A DNA stretch of 64,000 nucleotides, taken from IMG/VR virus record IMGVR_UViG_2923146907_000004; one strand, given 5' to 3'. The notes beneath the pieces are model-generated. The model saw nothing but the letters and a program-made list of their open reading frames with translations, did not search any database and was not told where the DNA came from. Origin of the DNA: an uncultured virus (IMG/VR IMGVR_UViG_2923146907_000004). Its lineage: Duplodnaviria > Heunggongvirae > Uroviricota > Caudoviricetes. Position numbers and translations under genes: made by a program. Of the stretch, positions 1 through 64,000 are shown one piece after another. Each line of letters opens with the position of its first letter. Position 1 is the first letter of the stretch.

Positions 1-855
1 TCAGTCGTGCAGGTGTTCGGCGGCGTGCAGGGTATTTTCCAGCAGGCAGGCGCGGGTCATCGGCCCGACGCCGCCCGGCACCGGGGTGATCCAGCTGGCG
101 CGTTGTGCCGCCACCTCGTATTCCACGTCGCCGACCAGGCGGCCGTCGGCCTGGCGGTTGATGCCGACGTCGATGACGATGGCGCCTTCCTTGATCCACT
201 CGCCCTTGACCAGTCCCGGCTTGCCGGCAGCGACCACCACCAGGTCGGCGCGCGACACATGGTCGGCCAGGTCGCGGGTGAAGCGGTGGGTCACGGTGAC
301 GGTGCAGCCACCCAGCAGCAACTCCAGAGCCATGGGGCGGCCGACGATGTTCGAGGCGCCGACCACGACCGCATCCATGCCGTACAGGTCGGCGCCGGTG
401 CTGGCGAGCAGGGTCATGATGCCTTTCGGGGTGCAGGGGCGCAGGAGGGGCATGCGCTGGGCCAGGCGGCCGATGTTGTAGGGATGGAAACCGTCCACGT
501 CCTTGTCCGGGTGGATGCGCTCCAGCAGCAGGGAGGCGTCCAGGTGGGCGGGCAGGGGTAGCTGGACCAGGATGCCGTCGATGGCGGGATCGTCGTTCAG
601 GCGGTCGATCAGGGCCAGCAGGTCGTCCTGGCTGGTTTCGGCGGGAAGATCGTAGGCCTGGGAGAGAAAGCCGACTTCCTCGCAGTCCTTGCGCTTGTGC
701 GCCACATAGACCTGAGAGGCCGGATCGGTGCCGACCAGGATCACCGCCAGGCCGGGAACGCGCAGGCCTTGCTGGCGGCGCTCGGTCACGCGTTGGGCTA
801 TCTGCTGGCGAAGGTTGGCGGCGATCGCTTTGCCGTCGATCAGTTGTGCGGTCAT
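1..855 (-). CDS. folD: Bifunctional methylenetetrahydrofolate dehydrogenase/cyclohydrolase
   Basis: MTAQLIDGK start; [14 protein letters not shown] and [11 protein letters not shown] motifs. Confidence 0.98.
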
Positions 856-987
856 GTCGGAAGGGTAACCATCGAATCGGGTGGAAAAAGGACGCGCATT
901 TTCGCATGGACGCCGCCCGGGGCAAAGGAGGCGACCCGCGGATTTGCCGTAACTCCTTTATATAGCTGAATTTTTTTAAAAAACCCG

Positions 988-1016
988 TTGACGGCCTTTC
1001 GCCCCCTGTATAACAT
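988..1016 (+). promoter_or_regulatory. Sigma70 promoter of the tRNA operon
   Basis: TTGACG-17 bp-TAACAT, AT-rich UP element upstream, GC-rich discriminator downstream. Confidence 0.75.
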
Positions 1017-1133
1017 GCGCCCCGCTTGCCGAGCACAGCCGGACGCAGGGTAAGAGGTAAAGCAAGTCGGTTGCTGACTTTGTGATTGCCAGAGCTTAAA
1101 GTTTGCGCTCAGCATTGAATGCAGATGAATAAA

Positions 1134-1210
1134 GCGCCCGTAGCTCAGCTGGATAGAGCATCCGCCTTCTAAGCGGATGGTCGCAGGTTCGAGTCCTGCC
1201 GGGTGCGCCA
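1134..1210 (+). tRNA. tRNA-Arg(TCT)
   Basis: Cloverleaf; anticodon arm TCCGC-CTTCTAA-GCGGA; GTTCGAG T-loop; encoded CCA. Confidence 0.97.
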
Positions 1211-1260
1211 TTCGGCGAATCGGCAAGAAGCAGGCGATGTTTTACCGCAAGTCGTAATAT

Positions 1261-1337
1261 GGTGGGCGTAGCTCAGTTGGTAGAGCACAGGATTGTGGCT
1301 CCTGGTGTCGTGGGTTCGATTCCCATCGTCCACCCCA
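1261..1337 (+). tRNA. tRNA-His(GTG)
   Basis: G-1; anticodon arm CAGGA-TTGTGGC-TCCTG; GTTCGAT; encoded CCA. Confidence 0.97.
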
Positions 1338-1347
1338 TATTCCGAAG

Positions 1348-1372
1348 CGCCAGGCCCGGGGCCTGGCGTTTT
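1348..1372 (+). terminator. Terminator-like or processing hairpin in tRNA spacer
   Basis: CGCCAGGCC-cgg-GGCCTGGCG followed by TTTT. Confidence 0.55.
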
Positions 1373-1391
1373 CATTTCCAAGCAGTGTCCC

Positions 1392-1476
1392 GCGGACGTG
1401 GTGGAATTGGTAGACACACTGGATTTAGGTTCCAGCGCCGCAAGGCGTGAGAGTTCGAGTCTCTCCGTCCGCACCA
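1392..1476 (+). tRNA. tRNA-Leu(TAG); probable prophage attachment site at 3' end
   Basis: 85 nt with long variable arm; CTGGA-TTTAGGT-TCCAG; CCA; integrase follows immediately. Confidence 0.96.
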
Positions 1477-1483
1477 TACTTCT

Positions 1484-1640
1484 CTTTCGCTATCCTTCGC
1501 GATCCTTCGCAAGCGCAGTAACTCCGGGGCTTTCAGCCGATTAGTCTCTTCCGTTGGCTTCCGCCACAATTCGCCACCAGCCGCGTTTTTTTAGTACATT
1601 CCTTAGTACATCTGAATTTGGTTTTTCCGGGAATGTACTA
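1484..1640. promoter_or_regulatory. attL arm region: integrase arm-type sites and phased repeats
   Basis: TTAGTACAT direct repeats at 1591 and 1603, inverted copy at 1632-1640; 10-bp-phased ATCCTTCGC/TTTCGC repeats at 1484-1510. Confidence 0.65.
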
Positions 1641-2875
1641 TGCCGCTCACGGATACTGCTGTCCGCCAGGCAAAAGCAGAAGCTAAAGACTACACCCTCG
1701 CCGACATTGACGGCCTCTCTCTCTTCGTTTCTCACAAGGGCACCAAAAGCTGGCACTTCCGCTTTTCGTTGAATGGCCAGCAGAAGCGAGTGTCGCTTGG
1801 GACGTATCCCGAGTTGAGCCTGCGTGATGCCCGGCAGCGCCGTGACGAGGCACGTTCGTTGGTGGCCCAAGGTATCGATCCGCGGGGGCAGCATCGAGCG
1901 GACCGGAAGACGGTCAGCGTCGAGGAGACGTTTCGACACGTGGCTGAACAGTGGCTGGAGTTGAAACAGGGGCGCTGGGCGGACGATAGCCGGAAAGGCA
2001 GCGCAAACCAGGCGCGCAGAGTACTGGACAATGACCTATACCCGGCCCTGGCGAACATGAAGTTTCGCGAAATTCACCGTCGTGACCTGGCTGCGGTTGT
2101 CGGAGCCATCGAGCGCCGGGGAGCGCTGCACGTCGCGGAGAAGGCGCGGAGTTGGTTACGCCAGATCTTCCGCGTTGGGATCGCGGCCGGATTACGAGAG
2201 GACAACCCTGCCTCGGACCTGGACATTCTGGCGAAAGAACAGCCGCCGACTGAGCACAATCCGATTCTTGCGCATGATGGCGAAGAGCTTCCAGCCCTTC
2301 TTGTGAGACTGCGGTCTTACCAAGGGTCCGAGATCACAAGGATCGCCGTTCGTCTGATGCTTCTGACCGCGGTACGTACGATTGAGCTTCGAAAGGCTGC
2401 GCCGGCAGACTTCGATCTAGAAAAGGGGATATGGACTGTCCCGCCCGGAAGGGTGAAGCAATTGCGCGGCAAGGTGCGCAAGGACGGGGAAGAGGTGCCT
2501 CCGTACATCGTGCCGCTGTCGCGGCAAGCGATTGAGGAGGTCAGGCGGTTGCTGCAGAAGACGGGAAAATACCCGTTCGCGTTCGCAGGTCGAAATGATC
2601 CGACGAAGATGATGAGCGAGAACACCATCAACCAGGCGATCAAGCGCCTTGGGTTCGATGGGCTGCTGACTGGTCATGGGTTGCGAGGGACTTTCTCCAC
2701 TGCGCTGCATGAAATGGGCTACGACACGACGTTGATCGAGGGCCAGCTTTCCCATGCCGATCCCAACAAGACGCGGGCGGCATACAACCATGCCGCGCAC
2801 GTTGAGCGTCGAAGGGCGATGATGCAAGACTGGGCTGATTATCTTGATCGGTTGGAGCAGGCTGCCCCGGAGTGA
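1640..2875 (+). CDS. int: P4-like tyrosine integrase
   Basis: Arm-binding N-terminus (GLSLFV, SLGTYPELSL); catalytic R, HGLR, LSH, AYN. Confidence 0.96.
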   Translation: MPLTDTAVRQAKAEAKDYTLADIDGLSLFVSHKGTKSWHFRFSLNGQQKRVSLGTYPELSLRDARQRRDEARSLVAQGIDPRGQHRADRKTVSVEETFRHVAEQWLELKQGRWADDSRKGSANQARRVLDNDLYPALANMKFREIHRRDLAAVVGAIERRGALHVAEKARSWLRQIFRVGIAAGLREDNPASDLDILAKEQPPTEHNPILAHDGEELPALLVRLRSYQGSEITRIAVRLMLLTAVRTIELRKAAPADFDLEKGIWTVPPGRVKQLRGKVRKDGEEVPPYIVPLSRQAIEEVRRLLQKTGKYPFAFAGRNDPTKMMSENTINQAIKRLGFDGLLTGHGLRGTFSTALHEMGYDTTLIEGQLSHADPNKTRAAYNHAAHVERRRAMMQDWADYLDRLEQAAPE

Positions 2876-3109
2876 TCACTCCGGGGCTCCCGCTTCGTTT
2901 GCCGGCGCCGGCGGCGTCCAGGTTCCGTTGCAGTACTGGTCGATTTCAACCTCTGCCCAGCGAGTGGCGCGGCCAAACTTGCGCCCTTTGGGGAAGTCCC
3001 CTTTCTTCATATGGTCGTAGATGAACGTGGTACCCATCCCCGTTCTCAACTTGACCATATTCAAGTCGATGAAGCGGGGGACGTCTTGGTGCTGCTGGGT
3101 GTTGCGCAT
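2876..3109 (-). CDS. AlpA-family excisionase/regulator
   Basis: FIDLNMVKLRTGMGTTFIY..GDFPK..RW AlpA signature; convergent with int. Confidence 0.85.
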   Translation of the reverse strand: MRNTQQHQDVPRFIDLNMVKLRTGMGTTFIYDHMKKGDFPKGRKFGRATRWAEVEIDQYCNGTWTPPAPANEAGAPE

Positions 3110-3483
3110 AGAGATACCTCCCGGGTCCATTGATACGGACCGGGTGAAAGTTGGGTTTCGAGGTAACGGTTAGTCAGTACCGGCCCGGCCGGAAACGGCG
3201 TTCCCGGCAGGATGCCCAGGGCGTCGGTGGCGCGTTGGACGATGTTGAGCGCCACTTGCAGCGCCGCCGCGTCGTCTTGCATTCGCATGAGCGCGGTCAT
3301 CTTGGGCCGGTGCTCGGCACACACTCTGTCGCGAAGCTGACCGGCGGCGCGGCGAACAGCGTCGGCCGTGCCGTGGTGCTGGAGCACCAGGGCCATGACC
3401 AGTACCACGTCGACGCTGTGCATTTGCATCGTTGTGGTCCGCAGGAGCCAGCGGGGAAGGGCGATGCCTGGTTTCTGCTTCAT
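3061..3483 (-). CDS. Phage hypothetical protein
   Basis: ATGA coupling to upstream ORF; 3' end overlaps the excisionase start. Confidence 0.6.
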   Translation of the reverse strand: MKQKPGIALPRWLLRTTTMQMHSVDVVLVMALVLQHHGTADAVRRAAGQLRDRVCAEHRPKMTALMRMQDDAAALQVALNIVQRATDALGILPGTPFPAGPVLTNRYLETQLSPGPYQWTREVSLCATPSSTKTSPASST

Positions 3484-3602
3484 CCGAAGCACCCCGTCTG
3501 CCAGGCCGCCAGCGTGCGGAGGATCGGGAATACCTCCGCTGCGAACACTGCGGCCAGGCCCAGGGTGGCGATCAGTCCGAGGGCGGTCAGCGCTCTACGC
3601 AT
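3480..3602 (-). CDS. Small hydrophobic protein, 40 aa (not in ORF track)
   Basis: Hand translation MRRALTALGLIATLGLAAVFAAEVFPILRTLAAWQTGCFG; overlaps neighbours at both ends. Confidence 0.65.
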   Translation of the reverse strand: MRRALTALGLIATLGLAAVFAAEVFPILRTLAAWQTGCFG

Positions 3603-4173
3603 CGCTTGGTCCTCCCTGACTCGCCGCTGCCCGGTCAAGGCGCTCGATCTCGGCCAGCCCGAGGGCGCAGGCCTTTACCAAGTCGCGTCGTGTGGTGCTC
3701 GGCTTCCACCACTGTTCATCCCAGGGCCATGCGAGCGACACCAGCAGGGCAGCGGTTCCATCGTTCGGAGCGCTGGAGCCGGCCAGGGCGTAGCAGGCGG
3801 CGGCGCGGGCCATCTGGCCGTAGCTGTGCGCATCGTCATGCTCCGGCGTCCAGCCCTCTGCCTCGATCTGCCGCCGTCGCTCGGCCTGAACGTCGAGCCA
3901 TGCCTGCGGCACCTGCCCAGCCTGGTCGGTCCGGTGGTGGGCGAAGCTGATAGTCCCGCCGAGCTTCAACACCTGCACTGCGAGGGCATCGACATTGGCC
4001 AGGGCGGCGTCGCGCTCCTCCCTGAGCACCTGGTTTTCGGCTTTTTCGAGTATCAGGTCAGCAATTGCGCGCAGCACAGGATCAACGCCGGGATACTTGG
4101 TGAACCCCAGCAGTGCGATGATCGCGCTGATGTCGGCGGCCGCGGCGTCGAAGGCTGATTTGTAGTCATTCAT
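3595..4173 (-). CDS. Ead/Ea22-like phage protein
   Basis: Short coiled coil plus DVQAERRRQIEAEGWTPEHDD...RRDLVKA..AEIERLDR module. Confidence 0.75.
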   Translation of the reverse strand: MNDYKSAFDAAAADISAIIALLGFTKYPGVDPVLRAIADLILEKAENQVLREERDAALANVDALAVQVLKLGGTISFAHHRTDQAGQVPQAWLDVQAERRRQIEAEGWTPEHDDAHSYGQMARAAACYALAGSSAPNDGTAALLVSLAWPWDEQWWKPSTTRRDLVKACALGLAEIERLDRAAASQGGPSDA

Positions 4174-4549
4174 CTGTAGAAGCTCCGGGCGTTGGCGGGG
4201 TAGCTATCCGTCCACGCTGTAGGTCGCTCGCGTGGATGCTGTACTTACGCGCATTGCCCTCGTAGTGCTCCTGAAGCGAGCGAAGGGCTCGTGCCAGCGT
4301 TTTGTCCTGGGCGGTGTGCAGCCAGGGGGATCGGGTTCCGTATCCCGCGCTGCTCACTTCGTAGCGGGGCTTGCCGGAACCGGCGTAGTCGTCACGCCGC
4401 TCCACGCGCAGCGTCGAGAGCCGGTTGGAGCCGCTGGACTGGATGCCGGTGGCGACCAACAGCTTTTCGCTGCTGCGGCTCGCATGAACCGTCCAGTTGT
4501 AGCCGGGCATGATCTTGACCAGCTCGGCCCTGAATTGGGATTGCTTCAT
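4166..4549 (-). CDS. Phage hypothetical protein
   Basis: Tiles within the early operon; start MKQSQFR. Confidence 0.7.
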   Translation of the reverse strand: MKQSQFRAELVKIMPGYNWTVHASRSSEKLLVATGIQSSGSNRLSTLRVERRDDYAGSGKPRYEVSSAGYGTRSPWLHTAQDKTLARALRSLQEHYEGNARKYSIHASDLQRGRIATPPTPGASTDE

Positions 4550-4550
4550 T

Positions 4551-6305
4551 TCAGTCACCCATCGCGCCGTGGCCAGCGCATTCGCCGTTGCAGCCGTGTT
4601 CCATGCATTCCGGGCACGGCTCACCGTCATCTTCCTGGTCGTCGCTTTTGATGAGGACCAGGCGTCCGCCACAGTGGTGACAGAACAGCGCGCCGTTCTC
4701 TGCTGGTCCGTCCTCAATGAAGCTCCAGGTCTGGCCGCAACCTGTTTCCCAGATGCCGCTGCTTTCGGTCCATTTGCACGACGGGGATGCCGAACTGGTC
4801 GGCGCGTGCGACAGGGCGGCGCGGGCTACGTCTACGTGCTCGCGCTCCTGCTCGGCGAGATACTTCCAGTGTTCCGCCTCCGGCCAGGGGGAGGGAACGA
4901 CCACGGCGCCAACCGCGATCCCTTCAGGCATTGGCAGGGCGTTCAGCTCGGCGGCATGTTTCTCCGCGTCTTCGCGGCTGAATGCTGCGTACAGTTCGTC
5001 CGGCCCCTGGGCATGCACAGCCCAAAGCTCCGGCTGCTCCGCCTCTGCCTGCTCGGCCTGCGCCAGGGAGGGTTGCGCGCAGTCAGGGCAATCCTTCACG
5101 CACTTCACGGGGCCGTTTTCGAAGGGCGTGCCGTCCGGGTAGAAGTTAATCTCGCCGTCATCGACAAAGCCACTGCCGTTGCAGGCCGCGCACTTTGGGG
5201 AGGGTTGCGCCGTCGTTGGCTCCTCATCCAGCAAGACGCAGCCTTCCTCGGGGTATTCGGCGCACCAGGCGTATAGGCCTGCTTCGAGGAAATCGGCATC
5301 CTGCTGGCGCCACTCGATGCGGGCCTCGCTTTCCAGTTGCTTGACAGTGCCATCCGGCGCGATGAATTCCAGGGCGGCGCGCAACTGGTATCCGTTGATC
5401 AAGAGGCTCGAACGCACCGGGGAGGGTTGCGCCAGGGCGGCGCGGGCTTGCCACGCGGCCCAGCAGCGTTGCGTCAAGGGGTCATCGTAGACGAACTGAC
5501 CGAAGCAGGCGGCTTCGAGATAGCGCTCGTCGGCGAAGGTTTCGCCATCCAACTGAGGCGGGAGGTCAAAGGTGTGCATCCACGCCTCGAACTCCTCGCG
5601 CTCATCCCCGCCTGCCTGCTCTACCAATGCAGGCGAGTCACGAAGCGGTGTGCCGGCCAGGCCCTTGGCGGCCAGGTAGTTGGTGGCGCGCGCCACCAGG
5701 TTGCTTTCCGGGGCATGCCGCTTCAGGGAACTGGCCAGCATGCGAACCAGCATTGCTAGTTCCTGGGTGCGTTGTCCCTCGGCGCGGCCGATGTCGTAGA
5801 ACGGACGAAGCCAGTGATCCGCCGCCGGCGGCTGGCTGGCCTGGGCGCCGAAGGCCAGCGCGCCGGTGATGGCGTCTGCGATGACCTGGCGCTGGTCGAT
5901 TGCCGACTGGGCAGGCATGTCATTGCCGTGCGCATTGCAAATCGCCGCCATGTTGCGTAGAGACTCCAGCAACTCTTCCTTGTCAGGGTTTATTCCGGTG
6001 TCATGGCCGATGGCTTCCCATGCTTCCAGTACCGTGATCACCTCCGACCGGAAACCGGAGTACCAGAGTTTCACGGCATCTTCCTTGGCGAGCGGGTAGC
6101 TGAGGCCTGCGGCGATCAACTGGTCTTCGGACGGCGGCGCCTGGTCATTGATGAGGGCCAGCAGGCTCTCGGCTGAGGAGTGAACGTCGTCGAGGTCCGT
6201 TGACCAGCGCTGCGGGCTGGTCTCGTGGATGTTGTCCAGGGCTTCGACGATGCCGCGCAGGCGGATGGTGCACTGCTCGATCAGTTGGTGTTGGGTAGAG
6301 GACAT
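4551..6305 (-). CDS. Mosaic multi-module early protein (Ea22-like region)
   Basis: 584-aa ORF with GGAG RBS; repeated ARAAL and AQPS linkers; several CxxC motifs. Confidence 0.75.
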   Translation of the reverse strand: MSSTQHQLIEQCTIRLRGIVEALDNIHETSPQRWSTDLDDVHSSAESLLALINDQAPPSEDQLIAAGLSYPLAKEDAVKLWYSGFRSEVITVLEAWEAIGHDTGINPDKEELLESLRNMAAICNAHGNDMPAQSAIDQRQVIADAITGALAFGAQASQPPAADHWLRPFYDIGRAEGQRTQELAMLVRMLASSLKRHAPESNLVARATNYLAAKGLAGTPLRDSPALVEQAGGDEREEFEAWMHTFDLPPQLDGETFADERYLEAACFGQFVYDDPLTQRCWAAWQARAALAQPSPVRSSLLINGYQLRAALEFIAPDGTVKQLESEARIEWRQQDADFLEAGLYAWCAEYPEEGCVLLDEEPTTAQPSPKCAACNGSGFVDDGEINFYPDGTPFENGPVKCVKDCPDCAQPSLAQAEQAEAEQPELWAVHAQGPDELYAAFSREDAEKHAAELNALPMPEGIAVGAVVVPSPWPEAEHWKYLAEQEREHVDVARAALSHAPTSSASPSCKWTESSGIWETGCGQTWSFIEDGPAENGALFCHHCGGRLVLIKSDDQEDDGEPCPECMEHGCNGECAGHGAMGD

Positions 6306-6406
6306 GGTGGTGTCTCCGGTTGCTCCGGCGCCGGCGGCCGGCAGCGGAAGCATTTGCACAGGCCTATCCGTTGGCCCGTGGTGCGGCAGATGGTGGGGCG
6401 GTTCAT
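6281..6406 (-). CDS. Small Cys-rich protein
   Basis: MNRPTICRTTGQRIGLCKCFRC; fills the operon gap. Confidence 0.5.
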   Translation of the reverse strand: MNRPTICRTTGQRIGLCKCFRCRPPAPEQPETPPCPLPNTN

Positions 6407-6414
6407 TGCGGTGC

Positions 6415-8181
6415 TCAGGTAAGTTCGAACGGCGGTTGCTGGTGAATCGGGGTTGGATGGCTGGTGCGCGGAACCTTGACGCCGTGATCGGCGAGGAAGC
6501 GCTGGGCGAGTTGGCGCAGTTGGTTCTCGCCAAGGTCGCGGCGTTCTACCAGGTGCTCGCCTGGGTTGCGCACGCCCTCGATCTGCTCGAGCTTGACCCC
6601 CAGAACGTCGGAGACGATCGGGTCGCTTCCCTCGTTGGAGATCAGGAAGAACGCTTGCACAGGCTCGCGCTGGCCGTCGCGGTGTATCCGGCCGATGCAT
6701 TGCTCATGCACGCCCGGCGACCAGTCGAGTTCGCCGAACACCACCGTGCTGCAGGCGTGTTGCAGGCCATCGATGCCTGCGCCGGCGCGTAGGCTGATCA
6801 GCATCAGGCGGCTGTCGCCGGCGACAAATGCGTCCTTCGCGGCCTGTTTCTCCTTTGGCGACTCGGTGCCGGTGTACATGACGGGGTTGTAGTCGGCCAA
6901 CTTCTCCCGCCAGATGCTGTAGACCTCACGGTGCCAGCCGAACAGGAGCACCTGCTGTCCGCTTTCCAGTAGCAGGCGGACGAACTCCGCGACGTATGGC
7001 GCCTTCGCGACGCCAGTGGCTTGGCGCACCAACTGGTCGAACTCGCCGGCCGCACGCATCTTCTCGCCGCGGTAGGCCTCGTTGTGAGCCAGGATGGTCT
7101 TGGCCAGTGCTACCGCGTCGCCGGTGATCCGCTCCAGGGCCGCGCCGTCCGACTCGATCTCGTGCGGGATCTTCGAGAGCGCCGGAAGTTCTCGGCCGAC
7201 CTCGGCCCGGGTGCGCCGGAGCATGATTCCCTCCCGACGCAGGTAGGCGCCGAACTGCTCGGCGTCCTTCAGGCGTGGTTTTTCGCCAACGCTGCCGCCC
7301 ACGCACCACTCGCGCAGGAACTCGTCGTAACTGCCCAGGCAGTCCGGGATCAGTGGGTTGACGACGTGGTAGAACTCGGAGCCGTAGTTGTAGATGGGCG
7401 TCGCGGTCAGGCCCATCCGCAGGCGTGCCTGCCCCGCCAAGTACTCGCAGGCCTGGTAGATATTGCTGCTTGGGTTCCTGAGCTGCTGGCATTCCTCGAA
7501 GACCACGTACTGCACGATCTCGCCCAGGACATCGGCCCAGCCCCTGAGCTTGTGATAGCTGACAAGAATCACGTCGGGCAGCGTGTCCCAGAGGTCCGGG
7601 ATGCGCTGGCGTGGCTGGCGGACCAGCGGGTAGGGTTGGCCCTTGCGGATGTGATGCACGCGCAGGTTCGGAGCGAACTCGGCGAGCTTTTCCGGCCAGT
7701 GGTTCGGGAGGGCGGCAGGGTAGACAACGACCGCCGGCAGGTTGCCGGGTTCCGCCATCGGGCATATCCCAGTGATGGTCTTGCCCAAGCCCAAGTCGTC
7801 CGCCAGCAGCAGGCCGCCGCGGATCGTGACCTGGGCGCCCGCGAAGCGCTGGTACTCGCGCGGCGGCTTGGCCAGCTTGAATGCCGGCATCGGCATCCGC
7901 CCAGCGACCAGTTCGGCCAGGTTCTGCTCCATCTGATGGTGCTGCTGCGCCAACTGCTTGAGCGATTCCTGTGCGTCCGTGTCGATCTCCATTGGGTAGC
8001 GCTGTAGGAACCACAGCAGTTCCCGGCTGTTTTCGGGGCTGCCGAGCAGGTCGATATGCTCACCCGGAGCCTGCGGCACACGCGGAAATACCCGCTTCAA
8101 CCTGGCGCGCACCTGTGGTTCGCATGTGATCCGCCAGTACCGGCCGTTGTAGACGATCCGGCCGTAGGTGGTTGATGTCAT
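6415..8181 (-). CDS. SNF2-family helicase/ATPase
   Basis: LLADDLGLGKT, FEECQ (DExx-like), LTATP, GIDGLQ, QCIGRIHRDGQ. Confidence 0.9.
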   Translation of the reverse strand: MTSTTYGRIVYNGRYWRITCEPQVRARLKRVFPRVPQAPGEHIDLLGSPENSRELLWFLQRYPMEIDTDAQESLKQLAQQHHQMEQNLAELVAGRMPMPAFKLAKPPREYQRFAGAQVTIRGGLLLADDLGLGKTITGICPMAEPGNLPAVVVYPAALPNHWPEKLAEFAPNLRVHHIRKGQPYPLVRQPRQRIPDLWDTLPDVILVSYHKLRGWADVLGEIVQYVVFEECQQLRNPSSNIYQACEYLAGQARLRMGLTATPIYNYGSEFYHVVNPLIPDCLGSYDEFLREWCVGGSVGEKPRLKDAEQFGAYLRREGIMLRRTRAEVGRELPALSKIPHEIESDGAALERITGDAVALAKTILAHNEAYRGEKMRAAGEFDQLVRQATGVAKAPYVAEFVRLLLESGQQVLLFGWHREVYSIWREKLADYNPVMYTGTESPKEKQAAKDAFVAGDSRLMLISLRAGAGIDGLQHACSTVVFGELDWSPGVHEQCIGRIHRDGQREPVQAFFLISNEGSDPIVSDVLGVKLEQIEGVRNPGEHLVERRDLGENQLRQLAQRFLADHGVKVPRTSHPTPIHQQPPFELT

Positions 8182-8558
8182 AGCGTTTGCCTTCTCAGCC
8201 TGACAATGTGGAAGGGCTTGCCCGCCAACTCCGGCCGCTTGGCCATGGCGGTATCGGCCCAGCGTTGAGTGCTGGCGAGCAGCACAGCGTGGACCCGCGG
8301 AAGGGCCAGGTAGCGCTGGCACTGCCGAAGTGCGGCGGCGAGGGAGCCGTCTACTTTCACCTCGATGACGATCCCCTCCAGCCAGAAGTCCGCGCGGTTA
8401 CGTGCGTCGAGCGCCACCTCGCGCTCATGCTCGAAGCCGGCGCCGGTCAGGACGGTGGAGAGAGCCTGGTGAAGCTGTACCTCGCTGCCGTATCGGTAGT
8501 GATACCCGCCCACCAGGGACGCCAGGCGGGACAGGTGCATGTGGTACTCGGCGCTCAT
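8178..8558 (-). CDS. PD-(D/E)XK-like nuclease
   Basis: E..RADF..IEVK..Q..RY restriction-endonuclease-like motif. Confidence 0.65.
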   Translation of the reverse strand: MSAEYHMHLSRLASLVGGYHYRYGSEVQLHQALSTVLTGAGFEHEREVALDARNRADFWLEGIVIEVKVDGSLAAALRQCQRYLALPRVHAVLLASTQRWADTAMAKRPELAGKPFHIVRLRRQTL

Positions 8559-8878
8559 CGTGCATCCTCCGCTGGACCGGTGATGTGCTCCGCGTGCAGA
8601 GCGCGCATTCCCAGGTTGGTGGCCACGGTGAACTCCAGCCTGGCGCCCTTCGAGTCCATCCAGCCCGGCAGCAGGGCGATTGCCTGGCAGGTGAGCAGCT
8701 TCTGCAGGTCGAGCCGCAGGTAGTCGGCCCACTCGAAGCCCGGAATCTCGCCGTGCTCGGCGGGGTTCTCGACCTGGTACCCGAGGCTTCGCAGGCGCGC
8801 GGCTTCGGCGTGGAACGCGGGGAAGTTGTGTTCCGGCAGGCCGGTCATAGGCCCGGCGAGGTAGATGCGCTGGATCAC
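8555..8878 (-). CDS. DUF4406 / nucleoside deoxyribosyltransferase-like protein
   Basis: IYLAGPMTG..N..AF, NPAE, LPGW..SKGA..E. Confidence 0.85.
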   Translation of the reverse strand: MIQRIYLAGPMTGLPEHNFPAFHAEAARLRSLGYQVENPAEHGEIPGFEWADYLRLDLQKLLTCQAIALLPGWMDSKGARLEFTVATNLGMRALHAEHITGPAEDAR

Positions 8879-9522
8879 GGCAGCAACTCCTCCCCGATCT
8901 CGCGGGCATGTTCGATGGAACTGGCCTTGATGCGCGTCCAGCCCTTGCCCCAGTCCTGGGTCAGGCCGCCCTGCTCCAGGAAGAAGGGACCGTGCTTCAC
9001 GAACACCTTCTTGCCGGCATTGCGGTGGACGAAGTAGGTGTTGTCGTCGATCGGCTCGTCCGCGCGGTCGTGCTCGATCGCCTTGTCGGCCGGCGCCGTG
9101 CGCCAGTCCGGCCAGGACCGCGACTCGTTCTTCGCCTGCTTTGCCAGCAGGGCGTCGATGATCTGCGCGGGAGTGGCGCCGGTGCGCCAAGCCCCGTCCA
9201 GGGCCAGGATCACAACGTCGACCCACTCGGCCAGGTCGCCGGGGGCTTCTTCGATTTCGCGCAACTCTTTGCGGATGTGGTCGACGACGCCAGCGGCGCG
9301 CGACCCAGGCCCGAACGTGCGTTCGCTGAACCGGCGCTGGCGCTCCAGGTGCAGGTCGAAACGGAACACGTCCAGGCGGCCCCGGGCGCGGCCAAGCGCG
9401 TAGGCCTCGTCCTGGAACATCAGGAGGTGATCGCTGGTGCGTCCGGTCAGGACATCGAGATAGCGGCTGTGGAGCGCTTCAATGGCAAGGTGATCGTCGG
9501 GGTGGTTCTGGTTCGTCATCAT
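8875..9522 (-). CDS. dATP/dGTP pyrophosphohydrolase-like protein (DUF550, MazG fold)
   Basis: FSERTFGP..DHIRKELREI..EWVDV..LDGAWR..K..N..R.WPDW. Confidence 0.8.
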   Translation of the reverse strand: MMTNQNHPDDHLAIEALHSRYLDVLTGRTSDHLLMFQDEAYALGRARGRLDVFRFDLHLERQRRFSERTFGPGSRAAGVVDHIRKELREIEEAPGDLAEWVDVVILALDGAWRTGATPAQIIDALLAKQAKNESRSWPDWRTAPADKAIEHDRADEPIDDNTYFVHRNAGKKVFVKHGPFFLEQGGLTQDWGKGWTRIKASSIEHAREIGEELLP

Positions 9523-9962
9523 GGCTGCACCTGCTGCTGTGAGCGGTTCCAGGGATGCCGGCGCCCGGGCTTGGGCTGCTGGCGCGGGGTGATGAGTGCG
9601 TCGCGCAGGCTCATGCCGGCGGCGACGCGGCGGCGGACGGTCGTTGCGTGGACGGGGCTCTGGAAGTGCTCCACCAGCTCGGCGATCGTCCCGGTCACGC
9701 CGTCGACGGTGAAGCGTCGGCTCTCGCTCCAGCGTTCGTGTGCGCGCTCCAGCGCCGCGGCCTGCGCCGGCGTGCAGCGTCCGCGCTTCTGCTCGTTCGC
9801 ACGCTGGTGGTCGGCTGAGCATCCGCGTGCCGGCCAGGTGATGTCCGGCATCAGGGTCAGCAGCTCCCGGAACTTCCAGGGGCCCATGCCGAGCGCGTGC
9901 ATGGTGGCGCGGCGGGAAAGCCCGCGCGCGGCTGCGTTGCGAATGAACTGTTCGGTGTTCAC
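9519..9962 (-). CDS. Phage hypothetical, basic, probably DNA-binding
   Basis: 4-bp overlaps with both neighbours. Confidence 0.7.
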   Translation of the reverse strand: MNTEQFIRNAAARGLSRRATMHALGMGPWKFRELLTLMPDITWPARGCSADHQRANEQKRGRCTPAQAAALERAHERWSESRRFTVDGVTGTIAELVEHFQSPVHATTVRRRVAAGMSLRDALITPRQQPKPGRRHPWNRSQQQVQP

Positions 9963-11878
9963 GGTTGCGCCTCCTGTGGAGCCACGCTCAACGCCACCGC
10001 AACCGGGCGCACCCAGATCGGCGTATTGCTGAGCATGAAGGTCTCGCCCTGCTCGGCCAGCAGCAGAGTGGTGCCCATCACGCCGGCGATGGCCTCGGCC
10101 GCGGCTGGCGGCACGGCATTGCCGATCCGCTCGCGCCAGTCGCTGTCGCTCAGGCCGTCGAGCACCAACTGCTCTTCGGGGTCGACCAGGCTCTGCAGTG
10201 CGGCGAGTTCAAGGGTCGTGAAGGGCCGGTGCCATGTGCCGTCCAGCGACTGGATGATGCATGTCAGCCGGTCGTTCGCCGCCGGCATGCGCGGGTCGGC
10301 GACGCTCCACCGGCCGTTGTCGTGCCGCGCGCTGGCGGAAACCGCGCCGGCGGCCTGGTCGAAGCCGACAACGCCGTAGTGCCCGCCGGTAAGGTAGTGG
10401 TCGCCCTTGGTGCGATTGAGCACGCGCGGATCTGCGATCGACAGCGCGCCGCTGGCCACCTGCTGGGAGCCGGTGACGGTGCCGGCAGTGCCCTTCCAGG
10501 GCAGGACGTTCAGCTTGCGGCTGCTCGCCCCGGGGTGCCAGTTGTGGTACCGGGGATCGGCTACGGCTTGGCCGCCGGAGCTCGGCGAGTGGCCGCTGGT
10601 GATGGTTCCGCAATGGCTGTCCATGCTGACCACGCGGAACACGTTGTTGTGGCGCACGCCGCTGGGGCGAGGGTCCGCCACGGCGAATGCGCCCTGGCCG
10701 GTGGTGCTGGCGGCGATCACGGTGCCGGCGTGGTCCTGCCAGTCGGTGACTGGGTACTTGCCGAAGCTCTCGCCGCGCGGGTCGGCGACAGCGAACTTGC
10801 CCTGGCCCGGGGACTTCTGCCCGGTGATGGTGCCGGCCGTTTCGCGCCAGTCGAGCACGCCGAACTGCTGGCCGTGGTTCCAGCGCGCGGATTGCTCGTA
10901 GCGCGGGTCGGCGACCGAGAAGGCGCCATTCGTGGGGCTGCTGCGGCCGGCGACGGTGCCCATGCTGTCGTTCCAGCCGTGGACGCCCATGTAGCCCGAG
11001 CGATACTCCGGCACGATGATCAGGTCGCGCAGATGGCCATCCTCGATCGCCAAGTCGTTCAAGCTGCGCCAGTCGCTGCCGGCGCGCACCAGGGCGAGCC
11101 GCACCCAGGTCTTCCACTGCAGCGACGGAACTCGGTGCATCGGGCCGGCGGCTTCGATATCCCCGGGCAGCGGCATGCGGCCGAGGATGTCGCCGACGGC
11201 GCGCAGGCTCTTCTTCTCCGGCTCGTACAGGAAGGGCGGAACCTTCTCGACGTGGCGCGCCACCAGCAGGAAGCGCTTACGGCTCTGGGCCAGACCGCCC
11301 AGCTCGCCGCAGTCGTGGGTCGTCTCGGCCACCGCGTAGCCGAAGCTGCCCAGCAGGCTGTTGATCTGGTCCAGCAGGTGCCGGCCGCGGGTGGCCAGGC
11401 GCGGGACGTTCTCGAACACGATCAGCGGCACCGGGTCATCCGCCCAGGCCTCGCCCATCAGCCAGATGGACCGCAGCGTCAGCTCGTTGAGGGCTTGGTA
11501 CTTCGGGGTCAGGCTCATTTTCTCGGACAGCAGGCCGCTGGCGCCCTTGCAGGGGGAACTGATGAACACGGCATCCGGCCGGCGCCCGCCGGCGGCGCGC
11601 CGAATATCTTCCGGGGTCGCCTCCCGCCAGCCTGCCGGCGGCTCCTTGCCGTGGAACCGCACGTACTGGTCGCGGGTGAAGAGGTCCAGCAGGGTGCCCG
11701 GGACGCCGGCCAGGCGCTCGAAGTCGCGGAGGCCGGCCGGGTCCACGTCGATGCCACCAAGGCATTCCCAATGGGCCTCGACGTTGCCGACCCGCGGCCG
11801 CGCCCGGTTGAAACCGGCGGCACCGCCGCCCAGGCCGCAGCAGAAGTGGAAGTGGTAGAGGGTGCGCTTGATGATCAT
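9959..11878 (-). CDS. C5 cytosine DNA methyltransferase with repeated variable region
   Basis: Motif I FCCGLGG, IV SPCKG, VI FENV, VIII QSRKR, X IGNAV. Confidence 0.9.
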   Translation of the reverse strand: MIIKRTLYHFHFCCGLGGGAAGFNRARPRVGNVEAHWECLGGIDVDPAGLRDFERLAGVPGTLLDLFTRDQYVRFHGKEPPAGWREATPEDIRRAAGGRRPDAVFISSPCKGASGLLSEKMSLTPKYQALNELTLRSIWLMGEAWADDPVPLIVFENVPRLATRGRHLLDQINSLLGSFGYAVAETTHDCGELGGLAQSRKRFLLVARHVEKVPPFLYEPEKKSLRAVGDILGRMPLPGDIEAAGPMHRVPSLQWKTWVRLALVRAGSDWRSLNDLAIEDGHLRDLIIVPEYRSGYMGVHGWNDSMGTVAGRSSPTNGAFSVADPRYEQSARWNHGQQFGVLDWRETAGTITGQKSPGQGKFAVADPRGESFGKYPVTDWQDHAGTVIAASTTGQGAFAVADPRPSGVRHNNVFRVVSMDSHCGTITSGHSPSSGGQAVADPRYHNWHPGASSRKLNVLPWKGTAGTVTGSQQVASGALSIADPRVLNRTKGDHYLTGGHYGVVGFDQAAGAVSASARHDNGRWSVADPRMPAANDRLTCIIQSLDGTWHRPFTTLELAALQSLVDPEEQLVLDGLSDSDWRERIGNAVPPAAAEAIAGVMGTTLLLAEQGETFMLSNTPIWVRPVAVALSVAPQEAQP

Positions 11879-11890
11879 GCAGAGGGTTCC

Positions 11891-13321
11891 TTATACGAAC
11901 AGCAGCGGCTGTACCGCGCCGTCGGCGAAGACTTTGTCGAGAGGGGTGGTAGCGATCGGCTCGTCGCCGTCCCAGCCATCCGGCCAGGTGCCGGCGGCGA
12001 TCAGCTCGCGGATGCGGGCCTCTTCCTCGGCGTTGATCAGGTCGATGTGAGGGCGACCGAGGCGGTCGGCTGCGGCATTGCACTCGGCCTGGATGGCCAG
12101 TACGCGCTCCAGGCCCATCAAGCGGGACTCCAGCAGGATCGGTCCCATACGCTGGGGGTTCGCGGCGATGCTGCCGTCCTTCAGCCGCTCGATGCCGGCC
12201 TTGCGCAGGCGGTGCTGGGGCTCGCGAAGTTCCCGCCATAGCTCTTTCAGGCCGCGCAGCGGCGCCAGGTATGCCCAGTGCGGCATGGCCAGCACGGTTT
12301 CGAGCGCTTTCTCCTCGCTGGCCAGCGGACAGCCGGTGCAACCGGTTCGAGCGTTGATCTCCTCGGCCTCGTCGCCGCCGTAGGCATCGGCGATCATCGC
12401 GGTGGACCAGTCGCCGAACTCGGCAAGTGGCGCCCAGTGCTTCAGCCACTCCCAGACGTGGCAGACGCGCCAGTGCAGGAGCGGGGCGAGGGTGGCGAGC
12501 CGGCCCTTCAGGCCCTTTGCCTCGGGCAGGACCTTCTGGTACCAGCCTTGGCCGCACTCGGCGCCGTCCTTACCGCAGGACATCTCGATCCGCTTGTCGC
12601 GGATGGCGCTCTCGCCCTGGCGCACGCCAGTGATCATCAGCACGTTCCCGTCGAGCGCGGCCAGGCGCTGCTCCAGGGCGGCCTGCATCGGGTCGATCTT
12701 GATCTGGCGGGTGCACCAGCGCAGCGTGTTGTTGTTCGGCGGGGGCACGCCGCGACCCAGGATGTAGACCATGAAGCGCTTGTCGAGGGGTGCGCATACC
12801 ACCTCGACGTGGATGCCGCGGTCCCGCAACTCGTCCATGATCTGGTGCGCCGCGATGGCCAGCGGCGGCAGTTCCTGGCGCGTGTCCGCGTAGAACACGG
12901 TCAGCGTCTTCGGCGCCTTGACCCGGCCTGTGTCGATCAGCCAGATCAGCAGCGTTAGCGTGGTGGTGCTGTCCTTGCCGCCAGACCAGGCCACAGCCCA
13001 GTGCTCATGATCGGCGCCGTAGGCCTGCATGCTCTGAATGGTCAGCTCGATGCTCTCGGTCATCTGCAGGCGCTGGGCGCCGGCGGCGAAGATGTCGCTT
13101 TGGCGCGGGCCGGCCAGATTTGCGGAGGCGGGCTCGGGGTCGATCCTTTTCAGGGCGGGGAAATTGACGGCCAGCGTTCTGCCCTCCGCGTACCCGCTGG
13201 TGCATTTGAGAATCACGTAGCCTTGGGCGTGGCTGCTCAGCACGATCCCGCGGCAGCGGTGCTTCTCCCGGTAGAGAAAGCTGACCTCATCGTCCGGCGC
13301 GAATACTGCCTTCGTGGTCAT
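11891..13321 (-). CDS. PAPS-reductase-family protein, DndC-like
   Basis: PP-loop SGGKDS, RWCT..KI.P, GVRQGES..R, RTGCTGC, GP..R..L..Q tail. Confidence 0.85.
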   Translation of the reverse strand: MTTKAVFAPDDEVSFLYREKHRCRGIVLSSHAQGYVILKCTSGYAEGRTLAVNFPALKRIDPEPASANLAGPRQSDIFAAGAQRLQMTESIELTIQSMQAYGADHEHWAVAWSGGKDSTTTLTLLIWLIDTGRVKAPKTLTVFYADTRQELPPLAIAAHQIMDELRDRGIHVEVVCAPLDKRFMVYILGRGVPPPNNNTLRWCTRQIKIDPMQAALEQRLAALDGNVLMITGVRQGESAIRDKRIEMSCGKDGAECGQGWYQKVLPEAKGLKGRLATLAPLLHWRVCHVWEWLKHWAPLAEFGDWSTAMIADAYGGDEAEEINARTGCTGCPLASEEKALETVLAMPHWAYLAPLRGLKELWRELREPQHRLRKAGIERLKDGSIAANPQRMGPILLESRLMGLERVLAIQAECNAAADRLGRPHIDLINAEEEARIRELIAAGTWPDGWDGDEPIATTPLDKVFADGAVQPLLFV

Positions 13322-13440
13322 GCGATGGGCTCCTTGGTGTCGTGAAAGATGGGAAACAGGCACTGGACGCCGCCCTGCCTGACGCGGGCGGCCCACGAGG
13401 CATGGTTGAATCGCCCACAGGGCGGCGTCCGGTGCGTGCT

Positions 13441-13469
13441 GAAAGAGAAAGCGCCCCGGGTGGGGCGCT
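13441..13469 (-). terminator. Intrinsic terminator in early operon
   Basis: 8-bp GC stem AGCGCCCC/GGGGCGCT followed on minus strand by TTCTCTTTC. Confidence 0.65.
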
Positions 13470-13481
13470 CGGCGGGTGGCG

Positions 13482-13691
13482 TTAGAGCGGGCGGATACTG
13501 CGCGCCACTTTCGGGTCGCGCTGGATGTAGCCCTTGTTCTCGAGGGCGGTCAGGCGCTGCTGGATGGCGAACTGGCGGACGCCGGCCTTGGCTGCCAGTT
13601 CTGCGACGGTGGGTGCGTAGCCTTTCTCCGCCCAGAACGCTCGGATGTGCCCGAGCGTTTCGTTCTGCATCGTCGACGGGGCCTGCTTCAC
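13482..13691 (-). CDS. LexA-like DNA-binding domain, no peptidase domain
   Basis: [10 protein letters not shown]...L.ALE.KGYI.R...ARSI. Confidence 0.8.
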
Positions 13692-14743
13692 GGCTGAGCC
13701 TCGCGAGATCCGTGCGCGTTCATCGCCCCGTCTTGCTTCTGCGCTGCAACCTTCTTCAGTTGGCTGGCGAGATGTGCCGGCAGACCGTGGATCAGCAGGG
13801 TGTCGGAGCCTGAGTCGAACTCCACCTTGGTGCCGAGGAGGTGTGCCTCGAAGCTGATCGACAGGCCTTCGGCGCGGCCGGTGAAGCGGCGGAACTGGTT
13901 GAAGGTGCGCTTGTCCGCCGGGATTTCCGGCGACAGGCCGTAGTCCTTGTGCTGGATGAAGTCGTAGAACGCCCGCGGTTGCTGGTCGTCCATCAGTTCC
14001 GAGAGTGCGTCGAGGGTCATCGGCTCGCCGATGCGCGCCTGGGAGGTGGCGTAGTCGACCAGCGTCTCGGTCTTCTCACGGGCCTGCTGCTCGGCCATGC
14101 CCTCGCTTTCCACGAAGTCGCTGAAGGCCTTGAGCAAGGTACGGGTTTCACCGGGTGAGTCGATGCCCTCCTGGCAGCCGATGAAGTCGCGGAAATAGTC
14201 GGAGGTCTTCTTCCCGCCCTTGCCCTTGATGAACGAGATGTACTGCTTCGACTGCTTGTTGTTACGCCACTCGGAAATGTTGATCCGCGCGGCCAGGTGC
14301 AACTGGCCGAGGTCCAGGTGGCACGACGGGGTGACCTCCAGCGACTCGTTCACCGCCACGCCTTCGCTGTGGTGCAGCAGGGCGATCGCCAGGTAGTCGG
14401 TCATGCCCTGCTGGTAGTGGGCGAACAGGACGTGGCCGCCGGTGGAGAGATTGGACTCCTCCATCAGCTTCTGCAGGTGCTCGACCGCTTCGCGGCTGAA
14501 GCCGACGAAGTCGCGGTCGCCCTCCAGGTATTCACCGAGCCAGCCGCTGAACGGGTAGGCTCCGGACTCGCCCTGGAAGAAGCCCCAGGCCTTGTTCTTG
14601 GCGTTGTAGCTTTCGTTGAGGTCGGCCAGCAGGTTCTCGATGGCCTGGGAGTCGCCCAGCTCGGCGTCGCGCGCATGGAGCACGGTAGGGGTGCCGTCGG
14701 GCTTCTTGTCGATCAGGTGGATGATGGAATGGCGGATAGGCAT
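13688..14743 (-). CDS. yejK: Nucleoid-associated protein YejK/NdpA
   Basis: [46 protein letters not shown]. Confidence 0.9.
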
Positions 14744-14769
14744 GGCTGCCTCCTATGTTGGTGAGGTGG

Positions 14770-15696
14770 TCAGACGCCTACGGGAACTTCTTCGCCGCCC
14801 AGTGCTACCAGCAGCTCGGGGATGAATTGCTGGAAGGTGAGCATCATCAGGACGAAGCTGGCGTCGGCCTGTGCGAACTCGTCGGAATCCTTACCAGCGT
14901 CGTCCAGTGCCCGCTCCTGCAGCAGGTCGTCGAAGCGGAGGCTGCGGATCACCAGACCCTCGTCGAGTACGAAGTAGAGGTCTTTCTTCCAGGCGAGAGC
15001 GAGCTTGGTGACGCTCTTACCTGAGTCGAGGTGCTGGCGGATCACGTCGCTGGTCAGGTCCTGGTGTTTGGCGGTGATGCTGCCTTGCTCGTCGGTGTCG
15101 CGGAGCAGGGCGCCGTCGCACAGCCAGAAGTCGCCACCCGCATTAGTTTCTTGGCTTCGCAGCCACTCGGTCATGGTTGCCGTCGGCGAAACCTTGGTTG
15201 CGATCGGTCGGACGGGGAGAGAGCCCAGGGCTTCGCGCAAGGTCGATAGCAGATCCTCGGCGGCCTTCGCCGTGGCGGTGTCCACGATCACCAGGCCTTC
15301 CGCCGGCATGATTGCGGCGAAGGTGCGCTTGCGGCGGGTGAACGCGCGCGGTAGGAGGGTCTGGACGATCTCGTCCTTCAACTGGTCGCGCTCTTTCTTG
15401 TAGACCTTGCGCTGCTGGGTTTCCTCGATCTCTTCGACCTTCTCCTTCAGTGCGTCGTTGACCACGCTGCCAGGCAGGATCTTCTCCTCCTTGCGGCAGC
15501 AGATCAGCCAGAATCCGTTCGCCTCGCGTACCAGCGGTGCGTCACCCTTGCCGACCGGCGGCGCGAAGCCGTAGGTGGTCAACTCCTGGGAGGCGCAGGG
15601 GCGTGCCGGTTTGCTCGCCAGGGCACTTTCCAGAGCGCTGGCCGTTGTGTCGATGGGTTGGGTGAGGCGGTAGATCAGTAGGTTGCGGAACCACAT
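14770..15696 (-). CDS. rdgC: Recombination-associated protein RdgC
   Basis: [35 protein letters not shown]. Confidence 0.93.
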
Positions 15697-15722
15697 GGTG
15701 CTGTCTCCGGGCGGCCCGGCGC

Positions 15723-16220
15723 TCAGACGAGGCGCCAGAGCCTGCGGTAGGGGTTGTCGAAGGGGATGTCGTCGTCGTAGCTGTCGTAGTCGGTTGCCGG
15801 TTGCGGCTGGTGGTGAGTGGTCGGCCGCGGTGGCGGCTCGCGGCCAGGGCCACGCGACTGGCCTGCCTGCTCAGGCTTGCCGCCGAGCAGTTGCATGTTG
15901 CCGTTGATGTCCACCACTACCTCGGTGCTGTAGTGGTCCTGGCCGTCCTGGCCCTGCCACTTGCGGGTGCGTAGGCTGCCTTCGATGTAGACTTGGGAGC
16001 CCTTTCGCAGGTATTGCGCTGCGATTTCGGCCAGTCGGCCAAAGAGCACCACCCGGTGCCACTCGGTGCGCTCCTGCTGCTGGCCGGTCTGCTTGTCTTT
16101 CCAGCTTTCGCTAGTGGCCAGACTGAGGGAGGTGACCGCCTTTCCGCCCGGGGTAGATCTTGCGTCTGGATCCTGGCCCAGATGGCCGACCAGGATTACC
16201 TTGTTCACTCCGCGTGCCAT
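15723..16220 (-). CDS. ssb: Single-stranded DNA-binding protein
   Basis: [22 protein letters not shown] plus a short extension. Confidence 0.95.
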
Positions 16221-16223
16221 GGC

Positions 16224-16829
16224 TCAGGCCTCCGCCTCAGCCGGCGGCACCGAACTGGCCGGCGCCACATCGACTCCCTGCAAAGCGAAGTAGATGCGGG
16301 CGCAGGCTTGGGCGTCCGGCATCGCGCGGTGAGCCTCCACCAGGTCCTCCCCGGTGAAGTGCTTGTATGCCTCGGCCAAGGTCGGCAGCTTGTTGCGGGG
16401 AAGCGCGACCTGTGCGCGGGAGCGATAGCAGGTGCAGAACTTCTCACCCGATTCCTTGAAGGCGTTGGCCGCATCCTCGTCCTGGTAGCGCATCAGCGCG
16501 ATGCGAGTGATACGGTCGTCGAAGCTGATGTTGTGCGCCGCGCGGCGGGCTGCGCGGCCGTTGATCGCAAGAAAGCCCTCCAGAGCCTCGGCCTCGCTGA
16601 TGCCAACATCCATCGCCTGTTCGTGGCTGATGCCGTGGATCGCGGTCATTTCGGGGGTGATTTCCCAGCCGTTGGGTCGCACGATCGCCTCAAAGCGATC
16701 GATGGTGTTGCCGGCGGCATCGCAGAGCAGAGCGGCAACTTCCACGATGTGGGGCTGGCACGGGTCTTCACTGGGCAACTTCCACTCGGGAATACCCGTC
16801 GTTTCGAAGTCGAAAATGTTGGTGAGCAT
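16224..16829 (-). CDS. DnaQ-like 3'-5' exonuclease
   Basis: DEDDh motifs DFETTG, AHNISFD, AHRAMPD. Confidence 0.9.
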   Translation of the reverse strand: MLTNIFDFETTGIPEWKLPSEDPCQPHIVEVAALLCDAAGNTIDRFEAIVRPNGWEITPEMTAIHGISHEQAMDVGISEAEALEGFLAINGRAARRAAHNISFDDRITRIALMRYQDEDAANAFKESGEKFCTCYRSRAQVALPRNKLPTLAEAYKHFTGEDLVEAHRAMPDAQACARIYFALQGVDVAPASSVPPAEAEA

Positions 16830-16958
16830 GGTCTGTCCTCAGTGGTTGGGCATCAGGCTGCGCGCTCGATGAACGCGCACCCGGATGCCGCACCGGCGGC
16901 GGGCGCCGGCGCAGGCGGTTCGGAGGGATAGGGAGTCGGGGTCAGGCGGAGGGAATGG

Positions 16959-17975
16959 TCAGGCTGCTTTCGCGGGTGACTTCTCGACGATCACGCCCGG
17001 CAGATTCAGCGTTTGGCCCTTGCTGTTGGCCAGGCTGTCCAGTGCCGGCTGGTCGACAACGAGCAAGTCCTCGGTGGCCAGGCCTTCGGCGATGGCGGCG
17101 ATGAACGCGGTTTTATCGACGACGCGGGCGCGCCACTGGGTAGCGCTGGGCTCTGCTGCCTTGCCGGCGGGCTTGATCTGGGCGGGCGCTGGTGCAACCT
17201 CGGCCTTCGGCGCCTCCGGCTCGACAGCGACGGGCGTGTCCTGCTCGGCGAGCTGCTGGCGCGCGGCGGCAAGCTCCTGCTGCTGGCGCGCCAGTTCTTC
17301 GCGTTGGCGTTGCATTTCCTCTTGCTGCCGGCGCATTTCCGCCTGTTGCTCCTCCATGCGGCGGCGCATTTCGGCTTGCTGGGCTTCCAACTCCTGCCGC
17401 TGGCGCTCCGCTTGCTCGAAGGCCAGGCGGTCGGTCAGCATTTGGGTCAGTTCGTCCATGGCCGTCTGCTGTGCGGCTTGGGCTTCCTTCGTCAAGTCGT
17501 AGAAGTCGTGTGCTGTGTCGATTTCGCCACAGCGGTCGATCATCGCGGCAATCTCGTCGCTGGTCTTGCCGCGTACCTGGGCCGGCATCCCTTTGATGGC
17601 GTCGACCTTCGACAGCAGGCGTGCGATCCGTTCCTGGCGCTCGCGTTCGACGCGATCGTCGACCTCCTTCTTGGCGGCCTTCATCGGATCTTCCAACGTC
17701 ACCAGTGCGGCGGTGATCCGCTTCGCCTCGGCGTCGATGATCTGGCCTGCCTCGATGTAAGGCGCCTTTTCACGCTTGCGAGCGGCTTCCAGGCTGGTGC
17801 GCAGTGTGGTCAATTCCTTGATACCGGCCTTGATGAACTCGTAGCCATCGGCGGTATTGGCGTCCGGCAGCGTCGCGTACTTCTCGCGAAGTTTTGCCAG
17901 GGCGGCGTTGGTTGCGTTGTACTCGGCGACCTCGACGGTACCGTTTTCCAGGTCAACATTTTTCAGGATGGTCAT
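16959..17975 (-). CDS. Coiled-coil phage protein
   Basis: Q/E/R-rich heptads; sits in the recombination module. Confidence 0.8.
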   Translation of the reverse strand: MTILKNVDLENGTVEVAEYNATNAALAKLREKYATLPDANTADGYEFIKAGIKELTTLRTSLEAARKREKAPYIEAGQIIDAEAKRITAALVTLEDPMKAAKKEVDDRVERERQERIARLLSKVDAIKGMPAQVRGKTSDEIAAMIDRCGEIDTAHDFYDLTKEAQAAQQTAMDELTQMLTDRLAFEQAERQRQELEAQQAEMRRRMEEQQAEMRRQQEEMQRQREELARQQQELAAARQQLAEQDTPVAVEPEAPKAEVAPAPAQIKPAGKAAEPSATQWRARVVDKTAFIAAIAEGLATEDLLVVDQPALDSLANSKGQTLNLPGVIVEKSPAKAA

Positions 17976-17979
17976 GGTG

Positions 17980-18735
17980 TCATTCCTCGGGGCTGGTAGG
18001 AGCGGGGGAAAGCTGGCGCAGGCGCTCATCGGCGGCTTCATTCACGCGCAGCTCAATCTCTGAGGGGTTGAAGTTGACGACTGGCGCTTTGGCGCGGGCC
18101 TTCTCGGCGACTTGCTTACGCATTAACTCCAGGGCGCGGGAGTTCGGTGCCGCGGCGATCGCGTCGAGTTGTGCGCGAAGCCAGGTCTTGAATTCGTCCT
18201 TGGCTTCGTCCAGGGCTGTCTCGGGATCGCCGGCATCGGCCAGGCGCTCTTTCAGCTTCAGGCCTTCGACATAGGTCGTGTCGTCGAACATGCCCATGTG
18301 AATGTCGGCGCTGAACCCGAGGAGTGACAGACACTTCTTGATGGCGTCGGTGAGTGACTTCTTGCCGTAGTCGTGGTCAGTCTTGAAGCCCCACTCGGTC
18401 TTGTAGACGTAGGGGGTGTGCCCGTATTGGCGGGCGTGATTGATCGTCCCGTCGTGGCGATACCAGAGTTCGATGTACAGGGTGTGGGTCTTGTCGTGGC
18501 AGATGACCGCACCGTTCTTATCGAGGTGCGGTGCGCCTTCATCGAAGCGCTCTACCAAGACCTTCCAGCCCCAGCCCTTGCCGACGGGGCCGAATAGCTC
18601 AGTCGCACGACGGACGATATACAAGCCGTTGATGGACGTCATGTCCTGACCGTTGAGCTTCGCCTGCCTTGTGTACCTGGTGTCCGTCTCTTTCACCTGG
18701 TCCCAGATAGCCATGTTGCTATTCATGTTTGTCAT
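17980..18735 (-). CDS. Probable Rad52/Sak-like single-strand annealing protein
   Basis: TSIN..Y..RATELFGPVG.GWG, KKSLTDAIKK..LG..ADI. Confidence 0.7.
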   Translation of the reverse strand: MTNMNSNMAIWDQVKETDTRYTRQAKLNGQDMTSINGLYIVRRATELFGPVGKGWGWKVLVERFDEGAPHLDKNGAVICHDKTHTLYIELWYRHDGTINHARQYGHTPYVYKTEWGFKTDHDYGKKSLTDAIKKCLSLLGFSADIHMGMFDDTTYVEGLKLKERLADAGDPETALDEAKDEFKTWLRAQLDAIAAAPNSRALELMRKQVAEKARAKAPVVNFNPSEIELRVNEAADERLRQLSPAPTSPEE

Positions 18736-18884
18736 GGTGTTGCTCGCTTGACGGCTGCCGGCGCCGTGGCTGGTTGTTCCGCGGTAATCAGTCCGCCCCA
18801 GATCGGGCCTAGGGCGAGAATGAGCAGGAAGAGGAGGCCGCCAATCAGGCCGCCCACCCAGATGGCTTTGCGTTTCGCGTTCAT
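18732..18884 (-). CDS. Small membrane protein
   Basis: MNAKRKAIWVGGLIGGLLFLLILALG; ATGA coupling. Confidence 0.65.
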   Translation of the reverse strand: MNAKRKAIWVGGLIGGLLFLLILALGPIWGGLITAEQPATAPAAVKRATP

Positions 18885-19000
18885 GTCGGGAGCATCCTGT
18901 AGATCAGCCAGCCGTAGAACGGAGCCACCAGGGCCAGCACGCCGATGGCCGACGCAACTTCGGTGAGCGCCCGGCGGGCGCCAGTCGCATTTGGCTTCAT
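18881..19000 (-). CDS. Small membrane protein, 39 aa (not in ORF track)
   Basis: Hand translation MKPNATGARRALTEVASAIGVLALVAPFYGWLIYRMLPT; ATGA overlaps at both ends. Confidence 0.6.
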   Translation of the reverse strand: MKPNATGARRALTEVASAIGVLALVAPFYGWLIYRMLPT

Positions 19001-19368
19001 GCGGAGGCCCCTCCCTTGGCTTTGTCGATTGCGCTTCGGGCCGCCTCGATCGCCGCAGTTGTGATCGCGTTGCGATGCTGCGGCAGATAGCCGACCAGCG
19101 CGCAGTAGGCCTGCTCCAGGGCGATGAGTAATTCGGGGCCGTAGCTTTCAACGCGCCGCCGTGCTGCGCGTTCCGCCCGCTTGCGGTTGTCGCGCTCGAT
19201 TGCAGACTGCGCTTCCTGTTCGGTGGCGTAGAACCTGTACCAGTCAGCGCGCTTCGCGATGCGCGTGCCGTCGGCTCGAACGTAGTAGGCCTTCGTTTCC
19301 CGAACGAACTCACAGCGGCTAGCTGTGTCTCGGCCGGCCCGGACTTGAAAGCGGGTGATTGGATTCAT
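18997..19368 (-). CDS. Phage hypothetical protein
   Basis: ATGA-coupled; start MNPITRF. Confidence 0.7.
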   Translation of the reverse strand: MNPITRFQVRAGRDTASRCEFVRETKAYYVRADGTRIAKRADWYRFYATEQEAQSAIERDNRKRAERAARRRVESYGPELLIALEQAYCALVGYLPQHRNAITTAAIEAARSAIDKAKGGASA

Positions 19369-19586
19369 ACCCGAGTGCTCCTGAGTTCTGCCCAGCGCGA
19401 ATCCGCTGCGGCGTCGAGCCGGCGGCGCATGTCGTCGTATTGCCGGGTGCCGATGGCGTCCAGCGTGTAGGCCATCTCGATCTGGCCGCGCCATACCAAC
19501 TGGTCGTGGCGCGGGATCACCGACCGACGCATTGCGACGATCGCTTCCTCGATCACGCCCTCGGCGCGCTCATTCGTCCAAGCCAT
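19365..19586 (-). CDS. Phage hypothetical protein
   Basis: MAWTNERAEGV with GGAGG RBS. Confidence 0.7.
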   Translation of the reverse strand: MAWTNERAEGVIEEAIVAMRRSVIPRHDQLVWRGQIEMAYTLDAIGTRQYDDMRRRLDAAADSRWAELRSTRV

Positions 19587-19716
19587 CGCCGTCCTCCTGC
19601 TCTTCGTCTTCTGGCTCCGGTTCCGGCTGGTCCCAGAGCGGGTCTCTGGCGAAGTCCCAGGCTTGCTGGGCACTGCTGAAAGCCGCTCGGTTGCGGCGCT
19701 CGCGGTATGTCCACAT
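19570..19716 (-). CDS. Small protein with acidic tail, 48 aa (not in ORF track)
   Basis: MWTYRERRNRAAFSSAQQAWDFARDPLWDQPEPEPEDEEQEDGDGLDE; GGAG RBS. Confidence 0.6.
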   Translation of the reverse strand: MWTYRERRNRAAFSSAQQAWDFARDPLWDQPEPEPEDEEQEDGDGLDE

Positions 19717-19799
19717 CGGGATGCTCTCCGTGGTTCACCTGCATTCGGCAGCACCCGGGCACGACTGCCGTGTGCCTGGGTGCTCTCGAATGGAGGTTG

Positions 19800-19823
19800 A
19801 AAAAAGCCCGGCCGGAGCCGGGC
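19800..19823 (-). terminator. Intrinsic terminator downstream of csrA fusion
   Basis: Minus strand GCCCGGC-tccg-GCCGGGC then TTTTTT. Confidence 0.8.
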
Positions 19824-19843
19824 AAGGGGGGGATGAAACGGGC

Positions 19844-20215
19844 TCAGGAAACAGCAGTGCAGTTGCGCAGCAGCACCGGCGTGGCCTGACCTTCTAGCCA
19901 GATCACCGCCATGCCGGAGGCGGAAACTTTGGCTTGAGTGAGCGTTCTGGTGCGGATGGGGATGGAGTCGCGGAGCGGACGGTACTCAACGGCCACCTGG
20001 GCCGGGTGCGTGCGATTCCACTCTTCAACCAGGTCTTTGGGTGAGGCGGGCCGGACGGCGCCAACCCGGGCGTAGATCTCGGCGCGATGAATGGCCATCG
20101 CTTCCGGAGCAACGATTCCGAGGCGGATCTGGCCGCCTCTGTTCTCGACGACGGTCACGGTGATGTCGTCGCCAATGTGCAGGGTTTCGCCGACTCGGCG
20201 AGTGAGGATCAGCAT
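19844..20215 (-). CDS. csrA: CsrA/RsmA-family RNA-binding protein with C-terminal extra domain
   Basis: [30 protein letters not shown]...IHRAEIY. Confidence 0.9.
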
Positions 20216-20249
20216 GTGTGCCTCCGTTCAGGATGCTGGGCGCGCGGGC

Positions 20250-20462
20250 TCAGGCCGGCTCGCAGTGGGAAAGGGCAACGCAACCAGACACGCCGGCGAG
20301 CCAGACGACAGCGGTGTGGCCGCCGAGGACTTGGGCTTCAGTAGTGGTACGGGTGCGCTTCGGCGTGGCGTGGCGATGAGACCGGTAGTTGACCTCGGTG
20401 CCGGCGGGGTATGCGGAATTCCAGGCAGCAACCGTCGCCGCCGGGTTGGCGTTCTTCTTCAT
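20250..20462 (-). CDS. Small protein paralogous to the C-terminal domain of the CsrA fusion
   Basis: WN..P...V.YR......RTRT.T.A.V.....AV.WL.G....V.L..C pattern shared; AGGAG RBS. Confidence 0.7.
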   Translation of the reverse strand: MKKNANPAATVAAWNSAYPAGTEVNYRSHRHATPKRTRTTTEAQVLGGHTAVVWLAGVSGCVALSHCEPA

Positions 20463-20538
20463 GGCAATGGATCTCCTATGGCCTATTGCCGCACTCCACT
20501 GATAGATTCGGAAGAGTCCTGGGAATGGAGGCCTATCT

Positions 20539-21135
20539 ATGGATGAAAAGAATCTGGAAGTGCTTCGCCGACTAAAGGAGGTGATGGAGCGAGAGAAGCC
20601 TGTAGAGCAGCCCAAGAAACCGCATGTACCTGGGCAAGGCTTTAGCGAAGAGTCGGAGGAGATATTCAGAGAGCTGGCTCGGCACAAGCTTTCCAGGCCA
20701 ACTAACCAGAAGACCGCTGCGGCAAAACCTCCGAAGACTTCCGTACCTACTCAGCCGCCAGCGGTGAAAAAGATTTGTGCTGAATGTAAATCGGAGTATC
20801 CGACCGCTTCAGACAGGCCACCAAAGCGCGGTTGGCTATGTCATAACTGCCGTAACGCCAGACGCGAGAAGCGTCGGCAAAAGGTCGAAGAGAAGCGTGC
20901 TGCGCAGTACCTAGCCGCTAAAGGCTCAAAAATCGAACAGTTGGAGAGAAAAATCGCTGCAGTGAATACTCAGCTAGAACAGGCGCCGCTCGAGAGACAG
21001 CGCGGCCTGTTCCACCAACTAAAACAGCTAGAGCGCCAGCTCAGGCTCGAGCGGGTACACAAACTATCTCGCTTCAACAACATCCGCTATCACATCGTTT
21101 CTGGAAGCTACGGCTCTGGGAAACGAAGCAAGTAA
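20539..21135 (+). CDS. Basic zinc-ribbon/coiled-coil accessory protein (moron)
   Basis: GGAGG RBS; CAEC..CHNC; lower GC; antisense to the early operon. Confidence 0.75.
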   Translation: MDEKNLEVLRRLKEVMEREKPVEQPKKPHVPGQGFSEESEEIFRELARHKLSRPTNQKTAAAKPPKTSVPTQPPAVKKICAECKSEYPTASDRPPKRGWLCHNCRNARREKRRQKVEEKRAAQYLAAKGSKIEQLERKIAAVNTQLEQAPLERQRGLFHQLKQLERQLRLERVHKLSRFNNIRYHIVSGSYGSGKRSK

Positions 21136-21363
21136 TCAGTCCGCTGTTACACGCCACCTGCGGATGGGCGATTGTTTTCTCGGGGGACCTGAGGTCCCGA
21201 CAGCCAGTCGCGGCTCGTCACCCACTGGCTCTCCCTTGATCTAGGGCCATCTACGCTGCTGGCCACGGGGCGAGGCTCCCCCTGAACCCGTTCTGCTTTT
21301 CGGCAAGGCCTTGGCTCGCTGTGGCCTGTTCTGTCGTCACGATGTTCTGTGTCGATGAGATAA

Positions 21364-21406
21364 AAATTACCAGTGGCATTTAAGTAATGTCAATGCTGAT
21401 GGTAAT
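21364..21406 (-). promoter_or_regulatory. pL promoter with two CI operators (oL)
   Basis: Minus strand TTGACA-18 bp-TAATTT; operators at 21366-21380 and 21392-21406 match the oR sites. Confidence 0.75.
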
Positions 21407-21435
21407 AAAATTTTCCAACGCTCATCAGGCACAGG

Positions 21436-21476
21436 TTGAATGGGTGAGGTGGTGGGTATACTGTATTTATATACAG
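21436..21476 (+). promoter_or_regulatory. SOS promoter with LexA box
   Basis: TTGAAT-17 bp-TACTGT overlapping CTGTATTTATATACAG (CTG-N10-CAG) at 21461-21476. Confidence 0.85.
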
Positions 21477-21492
21477 CTAACGGGAGGTGCTT

Positions 21493-21762
21493 ATGGCTAA
21501 GCAACAGAAGAAGCAGCAGGTGGTGAAACCGCTGACGGCAGCCGAACGGCTGGGCCTGCGCGTTTCAGAGATGATCAATTCACCGAAGGCTCAGGATCTG
21601 AGGATGGTGACAATTCACCGGCTGGACACGGATTCCGATGAAGCCTGGGAGGGAGTGATGGGAGTACTTGCCGAGACGGACGGTCTTGAGCTGATCTTTA
21701 ACGATGACGGTACCGTCACTCTTAAGTGGGAGAAGCAGGAGAGGGAGGAGGAGGCCTGGTAG
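21493..21762 (+). CDS. DUF1654-like phage protein, SOS-controlled
   Basis: ERLGLRVSEMINSPKAQ..W..V...L.ETDG...DDGTV.L.W; GGAGG RBS. Confidence 0.8.
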   Translation: MAKQQKKQQVVKPLTAAERLGLRVSEMINSPKAQDLRMVTIHRLDTDSDEAWEGVMGVLAETDGLELIFNDDGTVTLKWEKQEREEEAW

Positions 21763-21772
21763 GCTGGATACG

Positions 21773-21800
21773 AAAAGCCCCGCGTGGGGCGGGGCTTGTT
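21773..21800. terminator. Bidirectional terminator between convergent genes
   Basis: AAAAGCCCCGC..GCGGGGCTTGTT. Confidence 0.7.
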
Positions 21801-21814
21801 AAGCAAGGCGCGTA

Positions 21815-22600
21815 TCAGTGCTTCCTACGTCTGAGTACCGACCACCAGAATACCCAGCCCATGATGCTGAGGTTGTTCTCGCGCATCTGGTCCTTGGTGT
21901 ACTCCTCGTCTGGGTATTCGTCACGGTTAAAACTGCGTAGGCGGATGCCACCACCAGGCAATCGGTAGACGAACTTCACCCGTAGCATGTCATCGTGTTT
22001 CAACGCATAAATCTCGCCATCGATTATCGTATGGGCGGATAGGTCAACCCCGATGATGGCGCCATCGGCAATCAGAGGCTCCATGCTGTTGCCACTGACA
22101 TTCACGCAGACCGAATGTTTTGGATCCACCCCCGACTCGCGCAGACCAGCCTTCGCGAACCTGATTTTTTGCTTGGCCTGCTCACGGTCGGGATAGCGAC
22201 CGTCCCCCGCGGCGATTTGGATCTCGTCGAAGTACGGTATTTCAACCTCATCCGGGTCGAGCGGGTCCCCCACCTCGAAACTGGACATGGGCGTAAGTTC
22301 GCCCTCTGTCTCCGCTTTAGGCGCCGGCCGGAGAGTCTTCGCCATATCCGTTATTTCGTCCGCTAGGCGCGGACTGAACTCCCGAACATGAACCTGGAGA
22401 ATTTCTGCGAATGCCGCCGCTGCCTGGGCGTTCAAAGGGTTCACGCCATTCAGGTAGTGGCTAACGGAGCTTTGGTTGATCCCAAGGAGGTGGGCGAGCT
22501 TCTCCTGCGTTAGACCGAGGTCACGCTTTCTGCTGTTGAAGATGGCCTTCAGTTGAAGGCACTCGTCTTTTCTGTCTGGTGGAAGAGGTTTTTTGCTCAT
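21815..22600 (-). CDS. cI: CI-like repressor (HTH plus S24 autopeptidase)
   Basis: LTQEKLA..GINQSSVSHYLNG HTH; AAG cleavage region; GNSMEP and VK catalytic motifs. Confidence 0.93.
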   Translation of the reverse strand: MSKKPLPPDRKDECLQLKAIFNSRKRDLGLTQEKLAHLLGINQSSVSHYLNGVNPLNAQAAAAFAEILQVHVREFSPRLADEITDMAKTLRPAPKAETEGELTPMSSFEVGDPLDPDEVEIPYFDEIQIAAGDGRYPDREQAKQKIRFAKAGLRESGVDPKHSVCVNVSGNSMEPLIADGAIIGVDLSAHTIIDGEIYALKHDDMLRVKFVYRLPGGGIRLRSFNRDEYPDEEYTKDQMRENNLSIMGWVFWWSVLRRRKH

Positions 22601-22611
22601 CTTCGAATCGT

Positions 22612-22677
22612 ATTCCCACAGGTAATATTTCAGCAAATGCCTATAGCATTGAAATGTTTAAATGCCACAGGTAATAT
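22612..22677. promoter_or_regulatory. oR: three operators and pR promoter
   Basis: ATTCCCACAGGTAAT at 22612, AATGCCTATAGCATT at 22636, AATGCCACAGGTAAT at 22661; TTGAAA-17 bp-TAATAT. Confidence 0.8.
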
Positions 22678-22708
22678 TCTGGTGTGAGGAACACTTTGGA
22701 GAGCGGTC

Positions 22709-22909
22709 ATGAACCGAGTACACATCAAGACATTTGCCTCCGAGCACGGGCAGTCCAGGGCTGCGGCGCTACTCGGCATCACTCAAGGGGCACTCAGCAA
22801 GGCTTTGCGTGTTGGTCGTGACATCTACGTCACCGCGCATGCTGATGGGACTTTCACTGCCGAGGAGGTGCGCACCTTTCCGGCCCAGAAGGTGCGCTTC
22901 GTTTCTTGA
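22709..22909 (+). CDS. cro: Cro-like repressor
   Basis: GQSRAAALLGITQGALSKA..GRDIYV....AEEVR.FP, lambda Cro-like. Confidence 0.9.
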   Translation: MNRVHIKTFASEHGQSRAAALLGITQGALSKALRVGRDIYVTAHADGTFTAEEVRTFPAQKVRFVS

Positions 22910-23010
22910 CATGGACTGGTTCGTAGCAGGCGTGACTGCTGCAAGTAGATGCGTCAGCCAGCGCTTGGCGCAGGAGAACCAGGGCCTATGGGAACCGAGA
23001 ACAGGGCTGA

Positions 23011-24027
23011 ATGCAGTTCACCGTGACGATCAATCAAGCGAAAGCGCTCGAGTGGGGGCTGAACTCGCAGCAGGCGCTGCTGTTCGCCTTCGTCTACGAG
23101 TGCCCGAGTTGGGCGCGCCTGGTTCAGACGCCCGCAGGTGATTTCTACGCCCTGAGCAAAGCGAAGATCCTCGAGGAGTTGCCGCTGCTGACGGACAAGC
23201 CGGACACGGCGTACCGCTTGCTGAAGCAGATCGCTGCGGCCGGTGTGATCGATCTGTCGAGCACAGCAACCATCACACTCGTGCGGCTCACTGCGAAGGG
23301 GCAGGAGTGGAATCGGAAACTGGACGGGTCGGAAAAATATCCGACCCAGGTCGGAGAAAAATCCGAGGTCGGAAATTCTTCCGAGGTCGGAGAAAAATCC
23401 GATGCAGGCAGTTCGGAAAAATCTCCGACCAAGATCGGAAAAAAATCCGGGGTAGGTCGGAAAAAAATCCGTTCAGGGTCGGAAAAATCTCCGACAAATC
23501 AGGTAACCAGTAATCAGGTAACCAGTAATCAGGGTACCAATCAGGATATTGCCGGGGAGGCTGCGCCGGCCCCGGGCGGGGAATTCGTCGGCGCCGAGCA
23601 AGAGCCCGGGCCGCGCTGCCAGATACCGGCCGACATGCCAGGCCCGAAAGACCCGAACTGCAAGGCGTACCGCACATGGGCCAACTACGCCATGGCCTAT
23701 CGCACTCGATACACCGCTTGGCCGGTTTGGAACGCGTCGGTTGCCGGCAAGCTTTCGAAGCTGATCGATCGTGTGGGCCAGGCCGACGCGCCAAAGGTGG
23801 CCGCGTTCTACGTCAAGTGCATCCACGATGCTCGACTGATTGCTCAGCACCATCCCCTCGGCCTGTTGCTGGCGAACGCTGAGGGCTACCACACGATGTG
23901 GTTGACCAATCGCCCGACCACCGGAACGCAGGCACGCCAGCAGGAGAACACCGCATCGAACTTGTCCGCCGCTGAGCAGGCCCTGGCCGAGCAGAGAGCG
24001 AGGAGGGCTGCCCATGCTGACGCCTGA
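23011..24027 (+). CDS. Phage replication initiator (O-like)
   Basis: N-terminal winged helix, internal iterons, position after cro. Confidence 0.85.
   Translation: MQFTVTINQAKALEWGLNSQQALLFAFVYECPSWARLVQTPAGDFYALSKAKILEELPLLTDKPDTAYRLLKQIAAAGVIDLSSTATITLVRLTAKGQEWNRKLDGSEKYPTQVGEKSEVGNSSEVGEKSDAGSSEKSPTKIGKKSGVGRKKIRSGSEKSPTNQVTSNQVTSNQGTNQDIAGEAAPAPGGEFVGAEQEPGPRCQIPADMPGPKDPNCKAYRTWANYAMAYRTRYTAWPVWNASVAGKLSKLIDRVGQADAPKVAAFYVKCIHDARLIAQHHPLGLLLANAEGYHTMWLTNRPTTGTQARQQENTASNLSAAEQALAEQRARRAAHADA
23329..23545. repeat. Replication origin: eight 16-bp iterons plus 15-bp tandem repeats
   Basis: TCGGA-N6-TCCG(A) at 23329, 23351, 23369, 23387, 23413, 23435, 23457, 23479; AATCAGGTAACCAGT repeats from 23497. 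Confidence 0.85.
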
Positions 24028-24871
24028 GCAACAAGACGAACTGCTGCTTTCCCTTTTCGGCACCGCCGAGGCAATGGGTCAGCAACTCACGCCGGCCGCT
24101 GCCCAACTCATGGTTCAAGACCTGGCAGCCTACGAAGAGCCAGTGCTGACCGCCGCATTGCAGGCCGTTCGCCGGGAGGGCGGACGATTCACTGTTGCCG
24201 CTGTACTCCGGCATGTCGAGTCCGCCGACGGTCGGCCCGAGCCGAACGAGGCCTGGGCGATCGCCCTACAGAGCTTCGACGAGGCTGAAACGGTGCTTAT
24301 GACGCCGGAAATCCAGCAGGCGGCTGTGGTAGCCGCACCGCTTATGAAGGGGCGTGGTGACCGGGTGGGCGCGCGCATGGCGTTCATTGCCGCCTACGAG
24401 CGCCTGCTCACTCGTGCCAGGCAGCAGGCGCTGCCCGCCAGGTGGTCGCTGTCGTTGGGCAGCGATGCGGGCCGCCGAGCTGCTGCGATCGAGGAAGCGG
24501 AACGCCTGGGGCGTCTGCTGGCGCCGGCAGCGCAGTTGCTGCTCGAACAGCACGTACTCGAACCGGTTTCGCCGGCCGGCAGCGCAATCGCCGGGCTGCT
24601 GACTGGACCCTCCGACCGGCTGCTGGCACTGACGAATGACCCACTGACCCGCGAAGCCCTTGCGAGGGAGGCTGCTGGTGGGGGGGATGTGCCAGACGAC
24701 TTTCGCCGGCGGCTTGAAGACATCAAGAAGCGCTTGGTCCGCAGGGAAAAGGCGAAGGTCCGACTGCGTGATCGCCACCTGCGCCACGAGCGCGAAGACA
24801 TGGACCGTCGGCGCGCCGCGGTTCTTCAAACCATCGATCAGCTACAGAGCCAGGAGGTTCAACATGGCTGA
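24014..24871 (+). CDS. Probable replication accessory / helicase-loader protein
   Basis: Overlaps initiator; DGRP..NEAW and ARMAF..AY motifs. Confidence 0.65.
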   Translation: MLTPEQQDELLLSLFGTAEAMGQQLTPAAAQLMVQDLAAYEEPVLTAALQAVRREGGRFTVAAVLRHVESADGRPEPNEAWAIALQSFDEAETVLMTPEIQQAAVVAAPLMKGRGDRVGARMAFIAAYERLLTRARQQALPARWSLSLGSDAGRRAAAIEEAERLGRLLAPAAQLLLEQHVLEPVSPAGSAIAGLLTGPSDRLLALTNDPLTREALAREAAGGGDVPDDFRRRLEDIKKRLVRREKAKVRLRDRHLRHEREDMDRRRAAVLQTIDQLQSQEVQHG

Positions 24872-25415
24872 AGCACTATCAACCCAGGCGCCGGCCAAGA
24901 GCGCGGCGGCGAAGAGGAAGCGCGCCGGGCGGCCGATCTACCTGGAGTTCAAGCGCATGGTCGACCCGGACACCGGCGAGGTTCGCCTGGCCCTGGTCGC
25001 CGACAGCGGCATCGACAAGTTCCTGCTGAAGGAGCGCGGGTATAAGGCTGGCGCAAAAGTGCGCGCGGAGCTGAAGCAGCCGCGGGACGTTCGCAAGCAC
25101 CGCCTGGTCCACCGCCTGGGCCAGTTAGTCGCGCGCAATGTGGATGGGTTCCAGGGGATGGATGCGCACTCGGTGATCAAGAAGCTACAGGGAGACGCCG
25201 GGGTCTGCTGTAGCTCGGAGTATTTCGACCTGGGCGGGCTGGGGCGCGTGTCGCGCCTGGTGCCGGAGTCGTTGGCGTTCGACGAAATGCCCGAGGAGCG
25301 GTTCCTTGAGTTCTGGCGAGGCATCTGCCAGCACCTGATCGAGCACTACTGGACGGGCATGAGCGAAGAGCAGATCGGCGACATGATCAACATGATGCCC
25401 GAGGAGATGGTGTGA
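24864..25415 (+). CDS. Nin-region protein (DUF1367-like)
   Basis: R....HR and P.SLAFDEM....F..F motifs; GGAGG RBS. Confidence 0.65.
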   Translation: MAEALSTQAPAKSAAAKRKRAGRPIYLEFKRMVDPDTGEVRLALVADSGIDKFLLKERGYKAGAKVRAELKQPRDVRKHRLVHRLGQLVARNVDGFQGMDAHSVIKKLQGDAGVCCSSEYFDLGGLGRVSRLVPESLAFDEMPEERFLEFWRGICQHLIEHYWTGMSEEQIGDMINMMPEEMV

Positions 25416-26029
25416 TGCTGGTCGCCGCGAAGAAGCCTCGCAAGAAGACGTGCAAGGCGTGCCGGGAGGTATTCACTCCAGAGCGATCACTACAGTCAGT
25501 GTGCAGTCCGAAGTGCGGATTGGCGTTGGCGGCTGCCAAGCGAGAGAGAGAGCGGAAGTCTCTGGCGAAGATAGAGCGCCGCGAGATCCGTGCGGCCAAG
25601 GAACGCTTCAAGACCCGTTCGGACCATATGCGTGAGGCGCAGGCCGCTTTCAACGAGTGGATTCGCCTACGCGACGCCGACAAGCCATGTATCAGCTGCG
25701 ATTCCACGGCCTGTGACACAGGGCTGATCACCGGCAGTCGCTGGGATGCAGGGCATTACCGCTCCGTCGGTGCTTGTCAGGCTCTGCGCTTCGAGCCGCT
25801 GAACGTGCATCGGCAGTGCGTGCGCTGCAACAGGGACATGTCCGGCAACGCGGTGGAGTACCGCATTCGCTTGGTCCAGCGCATCGGCGCCGAGAAAGTC
25901 GAATGGCTAGAGGGGCCGCACGAGCCCCGGCGGTTTCCTATCGATGAACTGAAGGAGATCAAGGCCAAGTATCGAGCGCTGTCTCGGGAGCTGAAGCGCA
26001 AGATGGGGAGGGGAGTAGGGCATGGCTGA
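25412..26029 (+). CDS. ninG: NinG/Rap recombination nuclease
   Basis: IRLRD..PCISC, WDAGHYRSVG, N.H.QC..CN. Confidence 0.9.
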   Translation: MMLVAAKKPRKKTCKACREVFTPERSLQSVCSPKCGLALAAAKRERERKSLAKIERREIRAAKERFKTRSDHMREAQAAFNEWIRLRDADKPCISCDSTACDTGLITGSRWDAGHYRSVGACQALRFEPLNVHRQCVRCNRDMSGNAVEYRIRLVQRIGAEKVEWLEGPHEPRRFPIDELKEIKAKYRALSRELKRKMGRGVGHG

Positions 26030-26111
26030 CCCTCGGTTCAAGGAGTGGCTGCAGGAGCAGTGGCGCATTCTGCGTCAACACGGGCTCATCGCTGAAAGGG
26101 GGAGCAGATGA
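26022..26111 (+). CDS. Small protein, 29 aa (not in ORF track)
   Basis: MADPRFKEWLQEQWRILRQHGLIAERGSR; overlaps both neighbours. Confidence 0.45.
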   Translation: MADPRFKEWLQEQWRILRQHGLIAERGSR

Positions 26112-26599
26112 AGAAGTCATCGACCCAGGTTGTACTCGACGCAGTTCGGGAACTGCACAGCCAGCAGCAGATCGTCACTCGCCAGACCCTGGTCGAACTC
26201 ACGGGGTTGAAGCCCGGCGTTGTCGATGACCGCCTGTCCGTCCTGGTGGACGACTTGCTGGTGCTGCGCGTCGAGCGCGGAGTGTTCGTACCGGCACCGC
26301 AGTTCGATCCGCCCAGGCCGATCACTATCACGCAGATACCAGGTGGCTGGGCGAAGGTCGAGATCAGCGATGATCACGTCATCACGCTTACGCCAGCGGA
26401 GAAGCGGATGCTCGGTGAACTTCTGGCAGGTGCTGCTCAGCAGTTCGCAGCGATCGATATCGGGCATTCGAACCAGATACTGGCTGCGGAACTGGCGATC
26501 AAGATACGGAAGCTGGAAAGGGAAGTGGCAGCATTACGCGCAGACAGGACCGATGGCGACGAAGCCCAGCTTTCCCTGTCGATGGACCACATCGCCTGA
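26108..26599 (+). CDS. Winged-helix protein; candidate late-gene activator
   Basis: TRQTLVELTGLKPGVVDDRL..L..D..V.RVERGVF wHTH; occupies the Q position. Confidence 0.7.
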   Translation: MKKSSTQVVLDAVRELHSQQQIVTRQTLVELTGLKPGVVDDRLSVLVDDLLVLRVERGVFVPAPQFDPPRPITITQIPGGWAKVEISDDHVITLTPAEKRMLGELLAGAAQQFAAIDIGHSNQILAAELAIKIRKLEREVAALRADRTDGDEAQLSLSMDHIA

Positions 26600-26600
26600 T

Positions 26601-26641
26601 CCCCCTGTAAGGTTCGACCCATCCCCTCTGGCCCGGACAAT
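26601..26641 (+). promoter_or_regulatory. Putative late promoter 1 (terminase)
   Basis: CCCCCTGTAAGG-TTCGAC-17 bp-GACAAT. Confidence 0.7.
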
Positions 26642-26649
26642 TCCGGGTC

Positions 26650-27216
26650 ATGACTCAGAAGCCCAGTACCAAACCGAAGAAGGCCCCGGTAGCGAAGAAG
26701 CGCGCTACTGGGGCTTCCGCACGTCCCCCAGCCAAGACCGCAGCGAAACGGCCACCGGGTCGCCCGAGCAGGTATACGCCCACTGTCGGCCTGGCTGTCT
26801 GTACCGCGCTTGCCGAGGGCATGAGCCTGCGGAAGGTATGCCAGTTACCGGGTATGCCAGCGATGTCCACGTTCCTCCGGTGGCTGGCCGACGAGCAGCA
26901 TGCGGATTTGCGAGAGCAGTACGCGCGCGCGCGCGAGGCACAGGCCGACACGCTCGCCGAGGAGATCCTGCAGATCGCTGACGACGGCTCGAACGACACA
27001 TACACGGACGATGAAGGCCGCACGCATGTCGACTACGACCATATCTCCAGGTCGAAGCTGCGCGTAGATGCTCGAAAGTGGTTGGCGTCGAAGATGGCGC
27101 CCAAGAAGTATGGCGACCGCATCACCAACGAGCACACTGGCGCGAATGGTGGCGCCATAGAGGTCAAGAGCACAGTCACCTTCGTGCAGCCCAAGCCACG
27201 AGGTGACGACGAGTGA
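26650..27216 (+). CDS. terS: Terminase small subunit (Sf6-like)
   Basis: GRPSRY, GMSLRKVC, QYARARE..AD, RVDARKW..SK..PKKYG. Confidence 0.9.
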   Translation: MTQKPSTKPKKAPVAKKRATGASARPPAKTAAKRPPGRPSRYTPTVGLAVCTALAEGMSLRKVCQLPGMPAMSTFLRWLADEQHADLREQYARAREAQADTLAEEILQIADDGSNDTYTDDEGRTHVDYDHISRSKLRVDARKWLASKMAPKKYGDRITNEHTGANGGAIEVKSTVTFVQPKPRGDDE

Positions 27217-28496
27217 CCACCTTCGTCGCTGCGCCTCTCAACCTGAACATCACGCTCCCCTTCAAACTGGCGCCACTGTACGAGGCGCGCCGGTACAAGG
27301 TCATGCGTGGTGGGCGCGGTGGCGGAAAGTCCCATGGCGTGGCCCAGGTGCTGCTCGACATGGGCGCGCGCAAACCCCTGCGCATTCTCTGCGCGCGGGA
27401 AATCCAGAAGTCTATGCGCGACTCGGTTCACCGGCTGCTGCGCGACTACATCGTCAAGCTCGGCCTGACCGAGTTCTACGAGGTGCTGGACACCGAGATT
27501 CGTGGACGCAACGGCACGCTGTTCCTGTTCTCCGGCCTGCAAGGGCACACCGTCGATTCCATCAAGTCCTTTGAGGGCGTGGACATCGTATGGGTGGAAG
27601 AAGCCCAGGGCGTGTGCAAGAAGTCCTGGGACGTGCTGATCCCGACCATCCGCAAGGATGGATCGGAGATATGGCTGACGCTCAACCCGGCGATGGACAC
27701 CGACGACACCTACGTGCGGTTCTGCGCCGCGCCGGATGACGACGTGTGGCTCTGCGAAATCAACTGGCGCGACAACCCGTGGTTCCCTGATGTCCTCAAC
27801 CAGGAGCGCCTGCGCGCCAAGCGCTCCATGTCGCAGGAGGACTACGAGCACATATGGGAAGGCAAGCCGCGCACCGTGGCCGAGGGTGCCATCTACCGCC
27901 ATGAAATCCTGGACCTGATGGAAAGCGGGCGCGTTCGCCCGGTGCCATACGACCCTCTGCTACCCGTCCACACGGTATGGGACTTGGGCTGGAACGACGC
28001 CATGACCATCGGCTTTGTCCAGCGCGGGCCGATGGACGTGCGAATCATCGACTACATCGAGGACAGCCATCGCACGCTGGATTGGTACGTGGCGCAGATC
28101 GAGAAACGCCCGTATCGCTGGGGCATCGACTACCTGCCGCACGACGGTCGTACCCGCAACTACCAGACCGGCAAGAGCACCGAGGAACAGCTACAGGCGA
28201 TGGGCCGCAAGGTCCACGTCCTGGCCGCCACCAGCATAGAGGAAGGCATCAAGGCCGTGCGCATGCTGTTCCCGCGCTGCTACTTCGACAAGGACAAGAC
28301 CGGGCGTCTGGTGGAGTGCCTGAAGCGCTACCGCCGCGCCCTGCACCAGCATACCGGAGAGGCCATGGCTCCCCTGCACGACGAATACAGCCACGGCTCC
28401 GACATGTTCCGCTACGTCGGCCAGGCCGTGGAAATCATGCCCAACGAAATGGAACGCACCTACGAGGAAGCGGAAGCGCCTGACTGGCGACTGTGA
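27213..28496 (+). CDS. terL: Terminase large subunit (PBSX-like)
   Basis: GGRGGGKS Walker A, WVEEAQ Walker B, WDLG nuclease motif. Confidence 0.95.
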   Translation: MTTFVAAPLNLNITLPFKLAPLYEARRYKVMRGGRGGGKSHGVAQVLLDMGARKPLRILCAREIQKSMRDSVHRLLRDYIVKLGLTEFYEVLDTEIRGRNGTLFLFSGLQGHTVDSIKSFEGVDIVWVEEAQGVCKKSWDVLIPTIRKDGSEIWLTLNPAMDTDDTYVRFCAAPDDDVWLCEINWRDNPWFPDVLNQERLRAKRSMSQEDYEHIWEGKPRTVAEGAIYRHEILDLMESGRVRPVPYDPLLPVHTVWDLGWNDAMTIGFVQRGPMDVRIIDYIEDSHRTLDWYVAQIEKRPYRWGIDYLPHDGRTRNYQTGKSTEEQLQAMGRKVHVLAATSIEEGIKAVRMLFPRCYFDKDKTGRLVECLKRYRRALHQHTGEAMAPLHDEYSHGSDMFRYVGQAVEIMPNEMERTYEEAEAPDWRL

Positions 28497-28505
28497 GGAC
28501 ACGAC

Positions 28506-30827
28506 ATGCAGATCACTGAGAATGACCGCCAGTACATGAATGGCCTGCCACCGGCCGGCGACACGCCGCTGACCGTGGACGAGTACGCCGACATCAACTA
28601 CGAAATCGAGGACCAGCCCGCGTGGCGCGCCGTCGCCGACAAGGAAATGGATTACGCGGACGGGAACCAGCTCGACACCGACCTGCTGCGTCGCCAGCAG
28701 GCACTGGGCATCCCGCCCGCGGTAGAAGACCTGATTGGCCCGGCCCTGCTGTCCCTGCAAGGCTACGAGGCCGTCACTCGCACAGACTGGCGCGTGACGC
28801 CGAACGGTGACGTGGGTGGCCAGGACGTGGCCGACGCCCTGAACTACCGGCTGAACACGGCAGAGCGCCAGTCTGGTGCCGACCGCGCATGCTCCGAAGC
28901 GTTCCGGCCGCAGATCGCGTGCGGTATCGGCTGGGTAGAAGTCAGCCGCGAGTCGGACCCGTTCAAGTTCCCGTACCGCTGCCGGCCTATCCGCCGCGAC
29001 GAAATTCACTGGGACATGAAGTGCGGCGACGACTGGGAGGCCTGCCGCTTCCTGCGCCGGCAGCGCTGGCTGTCACCTGATCGCATTGCCCTGGTGTTCC
29101 CGGAGCATGCCGAGCTGATCCGCATGGTAGGTAAGTACGGCAGCACCTGGTGGGGCCAGCCCGATCTCGGAATGATGGAAGGCGGCACATCCACCGGTCT
29201 ACACAACGCATGGAACGAGGCGCGGGCCTGGACCGTGCAGGAGGACCGCTGGTACAACCCAAGCAGCAAGGAAATCTGCCTGGTGGAACTCTGGTATCGC
29301 CGCTGGGTGCAGGTCCACGTCCTGAAATCGCCCGATGGCCGAGTCGTCGAGTACGACCCGAACAACCTGGCGCACAACATCGCGCTGGCGTCCGGCCGCA
29401 TTTCACCGAAGAAGGTGACGGTATCCCGCGTGCGCCGCTCCTACTGGCTCGGGCCGCACTGCCTGCACGATGGGCCAAGCCCATACACACATCGCCACTT
29501 CCCCTACGTCCCGTTCTTCGGTTTCCGCGAGGATGCCACCGGAATTCCATACGGGTACGTGCGCGGCATGAAGTACGCCCAGGACAGCCTGAATAGCGGT
29601 ATGTCCAAGCTCCGCTGGGGCATGAGCGTCACTCGAGTGGAGCGTACCAAGGGCGCGGTGGACATGACCGACGCCCAACTACGCCGGCAGATCGCACGTC
29701 CGGATGCCGACATCGTGCTGAACGCTGAGCACTTCGCAAGCAACAGGGGCGCTCGTTTCGAGGTAAAGCGCGACTACACCCTGACCGACCAGCATTTCCA
29801 GATGCTCCAGGACAACCGCGCCACCATCGAGCGCGTAAGCAACATCACGGCCGGTTTCCAAGGGCGCAAAGGCACGGCCACTAGCGGCATCCAGGAACAG
29901 CAGCAGATCGAGCAGAGCAACCAGTCAATTGGCCGGATCATGGACAACTTCCGCGCCGGCCGGACCCTGGTGGGCGAACTGCTGCTGGCAATGATCGTCG
30001 AGGACATCGGCCAGGAGCGCACTGAGGTTGTTATCGAAGGCGATGCCGTGACCGCCGATCGTGTCGTGGTGCTCAACGAGCCGCAGCGCGATCCGCAGAC
30101 CGGCGCCGCCTACCTGTCCAATGATCTGCTGCGCACTCGGATCAAGGTCGCCCTCGAGGACGTTCCCAGCACCAACAGCTACCGCGGCCAGCAGCTCAAC
30201 GCGATGTCCGAGGCCGTCAAGAGCATGCCGCCGCAGTACCAGGCCGCTGTCCTGCCGTTCCTGGTCAGCCTCATGGACGTGCCGTTCAAGCGCGACGTGG
30301 TGGAGGCCATCCGAGCCGTTGATCAACAGCAGACCCCGGAGCAGATCCAGCAGCAGATCGACCAGGCCGTGCAGGACGCCCTGGCCAAGGCCGGAAACGA
30401 CATCAAGCTGCGCGAACTGGAGATCAAGGAGCGCAAGGCGGATAGCGAAATCAGTGGGCTGAACGCCAAGGCAGTGCAGATCGGGGTGCAGGCCGCATTC
30501 AGTGCCATGCAGGCCGGCGCCCAGATTGCGCAGATGCCGATGATCGCGCCGATCGCCGACGCCGTGATGCAGAGCGCTGGATACCAGCGCCCGAACCCTG
30601 CTGGTGACGACCCGAATTACCCCGTAGCCGACCAGACGGCGGCAATGAACATCAAGTCGCCCTACATCCAAGGGCAGGGGCCGGCAGCGGCAGAAGCTGA
30701 GGCCGAGGAGGCTCCAGTACGCAGGAACACCAGTCCGACATATCCGCCGGTGCCGGCCGAGGCCCCGACCGGCCAGCGCGGAATAGAGACGCCGAGTACG
30801 GCTGACAACCTGCCGCAGGGCTCTTGA
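28506..30827 (+). CDS. Portal protein (P22-like)
   Basis: 773 aa after TerL; Y.DG.Q, FPYVP, G.VR.M...QD..N, ATSG. Confidence 0.85.
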   Translation: MQITENDRQYMNGLPPAGDTPLTVDEYADINYEIEDQPAWRAVADKEMDYADGNQLDTDLLRRQQALGIPPAVEDLIGPALLSLQGYEAVTRTDWRVTPNGDVGGQDVADALNYRLNTAERQSGADRACSEAFRPQIACGIGWVEVSRESDPFKFPYRCRPIRRDEIHWDMKCGDDWEACRFLRRQRWLSPDRIALVFPEHAELIRMVGKYGSTWWGQPDLGMMEGGTSTGLHNAWNEARAWTVQEDRWYNPSSKEICLVELWYRRWVQVHVLKSPDGRVVEYDPNNLAHNIALASGRISPKKVTVSRVRRSYWLGPHCLHDGPSPYTHRHFPYVPFFGFREDATGIPYGYVRGMKYAQDSLNSGMSKLRWGMSVTRVERTKGAVDMTDAQLRRQIARPDADIVLNAEHFASNRGARFEVKRDYTLTDQHFQMLQDNRATIERVSNITAGFQGRKGTATSGIQEQQQIEQSNQSIGRIMDNFRAGRTLVGELLLAMIVEDIGQERTEVVIEGDAVTADRVVVLNEPQRDPQTGAAYLSNDLLRTRIKVALEDVPSTNSYRGQQLNAMSEAVKSMPPQYQAAVLPFLVSLMDVPFKRDVVEAIRAVDQQQTPEQIQQQIDQAVQDALAKAGNDIKLRELEIKERKADSEISGLNAKAVQIGVQAAFSAMQAGAQIAQMPMIAPIADAVMQSAGYQRPNPAGDDPNYPVADQTAAMNIKSPYIQGQGPAAAEAEAEEAPVRRNTSPTYPPVPAEAPTGQRGIETPSTADNLPQGS

Positions 30828-30865
30828 CGTAGCGAAGTTCGAACCAACCACACGAGGAGCAACAT

Positions 30866-32044
30866 ATGACCATCATCAAGCCCACCGTGGGCCGCATCGT
30901 CCACTACTACCCAACTGCCGATGACCAGGGCGCGAAGCCTGACGATGGCCAGCCGCTGTCGGCAATCATCGCGCACGTATGGTCTGACACTTGCGTCAAC
31001 CTGGCGTACTTCGATGCCAACGGCCTGCCGTACAACAAGACCAGCGTACTGCTGGTGCAGGAAGGGGCGCAGCGCCCGGCCGCCGGCTTCGCCGAATGGA
31101 TGCCGTACCAGAAGGGCCAGGCAGCGAAGACCGAGGCTGTACAACGCGAGGCATTGGACGCGCTGCTGCATGTACGCGTCCCGATCCTCGATCAGATCAC
31201 CGATCTGTGCTGGGCCATCGAGAAGTGTGGAGCCTCTCCCGAACTGACCGACGCGGTGACCAAGGCCAGCGCGTTGCGCGAGCCGATCAGTGAACTGGTT
31301 CGCCAGGCGCTGGTGCTGGGCATCGGTGAGGGTATCGTGGGCGTCAGCTACTCCAGCAACGCGCCGAAGCACTGCGACCGTTGCCTGCGTCCTGTGGCGC
31401 ACTGCGATGGTCACGAGGACCAGTCCGAGCCGCCCGAACATGGCGTGACGGGTGGCAGCGCGTCGCAACAGCCGTCACCTGTTGCTGGTGACGTCACCGT
31501 GACGTCACGCGACGTTTCCTGTGACGAAATCGAGCAGGAAATCCAGGCCAAGGGCCTGACCGCGCCACGCATCACCCCGGCCGACGTCGAGGCCAGCATC
31601 GCCAGCGAGCACTACTTCACCGCGCACCAGGGTGACGCCAAGGCAGTGGAAGTCGCCGCGTTCTCGGGTGGTTCGCTGAATGCTGCGGCTTCCCGGTCAA
31701 CGCCGGATGCGCTCCGCCTTCTGACCTTCTGCGTGCTGGTGCTGCGCAACGGTTTCACCGTCACCGGCGAGTCGGCCTGCGCGAGCCCGGAGAACTTCGA
31801 CGAAGAGATCGGCCGCAAGATCGCGCGCCAGAACGCCGTGCAGAAAGTCTGGCAGTTGGAGGGCTACCTGCTGCGCGAGCGCCTGCACAACGCTCCGGCG
31901 GTGGCTGCTGCCATCGCTTTGCTGGGCGACAGTGCCGACTACTGTGACACCAACGCCGCGGTGCGCAACGACCTGGACCAGGCCGAGCAGGACCTGGCCA
32001 ACGCCGCCAGCTACCGTCTGGCCGCCAGCATGCTGCAGTCCTGA
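30866..32044 (+). CDS. Multidomain protein with phage Gp49-like domain
   Basis: APRITP..LTFCVLVLRNGFTVTGESACASPENFD..IGRKIA...W.LEGYLL. Confidence 0.8.
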   Translation: MTIIKPTVGRIVHYYPTADDQGAKPDDGQPLSAIIAHVWSDTCVNLAYFDANGLPYNKTSVLLVQEGAQRPAAGFAEWMPYQKGQAAKTEAVQREALDALLHVRVPILDQITDLCWAIEKCGASPELTDAVTKASALREPISELVRQALVLGIGEGIVGVSYSSNAPKHCDRCLRPVAHCDGHEDQSEPPEHGVTGGSASQQPSPVAGDVTVTSRDVSCDEIEQEIQAKGLTAPRITPADVEASIASEHYFTAHQGDAKAVEVAAFSGGSLNAAASRSTPDALRLLTFCVLVLRNGFTVTGESACASPENFDEEIGRKIARQNAVQKVWQLEGYLLRERLHNAPAVAAAIALLGDSADYCDTNAAVRNDLDQAEQDLANAASYRLAASMLQS

Positions 32045-32088
32045 CACACCTCCGCTACAACTCGCCAACCTGAAACCCTACCGGGCCA

Positions 32089-32130
32089 CCCCCTGTAGGG
32101 TTTCGTCTTCCTGCACCTGTCTCCGACACT
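32089..32130 (+). promoter_or_regulatory. Putative late promoter 2 (scaffold/capsid)
   Basis: CCCCCTGTAGGG-T-TTCGTC-17 bp-GACACT; inverted partial copy at 32072-32081. Confidence 0.7.
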
Positions 32131-32228
32131 GCCGCCCAAGCCAAGGCGTCTCCGAACGCCGGCGAGACGCGGAGTAATCCGCATTGCTGATGACCCTTGC
32201 GGCCACGGCGATATGTGGCGGGATAGGC

Positions 32229-33320
32229 ATGAAAAAAGACGAGCTTTTCCAAGAGATAGACGGCGGACGGCCGACACCTGAACAGGCTGCCAGGATGATT
32301 GAACTGGCAATGGGCGATACCAGCAATTTCATGCTGGACAGCGACGAGCCCAACGTCGCAGCCGATGCGGGTGACGGCGATGCTGGCGAGGCCAGTGCCG
32401 ATGCCGCCGATCAGGCAGACAACACCGAACAGAACACCGACGCGCAGCAGGGCGCGGGTGACGCCGGCGCTTCGGCTGGTGGCGAGCAACAGGGCAAGAC
32501 GCCCGACGCCAAAGAGCTAAACGCCGAGAACGCCGTGATCCTGGCCAAGGACGGCAAGCACACCATCGGCTACGAGAAGCTGGTGGAAGCGAGACAGGGA
32601 GAACAGCACTGGAAGGCCCAAGCCCAGGCCGCGCAGGCAGAGCTACAACGCCTGCGGGATGAGGCAGCAGCGCGCGCCACGGCAGGCGAGGCCCCGACGT
32701 CGCAGGACAACCAACTGGCGGCGGCTCAGGCTGCCATGGATCAGGGGGTTGACCCTGCGATCTTCGGTGACTTCAGCGAGGAAGCGCTGGCCGCGGGCAT
32801 CCAGAAGCTGATCGACGCGAAGGTGGAAGCGCGCGTGAGCGCACTCGTGGACCAGAAGCTGGCACCGATCCAGAAGAAGGAAGCCGAGAGCGCCGCGAGC
32901 GCCCACCTGAATGCGATCTACGAGGCCCATCCGGACGCCGACTCCATTGCGGAGAGCAAGGAGTTCGGGGACTGGGTGGCGTCCCGTCCGGCATATGAGC
33001 GCGCGAGCATCGCCAAGGTGCTGGAAGACGGCACCGCGGCCGATGTCATCGAACTGTTCGGTTCGTTCAAGTCCGCCACCGGAAACGCTCAGCAGTCGCA
33101 GCAGCAGCCGAACGCGCAAGACGCGAAGGCTGCGGCCCAGGCTGCCATCAACAAAGCCAAGACCGAACCGCCGGCCAGTCTCTCGGATATCCCGGGCGGC
33201 AAGCCTCCGGCTGGCAACCGATTCGAGGCCATTGCCGCAATGGATCCGGCATCCATGTCGGACGCCCTGCGCGGCATGAGCCCCGATCAGGTCGAGGCAT
33301 TCCTGAACCGGAACATGTAA
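32229..33320 (+). CDS. Capsid scaffolding protein
   Basis: Acidic, Ala-rich coiled coil directly before the capsid gene. Confidence 0.75.
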   Translation: MKKDELFQEIDGGRPTPEQAARMIELAMGDTSNFMLDSDEPNVAADAGDGDAGEASADAADQADNTEQNTDAQQGAGDAGASAGGEQQGKTPDAKELNAENAVILAKDGKHTIGYEKLVEARQGEQHWKAQAQAAQAELQRLRDEAAARATAGEAPTSQDNQLAAAQAAMDQGVDPAIFGDFSEEALAAGIQKLIDAKVEARVSALVDQKLAPIQKKEAESAASAHLNAIYEAHPDADSIAESKEFGDWVASRPAYERASIAKVLEDGTAADVIELFGSFKSATGNAQQSQQQPNAQDAKAAAQAAINKAKTEPPASLSDIPGGKPPAGNRFEAIAAMDPASMSDALRGMSPDQVEAFLNRNM

Positions 33321-33332
33321 GGGAGCTACCCC

Positions 33333-34625
33333 ATGACCGCAAGCAAAACCACCATGCGTTACGGTGATCCGAACGCGATGATCCAACAGGCCGCCGGCTT
33401 GTTCGCGCTCTGCCAGGGCCGCAACTCGACCCTGAACCGCCTGACCGGCAAGATGCCGAGCGGCACCAGCGACGCCGAGAAAAAGACCAAGGGCCAGTCG
33501 AGCCTGGAACTTCCCATCGTCCAGGCACAGGATCTGGGCCGCAACAAGGGCGACGAGGTGCGTTTCCACTTCGTGCAGCCGGCGAACGCCTTCCCGATCA
33601 TGGGTAGCGAGTACGCCGAGGGCAAGGGCACTGGCCTGAAGATCGGCAGCGACCAACTGCGCGTCAACCAGGCCCGCTTCCCGGTGGACCTGGGCGATGT
33701 GATGTCGCAGATTCGCAACCCCTACGACCTGCGCCGCCTCGGCCGTCCGAAGGCGAAGTGGTTCATGGACGCCTACCTGGACCAGTCCATGCTGGTTCAC
33801 CTGGCCGGCGCCCGTGGTAACCACTACAACAAGGAGTGGTGCCTCCCGCTGGAGACGCATCCGAAGCTGGCTGACATGCTGGTCAACCGCGTCAAGGCGC
33901 CGACCAAGAACCGTCACTTCGTGGCCAGCGCCGATGCCATCACTGGCGTTGCGCCGAATGCGGGGGAGTACAACATCACCACCGCCGACGTGCTGGACGT
34001 GGATGTGGTCGACTCCATCGCCACCTACATGGACCAGATCGAGCTGCCGCCGCCGCCCGTGAAGTTCGAGGGCGACGAGGCTGCTGAGGATTCGCCGATC
34101 CGCGTCCTGCTGTGCTCGCCGGCCCAGTACAACAGCTTCGCCAAGCAGGAGAAGTTCCGTAGTTGGCAGGCTGCTGCACTGGCGCGCGCGTCGAACGCCA
34201 AGCAGCACCCGATCTTCCGCGTCGATGCGGGCCTGTGGTCCAACACCCTCATCATCAAGATGCCGAAGCCGATCCGCTTCTACGCGGGCGACACCATCAA
34301 GTACTGCGCCGCGTACAACTCGGAAGCCGAGTCGAGCGCCGTGGTGCCGGATAGCTTCGGCAATCAGTACGCGGTGGACCGCGCCCTGCTGCTGGGCGGC
34401 CAGGCTCTGGCGCAAGCCTGGGCGGCATCCGAGCACTCCGGCATGCCGTTCTTCTGGTCCGAGAAGGACATGGACCACGGCGACAAGCTGGAACTGCTGA
34501 TCGGCGCGATCCTCGGCTGCTCCAAGATTCGTTTCGCCGTCGAGGCGACCAATGGCTTGGAGTACACCGACCACGGCGTGATGGCGATCGACACCGCCGT
34601 CAAGATCATCGGCCCCCGCAAGTAA
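33333..34625 (+). CDS. Major capsid protein (N4-gp56-like)
   Basis: DL...GDEV.F, EG.G, YDLR, RALLLGGQAL, DHGV..ID. Confidence 0.88.
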   Translation: MTASKTTMRYGDPNAMIQQAAGLFALCQGRNSTLNRLTGKMPSGTSDAEKKTKGQSSLELPIVQAQDLGRNKGDEVRFHFVQPANAFPIMGSEYAEGKGTGLKIGSDQLRVNQARFPVDLGDVMSQIRNPYDLRRLGRPKAKWFMDAYLDQSMLVHLAGARGNHYNKEWCLPLETHPKLADMLVNRVKAPTKNRHFVASADAITGVAPNAGEYNITTADVLDVDVVDSIATYMDQIELPPPPVKFEGDEAAEDSPIRVLLCSPAQYNSFAKQEKFRSWQAAALARASNAKQHPIFRVDAGLWSNTLIIKMPKPIRFYAGDTIKYCAAYNSEAESSAVVPDSFGNQYAVDRALLLGGQALAQAWAASEHSGMPFFWSEKDMDHGDKLELLIGAILGCSKIRFAVEATNGLEYTDHGVMAIDTAVKIIGPRK

Positions 34626-34683
34626 GCGACAAGGGTCGGTGATCCCGGCCCTTTCCTTCGTCCAGATTGAAAGGAGGCCCATT

Positions 34684-35163
34684 ATGGCCCAGTACAAGAC
34701 CATCCCGCTCGGCGGCCAGTTCGGCGGTTTCACGCCGTATGGCAACCTGACCACCCTGCGTTATCAGCTCGCGACCAACGCGGCCGGCGTTCTGCTCAAC
34801 AGCAATGCCGCCGCCGCGCTGGCGGTTGGCGATGTCGTGGCGTTCGAGTTCCCGTTGCCCGCCGGCTTCGTCGCCGAAGACCTGCAACTGGTGATTTCCG
34901 ACCACTTCGGTGCCGGCGTGACCGCTGACGTGGGCTTTGCCTACGCCGACGGCGTGGACGACGCGACCTATCCGCAGGACGCCGCGTATTTCGGCGCTGG
35001 CCTGCTGCTGTCGGCCGCTGCGCGCCTGCGCACCAGTTCCAGCAAGGCGCTGTTCGCGCTGCCCAAGGACGCCAACCTGGTTATCACCATCAAAGGCGCT
35101 GCCGTCGCGGAGGCGGGCAAGCTCCAGGTGATCGTCCACGGCGAGCGCCTCGGCGCAGTCTAA
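34684..35163 (+). CDS. Virion protein (decoration-like)
   Basis: Strong AGGAGG RBS after capsid; beta-rich. Confidence 0.7.
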   Translation: MAQYKTIPLGGQFGGFTPYGNLTTLRYQLATNAAGVLLNSNAAAALAVGDVVAFEFPLPAGFVAEDLQLVISDHFGAGVTADVGFAYADGVDDATYPQDAAYFGAGLLLSAAARLRTSSSKALFALPKDANLVITIKGAAVAEAGKLQVIVHGERLGAV

Positions 35164-35227
35164 GCGCCGCCGCCCTACGAAGGGCCGGCCCGTGCTGGCC
35201 CTTCTGTCACGCAGGAGTAGGACATTC

Positions 35228-36100
35228 ATGAAACCCATCATCATCGCCACCATCGCCCACGCGATCAATTCCGCCTACTGCCTCGCCATCGGCGACAAGG
35301 TGGCGCCACCGTTCGCCGAGTGCCCGGAAGACATGCAGCGCGGCATCCTGGCCGGCGTGCAACTCCACCTGGACAACCCAGACACCACCCCCGAGCAGTC
35401 CCATGAGTCCTGGCTGGCGGACAAGCTGGCCAACGGCTGGGTCCATGGCGATGTCAAGGACTTCGAGGCGAAGACGCACCCGTGCTGCGTTCCCTACGCC
35501 GAGTTGCCCGAGTCGCAGAAGGTCAAGGACTATCTGTTCCGCGCCGTGGTTCATGCACTCAAGGACATCCCGGACGCTGGGAGCCAGGACGCCGACGCGC
35601 GCGTGGCTGAGTTGCAAGACCAACTCAACGAGGTGCTAGGCAAGAATGCGGCCCTGGTGGCGCAGATGGCGAGCGACGGCGTGCCCATGCTGGATAACGG
35701 CGTGCCCATCAAGTACATCGGCCCGCGGGAAAGCTTCACCGACCGCCTGTATGGCTCCGGGCTGATGTTCACCCAAGGGCAGGTGCGTAGCGTGCCCGGC
35801 GACCTGGCGCGTCGATTCCTCAACCATCGCGACCTGTTCGAGCGCTCCACCGGCCCCGCGCCGGCCGGCGACGACACCAAGCAGGTGATCGCGCAGGCTC
35901 AGCAGGCCCAGCAGGAGCGCGCTCGCAAGGAGGAAGACCTATCGGCCCTGCACCGGGAGGTGGACAACTTCGCCGACTTCACCAGCCTGGCGGCATTCGC
36001 CAAGGACCGCTACGGACTGAACCTGGTCAAGCAGCACGGCTTGGCGCGCTCCCGTGATGCCGTCCACGCGCGCATCGACCAGTTCGGTGGCGCGGTATGA
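35228..36100 (+). CDS. RyR-domain phage protein
   Basis: HESW..K..GWVHG..KD...KTHPC.VPY.ELP..QK.KD. Confidence 0.8.
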   Translation: MKPIIIATIAHAINSAYCLAIGDKVAPPFAECPEDMQRGILAGVQLHLDNPDTTPEQSHESWLADKLANGWVHGDVKDFEAKTHPCCVPYAELPESQKVKDYLFRAVVHALKDIPDAGSQDADARVAELQDQLNEVLGKNAALVAQMASDGVPMLDNGVPIKYIGPRESFTDRLYGSGLMFTQGQVRSVPGDLARRFLNHRDLFERSTGPAPAGDDTKQVIAQAQQAQQERARKEEDLSALHREVDNFADFTSLAAFAKDRYGLNLVKQHGLARSRDAVHARIDQFGGAV

Positions 36101-36774
36101 CGCTGGCGGACCTGATCCGCCGAGTTCGCACGGACGCGAACGACATGGTGGAGCCGTATTTCTGGTCGGACCAGGACGTGGCCGACTGGCTCAACGACGC
36201 AGTGCGCGAAGCCGCCGTGCGCGGCAGGCTGATCCACGAGAGCCAGGCCGACGCCGTGTGCCGCACCGAGGTGGTCGCCGGAACTGCCGTCTACCAGTTG
36301 CATGCGTCGCTATACGAACTGTCGCACCTGGGCTTCTACCCGGCCGATATGTCGCGCCCGACCATGCCGGTGCTGAAGTCGGCCGAGGTGCTGGACGTGG
36401 AGCTGCCGGAATGGCGCGCATGCACCGGCAAGCCGCTGTACGCCATCCAGGGCGACACTTCGCTGCGCCTGGTGCCAACCCCCGACCGGGCTGGCATTCT
36501 GCGCGTGGAGGGCTACCGCACGCCCCTGGCTGACATGGCGCTGGCCGACAAGGACACCGCGCAGCCGGAGATTCACGCCGAGCACCACCGGCATCTGGTC
36601 CAGTGGGCGCTGCATCGCGGCTTCAGCATCCCCGACATGGAGTCGTTCGATCCGAACCGCGCCGCGCTGGCCGAAGCCGCTTTCACGGCCTACTTCGGCG
36701 AGCGCCCCGACTCCGACCTGCGGCGCATCACCCGTGAGGATGTTCCTCACCATGTAGAGGCATTCTGGCCATGA
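36097..36774 (+). CDS. Head-tail adaptor-like protein
   Basis: MTLADLIRRVR..D...WSD....WLNDA.RE. Confidence 0.7.
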   Translation: MTLADLIRRVRTDANDMVEPYFWSDQDVADWLNDAVREAAVRGRLIHESQADAVCRTEVVAGTAVYQLHASLYELSHLGFYPADMSRPTMPVLKSAEVLDVELPEWRACTGKPLYAIQGDTSLRLVPTPDRAGILRVEGYRTPLADMALADKDTAQPEIHAEHHRHLVQWALHRGFSIPDMESFDPNRAALAEAAFTAYFGERPDSDLRRITREDVPHHVEAFWP

Positions 36775-36977
36775 GCAAGAAGATGAGCGTGGACCTGAAG
36801 GTCGGAGAGGTACTGCTGATCGATGGTACTGCCATCCGCCTGGAAAAGAAGTCCGGGCAGGTGGCGCGCCTGCAGATTTCGGCCGACGAAGGCACCGTTA
36901 TTCAAAACCCCGCAGCAGCGCGCAGGAGTGCGCTCCAAGACCTGGAGCACACCCCTGATGGCAAATACCCTCTATGA
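36771..36977 (+). CDS. Small protein with CsrA-like beta pattern
   Basis: VDLKVGEVLLIDG..IRLEKKSGQVARLQISA; ATGA coupling. Confidence 0.65.
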   Translation: MSKKMSVDLKVGEVLLIDGTAIRLEKKSGQVARLQISADEGTVIQNPAAARRSALQDLEHTPDGKYPL

Positions 36978-37365
36978 CTATGCCCGCCAGCGCTTCCTGG
37001 AGGGCCAGTTCAACTGGATGACCGACACGATCAAGGTGATCCTGGTCGATACCGGCGCCTACACGCCGCAGACTGCGATCCACCAGTACCTGTCGGATAT
37101 CCCGTCGTCGTCCCGGATCGCTGGCCCGGTCACTCTTACCGCGAAGACCACCACTGGCGGCGCCGCCGACGGTGCGGATGTGACGTTCACCAGTGTGTCC
37201 GGCGCGAGCATCGAGGCAATCATCATCTACAAGGACACCGGTACCGAGTCCACCAGCCCGCTGATTGCATTCATCGACACGGCTACCGGCCTGCCGATCA
37301 CCCCCAACGGCGGCGACATCATCGTCACCTGGGATAACGGCACCAACAAAATCTTCAAGGTCTGA
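36958..37365 (+). CDS. Virion structural protein
   Basis: MANTLYD..DTIKV.LVD..GLPITPNGGDI. Confidence 0.75.
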   Translation: MANTLYDYARQRFLEGQFNWMTDTIKVILVDTGAYTPQTAIHQYLSDIPSSSRIAGPVTLTAKTTTGGAADGADVTFTSVSGASIEAIIIYKDTGTESTSPLIAFIDTATGLPITPNGGDIIVTWDNGTNKIFKV

Positions 37366-37388
37366 GCGCCTGCGCGCAGGAGTGCGAA

Positions 37389-37814
37389 ATGCAAGGGCAT
37401 CAACACCCGCACGAGAAGAATGCCGACTGTCACTGCGTGGCATGCCGGCCGCTTGAACGCCCCTGTGATTGTGAGGGCTGCATGAGGCTGATGAGTGGCT
37501 CGGGCAAGCCGCCAGCGCAGGGTATCGGTGTCAAGGGTATCGAGCCCAGGCCCATTGAACTGACGCCGAGCCAGGAAATGTACGTCAACTGGAAGGCTGT
37601 AGGCGCCTTGCCTCCGTTCCAGATGTTCGTTCACGAGCAGGCTCCATGTCCGCCCGACCGCTGCCAGCAGCAGTGGGCTATCGACTACGGTGTGCGCTAC
37701 GGCGCCCAGGTCGGAGACAGGGTGCTGCTGGAGCGCTATGCCCAGTGGCACCAGGCGAAAGGCTACTGGCCAGACGAAACGATCCTCGGTCAACCGGTTG
37801 AAGGAGCGAATTAA
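37389..37814 (+). CDS. Phage hypothetical protein
   Basis: AGGAG RBS; Cys/His-rich N-terminus; start uncertain. Confidence 0.6.
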   Translation: MQGHQHPHEKNADCHCVACRPLERPCDCEGCMRLMSGSGKPPAQGIGVKGIEPRPIELTPSQEMYVNWKAVGALPPFQMFVHEQAPCPPDRCQQQWAIDYGVRYGAQVGDRVLLERYAQWHQAKGYWPDETILGQPVEGAN

Positions 37815-38671
37815 TGGCCGACACCATCGACCTGGACGGCGAAAAATTCGTCTCTCCATCATTCGTCACCAGTGCGACATCGCTCGACGACATCTATACC
37901 GCCTGGGTGGCCGACTTCCAAGGCTCAACGACTGCCTATAACCCTAGCTGGCCGAGCACCGATGATAGTGCGACGCTGCTACCAATCCCGCCGTTGTGGA
38001 CCGGCGGGGCCGATAGGTTGGTTGTTTCAACCGAGTGCGGTGTGGAGATTGTCCCCTACCAGTTCACCTCGGCCAGTACGCACTACTCACAGGCGATCGC
38101 AGGAGTTAGCCGGTACTACTCGATCAACTGCGGGCTGCGCCTGGCGATTATCTTCCACCCGACTGGTGTCGACTCAGGTATTACCAGCTTTTCGGGCAAC
38201 TATAACGCCGACCTGGCGCTATTTCGCGGCACGCATAACCGATCCAGTGAAAACGTCCAATTCGTGGCGCGTGTCGTTCCGGGCAGGCAAATTGATGTGG
38301 CCATCAAGAACACCGCCCAAACTGCTGGACTCCCCATCAAGCTGGTGGTCCTCAACGGCACCACTGTGGTGTCTTCCACCGACCTGACTACGATCGTTCA
38401 GGGTGGTGTCACACTGGTGACATGCTCCATCTACGGTGGAACCGTCTCGGGCACCGTCGTGGACCAGGCTGGCCAGCCTGCTACCCGCATCGTCCATGTT
38501 CACGAGCGCGAAACAGGGTCGGTGATCGGTAGAGGACGCAGCGACTCATCAGGTCTGTTCGAAATTCCGGTCATCGCGAAGGTGGGTACCACCATGTACG
38601 TAGTCGGCCTGGACGATGAGAACTCGCCGCTGATCAACGCTGTGATCGCCGATCGCATCGTGCTGGAGTAG
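37814..38671 (+). CDS. Putative receptor-binding / fibre-associated protein
   Basis: Lower GC; C-terminal beta-sandwich GTV..R.V.V..R.TG..SD..G.F..VIADR. Confidence 0.6.
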   Translation: MADTIDLDGEKFVSPSFVTSATSLDDIYTAWVADFQGSTTAYNPSWPSTDDSATLLPIPPLWTGGADRLVVSTECGVEIVPYQFTSASTHYSQAIAGVSRYYSINCGLRLAIIFHPTGVDSGITSFSGNYNADLALFRGTHNRSSENVQFVARVVPGRQIDVAIKNTAQTAGLPIKLVVLNGTTVVSSTDLTTIVQGGVTLVTCSIYGGTVSGTVVDQAGQPATRIVHVHERETGSVIGRGRSDSSGLFEIPVIAKVGTTMYVVGLDDENSPLINAVIADRIVLE

Positions 38672-38673
38672 CT

Positions 38674-41637
38674 ATGACCACGGGCGTAGAGCTGCGTTTT
38701 GACGCAGTACCCAGCGGCTACGTCCCCTCCAGCAGTCGCAACGTCACGCTGGGTGGCGGCCCGCCGGCGAACCTTCCCGAAGGAACCATCGGAGCTTGGG
38801 GCATTCAGCCACCGCTGCTCTCGCGCGATGCCCGGGTAGTGCGGACAATCCTTCCGGACCCGCACGCATCGGCGGATCTCGACTTCTCTACCGTTGACCC
38901 CGGCTACGTGCCGCCAGCGTCCAATGCTGTGCTGCTTCAGTGGGGTGAGTTGCCGCCGGTAGAGGGCCAAACGGTTTTCCCGGGCGGATTCAGCGATTCC
39001 ATGGTACCGCCACCGGCGATCCGTACTCAGTATCGCTTTGTGTTGCCTGTAGGATCGTCGCACCAAGTGTTCGGCGCCGCCAAGGCTTGGAAGTACAGCA
39101 CGTTCGTTTCGGCCTACGGCTTCAATTCGAACGTCATCGGATCCCACAACGCACAGAACAAGCACCGAACGGTTCAGCCGACCGGATTTGTCGCCTACCA
39201 AAGCGGGCAGGCGAACATCATCAACCGAAACCGCTATGTGGCGGCCGGCAACATTGCGCCGCCGCCGTGGGGCGCGAATCCCACGGTTTGGCTGTACACC
39301 CGCTATCTGAAGCCTGGCGGCCTACTGGCGACCGCGATCCCGGATGTCCACCGCATCAGCCACGAACGCCAGTTCGTGCAGCTCAATGCTGGTGTTCCAG
39401 CGCCAGGCATGGGGACGGCATGGGTCAGTCAGGGAACGCGCGTTCTGGAGCCCATTGGCACGTTTCTGGATGCCGTGGCCAGACCTATGGTCGGCGGCAC
39501 GCGCTTCTTGGAGCCGCCAGGCTGGGATTCCTCGGCATTCGGCACGCGGATCATTCCCGAGTCGCAGACGGTCGCGCCTCAAGGCTTCGCCGAGTTGTGG
39601 GGGCAGCAGGCGATCAACAACTGGCTCACCTTTGCCGAGCCGGCCGGATTCCAGAGCACCGTCCAGGAAGAATACCGCTGGGGCCGCGCAGACGTGTGGA
39701 ACCTGCGCCAGTACGTGGTCCAGGAGTACGACCCGGACAGCGAGTTGAACCCGCCACCCTGGTCGCAGTGGACGCTGGTGGAGAACCGAAACCGTCAAGT
39801 GGGCACCATCGGCGTGCCTTCGCCGCCGGCCGGCTTCCCGCAGATCGACAACAATGCCAGGCCGATCTTGCCAGGCGGCGTGGCGCCGCCGCAGATCACC
39901 ACTGCAGCCATGATTGCCTACGGCCGCCGTTACCTGCCGCTGGAAGGCATCGAACCGCCGCCGATCCTGAATTGGCATGCCGTCTACAACGGCGCGAGGG
40001 TGTTGGTGCCGACCGGGAATGCTCAAAGCGCTTTCGGTGTGGCGAGACTGGAGAACACGCGGCGTTACTTCGACCGCATCGGCGGCTTCGACTCGGTGGA
40101 TATCGGCATCGCGTTCATCGATTTCGCCATTCGCGGTATCAGCATCGAGCCGCGCTACAGCATCGAGCCGCCGGATATCAAGTTGCCCGAGGTCAAGCTG
40201 TACACGCGCTATGTCGATCCGGTAAGCAACGACATGCTGAACATGGGCCTGGCGGCTCTGTCGATCCACTTCAACGCGATCGGGCCGAGGTGGGCGCACA
40301 AAGACCTGTTCGGCGATCCGCGCATCCACAACGTGACGCCGGAGGTCGCGACCTTCGGGGCGAACGCCGAGGAATTCGGTTCGGCCTTCGTGCGCCTGCA
40401 ATGGCGTCCGGTGGCGCCGGACGGCAGTAACATGCAGTTGTTCGGCCAGGCAAAGATCGCCGACCGCAAGCAGACCATCACGGTTCCAGGCACCAACCTG
40501 CTCAGGATGGGCGACAAGCTGGTGGTGACCAAGACCGGCGCGCCGCCGTACTCGCCGCAGAACATCATGGTTGATCAGGCGGTTAACACCGGAGCGGTGC
40601 TCGGAAAGCCCGGTCTGAATCAGTACGTCCTGTACGCGACAGGCATCCGGGCGCCGGACATCGAGGAGCCGACGGTGCGCATCATGGGCGTGAACATCGA
40701 CGCCGGCATCAAGGTGGACGGCTACGGCCTGCCAGCCGTGAGCTTGAAGCTGCGCAAGCTGACGGTGGACGAATGGCCCGACGCTGAAGTGTTCCAGCCA
40801 TCCAAGCCGCGTCTCACGCCGCACACCATCTGGGCGGTGAAGGAGGCACCCGAGCAGGCCAAGCAGAACCATCCAGCCGGTAACCTGCACTATGTAGGGG
40901 AAACGCTGGTTTATCCGCCGGGTGAGCGATTCGGCTCGGCGCGCATCAGCACCTACCTGGGCGTCCTCAAGCCGTCGCCGCTGGGCGACGTGTCGAAGAT
41001 CGGTGAGCACGCGATCTATCTGAAGCGTCGCTACCTAGAGCCGCGGGGTCTGCAGGCATATCGCATGGGGTGGGCGATCGTGGGTGACGGTACACAGTTC
41101 GTGACGCAGTTCGCCGGCGCCGACTCGATGCAGCTCGGCGCGACATCCGTAGCCCGTGGCCCTTACTACGGACCGCAGACTGTGAAGCCTGTCGGCCTGC
41201 CATCGCCCGGTCCTGGGGCGGTGACCTGGGTGTCTCTGCTGAACCGTACCTTCCAACTGGCCGGCTTCGACGCCATGCACATGGGCAGCTCGCGCGGCGA
41301 AGGGCCGTACCAGTGGCAGTCACTGCATGTTGGGCCGCCGATGCCGACCATTCCAAGCGGTACCGACACATCAGTGTTCGGCACAGCCTGGGTTTCGCTG
41401 CGGGTACGAGGGGTTGAGCCGGACGGCTGGGAGTCGTTCATCTGCGAATACGACCCGTCGCACTTCGCGGATCGCATGCGAGTCCGCAACGTCTTCATCC
41501 CACCGGGTCCAAATGCCCAGTCCGTGGCACCTGTAGGGTTGGATTCAGTGGATGTGGGCGTGCCCAATGTGCGGCCAGGTGTCCACTACATCCGCCCTGA
41601 CGGCAACGCCGATCAGTACCGCAAAGGAGCCTTCTGA
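38674..41637 (+). CDS. Large virion/tail structural protein
   Basis: 987 aa with repeated P.G....FG beta units. Confidence 0.7.
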   Translation: MTTGVELRFDAVPSGYVPSSSRNVTLGGGPPANLPEGTIGAWGIQPPLLSRDARVVRTILPDPHASADLDFSTVDPGYVPPASNAVLLQWGELPPVEGQTVFPGGFSDSMVPPPAIRTQYRFVLPVGSSHQVFGAAKAWKYSTFVSAYGFNSNVIGSHNAQNKHRTVQPTGFVAYQSGQANIINRNRYVAAGNIAPPPWGANPTVWLYTRYLKPGGLLATAIPDVHRISHERQFVQLNAGVPAPGMGTAWVSQGTRVLEPIGTFLDAVARPMVGGTRFLEPPGWDSSAFGTRIIPESQTVAPQGFAELWGQQAINNWLTFAEPAGFQSTVQEEYRWGRADVWNLRQYVVQEYDPDSELNPPPWSQWTLVENRNRQVGTIGVPSPPAGFPQIDNNARPILPGGVAPPQITTAAMIAYGRRYLPLEGIEPPPILNWHAVYNGARVLVPTGNAQSAFGVARLENTRRYFDRIGGFDSVDIGIAFIDFAIRGISIEPRYSIEPPDIKLPEVKLYTRYVDPVSNDMLNMGLAALSIHFNAIGPRWAHKDLFGDPRIHNVTPEVATFGANAEEFGSAFVRLQWRPVAPDGSNMQLFGQAKIADRKQTITVPGTNLLRMGDKLVVTKTGAPPYSPQNIMVDQAVNTGAVLGKPGLNQYVLYATGIRAPDIEEPTVRIMGVNIDAGIKVDGYGLPAVSLKLRKLTVDEWPDAEVFQPSKPRLTPHTIWAVKEAPEQAKQNHPAGNLHYVGETLVYPPGERFGSARISTYLGVLKPSPLGDVSKIGEHAIYLKRRYLEPRGLQAYRMGWAIVGDGTQFVTQFAGADSMQLGATSVARGPYYGPQTVKPVGLPSPGPGAVTWVSLLNRTFQLAGFDAMHMGSSRGEGPYQWQSLHVGPPMPTIPSGTDTSVFGTAWVSLRVRGVEPDGWESFICEYDPSHFADRMRVRNVFIPPGPNAQSVAPVGLDSVDVGVPNVRPGVHYIRPDGNADQYRKGAF

Positions 41638-42827
41638 TGGCCACGACTTCCCTGGTGCCGCTGGCCGGCATCAACAACGTCGCCGAAGATGCCGCGCTGC
41701 AACGCGGCGGCGAGAGCCCGAGGCTCTATGTACGTGACGCGGTGAACATAGACCTGTCGCCGGCCGGCAAGGCGCAACTGCGGGCCTCTGCGCGCCAGGT
41801 CACGGACCAGCCGTTCCGCCAACTCTGGCAAAGCCCACTGCACGGCGACGCCTTCGGAGCCCTGGGCGACCAGTGGGGAAAGGTCGATCCGCATTCATGG
41901 ACGTTCGAGCCGCTCGCACAGATCGGCGAAGGGGACCTGTCCCACGAGGTGCTGAACAATCGGGTGTGCGTCGCCGGAACGGCGGGCATCTTCACCTACG
42001 ATGGCGCGCAGGCTGAGCGCCTGACGCTGGACACCCCGGCGCCGCCGCTGCTGGTGGCAGGCGCCGGATCGTTGAGTCAAGGCACCTACGGCGCGGCTGT
42101 GGCGTGGCTGCGCGGCCCCCAGGAGTCGGCGCCGTCGCTGATCGCCTTCGCGGACGTGACCGATGCCGGCGCGCTGGAAGTCACCTTTCCGCTGTGCTTG
42201 GATGCCAGCGTGACCGGCGCGCGCCTCTACCTGACGCGAGCGAATGGTGGCGAGCTGCTGTTGGCCGGCGACTACCCGCTGGGCGCGGCCACGCTCATCC
42301 TGCCGACGCTACCGGAGCTGGGTCGACCGGCGCAGTTCCGCCACCTGTCGCCCATGCCCACCGGCAAGTACCTGGCGTACTGGCGCGGGCGCCTGCTGAC
42401 CGCGCGCGCTAACGTGCTGCGATTCTCCGAAGCGCTGACGTACCACCTGCATGATGAGCGTTACGGGTTCGTGCAGATGCCCCAGCGCATTACCTTCCTG
42501 CAGCCGGTGGACGGCGGGATCTGGGTGGGGCAGGTTGATCACGTCGCCTTTCTCGATGGTATCGACCCGGCAAGCCTGAGCGTGTCGCGCCGTGCATCGC
42601 GGGCTCCGGTGCCTGGTAGTGCGATCCTGGTCCCCGCCGAGGCGGTAGGCACCAACGCATCACCGGATGGCTCGCCGGTCGCCGTGTGGCTGGCGGAGAA
42701 CGGCTACGTCATGGGCACCAGCAGTGGCGCCATCGCCGAAGTTCATGCGGGCGTGCTCACCGGTATCACCGGCCGTGCCGGTACCTCTGTAGTGTTCGAC
42801 CGCCGTCTGCTGACGGCTGTAAGCTGA
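41637..42827 (+). CDS. Virion structural protein
   Basis: TGATG coupling; beta-propeller-like pattern. Confidence 0.7.
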   Translation: MATTSLVPLAGINNVAEDAALQRGGESPRLYVRDAVNIDLSPAGKAQLRASARQVTDQPFRQLWQSPLHGDAFGALGDQWGKVDPHSWTFEPLAQIGEGDLSHEVLNNRVCVAGTAGIFTYDGAQAERLTLDTPAPPLLVAGAGSLSQGTYGAAVAWLRGPQESAPSLIAFADVTDAGALEVTFPLCLDASVTGARLYLTRANGGELLLAGDYPLGAATLILPTLPELGRPAQFRHLSPMPTGKYLAYWRGRLLTARANVLRFSEALTYHLHDERYGFVQMPQRITFLQPVDGGIWVGQVDHVAFLDGIDPASLSVSRRASRAPVPGSAILVPAEAVGTNASPDGSPVAVWLAENGYVMGTSSGAIAEVHAGVLTGITGRAGTSVVFDRRLLTAVS

Positions 42828-42894
42828 ATCACCCCGAATATCGGGCCTTCAATCGCTGCGCAGGAGTGCGGCATGGGACTTCGGAGAGAACCCT

Positions 42895-43485
42895 ATGCAA
42901 CGCATTAGCAGCGCTCTGCGCAAAGAACTGGCCGCCGACCTGGCCACTGGTAGCTTCGACATCACCGAAAACGGCATTGCCTTCCCGCGGCTCAGCGTAC
43001 TGGCCGGTGGCGAATACTTCGGCCGCATCAACAGCGGCGAGTGGGAGAAGGAAGGTGACAACCTGATCCCCACCGAGGGCCTGGCGCACATCCTCAACAT
43101 TGCGCTGGGCAGCAAGCCCAAGGTGTCGTATTTCCTGGCCCTGTTCGCCGGGACGGCAGCACCTGCTGCCAACTGGACCGCCGCCAACTTCGCCGCGGTG
43201 GCCTCGGAGATCACCAGCATGACCGAGGGTTACACCAGCGCTACCCGCCCAGCCTGGACGCCGACCGATACCGCTACCGGTTCCATCGACAACATGAACG
43301 CGGTCGCGACCGTAACCATCGCCACGGCGTCGCAACTCAACGTCAACGGCGCCGCGTTGCTGACCAACAGCACCAAGGGTGGCACCACGGGTGCGCTGGT
43401 ATCGGCGTCGAAGTACGCGGCGACTCGTGTGTTCCAGAACGGCGACACCTACGATATCGGCTACCGGCTGAACCTGACTGTCTAA
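42895..43485 (+). CDS. Virion structural protein
   Basis: GGAG RBS; Thr/Ala-rich. Confidence 0.7.
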   Translation: MQRISSALRKELAADLATGSFDITENGIAFPRLSVLAGGEYFGRINSGEWEKEGDNLIPTEGLAHILNIALGSKPKVSYFLALFAGTAAPAANWTAANFAAVASEITSMTEGYTSATRPAWTPTDTATGSIDNMNAVATVTIATASQLNVNGAALLTNSTKGGTTGALVSASKYAATRVFQNGDTYDIGYRLNLTV

Positions 43486-43489
43486 GCCG

Positions 43490-46087
43490 ATGTATTCGCC
43501 GCGCCCCTACGGACGTTTCGCGGAAGACGCGGAGCTTTCCGCCGACGATGCCGCCGCTGTCGAGCGGCTGGCCAGGAACCTGACGAACTTCAAGCAGGCG
43601 TCTGACCTCGCCAACCTGAAGCGCGTTGCGGGCCTGCCCAGCGGCCGGCAGGCGGTGGCCATCGACATGGGCGGAGTGTTTCGCATCCTGGTGCTCGAGC
43701 AGCATGAGCTTCCGCAATTCCGTTTCGACGGGGTGGCACAGACCAACATCCCCATGCTGTTCTCCGGCGTCATCACCCGCGCCCAGGTGCTGACCGATGG
43801 GCAGGGCGTTGGCATAAGGTTGACCGAGCAGGCCCGGCGCCGGCTGGTGGCCTACGACCCGAAAGCGGCGCTTCCGCCGAAGGACGTGGCGTTGCAACGC
43901 TTCGTCATCAAGTACGAACCTCGTTTCCAATACTTCGAGCCGCGCGAGCAGGGCATCTACACATTCACTCAGTACGTCAAGCAGCGCCCGACCTGGTACA
44001 GCGGCGCCATGGCCGAGGTCATGCAGGTGGCTGGCGGATATGGGCGGCAGGTCATGGCCGAACTGCCAGAGGACGACCTTGAGCGCGCAAGGATGCTGAT
44101 TCCTGAGCGCTACATGCACCGCATCCGCCAGGAAGTCGGCAACGTTCGGCTGCCGGCCTACACAGGCTTTCCGGACGAGCAAGGCCAGTTCAAATGTGAC
44201 TACCTCGCCAGCCGCTGCAACGCCGTCGCTTTCGATGCCGGCAACAGTCCGTGGTTGCTGCAGATCAATGCGCGGGGCGTCTACGCGATGCCGCTTCCTG
44301 TGGTGCCGGCCACCACCACCGAGGCTTTCCGTGACTACGTGCTGGATGTTGGTGACGACGAGCTGCTGAAGCTTCTGGACCGCTTCGGCGGCATGCCTAC
44401 TGGTGAGGGGTTCCCACAGCCGGAACAGGAGTTCGAGGCGTGGCGCCGGGCCGGCGTCATCGTCAAGGTCTGCGACACCGCCGACTTCTACAATTTCGAG
44501 GCCATGTACGCGGCGTGTGGCTGGGCGGTGAACAGCCGAGGCACCGAGGGCTTCAACACCTGCTGGACCTATGACGACGCCGGCCTGATGCAGGTCCATG
44601 CGTACAAGATGAGTCTGTCGCTGGCCCCGGCGGAGAACCAGGGGCGACTGAAGAACACCTGGAATTTCGATGATCCAGACGATGCAGCGAAACTCAACGC
44701 CTACCTGGCCCAGGTCTATGGCGCGCTGACCGATGGCACCGCCAGAGAACTGGCCATCAAGTATAAGATTCGGCGGGTGCCGGCTGGTGAGATTCTCTCG
44801 CGCGCCTCTTCGGCCAGCGGCCCGGATCTGGACTACTGGGACAGCCTGGAACTACCTCCCATCGCCACCCACCAGGGCCGAGTGTCGCGCGTCGCCAGTG
44901 GCCCTTTCTACTGGCCGTCCAAGGTCTTGAAGTCCTGCACCCGCCTGAAGTTCCCCGAACTGACGGGGCAGGGGTGCGAGTCCTTCCCGCACATCTCGCC
45001 CGACTATTCCGGCGGCGCAGTGAAGTGCGACACCATAGTCTTCGGCTGCTATGTCGAGGACCAATTGCGTGTCATCAAGTATTTCTACGACGAACGCAAG
45101 TTCCAGCAGGAAACGACAAGTACGTTCGAGCAGTACATGATCGTCGGCCAGTGGGAGAAGACCGAGACCTTCGGCCTCAGCGGGCTGATGGGGTTCTTCT
45201 ACACGACCGACTTCGACGATCGGCAGGAGCAGCCGGCGGTAACGGTCCATACCAACATCGTCGGCACCGATATGGGCTACGGCAACCCGGCTTACTCCAC
45301 TCCGCCGACGCTTTGGTGCGTCGGCGGCGTGAGCCGGTCCAGGTATTACATGCACCGCACCACGGTAGACACTACCGAGACGTTTACCCTGGACGTGGCG
45401 GCGCTGGTGCCGGTGTTCGAGCGCGATTGCATGCTCTACGCCTACCAGGACCATACCGGGGGACGCAGTTCCCACGAGGAAACGACGCAGGGCTCTGTGC
45501 CTGATCCCACGTCCTACGAACTCTGGTGCTACGACGACATCTGGCACTGGATGGGGCAGACGCGGAACGGGAACCGGGGCGACCCGCCATCCAAGGATGG
45601 GGTGCCTGTCTATGTCGACACGCTGGTCTACAGCCCCACCGAAATCAGCGACTTCGCCGAGAGTGGCAACTGGCTGAACCTGCCACCTGGCGGGTTTCTG
45701 GATGTCACGGGCATCTGTGGGCCGTACACCTACCGCAACTCCGTCCACAACGCCAACGGCGTCATCATCGGCGGCGAGGCGCCAGGCTTCGATCCGTACC
45801 GGAAGGACACCCAGTACCCCAACGAGAGTAGCGGGCGCCTGAGTGTGTGCCTGTCCGTGGCCGGCGCTGTTCAGGTCAACAAGGACATGCCGCACTCGTG
45901 GTACTGGGGCTTCTCGCCCGAGAACGACTTTTACTTCTACCGCGACGCCGTGCATGTCGCCATCGGCGACGCCCGGTACGCCAGCATCTACGAGACGGGC
46001 CAGGATGGACTGCGCCGCCGCTGGGGGCATACCGCACTTGCCGATCACAAGGCGGCCCACCACTTCATAGGGGTTATCAATGAGTGA
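43490..46087 (+). CDS. Virion structural protein
   Basis: 865-aa ORF tiling the late operon. Confidence 0.7.
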   Translation: MYSPRPYGRFAEDAELSADDAAAVERLARNLTNFKQASDLANLKRVAGLPSGRQAVAIDMGGVFRILVLEQHELPQFRFDGVAQTNIPMLFSGVITRAQVLTDGQGVGIRLTEQARRRLVAYDPKAALPPKDVALQRFVIKYEPRFQYFEPREQGIYTFTQYVKQRPTWYSGAMAEVMQVAGGYGRQVMAELPEDDLERARMLIPERYMHRIRQEVGNVRLPAYTGFPDEQGQFKCDYLASRCNAVAFDAGNSPWLLQINARGVYAMPLPVVPATTTEAFRDYVLDVGDDELLKLLDRFGGMPTGEGFPQPEQEFEAWRRAGVIVKVCDTADFYNFEAMYAACGWAVNSRGTEGFNTCWTYDDAGLMQVHAYKMSLSLAPAENQGRLKNTWNFDDPDDAAKLNAYLAQVYGALTDGTARELAIKYKIRRVPAGEILSRASSASGPDLDYWDSLELPPIATHQGRVSRVASGPFYWPSKVLKSCTRLKFPELTGQGCESFPHISPDYSGGAVKCDTIVFGCYVEDQLRVIKYFYDERKFQQETTSTFEQYMIVGQWEKTETFGLSGLMGFFYTTDFDDRQEQPAVTVHTNIVGTDMGYGNPAYSTPPTLWCVGGVSRSRYYMHRTTVDTTETFTLDVAALVPVFERDCMLYAYQDHTGGRSSHEETTQGSVPDPTSYELWCYDDIWHWMGQTRNGNRGDPPSKDGVPVYVDTLVYSPTEISDFAESGNWLNLPPGGFLDVTGICGPYTYRNSVHNANGVIIGGEAPGFDPYRKDTQYPNESSGRLSVCLSVAGAVQVNKDMPHSWYWGFSPENDFYFYRDAVHVAIGDARYASIYETGQDGLRRRWGHTALADHKAAHHFIGVINE

Positions 46088-47243
46088 CTACCGCGACGAT
46101 TCCAACGACACGGCGGTAATCAGCGACTCGGCCTGGATCGGCCTGACCGCGATCAGCGAGGGAACCGCCAGGATCAGCGAGACGGTGCTGTTCGGCCTGC
46201 TGGTGCTGCATACCGACACCGCGGTGGCTTCCGACGAGGCAATTGACCGTCCGGGGCACCTCCTGGCGGACCAAGCACACGCCAGCGACGAGGTGACCGA
46301 CCAGTTGCGCGCCAGGGTGCTGGTGGTTGAAACGGCTACGGCGGGTGATCGCGTCACCGGCACGCTGCGCGTGCTGTATACCGATGGTGCAGTGGTCTCC
46401 GATGCCGTGATAGAGCGCGTTCGCAGCCTGGCCGTGGACAACGCCCACCTGAGCGACGAGGCGCTGGGCACCCGCCACACCTTCACGCTGGTGGTCGATT
46501 CCGCGCGCATCAGCGACAGCACGGGCCAGGCCGCTGCCGCGCTGTTCGAAGACAGCGCCCTGGCGAGCGACGAGGCTTTCGGCAGGCTGCATGCTCGCGT
46601 GTTGCTGACGGACACCGCCGCGCTATCCGACGAGGTGCTGGACGCCCATCAGGCCGTCCAGGAACTGCTGGTTGATGGCGCCCGCGTCGCCGCCATGGTA
46701 CTGGACCACCTGGCCGCACGTGACCTAGTGACGGACTTCGCTCTGGTCGATGGCGAACCCGTGGGCGGCGAGCAGGACGGCGGCCTGGCTTGGACGGCCA
46801 ACGTCGATAGCTGGGCCATGAGCCGCTATGCCCCGTACACCTTCAGCTCGCTGGCAGTGATCGACGGCAAGGTCTACGGTATCGCTGCGGATGGCGTCTA
46901 TGCCCTGGAAGGCGGCAGCGACGCCGTGGCGGGCAGCATCACCACCGGAAAGTTGGACCTGGGGCAGGGCGCACTAGTGCATCCGCATACCGCCTACTTG
47001 GAATACGACCTGGCCGCCGGCGGCCAGGTCACCATGGACGTGACCACCACGCAAAGCGGCGCCGCCGCGACCTACAGCTACCCGCTAGAGAGCGAGCCCG
47101 CCGACGAACTGACTAACGGCCGGTTCAAGTTCGGCCGCGGCCTGCGCGGCAGGCACTTCGCCTTCACGCTGCGCCTGACGGGCCAGCGCGCCTACATCAA
47201 CGACTTGAGCGTCGAATCGGCGCCGACCAACAGGAGAGTGTGA
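46080..47243 (+). CDS. Virion structural protein with ~19-aa acidic repeats
   Basis: Repeated L..D.A..SD units. Confidence 0.7.
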   Translation: MSDYRDDSNDTAVISDSAWIGLTAISEGTARISETVLFGLLVLHTDTAVASDEAIDRPGHLLADQAHASDEVTDQLRARVLVVETATAGDRVTGTLRVLYTDGAVVSDAVIERVRSLAVDNAHLSDEALGTRHTFTLVVDSARISDSTGQAAAALFEDSALASDEAFGRLHARVLLTDTAALSDEVLDAHQAVQELLVDGARVAAMVLDHLAARDLVTDFALVDGEPVGGEQDGGLAWTANVDSWAMSRYAPYTFSSLAVIDGKVYGIAADGVYALEGGSDAVAGSITTGKLDLGQGALVHPHTAYLEYDLAAGGQVTMDVTTTQSGAAATYSYPLESEPADELTNGRFKFGRGLRGRHFAFTLRLTGQRAYINDLSVESAPTNRRV

Positions 47244-49136
47244 ATGGGTATCGCACCGGATAGCATCCTTGGCGTAGCGGTGGACACCGTTACGGACAAG
47301 ATGAACGATCTTGAGGCGCTGGGCAGCAAGTACAGCGCAGAACTGTCCGCCGCGCTGGCGAAGATCGGCGACATCACGGTGGCTGACGTGCCGGCACCGA
47401 CGCGGCCGGATGCGCCTATCGCTTCGCCGCCGCCCGTCAACCTGGGCGAGCAGCCGACCTACAACCCGTCTTCGCTGGTCAAGCCGGAAGCCCCTGGCGG
47501 CCTGAACATCGACGACCTGCTGGCCGACCTGGACGTGGGCGACATGGACGACCTGCCCGACGCGCCGACCATGATCCCGATCAACATCCCGGACGCGCCG
47601 AGCATGACGGCCATCCCGGTGCCGGAACGCCCGGACATCGACACCACGGTGGAGATTCCCGACGCGCCGCAGATCGCCATGCCGGACATGGAAGCGCTGG
47701 AACAGATCCGCCTGCCGGAATTCGTGTTCCCCGAGTTGCCCACGTTCGATGCCACGCCGCCGGACGCGAGCGGGATCACGGTGCCCAACGTCTTCATCAA
47801 CTGGCTGGAACCGGAGTACCAGTCCGAGGTGCTGGACGAGTTGCAAGCGAAGATCAAGGAACTGATGGCGGGCGGCACCGGCCTGCCTGTACCCATCGAG
47901 CAGGCGCTGTTCGCCCGCTCCCGCGAGCGCGACAGCGGTGAAACCACCCGCGCCGTGCAGGAGGCGGTCGATACTTGGGCCGCCCGCAATTTCTCCATGC
48001 CGCCGGGGATGCTCGCCAGGCAGGTAGATGTGGTGCGCGAGCAAGGCCGGCTGAAGGCGGCCGAACTGAACCGCGACATCCTGGTGCAAGCGGCCACCTG
48101 GGAAATCGAGAACCTGCGCTTCGCCGTGCAGCAGGGCCTGGCCCTCGAGCAGTTGACCGAGAACATGCACCAGAACATGGCGCAGCGCCTGTTCGAGGTC
48201 GCCCGCTTCCACGCGGAAAGCCAGATCAACGTGTTCAACGCGCAGATCAGCCTGTTCAACGCGCAGAACGCGGCCTTCGAGACGCTGGCGCAGGTCTACC
48301 GCACCAAGCTGGATGCGGCTATCTCCAAGCTGACTGCCTACAAGACCGCCGTGGAGGGCCAGGTGGCGCTGGGGCAAATCAACCAGCAGCGCGTCGAGGT
48401 GTTCAAGGCCAAGCTGGACGCCGTACAGTCGAGCGTCGAGGTCTACAAGGCGCTGATGCAGGGGGCATCCGTGCGCGCCGAGACGATCAAGAACCAGTTC
48501 GACGCCTACCGCGCAGACGTGCAGGCGTATGCCGAGCAGATCGGCGCCGAGAAGGTCAAGTTCGACGCCTACGAGGCCCGTGTCAAGGGCGAGTCGGCCA
48601 AGGCGGACGTGCTCGATGCGCAGGCCCGCGCCTACGCTTCGACCATTCAGGGGTTGGCGAACAAGGCCGATGTCAAGGTCAAGGGCGCGCAGATCAAGAT
48701 GGAGGCGGCGCGCACCAAGGTGTCGAAGTTCTTGGCGGACGTGGACGCCTACAAGGCCACCCTGCAGGCCAACCTGAGCGAGGTGCAGTACAACACGTCG
48801 GTGTTTCAGGCCCAGGTAGAAGCCTGGCGCGCAGCGGCCAGTGCCAACGTGGCCGACGCCGAGATGCAATCGCGCTTTGCCGACATGAACAGCCGGACCA
48901 ACATCGCATACGCGGAAATGCAGATCAGCGAGTACACCGCAAAGATGCAGAATGCCGTACAGCAGGCGCAGATCGCCCTGGAGGCAGCCAAGGCCTTGGG
49001 GCAGTACACCGCCCAGCTCGCGGCCGGCGCTATGTCGGCGGCACATGTATCGGCCAGCATCAGTGGCTCAGGAAGTGCTAGTACAGGTGAAACAAAATCC
49101 GAAACAACTTCGACTTCTTATAATTATAATTATTGA
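47244..49136 (+). CDS. Coiled-coil virion/ejection protein
   Basis: Pro/Asp-rich N-terminus, long helical C-terminus. Confidence 0.7.
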   Translation: MGIAPDSILGVAVDTVTDKMNDLEALGSKYSAELSAALAKIGDITVADVPAPTRPDAPIASPPPVNLGEQPTYNPSSLVKPEAPGGLNIDDLLADLDVGDMDDLPDAPTMIPINIPDAPSMTAIPVPERPDIDTTVEIPDAPQIAMPDMEALEQIRLPEFVFPELPTFDATPPDASGITVPNVFINWLEPEYQSEVLDELQAKIKELMAGGTGLPVPIEQALFARSRERDSGETTRAVQEAVDTWAARNFSMPPGMLARQVDVVREQGRLKAAELNRDILVQAATWEIENLRFAVQQGLALEQLTENMHQNMAQRLFEVARFHAESQINVFNAQISLFNAQNAAFETLAQVYRTKLDAAISKLTAYKTAVEGQVALGQINQQRVEVFKAKLDAVQSSVEVYKALMQGASVRAETIKNQFDAYRADVQAYAEQIGAEKVKFDAYEARVKGESAKADVLDAQARAYASTIQGLANKADVKVKGAQIKMEAARTKVSKFLADVDAYKATLQANLSEVQYNTSVFQAQVEAWRAAASANVADAEMQSRFADMNSRTNIAYAEMQISEYTAKMQNAVQQAQIALEAAKALGQYTAQLAAGAMSAAHVSASISGSGSASTGETKSETTSTSYNYNY

Positions 49137-49170
49137 TTCTGCGGGTCACGGGACATGGAAGTTTCGTATT

Positions 49171-49521
49171 TTAAGGCTGGTTGTCTTTTTGAAGATTTTG
49201 ATATTCTTCCCAAGGTTTTTTTTCTTCGTCATACAGCTTGCTGCATGCAATGAATATCATGCGGCCAGCTAAGTTGCTCGGTGTCTCCTTTCCTATTGCC
49301 ATCATGCAATCTCTGCCTGACTTGTAGCCAAATAATCCTCTCCCAGACCCTTGTTCGACCTCTAAGAGTGCATTTGGGTATTGGCCTGCGCAAAGACTTA
49401 TCACCACCCGGGCAGCCTGATCGTTTTGCACTTCTGGCATTTTATCCAAAATGCATGTTGCATAGTCTCCTGCTATTGAAGAGGTGGAGATAATTGTCAG
49501 TAGGAACAATAAATTTCTCAC
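49171..49521 (-). CDS. Exported four-cysteine protein (moron); candidate superinfection exclusion
   Basis: GTG start with GGAG RBS; signal peptide ending SIA-GD; four Cys; AT-rich; antisense to the late operon. Confidence 0.8.
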   Translation of the reverse strand: MRNLLFLLTIISTSSIAGDYATCILDKMPEVQNDQAARVVISLCAGQYPNALLEVEQGSGRGLFGYKSGRDCMMAIGKETPSNLAGRMIFIACSKLYDEEKKPWEEYQNLQKDNQP

Positions 49522-49594
49522 AAGTACTTTTCTCCGGTTGTGCGCCCGGAATATATAGCTTTTGGTTCATTGGCGGAAAGTGGATACGCCATAG

Positions 49595-49636
49595 CCCCCT
49601 GTAGGGTTCGTCCAAAAATGAGACGAGCAGCAAGAT
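49595..49636 (+). promoter_or_regulatory. Putative late promoter 3 (ejection genes)
   Basis: CCCCCTGTAGGG-TTCGTC-18 bp-CAAGAT. Confidence 0.7.
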
Positions 49637-49670
49637 TGAATCTGTATCCAAGCCGTTTTAGAGGCATCCC

Positions 49671-51833
49671 ATGTACGGATTCAAGAAGGGCGCCAAGCCC
49701 AAGCAACGATTTGCAGATGGTGGGCGGGTGCGTGGTCCAGGCACTGGCACCTCCGACGACATCGACACCGAGGTGCCCGCGGGCAGCTACATCATGCCGG
49801 CCGATTCGACCGAGCAGATTGGGGAAGCGGCGTTGCAGGGTATGGGAGCGCCGGTCCCGGTCAGCCTGAGCAACGGCGAGTACCAGATGCCTCCCGAGCA
49901 GGTTCATGCCGTTGGCGTGCAGGCGCTGGACGCTGTGAAGAATGCCACTCATGTGCCGGTAGCCCAGCAGGCAAAAGGGTTCTCTCCGCGTAAAAGGGGA
50001 GAGAATGGCGCCGAGAAGCCGGAATTGTTCTTCGCCGACGGCGGGGTTGTCGATGAAGAGCGCAAAAAGCAGACCCGTTTCGACATCACCAACACGCCCG
50101 CCGCCCAGCGTGCCGCTGGCGTTGTGCCGGAGGCATCGTCTCCCGTAGCTACCAGCGGCTACAGTGCAGACCCCACCATGGCAAAGGCGCAGGCCAATAT
50201 CGATGCTGAACGGCAAGCGATGGCTGTGCATCGCCAGCGCACTGCGGATGCCGCGAATCTCCAGCCGGGAGTGGCACCAGGCTACAGCGACAACCTCTAT
50301 ACCGCCAACGCCCAGGCACGTTCGGATGCAGCCCGGCAACAACAGGCCATTGCACAGGCCGGACCACTGCCCGATATACCGTCGACACAAGGCTTCGCGC
50401 CATCGCGACAAGGTAATGACCCAGCCAGAGCGGCAAGGATGCAGGCTCAGTTTGATCAACCGGTAACGGGCCCTGCTCGATCCAAAGCGGCTGGTTTCAC
50501 TCCGCAGTACCGTACTGAAGGGCCTGGCTGGCGAACCGACTCGGTTCTCCGCGGGACGGGCGACGACGTAGCGCAGCAGTGGGCATCGGGTGAGTATGCC
50601 CGTGGCTTTGGGACCGGCGTGCGTGGGGCGCTTGCGGCGGTTCCCGCAGCATTCGCTGATGCTGGAGAGGATGTCGGTCGATTGGCGGAACCGGTGATCA
50701 ACTTCGGTAAAGGGCTATTCGGATGGGATGACACTCCGCCGGCGCTTCGTGGTCAGCAAGCAGCCCAGGGTGCAGCGGCGCCAAGTTCCAGTGCTGCGCC
50801 CGGGCGAGGCCAGGTGTTGCCGGCTGCTGGTGCGCCAACCGGAGCGCTGGAGTCGGCGGCGAATACTGGAGCTGCTATGCCAAGCGCCGGTGGCCCGGAC
50901 CTGCCCAACAACGTGACGCGGGTGGGCAACAGCTTCTCCGGCACAACAATCCGCCCGGGCTACACCGTTAACGGGGAAGCTCAAGCTGCGGGGTTCGCCC
51001 CAGGTGGTCAGCGGAGTGCTCAAAACCAGCGCGCAGTGGAGAACCTGCTGGCCCGAACGCCTGATGTGGGTATGGGGTTCAGGCCGAGTTCTGTCTCCCA
51101 GGTACCGCCGATGGCCCCGGACGCGTTGGCTCAGTACAACGCCGGTAACTCCGGCGCGCCTCGGGTAACCGTGGTTCCCGATAGCTCTCGGGCCGATAGC
51201 GTTCGCCAGGCCGCCTTGAATGCAGCCTCAACACCTTATCGCGGTTCGCCGAACGGGCAGTTAACTGCCCGCCAGATCGACAACCTGTTCGGGCTCCAGC
51301 AGAGCGATGACCGCAATGCTACGTCCCTGGCGAGCACTCGGGCGAATAACGACACGGCCTTGGTGCGGGAGCAGGTGCAACAGCAGGGCGCAAATCAGCG
51401 CGCGGCTCTACAGGAAATGGGGCAGGGCGCGCGCTTCCTCGCAGCCAACGAACTCGATCGCCAGCGCCTGGCTGGTGAGCAAGAGGCCAGGGGTTTCCAA
51501 ACCCGCGCCGCCCAGCGCATCGAGAAGCTGTACGAGCAGTACGACAAGGCTGCTCCCGAAGACCGCGCCGCGATCGCCGAACAGATTCGTGTGCTTGCTG
51601 GTAAGGACGCTCCGAATCGCTTCACCGTGGTACCTGGCGGCCAGGAGTACGACCCGCAGTCCATGCAACTTCTGACGCGCCCTGCACGAGTACTCAACAA
51701 CCAGACCGGCCAATTTATCGACCAGCAAACGCAGTCGGCGCAACCCGTCGCTCCGCGAACTGGTGAGGTGCGAAGTGGATACCGGTTCAAGGGAGGGAAC
51801 CCTGCCGACCAGAATAATTGGGAGAAGGTGTAA
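49671..51833 (+). CDS. Putative DNA ejection / internal virion protein
   Basis: FADGG..GPGTGTSDDI N-terminus; A/Q/G/P low complexity; ends GYRFKGGNPADQNNWEKV. Confidence 0.7.
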   Translation: MYGFKKGAKPKQRFADGGRVRGPGTGTSDDIDTEVPAGSYIMPADSTEQIGEAALQGMGAPVPVSLSNGEYQMPPEQVHAVGVQALDAVKNATHVPVAQQAKGFSPRKRGENGAEKPELFFADGGVVDEERKKQTRFDITNTPAAQRAAGVVPEASSPVATSGYSADPTMAKAQANIDAERQAMAVHRQRTADAANLQPGVAPGYSDNLYTANAQARSDAARQQQAIAQAGPLPDIPSTQGFAPSRQGNDPARAARMQAQFDQPVTGPARSKAAGFTPQYRTEGPGWRTDSVLRGTGDDVAQQWASGEYARGFGTGVRGALAAVPAAFADAGEDVGRLAEPVINFGKGLFGWDDTPPALRGQQAAQGAAAPSSSAAPGRGQVLPAAGAPTGALESAANTGAAMPSAGGPDLPNNVTRVGNSFSGTTIRPGYTVNGEAQAAGFAPGGQRSAQNQRAVENLLARTPDVGMGFRPSSVSQVPPMAPDALAQYNAGNSGAPRVTVVPDSSRADSVRQAALNAASTPYRGSPNGQLTARQIDNLFGLQQSDDRNATSLASTRANNDTALVREQVQQQGANQRAALQEMGQGARFLAANELDRQRLAGEQEARGFQTRAAQRIEKLYEQYDKAAPEDRAAIAEQIRVLAGKDAPNRFTVVPGGQEYDPQSMQLLTRPARVLNNQTGQFIDQQTQSAQPVAPRTGEVRSGYRFKGGNPADQNNWEKV

Positions 51834-54800
51834 TGGCCGATACCAGCAAGCCATGGGAAGAGTTCGCGTCTCAACAGTCAGTAACTGGTGGCGAGAAGCC
51901 GTGGGAGGAGTTCGGTGGCGAGACGAAGGAGGAGGGAAGAGGCCTGATCGGGCATGCGCGCGACCTTGGCCTATCCGTGGCCAAGGGGGTGATTGGGGTT
52001 CCGGAAGCGGCTGTTGGCCTCGCTGATATCCCAACAGAGGGCCGCGTAGGTAAGTTCCTCGAGAACCAGGACGGCATGCTCGGCTTCCGGCCCCGGGAGG
52101 CGAAGGATTTCCTGAGTGATCTGCACACCGATCAGTACAAACAGCAACAGCAGGACTTTCAGGATGCTGATGGCGTCGTAGACAAGACGCTGCATGCTGT
52201 ACAGAACCCGTCGATGGTCGTGAACACCGTAGCGGAGTCTTTGCCTTCCATGTTGGCGGGGGGCGCGGTCGGTCGTGGCGTTCGGGCGCTGGCTCCAGCG
52301 TTGGCACCTGTGGCAGCCGGCGCGGCTGGCGAAGGGGCGGTTATGGCTGGTCAGCAAGCAGAGCAGATCCGCCAAGAAACTGATGACGGCTTGCTCACTC
52401 CGGCGCAGTCGGGAGCTGCGGTGGCCACTGGTGTGTTGGGAAGTCTGTTTTCCCTTGCCGGCGGTAGCTTGGCCAAGAAACTGGGTATCGGTGATGCGGA
52501 TACCCTCCTCGCTGGTGGTGCCAACCCAGGACAACTGGTCAGCGAGCTGGCGTCCATGCCGGCGAAGAGCATTCCGCGGAAGGTGATAGAGGGCGCAATC
52601 TCCGAGGGCTTCCTTGAGGAACTGCCACAGTCCGCATCTGAGCAGGTTCTGCAAAACCTGGCGCTGGGACGGGACTGGGCCAGCGGCCTGGATGAAGCGA
52701 TGGTAATGGGAACGCTGGCCGGGATGGCCATGGGTGGGCCGGCGGCGGTTCTGCATGGCGGTCAGCCGGCAGCGTCCCGTGGCCTGGCGGATGCGGACGC
52801 TACCTTCGAGAGTACCCCGGGCCTTGAGGGGCAGACTGAGACGACTGCGCCACTGGCACTCCCAGCTCCAGTGTATGAGGCTGGTTCTGACGGCCAGGTC
52901 CGGACCACGGTCGACCAGAACTCCGCTACCCAGGCACAGCGTCAGCAAGAGGCTGAACGTCTGGACCGAATCCGTCGAGGTGAAGTCACCGATGTGACTC
53001 CGGTCCCGGCGGCCCCAAAGCGCTCCGAGCAGATGGGTCTGGACCCGGCTGCTGGGCCACTGTCTGGTGCTGCTGCGCAGGCCGTGGACAGTGGCGCAAC
53101 TGACCAGATGGTGCAACAAGCCGCGCTCCAGCAGGCAGCCGAGGAGGCGCAGAAGAGCGGCAGGAAAGGTGATCAGGTCAACCCGGAAACCGGTGAGATT
53201 ACAGCGGAGCAGGGTGATCTGCTGGCATCCGATCCTGTCACCGATCTGCAGGGCCGCCTGGAATTTGTACGCCGGCAAGCCCGTGCCACCGGATGGGACG
53301 CGAAGAAAATCGCCGAGCGCGATCGCTTGCAGGAAGAACTGGACAAGCTCGCGCCACCGCCGGATGCCGGCTACATGCAGCGCGTCGGTGAGCGCGTGAA
53401 GCGTATCGAGGCCGCGCAGAGCCCCGATGAAATTGCCGCGATCCTCGCCGAGGATCAGCAGGATGAGCAGCGCCACCAGAACGCCGCTGGCCGGGTGGAG
53501 CTAGCCGCCCGTGCTCGCGGCTTCGCCCTGGACCAGGCGGCGCAGCAGCAAGCCCCGACGCCAATCGGTGTGCAGGACGACATCCAGCAGGCCCAAGGCA
53601 AGGCTGACACGCAGCAGGCGCAAGCCGCACAACCGGTTGCATCGCCGGCGCCGGCAGCGGAATCCGTACCGGCCGCGTCTGCGCCTGCGATAGAGGCCGC
53701 GAAGCCGTCCAACCTGAAAGACGCCATCGCCAAGGTGCGCCAGGACAAGGCGCAAGCGCCGAAGGCCGAGCCGGTCCAGCAGACCGCCGCACCCGCCGCC
53801 GATCAAGCACGCTACGCCGACCTGGCGCAGCAGTTCAATGCCATGGTTCCGCAGTTGAAGGCGGCGCGCGAGGGCGGCAACACTTCCGAAGTGGAGCGCT
53901 TGACCAATGCCATGCGCCCGCTGGACACCGAAATGCGCCAGCTCCAGGCGCGCGAAACCAAGCGCACCTTGGATCTTGGCCAGCAGGCATCCAAGGCGAA
54001 GCTCGAGCAGGAACTGTCCGGCGAGGCCATCGGCACCCGCCGCCGCCCGAGTGAGCACGCGCCGGAGAAGGGCCTGTACTGGGAAAAGACCGGCACCAAT
54101 GAATGGACCGGGCGCGGTGCGTGGTTCCAGAAGGGCAAGACCCGCACCGACGCGGACATGGCGCAGTTCGGCGGCACGCTGGTGATGCCGTCCGAGCAGG
54201 CCGCGCAGAAGGCCCCGAGCATCGAAGGCAAGGACATCGGCGAAGGCTGGGCGGAGTTCAGCAAGGAATCGGGCACCGCGGGTATCCCTCGCGCCGACAT
54301 GCCGCAGATCAAGGCCGAGCACCGCGGCGCGATGGTGAACTTCCTGAGCGCTCGTGGCGTGCAGCATCAGGAAGAGACAGTTCCCGCAGATACCCTCAAA
54401 CCGACGCAGGCGGAGTTCAGCCGGGATAAGGTGGCGAAGGCCAAGGGCTTCGAAGGTGGCAACCGCTCCATTCTGGTGTCGCGTGACGGCCATGTGCTGG
54501 ACGGCCATCACCAGTGGATGGCGGCCCGCGACAACGGCGAAGAGGTGAAGGTGATCCGCCTGGATGCCCCCATCCGCGACCTGGTGAAACTGGCCCACGA
54601 ATTTCCCAGTTCCACCACCGATGCCAGCAGCGGGCAGGGCGCCACGGTTGAAGCGAAGCAGGTGAGGCCCAAGCCTGAGCCAGCAGCTCCTGATGTGCCT
54701 AAGAAGAAGCCGCGCGGCGTGCTGGCAAAGAGGTTACAGGCCGAGGCCCAGGCCCGCGCCGAATACTTCACCCCCGGCAACGTGGTGCGAGGTTACGGCG

Positions 54801-57800
54801 CCAACTACGACAGGGTTATCAGCTACAACCCGACCGAATCGGGAAGCTGGACCGTCACGGTGCGCAGTGTACGCAAGGAAGGCGACACCTGGGTGGATGT
54901 CCCGGGCGAGAGCGAGCGCACTCACATGACGGCGCCGGATGCGCGCGACATGAAGCGCGGCCCGGCCGGCCGTATCGCAACACAGGGGGCGCCAACCGCC
55001 GATGAGTTCCCCTTGAAGGAAGCCGCAGCCAGCTACTCCGGTATCTCGAACAGCAGCAGCCAGCGAGCGAAGTCCGATGCGGATGAGTTCCAGACCTACA
55101 TCGACGTGGCCCGCGACGCGGGCGCTGTCGTGGCACGCACCGATGCTCAGCAGGCGGCCGTGGAGCAAGCCACACGAGAATTGCGGGCCGATTACCTGGC
55201 CCAGTACCGGCGCCTGATGAACGTGCGCGCCGGCACCTACAGCGGCTATGTTGTCGGGCGTTCTGGACTGAACAGCAAGCAGGCGGACAGGCGCAACAGC
55301 GCCTACGACCGCGCCATCGACACATTCGTGGCCTGGCAGAAGTCCAATCAGGATCGCGTGCGCCAGGCGGCACTGGACGCCCGTACCGACGAGGAAAAGG
55401 CGGCAGATCGCCAGGCCGCCGAGCAGGCCCGTGCCGACAAGGCGCAGCGCAAGGAAGACGGGGACCGCAGCCTGATGCGCAGGATTCTGTCCTGGAAGAA
55501 GGGCAGCGAGCCGGTGGCGATCACCAAGACCGCGCACCTTGCCGGGGTGAACTTCGGCAAGGATGGCTACCCGACCAGCATTAAGTTGACGCCGACCGAT
55601 GGCAGCGTGCTGACGAGCGACAAGTTCGACCTAGCGACGCTGTTCCGTGAGCGCGGCATGAGCGTGCCGGAGTCGAAACGCCGCGTGCGTGAACTGGTCG
55701 ATTTCGTGCGTGCCGAGGATGCAGCCCGGCCCCAGTCCGAACCGGCAGAGGCACCCAAGCCCGATCCCGCGCAGCCCAGCGATTCGAAAACCCCGACGCT
55801 CGATGAGCATGTAGCCCTCATGCAGCGCGCGCGCAGTGGGGAGGCGACCGCCGACGAGTTCCGCCAGGCATTCGAGCGTACGCAGAACGCCCGCGACGCC
55901 CTGGTGGCCGAGCTGGGCACTATGAAGAAGGATGAACTGCTGAAGTCAGGCGGCTACAGCTTCTTCCACCGCTACCGCAACGAGAAGAAGGCAGCGATTG
56001 TCGATGCCCTGGCCGGTCGCGTGTTGGAGGAATTTGCGCTGGGCCGCAGCTACGGCCCGAGCAGCTACGTGATGTCGGCTGCTGGCCTCGAAGCGCACCG
56101 CCAGGCCAAGGCCAGCGCGCTGGCCGAGCTGGTGGCGAACACCACCGACGACGACATCAAGGCGCACGCCGCCGAGGTCGCCGAGGCGCAGCAGGAAATC
56201 CAGGCCCGCCGGGCAGCGCAGCAGAAGGCTGTCGCCAACCCGCAGACCCTCGCCGAGTTCCGCCAGGCAGTGAGCTACAACATGGAGACGCACGGGGAGT
56301 CCCTGCGGGAGGCGTTCATGCGCCTGACGCCGGAACAGCGTATTCGCTACGACGAACTGGAGGCTGAGAGCACCAAGGCCCTGCGTGAGCAGGCCAAGGC
56401 ACAGGCCAAGACCCGCGTAGCCAGCGCCGGGCAGACTACGGCCGGCGACATCATCGAGACGAAGCACACCAAGCACGGGCATGACCTGTTCGTGGTCCAA
56501 CTGGCCGAGCGCGTCAGCCGTGAGGACTACGACACCCTGAACAATTCGGCGAAGCGGCTGGGCGGCAGCTACAGCAGTTATCGTGGGAATGGCGCCGTCC
56601 CCGGCTTCCAGTTCCGCACCCGCGAGGCGGCCGAAGCATTCCGTAAGCTGGTGACAGGCGACACCGCCGACGCGCAGGCCGTTGCAGAAGCGCGCCGCGA
56701 CGCCTTCGAGGATGACCGCAGTCAGGGCGCCGCCGAGCGACTGCGCACCATGGCTCAGGCCCTCAACGAGCGGGCCGATGAAGCGCTGAATCGCGAGCGC
56801 AAGCAGAACACCGAGCGCCGTGCGCGGATGGCCGCCCGCGCTGAGGCCTCTGCGCGGTCCGACAAGGCACTGGCCGCCACCATGAACAACCTGGCCGATG
56901 CCATCGAGGGCGGCAAGGCCAAGTTCCTGGACACCGTGCGGCAGAAAGTGCAAGTGGAGTTCCTGGCGCGGGAACTGCGCAATGCGAAGGACGCGCAGAT
57001 TCGTGCGAAGTACCCGACTTACGGCGAGCAGGAGAAACACCGCGGCGAGCCGGTGGACGCCGAGACGGTGGACTACTCCACCTTCCCCAGCTACACCGCC
57101 ATGCGCTCCGACCTAGCGAGCCTGGCGCGCCAGATGGCGGATGTGGACGGCCTGAAGAAATTGGCCGCGCGCCTGGAGAAGGTCGCCGACGATGTGACCG
57201 AGGCCTACACGGACTGGGCCAAGCAGAATCTTCTGTCCGTCAGCCGCTTCACCCGCGGTGACCAGTTCGCCGACTTCAAGAGTCGCGAGGATGCCGAGCG
57301 TGCCATTCGCCGCTCCGGCCTCACCGGCAAGGCCATCGTGCTTCCGGTGAAACGCGGGCAGAACCGCATCGTCATGGCCCCCAGCGAAGCCATGAAGCTG
57401 GGCCTCTGGCAGGGCGACGGCGACAAGCGCATAACGCTGTCCGGCGAGTTCGGCGGCGAACTGGTGCAGGCCCTCGGCCGGCGCAGTGGCAGCAAGATCA
57501 CCGTTCCGTGGGCGCTGGAGAGCGCGCACGAAAAGCGCAAGCGCCTGGAGAGCATGGGCATCCTCACCGGCAGCGAGTACCGCTCTGCACTGCGCGAGTT
57601 CGTAGCGCTGCGCGAGGCGCCCGCCGAGCCCGACAAGATCAGGGAAATGGAACGGTCCATGATCGGCCGTCGAAATGACGGACTGGACTTCTTCCCGACT
57701 TCGGCCGCCGTCACCGAGGAAGCCGTCGACGCCGCCGACATCCAGGAAGGCATGGACGTGCTGGAGCCTTCCGCCGGCATGGGCCATATGGCCGACGCGA

Positions 57801-60800
57801 TCCGCGAGCAGACCGGCGTAGAGCCCGATGTGGTGGAGCTTTCCAGCGAACGCCGCGAGTTGCTGGAGGCCAAGGGCTACAACCTGGTCGGCTCCGACTT
57901 CATGGAGGTGTCCGGCAAGCAGTACGACCGTATCGTGATGAACCCGCCGTTCTCCAAGGGGCGCGACATCCAGCACGTACAGCACGCCTACAGCCTGCTG
58001 AAGCCCGGCGGCCGCCTGGTTGCCATCATGGGCGAAGGCGCCTTCTTCCAGAGCAACAAGGCCGCCGAGAACTTCCGGGCCTGGCTGGACGGCCTGGGTG
58101 CCACCAGTGAACGGCTGCCGGAAGGTTCGTTTATGGACCCGGCGCTACCCGTCAATACCGGCGTGAACGCGCGCATGGTGGTGATTGACAAGCCGGCAGC
58201 CGAAGAGTCGGCAGCGCCGCAGCCCGGCGAACAACCGCCCGTGCAGTACTCGTTCGCCGGCCGCAATGCCGTCGGCGCCAACCTGCATGCCCTGAGCACC
58301 GCACAGCAGCGCATCGCCATTGGCGAAAACGCCGAGGCCGTTCGCCGAGATACCGGTTGGCACCGTAGCGCTGATGGCAAGTGGCGCTTCGAAATCAGCG
58401 ATCATCAGGCCAGCATCGCCGTGGCCGGTGAGACTGCTGGCGCCATCATCAATATGGCCCACCTCAATGCCATCAACGACGAGCGCAGTCGACCGACCGT
58501 CGGCGATGTGCTCAACCATCCTCAACTGTTCGCTGCATATCCTGACCTGCAGCGTATCCCGGTGGCAGTGATGCCAGAGGGCATCACTGCGCTGGCTCGC
58601 CTACGTCGGTTCGCCACGGGTAACCAAGTTGAGGTTCAGGCGAACATGCCGCGCACCGAGGTTGCCTCGGCGATCCTGCACGAACTCCAGCATGCGATAC
58701 AGATCCGGGAAGGTTTCGCCATGGGTGGCTCGGCCAGGGCTTTCGTCAGCAACTTCGACAAGACTGGTGCGGCGACCTATCGTCGTTTGGCTGGAGAGGT
58801 GGAGGCGCGCAACACGCAGGCTCGGCTGAAAATGACGCCGCGCCTGCGCCGGGACATCGCACCCGATGAGTCGGCGGACATCCCTGCAAGTCAGGTGCTG
58901 GTGTCGTTCAATGGCCGCGACATCGAGAATGGCCCGTTGCCGCAGAACCTGACGGGGCGTCCGCCGATGACCTCGCAAAGCCTGGTTCGTGCTTTCGACC
59001 TGCAGTTCCCAGCCCTGGGCCAGGCTGTGCGCAAGATGCTGAAGCGCGGCAAGGAAGGACAACGGGGCGGCTTGGTGGTGATCGACAGCGCCGACCCGTT
59101 GCGCATCGCGCACACCTACGCGCGGAAATCCGGTACCGCACTGAGCGATGCCGTTCAACTGTTTGAGGATGGCGGGCGCATCAATGGCTTCTACGATGCC
59201 AGATCAGGTCTAACTTTTCTGGTCGGCCCGAACCTGAATCCGGTAACCGCACCGGCCGTGGTGCTTCACGAAATGGTTCACGGCCAGCAGCGGCAGAATC
59301 TCGACCAGGCTGCCCACGCCATGCTGATGAATCGCGGCAACGTGCGGAGCGCCGAACTGCGCACCTTCCTGGACCGTGTGGCCAGCCGCATGATCGAGGC
59401 CGGCGAGAGCCGCAACATGAAGGAGGCCGCTCCGTATATCGTGGAGCAGGCTGTTATTGAAGGGCGAGAGCAGGGGTTCGCCGAGGCTGATAGCCGGTTC
59501 CTGTCCTGGGTAGACAGTGCGCTGGGCAAGCAGGTGGGTGACTTCCTGCGTAGGTTCCTGGCCAACATCCGTCAGTGGACGCTGCGCCACGGTCTGCCGG
59601 TTGGCCGTATCAGCGTGGACGATCTGGTGCGATATGCGATGGCTGGCGTGGAAAGCGCCGCCGAAGGCCGGGTAAGGAGCGACGGCCTAGCCATGAGCCA
59701 GGACGACATGCGAAAGGCGCGCGTGCTGCAAGGCCCGCCGGTGGCCATCCTGGAGGGAAATGAAGCACCACAGGGCTTCGCTGCGGTTCGCGAGTGGGCG
59801 GCGAAGCTATTCGAGTCTCAAGGTGGCAAGGCAGTGAACCCGGACCTGGGCGACGTGGTGCTGGATATGCGCGCTGTGCGCGACTCGATGGCGCATGGCA
59901 AGGCCAACCCATACAAGTTCTCGGCGTTCGCGGCCGTCAAGGACGTGCTGGAGCGAGGTGTGGTGGTTCACCGCGCGGACTATGAGAAGGGGGAGAGTTT
60001 CTACGTGTCGGCGCCGGTGGTGATCGACGATAAGGATGACATCGTGACTGTGTTGGTGCGCCGCGATCCGAACATGCAGCGCATGTATCTGCATTCGGTG
60101 GCCACAAAAGAATATCTCCTGAACCGTCGAGTATCCGGTGCTGATGCCATGATGGCAGCGCAGCCTTCCGGCTCGTCCAGTTCAGGAGACGTAGCCAGTG
60201 TACTCCAGCGGCTGCTGACCGCAAGCCTGAATGAACCCGAAGGTCCGCAGTTCAGTCGCTCCGGTCTGCGCGAACTCACCAGCAAGGCTACCGCCGAACT
60301 GAACAAGACCTTCAGCGCTCCGGGAGGCCTGTCCTGGTGGCACAAGACCATCGGCACCATGTACAACCTCGCAGAGCGTTCCCCGGCATTCAAGCCGGTC
60401 TTCGAGTCGGCGCAAGGATTTATCGATGACGTGAGCTATTACGCCAGCGATGCGGCTGATCTGGCGCCGAAACTGCTGCCGAAGCTGGAAACCTGGCGCG
60501 ACATTGCAAAGTCCCCGGTGGGCGCTGAGGACAACAAGGCGGTGGCCAAGCCGGTATTCGAGGGCACGCTGATGTGGGCGCGCGACGTGGACGGCAAGCC
60601 GGTGCGCGTCGATTCGCTGGCTGAGCGCGCCATGCGTCTGACGGCCGACGAGAAGGCGGACATCCTGCTGAAGCAGGGCAAGATTCCCGAGGGACTGCTG
60701 CGCGCCTGGCGCGGCCTGAGCCCCGAGCAGTTCGCCAAGATGATCGACAGCCGCTACGAGGCGCAGATGCTCAAGGCAGGCATCGTCTGGACCGACGCTG

Positions 60801-63154
60801 AGCTGCGCGACATATGGAAGCTCAACGATGCTCAGGTCGCGCTGTACCGCGAGTTCCGCGCCGCCACCGACCGTAGCCTGGACACCATGGCCCGCGCCGA
60901 CATGCTGCGCTTCGGCGGCGAGGATGTGAAGGAACTGCGCGACCAGGTGATGGACGCGGCCGATGCGCAGGAGGGGGCCGCGATACTGCGCGACCACCTG
61001 GCGCAGATGGCTGATGCATGGCCGGAACGCGCCACGAACCTGCTGAACCTGGCACACGGCATGACGGATCGCGCCGAGAAGGTCGCCCAGTTGCAGGGCG
61101 AGGGCTATGCACCGCTGTCGCGCTTCGGCAAGTACACAGTGGACGTGGTGGGTCAGGACGGTCAGCGTGAATACTTCAGCCTGTTCGAGACGAAGCGCGA
61201 GGCCAACCAAATGGCTGAGCAGATGCGTGGCGCGTTTCCTGGCGCCACCGTGAGCCAGGGCACCCTGTCCGAGGAAGCGTACAAGCTATTCGCCGGCATC
61301 ACACCGGAAACGCTGGAACTGTTCGGCAACGCCCTCGGTTTCGACTCACAGGGCGATAGCGCACGTGATCAGGCTTTCCAAGACTACCTGCGCCTGACAA
61401 AGACCAACCGCAGCGCAATGCGCCGGCTTATTCACCGAAAGGGCATCGCTGGTTATAGCGAGGACGTAGGGCGGGTACTGGCCTCGTTCGTATACTCCAA
61501 TGCGCGGCAAACCGCCGCCGGTCTGCACATGGGCGACCTTTCCGAGGCTGTGAACGGCATCCCGCAGGCGCAGGGCGAACTGAAGGACGCCGCGGTACGG
61601 CTGGCCGACTACATCAAGAACCCGCAAGAGGAGGGGCAGGCGGTGCGCGGACTGCTGTTTGCGCAGTACCTCGGCGGGTCCGTCGCGTCAGCCTTCGTCA
61701 ACATGACCCAGCCGGTCCAAGTGACTTTTCCCTGGCTGAGTCAGTATTGCGGGGTGAAGCGCGCTGCGGCGGAACTGGGGCGGGCAGCACGACAGATGGC
61801 GCAGCGCTCCTATCAGTTCGAACCGGACCTGGCCCGGGCATTAAAGCGCGCAGAGGATGATGGGGTGGTGTCCCCGCAGGAGGTCCACCAGTTGATGGCG
61901 CAGGCCCGCGGCAGCGGCTCGCTGCGCGCCGGGGACGGGACGCGCTTGGGTGATGCTCGAGCACTTGCGTCCAACAGCGTGGCGCGCCTGTCGATGGCCT
62001 GGGGCAAGTTGTTCGGCGCCGCAGAGCAGATCAACCGCCGCATGACCTACATCGCGTCGTATCGCATCGCCAAAGCGCAGAACATGGCCAATCCTGACGA
62101 GTTCGCACGCCGGGCCGTGCGCGAGACGCAGTTCGTATACTCCAAGGCCAGCAAAATGCGCTGGGGGCGTGGTGCCGTCGGCGGCACCTTGATGACCTTC
62201 AAGACGTACAGCGTGGCCTATCTTGAGCTGATGCATCGCTTGTGGAATCAGGGTGAGCCTGGTTCGCAGGAGCGCAAGGACGGTCGGAAGGCTGCTGCCC
62301 TGATGATCGGTATGCTGCTGCTCGTCGGGGGCGCCGGTGGCTTGCCGTTCGCCGAAGACGCCGAAGACCTGATCGACGGTGCGGCGCAACTCATGGGCTA
62401 CAACTTTTCTACCGCGAAGGCCAAACAGGAGTTTCTTGAAAGTCTGTTCGGTCGGGTGCTTGCCGACTTCATTGATCGCGGGGTGTCCGGACTGCCTGGT
62501 GCTCCGCTCGATGTCTCAGGCCGGTTGGGCATGGGGAACCTGATTCCTGGAACCCGGCTACTCCAGCCCGCCCCCGCGAATATTCGCGATGTGCTTGAAA
62601 TAGCTGGCCCCATGGGGGACTTCGCGAATCGCATCCTTGAGGGCGGGAAAAAGATCGCCAGTGGCGACATCGGTAGCGGGTTGCTGGAAATATCCCCGGG
62701 GGCGGTACGAAACGCTGCCAAGGGGGTGGATATGCTCGCCACTGGGATGTACCGAGACACGAAGGGCTACAAGGTCTTGGATACCAACACGCTTGAGGCC
62801 GCGATGAAGATGATCGGCTTCCAGCCTGCCAGTGTGGCGACCATTCAGGAAGCCAACATGCTCAGCCAGAAGGCGAAGGCCTTCTACAACCTGAAGGCGC
62901 AAGATATCCGCAGTATGTGGGCAGCCGGCGTGTTCGAGAAGGACCAAGGTAAGGTTGAGCGCGCGCGGCAGGCAATTGTCGACTGGAATCGGCGCAACCC
63001 TGACCAGCCGATGGTCATTCGTGTTCCGGACATCATGCGGCGAGTCCGCGAAATGTCGCTTTCGAAGGATGAGCGGATAGCGAAGACAGCACCCAAAGCA
63101 ATGCGACAGCAGATGCGAGAGGATCTGGCGCGCACCCGCGCAGCTCTGGACTGA
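51833..63154 (+). CDS. Giant polyvalent ejection protein (ParB-like, adenine MTase, zincin-like, PLxRFG)
   Basis: LDGHHQW, VLEPSAG.G with NPPF, DGKWRFEISD, HELQH, HEMVH, PLSRFG; TAATG coupling. Confidence 0.88.
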   Translation: MADTSKPWEEFASQQSVTGGEKPWEEFGGETKEEGRGLIGHARDLGLSVAKGVIGVPEAAVGLADIPTEGRVGKFLENQDGMLGFRPREAKDFLSDLHTDQYKQQQQDFQDADGVVDKTLHAVQNPSMVVNTVAESLPSMLAGGAVGRGVRALAPALAPVAAGAAGEGAVMAGQQAEQIRQETDDGLLTPAQSGAAVATGVLGSLFSLAGGSLAKKLGIGDADTLLAGGANPGQLVSELASMPAKSIPRKVIEGAISEGFLEELPQSASEQVLQNLALGRDWASGLDEAMVMGTLAGMAMGGPAAVLHGGQPAASRGLADADATFESTPGLEGQTETTAPLALPAPVYEAGSDGQVRTTVDQNSATQAQRQQEAERLDRIRRGEVTDVTPVPAAPKRSEQMGLDPAAGPLSGAAAQAVDSGATDQMVQQAALQQAAEEAQKSGRKGDQVNPETGEITAEQGDLLASDPVTDLQGRLEFVRRQARATGWDAKKIAERDRLQEELDKLAPPPDAGYMQRVGERVKRIEAAQSPDEIAAILAEDQQDEQRHQNAAGRVELAARARGFALDQAAQQQAPTPIGVQDDIQQAQGKADTQQAQAAQPVASPAPAAESVPAASAPAIEAAKPSNLKDAIAKVRQDKAQAPKAEPVQQTAAPAADQARYADLAQQFNAMVPQLKAAREGGNTSEVERLTNAMRPLDTEMRQLQARETKRTLDLGQQASKAKLEQELSGEAIGTRRRPSEHAPEKGLYWEKTGTNEWTGRGAWFQKGKTRTDADMAQFGGTLVMPSEQAAQKAPSIEGKDIGEGWAEFSKESGTAGIPRADMPQIKAEHRGAMVNFLSARGVQHQEETVPADTLKPTQAEFSRDKVAKAKGFEGGNRSILVSRDGHVLDGHHQWMAARDNGEEVKVIRLDAPIRDLVKLAHEFPSSTTDASSGQGATVEAKQVRPKPEPAAPDVPKKKPRGVLAKRLQAEAQARAEYFTPGNVVRGYGANYDRVISYNPTESGSWTVTVRSVRKEGDTWVDVPGESERTHMTAPDARDMKRGPAGRIATQGAPTADEFPLKEAAASYSGISNSSSQRAKSDADEFQTYIDVARDAGAVVARTDAQQAAVEQATRELRADYLAQYRRLMNVRAGTYSGYVVGRSGLNSKQADRRNSAYDRAIDTFVAWQKSNQDRVRQAALDARTDEEKAADRQAAEQARADKAQRKEDGDRSLMRRILSWKKGSEPVAITKTAHLAGVNFGKDGYPTSIKLTPTDGSVLTSDKFDLATLFRERGMSVPESKRRVRELVDFVRAEDAARPQSEPAEAPKPDPAQPSDSKTPTLDEHVALMQRARSGEATADEFRQAFERTQNARDALVAELGTMKKDELLKSGGYSFFHRYRNEKKAAIVDALAGRVLEEFALGRSYGPSSYVMSAAGLEAHRQAKASALAELVANTTDDDIKAHAAEVAEAQQEIQARRAAQQKAVANPQTLAEFRQAVSYNMETHGESLREAFMRLTPEQRIRYDELEAESTKALREQAKAQAKTRVASAGQTTAGDIIETKHTKHGHDLFVVQLAERVSREDYDTLNNSAKRLGGSYSSYRGNGAVPGFQFRTREAAEAFRKLVTGDTADAQAVAEARRDAFEDDRSQGAAERLRTMAQALNERADEALNRERKQNTERRARMAARAEASARSDKALAATMNNLADAIEGGKAKFLDTVRQKVQVEFLARELRNAKDAQIRAKYPTYGEQEKHRGEPVDAETVDYSTFPSYTAMRSDLASLARQMADVDGLKKLAARLEKVADDVTEAYTDWAKQNLLSVSRFTRGDQFADFKSREDAERAIRRSGLTGKAIVLPVKRGQNRIVMAPSEAMKLGLWQGDGDKRITLSGEFGGELVQALGRRSGSKITVPWALESAHEKRKRLESMGILTGSEYRSALREFVALREAPAEPDKIREMERSMIGRRNDGLDFFPTSAAVTEEAVDAADIQEGMDVLEPSAGMGHMADAIREQTGVEPDVVELSSERRELLEAKGYNLVGSDFMEVSGKQYDRIVMNPPFSKGRDIQHVQHAYSLLKPGGRLVAIMGEGAFFQSNKAAENFRAWLDGLGATSERLPEGSFMDPALPVNTGVNARMVVIDKPAAEESAAPQPGEQPPVQYSFAGRNAVGANLHALSTAQQRIAIGENAEAVRRDTGWHRSADGKWRFEISDHQASIAVAGETAGAIINMAHLNAINDERSRPTVGDVLNHPQLFAAYPDLQRIPVAVMPEGITALARLRRFATGNQVEVQANMPRTEVASAILHELQHAIQIREGFAMGGSARAFVSNFDKTGAATYRRLAGEVEARNTQARLKMTPRLRRDIAPDESADIPASQVLVSFNGRDIENGPLPQNLTGRPPMTSQSLVRAFDLQFPALGQAVRKMLKRGKEGQRGGLVVIDSADPLRIAHTYARKSGTALSDAVQLFEDGGRINGFYDARSGLTFLVGPNLNPVTAPAVVLHEMVHGQQRQNLDQAAHAMLMNRGNVRSAELRTFLDRVASRMIEAGESRNMKEAAPYIVEQAVIEGREQGFAEADSRFLSWVDSALGKQVGDFLRRFLANIRQWTLRHGLPVGRISVDDLVRYAMAGVESAAEGRVRSDGLAMSQDDMRKARVLQGPPVAILEGNEAPQGFAAVREWAAKLFESQGGKAVNPDLGDVVLDMRAVRDSMAHGKANPYKFSAFAAVKDVLERGVVVHRADYEKGESFYVSAPVVIDDKDDIVTVLVRRDPNMQRMYLHSVATKEYLLNRRVSGADAMMAAQPSGSSSSGDVASVLQRLLTASLNEPEGPQFSRSGLRELTSKATAELNKTFSAPGGLSWWHKTIGTMYNLAERSPAFKPVFESAQGFIDDVSYYASDAADLAPKLLPKLETWRDIAKSPVGAEDNKAVAKPVFEGTLMWARDVDGKPVRVDSLAERAMRLTADEKADILLKQGKIPEGLLRAWRGLSPEQFAKMIDSRYEAQMLKAGIVWTDAELRDIWKLNDAQVALYREFRAATDRSLDTMARADMLRFGGEDVKELRDQVMDAADAQEGAAILRDHLAQMADAWPERATNLLNLAHGMTDRAEKVAQLQGEGYAPLSRFGKYTVDVVGQDGQREYFSLFETKREANQMAEQMRGAFPGATVSQGTLSEEAYKLFAGITPETLELFGNALGFDSQGDSARDQAFQDYLRLTKTNRSAMRRLIHRKGIAGYSEDVGRVLASFVYSNARQTAAGLHMGDLSEAVNGIPQAQGELKDAAVRLADYIKNPQEEGQAVRGLLFAQYLGGSVASAFVNMTQPVQVTFPWLSQYCGVKRAAAELGRAARQMAQRSYQFEPDLARALKRAEDDGVVSPQEVHQLMAQARGSGSLRAGDGTRLGDARALASNSVARLSMAWGKLFGAAEQINRRMTYIASYRIAKAQNMANPDEFARRAVRETQFVYSKASKMRWGRGAVGGTLMTFKTYSVAYLELMHRLWNQGEPGSQERKDGRKAAALMIGMLLLVGGAGGLPFAEDAEDLIDGAAQLMGYNFSTAKAKQEFLESLFGRVLADFIDRGVSGLPGAPLDVSGRLGMGNLIPGTRLLQPAPANIRDVLEIAGPMGDFANRILEGGKKIASGDIGSGLLEISPGAVRNAAKGVDMLATGMYRDTKGYKVLDTNTLEAAMKMIGFQPASVATIQEANMLSQKAKAFYNLKAQDIRSMWAAGVFEKDQGKVERARQAIVDWNRRNPDQPMVIRVPDIMRRVREMSLSKDERIAKTAPKAMRQQMREDLARTRAALD

Positions 63155-63155
63155 A

Positions 63156-63197
63156 CCCCCTGTAAGGATTTGCCGTTCTCTGGCTGTACCGAAAACT
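63156..63197 (+). promoter_or_regulatory. Putative late promoter 4 (lysis cassette)
   Basis: CCCCCTGTAAGG-A-TTTGCC-17 bp-AAAACT. Confidence 0.7.
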
Positions 63198-63248
63198 ACC
63201 TGCCCAAGAAGCCGGGGCGTGATGCCCCGGCCTTTGGAGGATGGCGTT

Positions 63249-63506
63249 ATGTCGGAGAGGGCCGGAATGGCGGTAGAGGTGGTGGGCGTTTCGGTGGCCA
63301 ACAAGACCACGCTGGCTGGCGCCCTTGCGGGCGCGTTGGGCTGGCTGGCGCAGATCAACTGGGTGGGGCTGATCGGCGTGCTGGTCGCCGTCATCGGTCT
63401 GCTGGCCAATATCTATTTCCAGGTTCGCCGCGACCGCCGCGAATCAGCCGAGAGCGCTGCCCGCATCGAGGCCATCCGGGGGCGTTGCGATGTCGAACAG
63501 CCGTAA
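63249..63506 (+). CDS. Holin
   Basis: Hydrophobic segments, charged C-terminus, overlaps endolysin; GGAGG RBS. Confidence 0.85.
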   Translation: MSERAGMAVEVVGVSVANKTTLAGALAGALGWLAQINWVGLIGVLVAVIGLLANIYFQVRRDRRESAESAARIEAIRGRCDVEQP

Positions 63507-64000
63507 CCGCGTGCTGGTTGCCGCGCTGACCGTCAGCCTGGCCGGCTTCGGCGCCTGGATGAAGTCGGAGGACTTCAGCGCGAAACCATACGTGCCGACC
63601 AAGGGCGACGTGCCGACCATCGGCTACGGCTCCACCCGCTACGAAAGCGGCCAGCCCGTCAAGCTGACCGATCCGCCGATCACCCGCCAGCGCGGCGAAC
63701 AACTGGCGCGCAACCTGATGGCGAAGGACGAACAGCAGTTCCGCGACTCGCTGCCTGGCGTGAAGCTGTTCCAGGAGGAATACGACCTGTACCTGGATTT
63801 CACGGGGCAGTTCGGCATCACCAACTGGCGTGGCAGCTCGATGCGCCGCGACCTGCTGGCCGGCAACTACCGCCAGGCCTGTGATGACCTGCTGAAGTGG
63901 CGCAACCAGGGCGGGCGCGATTGCTCGCTGCCGAAGAACTGGGGGCCGCAGGGCTGCAAGGGCGTGTGGACGCGCCAACAGAAGCGGCATGCGCAGTGCA
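63490..64000 (+). CDS. GH24 lysozyme endolysin (SAR-like), truncated by window edge
   Basis: Hand translation MSNSRNRVLVAALTVSLAGFGAWMKSEDFSAKPYVPTKGDVPTIGYGST. Confidence 0.88.
   Translation, partial: MSNSRNRVLVAALTVSLAGFGAWMKSEDFSAKPYVPTKGDVPTIGYGSTRYESGQPVKLTDPPITRQRGEQLARNLMAKDEQQFRDSLPGVKLFQEEYDLYLDFTGQFGITNWRGSSMRRDLLAGNYRQACDDLLKWRNQGGRDCSLPKNWGPQGCKGVWTRQQKRHAQC

Follow-up and report, generated by a model that had tools for sequence, protein, structure and literature searches.

A covarying RNA hairpin at virion-gene starts accompanies a diverged CsrA-like gene and points to a probable phage-owned translation switch

The window analysed here, the whole 64,000-nucleotide stretch of IMG/VR record IMGVR_UViG_2923146907_000004, is a Pseudomonas aeruginosa prophage of the F116 type. 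One hairpin type lies at the start of four of its virion-region genes. The underlying repeat, GCGCAGGAGTGCG, matched exactly at 36920, 37374 and 42858, always on the + strand and nowhere else in the window, compared to 0.009–0.017 copies expected under Markov models of order 1–4. With up to two mismatches allowed, 15 copies were found where 7.65 were expected (3 of 100 shuffles were as high); this excess is weak, and thus the repeat signal resides in the exact copies. A partial copy occupies 35209–35220, and relatives carry it at the corresponding gene. The three exact copies and the partial one near 35210 had been reported by a sequence-only reading and were recovered here. The sites fall into two settings. 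Class I hairpins stand 22–45 nt upstream of capsid or tail-appendage genes, and free RNA is computed to favour a longer stem that hides the ribosome site. In class II, the loop itself is the Shine-Dalgarno sequence (SD) or the AUG of the gene, which is a putative scaffold gene in many relatives, among others. The window holds two of each, class I at 36920 and 42858 and class II at 35210 and 37374. The features are as follows.

19844..20215, − strand: canonical CsrA fusion of the RsmM type in the early region, distinct from the 68-aa gene and weighed below as a rival binder
35205..35224, + strand: imperfect class II hairpin, loop = SD of ORF 35228
35228..36100, + strand: 290-aa RyR-domain gene (Pfam RyR, E 9e-11), predicted to be repressed (weakest site)
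36771..36977, + strand: 68-aa divergent CsrA-fold protein (phrog_8397; profile and predicted fold), the proposed trans-acting regulator
36917..36934, + strand: class I hairpin of 7 pairs with AGGA loop, inside the regulator gene at its 3' end
36923..36957, + strand: alternative OFF stem, in which the hairpin loop and 3' arm pair with the SD (36944–36947) and spacer of ORF 36958
36958..37365, + strand: target gene of 135 aa (phrog_644) for a tail-appendage-like virion protein; activation predicted
37373..37386, + strand: class II hairpin of 5 pairs, loop = SD of ORF 37389
37389..37814, + strand: target gene of 141 aa (phrog_11163, no annotated function); repression predicted
42855..42872, + strand: class I hairpin of 7 pairs, followed by a stem burying the SD and AUG of ORF 42895
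42895..43485, + strand: 196-aa target gene (phrog_8123), predicted to be activated

All four window sites carry an AGGA loop. Neither the capsid gene nor the scaffold gene of the window has a hairpin site. Stems with AGGA loops had been proposed from the letters; the hairpins are present, with seven, seven and, at 37373–37386, only five pairs, but the AGGA loop holds in this genome only. At the position of 36917–36934, relatives have loops AUGA, AAGA and ACGA. The suggested overlap with the ribosome-binding site of ORF 37389 was correct, the loop at 37374 being its SD; in homologues of this site the loop is the SD in six cases and the AUG in one, and the AUG also occupies the loop in three further loci. 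The hairpin at 36917–36934 had been thought to compete with a GCTCCA/TGGAGC stem. That stem proved compatible with the four-pair core of the hairpin, but a longer competitor exists, CAGG-A-GUG / CAC-C-CCUG, which lengthens GCTCCA/TGGAGC as far as the AUG. The OFF stem of ORF 36958 reads CAGG/CCUG in the window and CAUG/CAUG in relatives. Once the hairpin was enforced, the computed opening energy of the ORF 36958 start dropped from 13.6 to 5.6 kcal/mol, and that of the ORF 42895 start from 6.3–8.1 to 4.7–4.8 kcal/mol. The 42855–42872 hairpin has 10 homologous class I sites, and the hairpin at 35205–35224, directly 3' of a G+C-rich stem, is kept in eight related loci. Among the target products, the model of the 135-aa protein matched the Bxb1 tail-tip chain 9d93_Ra (E 3e-5, 39% identity). 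The 196-aa protein might belong to a Gp80-like tail-fibre family, a lead from PF23140, found on 14% of the members of one cluster neighbouring its own. BLASTP showed no homology between these two proteins. The region is present in contigs of three RNA libraries, which records presence only; a single raw RIP-seq run gave 0 reads and is uninformative on the region.

The 68-aa protein is a member of phrog_8397 (E 3e-34) encoded in the virion module. A search against Pfam gave no match for it, and it is not among the 95 of 150 family members that match PF02599 at E≤0.1; the family profile matched RsmE (2jpp) at E 4e-7. The resemblance to CsrA that had been suspected from the beta pattern was confirmed by this profile and by a structure model of the monomer (pLDDT 83.5), whose top fold matches were all CsrA, RsmA or RsmE (1vpz: VIA-align Z 7.3, rmsd 2.5, 56 aligned; next unrelated row Z 2.6). 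The fold comprises five beta strands and a C-terminal helix. By analogy with the CsrA/Rsm family, whose members are strand-swapped homodimers with two RNA sites, the protein is probably a dimer. By the offsets of the profile and structure alignments, the RNA-contact residues T5, R6 and R44 of CsrA (PMC4005645, PMC3791407) correspond to D8, L9 and N46; across the family, the first position is D in 76%, the second L in 70% and the third R in only 27% of members, and a new near-invariant K-S-G turn is present. Judged from the residues, the loss of these contacts would fit an altered target. The lineage comprises at least 447 clusters, and the protein is already named 'CsrA-like' in RefSeq and so annotated in H66, F116 and 8P. 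A C-terminal 'AR.SA' was rejected as a protein motif: its middle residue (R, M, K or T) tracks the loop base, and its conservation follows the RNA motif and is absent as a conserved feature in the wider family. Matches to P0039 (659 aa), a chaperonin and L24 reflect chance similarity to a short peptide.

Over 36 diverged loci, the hairpin has a consensus stem of G-C, C-G, G·U and C-G pairs (RCGC/GUGY), conserved in sequence, and an A-N-G-A(N) loop, mostly of four bases, from which 4 of 36 loops depart (UGGAU in Skulduggery). Relatives show no constraint on the second loop base. GGA is present in 14 of the 36 primary loops and in 36 of 71 class I loops of a wider set; its absence from the other 22 primary loops rules it out as the conserved signal. 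Together with the finding that, among 27 loci bearing more than one site, 18 combine GGA and non-GGA loops, this fails to support the canonical loop-GGA recognition originally assumed. The outer pairs, which lie outside the search pattern, do covary in relatives: they are paired in 25, 33 and 29 of 36 loci (16, 21 and 19 expected), and the covariation in the RNA register was 0.45, a value reached by 0 of 500 shuffles. In the register of a DNA palindrome, 328 of 500 shuffles were as high; this lack of covariation rules that register out. At the gathering score of Rfam 15, the window matched three tRNAs only, and 10 relative loci gave nothing besides tRNAs and one DGR RNA; the hairpin is thus without a known Rfam family. 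Neither an Rfam match nor a hairpin array pointed to a sponge RNA of the CsrB/RsmY/RsmZ type in the window.

In most relatives, class I sites are intergenic, 16–111 nt past a stop codon and 22–45 nt before the AUG, and their target is the major capsid gene. In F116-like phages, the regulator gene lies downstream of the capsid gene and the sites mark tail-region genes. The idea that the circuit sets tail-protein stoichiometry is incomplete: the main class of sites looks activating rather than repressing, and tail genes are not the target in most relatives. The hairpin was disfavoured in the free RNA of 33 of 36 leaders; three leaders showed no switch behaviour in the computation. The median opening energy was 10.6 in free RNA, 5.7 with the hairpin and 7.2 with shuffled upstream sequence, only 15 of 36 leaders beating their shuffles at z>2. 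OFF duplexes reached −13.05 kcal/mol for cognate and −10.3 kcal/mol for cross-locus partners (median rank 7 of 36).

Gene and hairpin occur together. At 36 of 42 dereplicated gene-bearing loci, a hairpin was found at the next gene start. Among 72 gene-bearing loci, 30 of which were found via the hairpin motif itself, 95 of 133 sense-strand matches lay at gene starts (38 were unclassified) compared to 0 of 6 antisense matches. At 42 gene-free capsid loci, all from a single capsid clade and covered to at most 10 kb per side, 0 of 12 matches did so. The loci share descent, so these counts are not independent. A scan that started from the RNA placed the gene no more than 7 kb away in 50 of 60 well-paired gene-start rows; of 10 records inspected further, 6 carried it elsewhere. 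In four loci and in GP4, the regulator gene is relocated and the sites remain with the target genes. A matching hairpin of 11 pairs stands at a gene start of Vibrio phage 12A4, in which the gene was not detected. Host range here is based on named phage records. Phage 8P has an exact 12-mer at 46903 that is antisense inside an exonuclease gene, so isolated matches may be chance. That relatives have the hairpin almost only together with the diverged CsrA gene points, as far as genome comparison goes, to a phage-owned translation switch.

Because a CsrA fold, a conserved covarying RNA element and their joint travel coincide, the phage-specific translational circuit suggested by the sequence-only reading, stripped of its loop-GGA mode, is the best reading; we give such a phage-private regulon a probability of about 0.63. 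The late 68-aa protein, predicted to have a CsrA fold, would act as an RNA-binding dimer with an altered binding surface and, judging by co-occurrence, would recognise the RCGC/GUGY hairpin with its A-N-G-A(N) loop. The position of the hairpin would decide the outcome. In the OFF state computed for class I, loop and 3' arm fold back onto the SD, the spacer and often the AUG; capture of the small hairpin by the protein would free the start site and raise translation. At class II sites, where the loop is the SD or AUG, the bound protein would exclude ribosomes, so that class I binding should activate and class II binding should repress. As the late protein builds up, synthesis would shift in favour of virion proteins needed in many copies, at the expense of scaffold or accessory proteins, and capsid and tail messages would stay silent under leaky read-through transcription. 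Against this reading, PMC4005645 states that in the CsrA fold it is the protein backbone that reads the A(N)GGAX bases, and that these cannot be replaced; binding of an AUGA loop would therefore require a changed surface.

It is unlikely, on the evidence at hand, that the protein binds the hairpin but only represses or stabilises the mRNA, the OFF stems being opened by ribosomes on the upstream gene, by temperature or by co-transcriptional folding. Class II sites do cover the SD or AUG as classical CsrA operators do, the 36920 site lies inside the regulator ORF so that translational coupling could open the stem, and the GCTCCA/TGGAGC stem persists in the minimum-energy fold with the four-pair core enforced. 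However, in most relatives the class I sites are intergenic and, at the distances given above from stop codon and AUG, too remote for coupling or direct occlusion, and the OFF pairing, which involves the loop and 3' arm directly, covaries.

Less probable still is that a canonical CsrA, either host RsmA/RsmN or the early RsmM fusion, reads the hairpins via GGA and couples virion synthesis to the Gac/Rsm state of the host, with the 68-aa protein as modulator or heterodimer partner. The AGGA loop at all four window sites and the canonical CsrA fusion encoded in the window favour it, as do the Bcep22-type loops AGGAU and AGGAA, which fit A(N)GGAX minus the N. It is opposed by the 22 loops without GGA and by the weak binding of RsmA and RsmN to a GGA hairpin with a 4-nt loop (PMC3791407). 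Moreover, Bcep22, GP4, PEp14 and LASTA have the late gene only and 8P has no Pfam CsrA match, yet all carry the motif, and Burkholderia cepacia and cenocepacia have no chromosomal csrA (PMC7366521). Cross-talk with canonical CsrA proteins in P. aeruginosa is possible.

We consider it improbable that another late phage protein, such as free scaffold or capsid protein, binds the hairpin, with the CsrA-like gene merely linked or an assembly factor. The targets are assembly proteins whose ratio is important, PMC9144972 reports one peptide of the JC1 homologue in virions, and 12A4 has the hairpin without a detected gene; but the same capsid and scaffold module without the CsrA-like gene has no gene-start sites, and the gene co-occurs even kilobases away from the sites. 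It is hardly credible that the repeat serves as a signal in DNA or for transcription (as palindromic operator, late-promoter element, antitermination or processing site): GCGCA..TGCGC is a near palindrome and several capsid-leader copies lie, by eye, shortly 3' of −10-like sequences or stems, but only the G·U-containing RNA register covaries, the sites are fixed relative to the SD or AUG, and homologous genes switch between SD-in-loop and AUG-in-loop. Under the rules of a scan for sigma-70 promoters and terminators, 26000–44000 contained neither a promoter-like site nor a terminator on the + strand.

The regulon we favour resembles known systems in part. The 68-aa protein shares its fold with CsrA/RsmA/RsmE (PF02599; RsmE-hcnA, PDB 2jpp), and the operators are likewise small hairpins placed at translation starts, with a C-G closing pair and a purine-rich loop. 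Class II sites cover the SD as the hcnA site does. In contrast, the phage family has mostly replaced the T5/R6/R44 equivalents and gained the K-S-G turn, its hairpins lack the invariant A(N)GGA of CsrA targets and present a mostly four-base A-N-G-A(N) loop on a sequence-conserved stem, and a few phage targets replace a global regulon. Mu Com opens a stem and thereby activates the gene just downstream, whereas T4 RegA and P22 scaffold repress at start sites, the latter autoregulating. Their logic is similar and their folds are unrelated to CsrA; to our knowledge, none of the three activates and represses via one hairpin. A precedent for activation is ymdA of E. coli, where CsrA opens a hairpin that buries the SD (PMC7492729) and in which a CsrA site is partly sequestered, binding freeing the ribosome site; ymdA relies on two GGA sites and the host protein, the phage system on a single hairpin without GGA, a protein encoded by the phage and a two-state leader that is conserved. 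RsmM of F116/H66 is a CsrA-family protein from the same phage as the 68-aa protein (H66 and F116 orthologues of the early fusion are in Table 3 of PMC7366521). It is an early gene product 55% identical to E. coli CsrA, and is absent from other phages having the hairpin. The 19844–20215 fusion has the early position and 55–63% identity to E. coli CsrA that mark RsmM; the 68-aa gene is late, lacks such identity, and its product shows no BLASTP similarity to the fusion. The 'CsrA moron' of Bcep22, DC1, JC1, CSP3, GP4 and PEp14 (phrog_8397) belongs to the same family as the 68-aa protein. Available sections of PMC10269572 and PMC9144972 place it upstream of the major capsid gene and treat it as host-directed, of unknown benefit, naming no target.

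A full-text literature search covering main articles found no paper on a CsrA-linked virion-gene hairpin, only descriptive papers, and an earlier mention is possible. The moron of Bcep22-, F116-, GP4- and PEp14-like phages has long been annotated without a target and is usually viewed as a means of host manipulation. The present evidence points instead to the phage's own virion messages; with the site named and the sign predicted gene by gene, the proposal is testable with a few reporters. More tentatively, and at somewhat less than even odds, the family may be a CsrA lineage with its own RNA code, orthogonal to host Rsm, in which one hairpin serves as a two-way switch (scaffold and accessory genes off; capsid, tail and lysis genes on), giving late timing and stoichiometry control in F116/Bcep22-like podoviruses; the AGGA loops of F116 might also admit RsmA/RsmM input. 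If the circuit is real, a CsrA fold would read a non-GGA loop, held impossible for the canonical fold by the RsmE structural paper, the scaffold-to-capsid ratio of these phages would have an explanation at the level of translation, and protein and hairpin would form a compact activator pair that works independently of host Csr.

The window holds an F116-like temperate phage (Hollowayvirus), integrated 3' of a tRNA cluster beside a folD-like gene. Its region 34800-43400 is covered to at least 80% by 34 of 36 matching phage records, mostly at 95-99% identity. The hairpins and the regulator gene lie in the virion module, 3' of the major capsid gene:

1134-1473, three tRNAs
1640, integrase-like ORF
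33333-34625, major capsid gene (PF13252)

Elsewhere, a 392-aa gene (30866-32044) between the portal and putative scaffold genes carries an N4 Gp49/Sf6 gp66 domain and exceeds its H66 counterpart in length. A lower-GC stretch at 49137-51800 (GC 0.58 in 48001-50000), which begins with an AT-rich run and separates the tail genes from a 3778-aa giant gene, may represent moron content.

The sequence-only reading had reported AGGA-loop hairpins at 36920, 37374 and 42858 and a partial copy near 35210, and all were recovered. GCGCAGGAGTGCG occurs there in three exact copies, all on the coding strand (about 0.01 expected), and in a fourth, imperfect copy at 35209. All four copies lie 7 to 38 nt 5' of a start codon (ORFs 35228, 36958, 37389 and 42895). 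The exact copies form hairpins of 7, 5 and 7 pairs, respectively, with the loop AGGA. The capsid and scaffold gene starts of the window have no hairpin site. The 135-aa product of ORF 36958 (phrog_644) resembles a Bxb1 tail-tip chain.

Relative loci were gathered around homologues (80 of 179 kept in one set) and supplemented with named records, yielding 71 distinct loci that were dereplicated to 42. A hairpin of the form RCGC-A[3-5 nt]-GYRY was located 22-45 nt 5' of the next start codon in 36 of these 42. Among the six exceptions, the hairpin of L038, L058 and L106 stands at the more distant capsid gene or ahead of an unusual start, and two other hairpin sites are present in L030. The remaining two, L054 and L083, are short, and sites do occur in their close relatives. 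The usual target is an N4-type major capsid gene; in F116-like phages it is the phrog_644 gene. The three outer pairs, for which the search pattern did not select, were paired in 25, 33 and 29 of the 36 loci (expected 16, 21 and 19). Covariation, which had been proposed as a check, was scored for the 28 sequences with a four-base loop, drawn from 25 loci and three sites of the window; longer loops were excluded. With C-G and G·U as closing pairs, the register reached 0.45, a value matched by none of 500 shuffles; the outer pairs covary. A DNA-palindrome register showed no covariation in the same sequences and was rejected. No Rfam family matched the hairpin; in one relative, Rfam identified a Phage_DGR RNA (L044:15701-15830), indicating a diversity-generating retroelement.

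The loops of the 36 loci were AUGA (13), AGGA (7), AGGAA (5), AAGA (2) and AGGAU (2), with single cases of AUGAC, ACGA, ACGAAA, AACA, AGCA, AUAU and AUCA. The proposed recognition of a loop GGA was not sustained, as GGA is present in just 14 of 36 loops and the second loop base varies within one genome in 19 of 27 multi-site loci. Judged from these loops, GGA is dispensable.

The hairpin occupies two kinds of position. In class I it lies upstream of the start and, when formed, is predicted to free a buried ribosome site. Computed folding gave a hairpin probability below 0.1 in free RNA for 33 of 36 leaders, because loop and 3' arm base-pair instead with the SD, the spacer and often the AUG. 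Opening the start region cost a median of 10.6 kcal/mol in free RNA, 5.7 once the hairpin was enforced and 7.2 when the upstream sequence was shuffled; the drop on enforcement is partly built in, and the real controls are the shuffle and a cross-locus test. In the former, 35 of 36 leaders exceeded their own shuffled mean, with z>2 in only 15; in the latter, cognate OFF duplexes averaged -13.05 versus -10.3 kcal/mol for mismatched loci. Leaders L028, L031 and L045 showed no switching. OFF pairing involves CAGG/CCUG in the window and CAUG/CAUG in relatives. Within the window, 36920 (13.6 to 5.6 kcal/mol with the hairpin enforced) and 42858 (6.3-8.1 to 4.7-4.8) belong to class I; PEp14 has a further class I site upstream of its endolysin gene. 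In Bcep22, GP4 and PEp14, sigma-70-like -35/-10 elements were noted by eye just 5' of the capsid-leader hairpin (L033 20195-20225, L034 20620-20640, L035 8150-8185); in these phages the hairpin may open a transcript of its own.

In class II, including the window sites 35210 and 37374, the loop coincides with the SD in 14 cases and with the AUG in 10 (L187, counted among the latter, is really class I; L112 is the opposite error). Ten such sites lie at a phrog_8246 gene, related to phrog_479 of the window, 5' of the regulator and capsid genes; the loop holds the AUG in eight and the SD in two. From its position and acidic composition, this gene is a putative scaffold gene. Homologues of ORF 37389 likewise alternate between SD and AUG in the loop.

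ORF 36771-36977 (plus strand), encoding the 68-aa protein, matched phrog_8397, 'CsrA-like regulator', the annotation also given to its counterparts in H66, F116 and 8P; no Pfam match was obtained. A profile search yielded 447 clusters at 50% identity, and the profile built from the best 150 of these matched RsmE (E 4e-7). The AlphaFold model (pLDDT 83.5) had CsrA, RsmA and RsmE chains as its top structural matches (Z 7.3, rmsd 2.5, 56 residues). Since profile and model agree, the CsrA fold suspected for this gene stands. Genes labelled 'CsrA' in Bcep22, DC1, CSP3, GP4 and PEp14 are weakly related. CsrA residues T5, R6 and R44, described as RNA contacts of RsmE complexes in PMC4005645 and PMC3791407, correspond by alignment offsets to D8, L9 and N46. 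In the best 150 of 447 clusters these columns hold D (76%), L (70%) and R (27%), and K27 (99%), S28 (88%), G29 (100%) and R33 (92%) are conserved. By this comparison, the RNA-binding face differs from that of CsrA. One family member, P0021 (106 aa), contains the divergent domain in two tandem copies and is possibly a single-chain dimer.

The 72 gene-positive loci (929 kb; 30 found via the motif itself) contained 133 sense matches, 95 at gene starts, and 6 antisense matches, none at starts; 42 gene-less clusters of related capsid loci (618 kb, from the best 80 of 587) contained 12 matches, none at a gene start. These counts overstate independence because the loci are related. An RNA-first scan (79 loci analysed) gave at least 77 gene-start matches; among the matches listed, 54 had the gene within 7 kb, as did 50 of 60 well-paired ones. 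Ten records were examined further: six carry the gene elsewhere, three gene-negatives are only 14-34% complete, and one complete record has just a weak 18-bit candidate. Where the regulator gene is relocated, the sites remain with their targets. CF418P1, D96a and VT2-Sakai have neither a CsrA-like gene nor the motif. Vibrio phage douglas 12A4 (L249:6170-6200) carries, before the gene 3' of capsid, a hairpin of 11 pairs that has the consensus core and an AAGA loop; no CsrA-like gene or OFF stem was detected there, and a terminator or an orphan site are candidates. Three prophages (L124:6980-7170, L169:3020-3210, L193:3280-3460) have two back-to-back hairpins in a divergent region, which precede a capsid gene and, on the opposite strand, an endolysin-like gene; two of these records contain a distant, far more diverged CsrA-like gene. 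L119 has two CsrA-like genes, before the capsid and phrog_644 genes (about 240 nt 5' of site 2482 and 170 nt 5' of site 7001), and at least four sites, a layout possibly midway between those of Bcep22 and F116.

The analysis shows the fold class, the conservation and covariation of the hairpin, the two positions it takes, its computed alternative folds and its co-occurrence with the gene; beyond that, we infer that the 68-aa protein would bind the hairpin, activating class I and repressing class II targets, a model to which we assign a probability of roughly 0.6. Activation has a precedent in E. coli ymdA (PMC7492729). The system would operate like a CsrA operator system, but it departs from one in the loop GGA and the contact residues. 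Two papers argue against a host Rsm protein as reader of the hairpin: PMC4005645 states that the canonical fold tolerates no base substitution in A(N)GGAX, and PMC3791407 observed that RsmA and RsmN bound a four-base-loop hairpin weakly. Given the strictness described in the former, a phage protein reading the hairpin must have an altered surface. The early gene 19844-20215 (minus strand) is a canonical CsrA fusion distinct from the 68-aa gene. It belongs to the RsmM type, which PMC7366521 lists for F116 and H66; its CsrA domain is joined to a 70-aa C-terminal domain (phrog_9165). No RsmM-like gene was found in the motif carriers Bcep22, GP4, PEp14, LASTA and 8P.

The gene label is known; in PMC9144972, PMC10269572 and PMC8450108, the passages on this family describe it as a moron with no known use. 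In the main texts of openly accessible papers, the original Bcep22 paper not among them, we found no description of the hairpin RNA or its targets. New here are four targets in the F116 form, the test of GGA dispensability, the negative control and a predicted class of repression by an SD or AUG in the loop.

Follow-up and report, generated by a model that had tools for sequence, protein, structure and literature searches.

A small four-cysteine protein of an F116-like phage as a candidate decoy for the N-terminal peptide of a giant virion protein

Why should a small protein, encoded antisense in the late region of a phage and bearing a signal-peptide-like N-terminus, end with almost the same short peptide with which a giant virion protein of the same region begins? 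We address this question in a window of 64 kb (the whole stretch of DNA that was analysed), which is an F116-like (Hollowayvirus) Pseudomonas aeruginosa phage.

The small four-cysteine protein

The features of the small gene are as follows.

49171..49521, minus strand: small four-cysteine protein, candidate decoy; ORF of 116 aa with a PF28034 / VF_A0006-like domain and a C-terminal tail
49532..49535, minus strand: ribosome-binding site (GGAG) 10 nt ahead of the GTG start codon, as read from the sequence
49465..49521, minus strand: putative signal-peptide-like N-terminus, aa 1-19, MRNLLFLLTIISTSSIAGD, as read from the sequence
49201..49218, minus strand: tail motif KPWEEY, located past the last conserved cysteine and the LYD of the domain

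A preliminary description of this DNA had pointed to an antisense, AT-rich gene for a signal-peptide protein ending EKKPWEEY at 49201-49224, and both the coordinates and the sequence agree with it: the ORF (49171-49521) lies on the minus strand with a GTG start, its product ends in ...CSKLYDEEKKPWEEYQNLQKDNQP, and the gene is antisense to the late operon with its own GGAG site. The first 19 residues comprise a basic residue, about 11 hydrophobic residues and small residues, followed by GDY, and in the alignment the homologues have hydrophobic N-termini ending A-x-A. Judging from these termini, the protein is probably exported to the periplasm. The cysteines C23, C44, C72 and C93 are invariant across 66 aligned homologues, in a domain of about 80 residues, as in VF_A0006-like four-cysteine proteins; since they lie in two helical hairpins, they suggest disulfides and hence an oxidising compartment.

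Concerning family assignment, PF28034 is precomputed on proteins 97% identical to ours and on 64-94% of the members in the nearest Atlas clusters, while NF041602 scores 37.7 bits, under its cutoff of 65, with the match confined to residues 19-47. Searches of Pfam, in a copy without PF28034, and of PHROGs gave no match to the 116-aa protein. The AF2 model has an overall pLDDT of 90.7 (58-70 at residues 1-20) and the tail residues 103-113 form a confident helix (pLDDT about 90), so that in the model the tail may pack against the body instead of hanging free. Foldseek with this model found no convincing PDB match (best E 2.3), and among 48,161 chains compared with VIA-align the best Z was 3.5 and none reached Z >=5, which does not by itself make the fold a new one.

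Concerning expression, the scan of 48900-49900 returned 0 promoters and 0 terminators, the sigma-70 scan giving 0 promoter-like sites. Two RNA-library contigs (X9 and X14) cover the small gene at 95-99% identity and show neither strand nor level; two others (X10 and X12) come from a strain with a prophage that is without the small gene, where 649 bases are skipped and 199 other letters stand between.

The insertion site and the moron label

The gene lies in a site whose contents change among close relatives.

49085..49631: variable insertion site between the gp57-like and gp58-like genes, with contents that differ among Hollowayviruses

Some Hollowayviruses have the small gene at this site and others a 63-aa membrane protein, and the site is empty in F116, H66 and D14I. 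The small gene was found in 6 of 10 phages with variant A of the junction described below and in none of 15 with variant B; Atpa001, which carries it, was set aside and stands outside the 6/10 count, as its record looks rearranged or linearised at the junction. Over 48950-49699 the GC content is 42-49%, whereas the flanks have 61-69%; the small gene itself stands at 0.44, compared with 0.64 for the flanks. Deviant GC, opposite orientation and presence or absence among close relatives therefore all mark the gene as a moron in Hollowayvirus. Outside this genus, however, the small gene has the GC of its own phage (mean difference -0.016, n=72) and fixed synteny, so that the name of moron, given earlier to this gene, is appropriate for Hollowayvirus (AT-rich, in 6/10 variant-A phages) and does not extend to most other phages. 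Native GC and fixed synteny would also be expected of a gene that serves the phage's own cycle.

We also asked whether the 63-aa membrane protein might imitate the motif of variant B (loop KYGVDESI compared with WGENDKIV / FGANDEVV), and found no support for this, since an identical protein sits in Epa33, which has a variant-A KPWEEF junction.

The giant virion protein and its N-terminal motifs

The counterpart of the tail is found at the other end of a very large protein.

51833..63154, plus strand: giant virion protein of 3773 aa, with a PLxRFG 'tail-700' C-terminal domain, LPD23, LPD3 and a methyltransferase domain
51848..51865, plus strand: first N-terminal motif KPWEEF, from the motif search
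51896..51913, plus strand: second N-terminal motif KPWEEF, from the motif search

As the same description had stated, the protein (N-terminus MADTSKPWEEFASQQSVTGGEKPWEEF) opens with two KPWEEF copies directly after the preceding gene. Stop and start overlap in TAATG, with the ATG at 51833. It is a clear member of the PLxRFG proteins (NF032893, 785.4 bits against a cutoff of 100, residues 3091-3758) and carries polyvalent-protein domains (LPD23, 69.7 bits; LPD3, 47.7; MTS, 23.3 against a cutoff of 23). It also matches the DarB-like phrog_10089 and, in its N-terminal region, phrog_2206 (E 1.1e-11), which represents the N-terminal part of N4-like virion RNA polymerases. Database annotation places it in the virion: the record of H66 gives its homologue as 'verified by mass spectrometry', and in Epa33 the homologue is named 'structural protein 5'. 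F116, H66, D14I and Epa33 have KPWEEF twice in the giant protein yet are without the small gene, which argues that the motif belongs first to the virion protein.

Chance and copying within the window

To evaluate the likeness, we searched the six-frame translation of the window, where KPWEE occurs at three sites only, the tail of the small protein and the two copies in the giant. Five-mers shared between the small protein and the six-frame translation number 5, against a mean of 6.0 for its shuffles, 72% of which reach 5, and a shared 5-mer is by itself insignificant. With the motif fixed in advance, KPWEE[FYW] was reached in 1 of 400,000 composition-preserving shuffles. The significance of the likeness comes from co-variation across relatives.

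The codons of the two motifs differ (AAA CCT TGG GAA GAA TAT in the tail, AAG CCA/CCG TGG GAA/GAG GAG TTC in the giant), and the motif is therefore not a recent DNA copy. Over all pairs from the related loci, 134 of 258 identical residues (52%) have the same codon, against 116.6 expected, the observed number being reached in 5 of 2000 shuffles.

Co-variation of tail and giant motif across relatives

Related loci were drawn with the pattern ATC[IL]L[DE]K[ML]P, so that the sample is biased toward the subfamily having this pattern; it gave 53 tail/giant pairs before dereplication, of which 42 distinct pairs were scored. Of the small-protein loci, 66 come from viral contigs, and 16-17 of the 19 genome loci are part of the same phage cassette. 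In 37 of 39 pairs the giant gene is found upstream and on the other strand, with a median distance of 2.3 kb.

Co-variation between the tail and the N-terminal motif of the giant had been proposed as a check, and it is clearly borne out: the motif is common to both in 39 of 42 distinct pairs, over at least 14 classes. These are KPWEE[FY]/GPWxxY, DLFDEFG, LAxEFGL, NFFDQFD, FDPSTA[KR]P, PFxGxLDGE and NPFxDPxYG (classes 1-7), and WWKxxxxPV, DWExG, DWxQ[FY]ELV, IDxFL, SEIExAL, [ST]YE[ED]A[FY]GL and WLDxxSTxV (classes 8-14). The mean score over the 42 distinct pairs is 41.1 for own pairs against 20.4 for cross pairs, and the summed own-pair score of 1726 compares with a permutation maximum of 1158, so that none of 20,000 permutations reached it. 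When only one pair per class was kept, the own giant was the unique best match in 14/14 and none of 100,000 permutations reached the trace. The same classes are found in phages of Pseudomonas and of Comamonadaceae.

Two pairs mismatch: locus L016 combines a PWRKY tail and a GGDP..W gp58 module with an ISYEDAF giant, and locus L034 has a FGENDAVI/IDRFL tail with a NPFSDPNYG giant. The small protein of L016 is identical to that of L015, while their giants differ. Across classes the four-cysteine domain is 35-55% identical, and long-form homologues keep a near-constant body under different tails, suggesting that the body does not read the motif. In five loci with a known giant (L011, L015, L055, L062 and L077) the tail has two motifs, a foreign-class motif first and the own-class motif last; an extra foreign-class motif suits the exclusion of foreign phages and not self-assembly. 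Taken indirectly, the agreement of tail class and giant class (39/42 pairs, 14/14 classes) suggests that it is the proteins injected by the incoming phage that would decide the specificity of any exclusion.

The gp58-like protein and the junction cassette

Between the small gene and the giant gene lies the gene for a gp58-like protein, whose C-terminus had earlier been named as a possible partner of the motif.

49671..51833, plus strand: gp58-like protein of 720 aa (phrog_11341), with an N-terminal GPGTGTSD motif
51774..51830, plus strand: gp58-like C-terminal module SGYRFKGGNPADQNNWEKV, of a class that co-occurs with PWxx[FY] giants
51728..51927, plus strand: junction cassette (gp58 C-terminus and giant N-terminal motifs), from the comparison of variants A and B

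The ORF ends in GYRFKGGNPADQNNWEKV. Among otherwise unalignable gp58-like proteins the only conserved alignment columns are the last 19, and the last 20-35 residues switch class along with the tail and the giant motif; of 17 three-part loci, 15 fit a one-to-one mapping. The module GG[DN]P..W pairs with the PWxxY class (5 loci), AEVEQTA..RGIS.DEVI with LFDEF (3 loci), AAEFDxK[YF]G with FFDxFD (5 loci) and ALPxGxxY with WWK (2 loci). The last of these modules has two partners, WWK in L013 and L074 and WGENDKIV in Hollowayvirus variant B. The 200-bp junction cassette is the sole block of the late region that differs between variants A and B. It should be noted, however, that the tail, the giant motif and the gp58 module all lie inside one cassette of 1.5-2.5 kb, and linkage is thus a confounder that inflates the association. 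Unlike its neighbours, the gp58-like protein carries no structural or virion label in the records of H66 and Epa33.

Of about 220 small-protein tails just one (P0077) looks like a gp58-type module, which argues that the tails copy the ligand side. The gp58 C-terminus was also considered as a third copy of the peptide (NWEKV/PWEEF; AAEFDQKYG/NFFDQFD) and discarded, the likeness being weak and missing in 2 of 4 classes.

A decoy model and its alternatives

The reading that we prefer, with a probability of about 0.55, is that the phage encodes the 116-aa protein as a competitive decoy that acts in the periplasm to bring about superinfection exclusion. The protein would leave the cytoplasm through a Sec-type signal peptide, its body would be a small helical, disulfide-stabilised domain much alike across phages, and its C-terminus would show a short peptide (KPWEEY), a putative copy of the tandem N-terminal peptide of the giant (KPWEEF twice). 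When a phage of the same class injects, the N-terminal peptides of its giant would have to dock to a partner in the cell envelope; a resident decoy would fill this partner and the DNA-delivery apparatus would fail. Phages might escape by exchanging the short cassette in which gp58 ends and the giant begins, and the decoy tails would change in their wake. The best candidate for the docking partner is the class-matched gp58-like C-terminal module, the alternative being a host periplasmic protein. The gene sits in phage genomes, as expected of a phage-encoded exclusion function. What the comparisons establish is the identity of the motifs, the co-variation of the three short modules over the family, the divergent synteny, the four invariant cysteines with a hydrophobic N-terminus and, through annotation, the virion status of the giant; the periplasmic location, the expression in the lysogen and its timing, the binding partner and exclusion itself we infer.

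The alternative that deserves most attention, though we consider it unlikely, is that a single host periplasmic protein is the docking site of both peptides and that the small protein is no defence and serves the phage itself, for example in lysis timing, or in stopping progeny from re-injecting an already infected cell. The native GC and conserved synteny of the gene in most phages speak for such a role, as do the motif classes common to Pseudomonas and Comamonadaceae phages and the fact that no further late-region block co-segregates with the Hollowayvirus junction variants. However, the records list P. aeruginosa PAO1 as host for both variant A and variant B, extra foreign-class motifs in the tails are hard to explain through self-benefit, and stopping sibling re-injection would still be exclusion via the same mechanism. 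Somewhat less probable again is that the four-cysteine body is the receptor of the motif and its own tail an intramolecular pseudo-ligand, the protein being a trap for the incoming giant or a sensor of superinfection. T4 RI, a small exported antiholin, signals superinfection in lysis inhibition, and the small exported protein might be compared with it by analogy; moreover AF2 puts the tail as a confident helix beside the domain. Against a receptor in the body, near-identical bodies bear tails of many classes (those of L015 and L016 are identical under different giants) and the domain keeps 35-55% identity across classes, while a specific site would need to change with each of the 14.

The two remaining explanations concern export and function as such. 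If the N-terminal hydrophobic stretch were not a working export signal, the protein could act in the cytoplasm on the packaging of the giant into capsids, either regulating assembly or inhibiting the assembly of a rival; N-terminal peptides of internal head proteins can serve as signals for capsid targeting, as those of the T4 internal proteins do. This we hold to be improbable, as the four invariant cysteines, placed in two helical hairpins, point to disulfides, and hydrophobic N-termini ending A-x-A are conserved family-wide. Very improbable, finally, is a likeness that has no function and arises by chance, from low complexity, or as a by-product of recombination or gene conversion in one mobile cassette. 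The insignificance of 5-mer sharing alone, the confinement of all elements to about 2 kb and the slight excess of identical codons (134 against 116.6 expected, 5/2000 shuffles) can be cited for it; but the match holds in 14 of 14 classes with a score beyond that of every permutation, the two genes are on opposite strands and use the same codon at only 52% of identical residues, and the small gene has 44% GC against about 60% in the giant gene, with different motif codons.

Extending the decoy model to the family as a whole is more tentative, and we rate it slightly below even odds. Giant injected proteins of many proteobacterial phages would carry tandem docking peptides of at least 14 interchangeable classes, each matched by a gp58-like C-terminal module; the four-cysteine scaffold would present one or more of them as soluble competitive decoys, lysogens would be immune to DNA entry of the matching classes, and an arms race of cassette swapping would drive the diversity. 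If so, the specificity of exclusion would be written as a short readable peptide and would be predictable from sequence alone, and genomes would predict which prophages exclude which phages, which bears on P. aeruginosa phage therapy and on prophage ecology. The model would also account for the termini of injected proteins being mosaic hot spots, and it points to an early step of DNA delivery, the docking of the giant N-terminal peptides, in podophages with giant polyvalent proteins.

Comparison with known systems

Phage-encoded envelope proteins that stop DNA entry after adsorption include T4 Imm and Sp, Ltp of Streptococcus phage TP-J34, which acts on the tape-measure protein of the incoming phage, and gp15 of HK97. 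To our knowledge none of them has been described as copying a terminal peptide of an injected protein or as showing class-by-class co-variation.

The family PF28034 / NF041602 ('VF_A0006 four-cysteine protein') has the same domain, with four conserved cysteines in small Pseudomonadota proteins. It carries no functional annotation, its description holds no link to a giant N-terminus, and a literature search for 'VF_A0006' returned nothing; the decoy model is thus a first functional hypothesis for this family of unknown function. As to the giant, a clear member of the polyvalent / PLxRFG 'tail-700' (DarB-like) proteins (NF032893, 785 bits), the literature searched on these proteins gave no account of a tandem N-terminal peptide code or of its mimicry. 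At the level of abstracts, the literature on superinfection exclusion, F116, Hollowayvirus and ejection-protein mimicry likewise yielded no published description of the decoy phenomenon.

The closest experimental parallel is superinfection exclusion by SieA of P22, for which escape maps to the ejection proteins, in the C-terminal regions of gp16 and gp20, so that the target of SieA is the ejection-protein conduit (Leavitt et al., mBio 2024, PMC10883804). The function of SieA was shown experimentally, whereas the 116-aa protein is known here from its sequence, and the two have no sequence relation. Unlike SieA as it is presented there, the 116-aa protein is small and soluble-looking and bears a modular copy of the terminal peptide of its own putative target.

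A second parallel comes from bacterial defence. HxsA, the effector of the HXS system, is a periplasmic protein that arrests phage DNA entry; it is matured by radical-SAM enzymes, has a broad action and is proposed to bind the DNA electrostatically as it enters (Li et al., Nat Commun 2026, PMC13128918). The 116-aa protein, as we propose it, would resemble HxsA in being a periplasmic effector against phage DNA entry. In contrast to HxsA, the 116-aa protein has no modification system, and its specificity would come from the class of the peptide that it displays.

Genomic context and the shared KPWEE motif

Around the finding, 6 kb of the window match temperate F116-like podophages that infect Pseudomonas aeruginosa (genus Hollowayvirus: F116, LKA5, H66, phiC725A, E220 and others) at 95-99% identity; the 38 records matched are without exception phages of Pseudomonas. 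The relevant features are the following:

49171-49521, - strand: ORF of the small protein, 116 aa, MRNLLFLLTIISTSSIAGDYATC...CSKLYDEEKKPWEEYQNLQKDNQP, GTG start
10 nt upstream of this GTG, - strand: GGAG, read from the sequence
49671-51833, + strand: gp58-like ORF, 720 aa, C-terminal end GYRFKGGNPADQNNWEKV
ATG at 51833, + strand: giant ORF, 3773 aa, N-terminus MADTSKPWEEFASQQSVTGGEKPWEEF

The stop of the 720-aa ORF overlaps the ATG of the giant ORF (51833). The small gene sits in a GC trough of 42-49% between flanks of 61-69%, and a promoter scan around it gave no hit. The preliminary description had reported that the small protein and the giant N-terminus have KPWEE in common; this was borne out, as the six-frame translation of the window contains the motif three times, exactly at the small-protein site and the two giant sites. 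By itself this match is weak evidence, since the small protein has five five-mers in common with the six-frame window and its shuffled versions 6.0 on average. When the motif was specified in advance, 1 of 400,000 shuffles produced KPWEE[FYW].

Co-variation of tails and giant N-termini

Related DNA comprised 19 loci from bacterial genomes (Comamonas, Delftia, Acidovorax, Lautropia, Accumulibacter and several Pseudomonas) and 66 from viral contigs, numbered here with the prefix L. At one locus after another the small gene has a giant ORF nearby, headed by two copies of the terminal motif of the small protein.

Tail of the small protein and giant N-terminus at related loci
L008: DLFDEFGI; MADLFDEFGI...DLFDEFGL
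L020: NFFDQFD; NFFDEFD...NFFDSFD
L011: NPFADPNYG; NPFTDPDYG...NPFADPDYG
L074: WWKKNSTPI; EWWKQGSTPV...DWWKQGSTPV
L031: VDWESG; VDWESG...PDWEAG
L072: TYEEAYGLP; ISYEDAF...ISYEDAFGLKP
L080: TKWLDGVSTVV; NWLDQASTPV...SWLDKGSTLV

We obtained 53 tail-giant pairs, 42 of them distinct; apart from L006 and L012, the loci that yielded no giant N-terminus were for the most part short contigs. Each pair was scored by the best ungapped BLOSUM62 segment between the tail and the first 70 giant residues. Across the 42 distinct pairs the mean was 41.1 for own and 20.4 for cross pairs, and the sum of own scores, 1726, was reached in none of 20,000 permutations, the highest of which gave 1158. Inspection of the aligned segments revealed a common motif in 39 of the 42, the others being L016, L034 and L075, the last an artefact of start-codon choice at a locus that duplicates L020. 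As related loci cannot be counted as independent, the test was repeated with a single pair per class (the motif type common to tail and giant; 14 classes): the own giant was the unique best match in all 14, and the observed trace was reached in 0 of 100,000 permutations. The co-variation proposed as a check in the preliminary description therefore passes strongly.

In 37 of 39 pairs the giant gene lies divergently on the opposite strand, upstream of the small gene at a median distance of 2.3 kb; codons are identical at 134 of 258 identical motif residues, 116.6 being expected from shuffling among loci, and the motif codons of the window differ at most synonymous sites. The likeness is thus kept at the protein level and is no recent DNA copy.

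One of the exceptions, L016 (a Comamonas MAG), has the same small protein and gp58 C-terminal module as L015 (an Acidovorax MAG), with a giant N-terminus of ISYEDAF type where that of L015 is of PWxxY type; it looks like a natural recombinant whose giant no longer belongs to the class covered by its own putative decoy. In some cases two such prophage cassettes occur within one host genome or source record. They belong to different classes in L010/L011 (each from Delftia acidovorans NBRC 14950) and L060/L072, to related yet distinct ones in L014/L017 (each from Pseudomonas paralcaligenes MRCP1333), and to a single class, WWK, in L046/L074.

A third co-varying element

A C-terminal module of 20-35 residues in the gp58-like protein, which was identified by its N-terminal G[PS]GTGTSD, also switches with class.

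C-terminal modules of gp58-like proteins, with giant class and loci
G[YW].F.GG[DN]P.....W..[VA]: PWxxY; window type, L015, L021, L038, L039
AEVEQTA.ARGIS.DEVI.RL: LFDEF; L008, L017, L022
AL..NP..AAEFD.K[YF]G: FFDxFD; L007, L020, L043, L055, L067
[FY].ALP.G..Y..DG...R.K: WWK; L013, L074

A one-to-one mapping fits 15 of the 17 loci having all three parts (misfits L016 and L034), and the ALP module has a second partner in the WGENDKIV class of Hollowayvirus variant B. Proteins of the PWxxY class can be aligned only in their last 19 residues, so the module is grafted on diverse bodies. Among some 220 small-protein tails a single one, P0077, looks like a gp58-type module; the tails are copies of the giant's peptide and not of gp58's.

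Within Hollowayvirus two junctions are found. Variant A, in 10 distinct phages, reads ...NNWEKV followed by KPWEEF twice, and variant B, in 15 distinct records, the majority of which belong to a single isolate series, reads ...EYEALPKGTQYMKDGQLRVKG followed by MADTWGENDKIV..DFGANDEVV. Of the 10 variant-A phages 6 have the small gene, as does the rearranged Atpa001 record, and all variant-B phages lack it. Its site (window 49085-49631) is empty in F116, H66 and D14I, and is occupied in Epa33 (variant A) and in variant-B phages by the gene of a 63-aa membrane protein, which has a signal or transmembrane segment at its N-terminus and a transmembrane segment at its C-terminus:

L003 3703-3894, + strand: 63-aa protein gene, same intergenic site as the small gene
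L091 2671-2862, + strand: 63-aa protein gene, same intergenic site as the small gene

This protein was considered as a variant-B mimic for a loose likeness of its loop KYGVDESI to the giant motif of variant B, an idea left unsupported by the presence of the same protein in Epa33 with its KPWEEF junction.

Comparing the whole window block by block with A and B genomes, we found that in the late region (32-64 kb) the sole A/B-specific difference besides the moron site is a 200-bp junction cassette (51728-51927), while the early region is mosaic independently of A/B. A receptor of the peptide would therefore lie in the cassette itself (gp58 C-terminus), or not be phage-encoded, or differ by point changes only.

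The Atpa001 record (L004, PV641718.1) appears rearranged: its gp58-like gene is joined, out of frame, to an inner stretch of the giant gene, with the junction sequence at the record start. A more distant phage, Pseudomonas stutzeri phage 8P (MT152150.1), matches the junction at 26307-26494 with 69.7% identity and could be an outgroup for the KPWEEF class.

The small protein and its variable tail

The small protein had no match in local Pfam or PHROGs and scored 37.7 bits against NF041602, under the cutoff of 65; PF28034 ("VF_A0006-like four-cysteine" domain) is precomputed on proteins 97% identical to it. An exhaustive search gave 292 clusters of homologues (E up to 1e-3), and an alignment of 66 showed four invariant cysteines and hydrophobic N-termini. 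The AlphaFold2 model is confident (pLDDT 90.7) and all-helical. It consists of two helix-loop-helix halves with one cysteine pair in each, and its confidence is low over residues 1-20, as a signal peptide would lead one to expect. No PDB fold matched the model, the best hits being at E 2.3 (Foldseek) and Z 3.5 (VIA-align). In its sequence features it is a putative exported disulfide protein.

Homologues can be aligned up to ...C..LY(D/N)E and diverge beyond. A recognisable core was found in 141 of the 152 proteins listed, 17 of these 141 having PWxx[FYW] in the tail; other tails contain NFFDQFD, LFDEF, FDDLIP, PFxGxLD, FDPSTARP, IDRFL and more. Long-form homologues have a near-constant body (the four-cysteine domain and a helical extension) and differing tails (NPFADPNYG, DWWKRDAVPLN, PFNGKLDG, TYEEAYGLP, FDPSTAR, TKWLDGVSTVV, SEIEEAL). 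This constancy, and the identity of the small protein in L015 and L016 with giants of different class, argue against the body as reader of the motif. Several tails have two motifs. In all five of these with a known giant (L011, L015, L055, L062, L077) the own-class motif comes last, the first being of a foreign class seen heading other phages' giants (SEIEEAL of the L077 tail scores 48 against the L062 giant, the WLD motif of L062 45 against that of L080); such an extra motif fits a defence role.

At L006 (Accumulibacter MAG) a four-cysteine homologue ending ...GWKPYTGDVE is flanked on both sides by 10 kb that contain neither a giant ORF nor a gp58-like gene, so the family is not always tied to the cassette. 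In L005, around 3684 (F_ET605sp/Pa1651), and in JBD90 the small gene is just 87.8% identical, in unverified or unannotated records; the L005 tail appears to be out of the body's frame, by frameshift or sequencing error.

The giant protein

The giant is a PLxRFG "tail-700" polyvalent protein (NF032893, 785 bits) with LPD23, LPD3 and methyltransferase domains and a match to DarB-like phrog_10089; its residues 103-522 match phrog_2206, the N-terminal region of virion RNA polymerases of N4 type, at E 1.1e-11. Virion presence of the H66 homologue is mass-spectrometry verified, according to the record annotation. After the N-terminal motifs come three Gly/Ala-rich hydrophobic stretches (window ~52280-52760, residues ~150-310; e.g. 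SMLAGGAVGRGVRALAPALAPVAAGAAG, MVMGTLAGMAMGGPAAVLHGG), possible membrane-inserting segments. About 460 bp inside the gene (53749-54208) are unaligned or poorly aligned to all five of the Hollowayvirus genomes compared, of either junction variant, and are a second variable spot of the protein.

Proposed mechanism and known systems

The most economical reading, to which we give a probability of roughly 55%, is competitive mimicry leading to superinfection exclusion. The tandem N-terminal peptide, which is present with or without the small gene, would be a docking signal of the injected giant, the exported four-cysteine scaffold would display the same peptide in the periplasm, and the displayed copy would block the docking step of incoming phages of the same class; export, timing of expression, partner and exclusion are what we infer here. 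The interpretation in the preliminary description is in this sense partly supported, its function being putative. An arms race may have left its trace in the diversity and cassette-like exchange of the termini. Against the decoy count the absence of a promoter hit, the two mismatched pairs (L016 and L034), the linkage of the three modules in one cassette, the native GC content of the small gene outside Hollowayvirus, the lack of a structural flag on the gp58-like protein in the H66 and Epa33 records, and the tail, which is a confident helix in the model and may pack on the body.

Our literature search found no description of terminal-peptide mimicry, nor of any function of the VF_A0006 family. 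To our knowledge, none of SieA, HxsA, T4 Imm/Sp, TP-J34 Ltp and HK97 gp15 has been described as a copy of an injected protein's terminal peptide. Exclusion at DNA entry is of a known kind, while a specificity mechanism readable in sequence would be undescribed. The closest functional analogue is P22 SieA, a prophage inner-membrane protein that blocks injection, with escape mutations in the ejection proteins gp16 and gp20 (PMC10883804). The periplasmic effector HxsA also arrests DNA entry and, unlike the proposed decoy, is proposed to act through DNA binding (PMC13128918).
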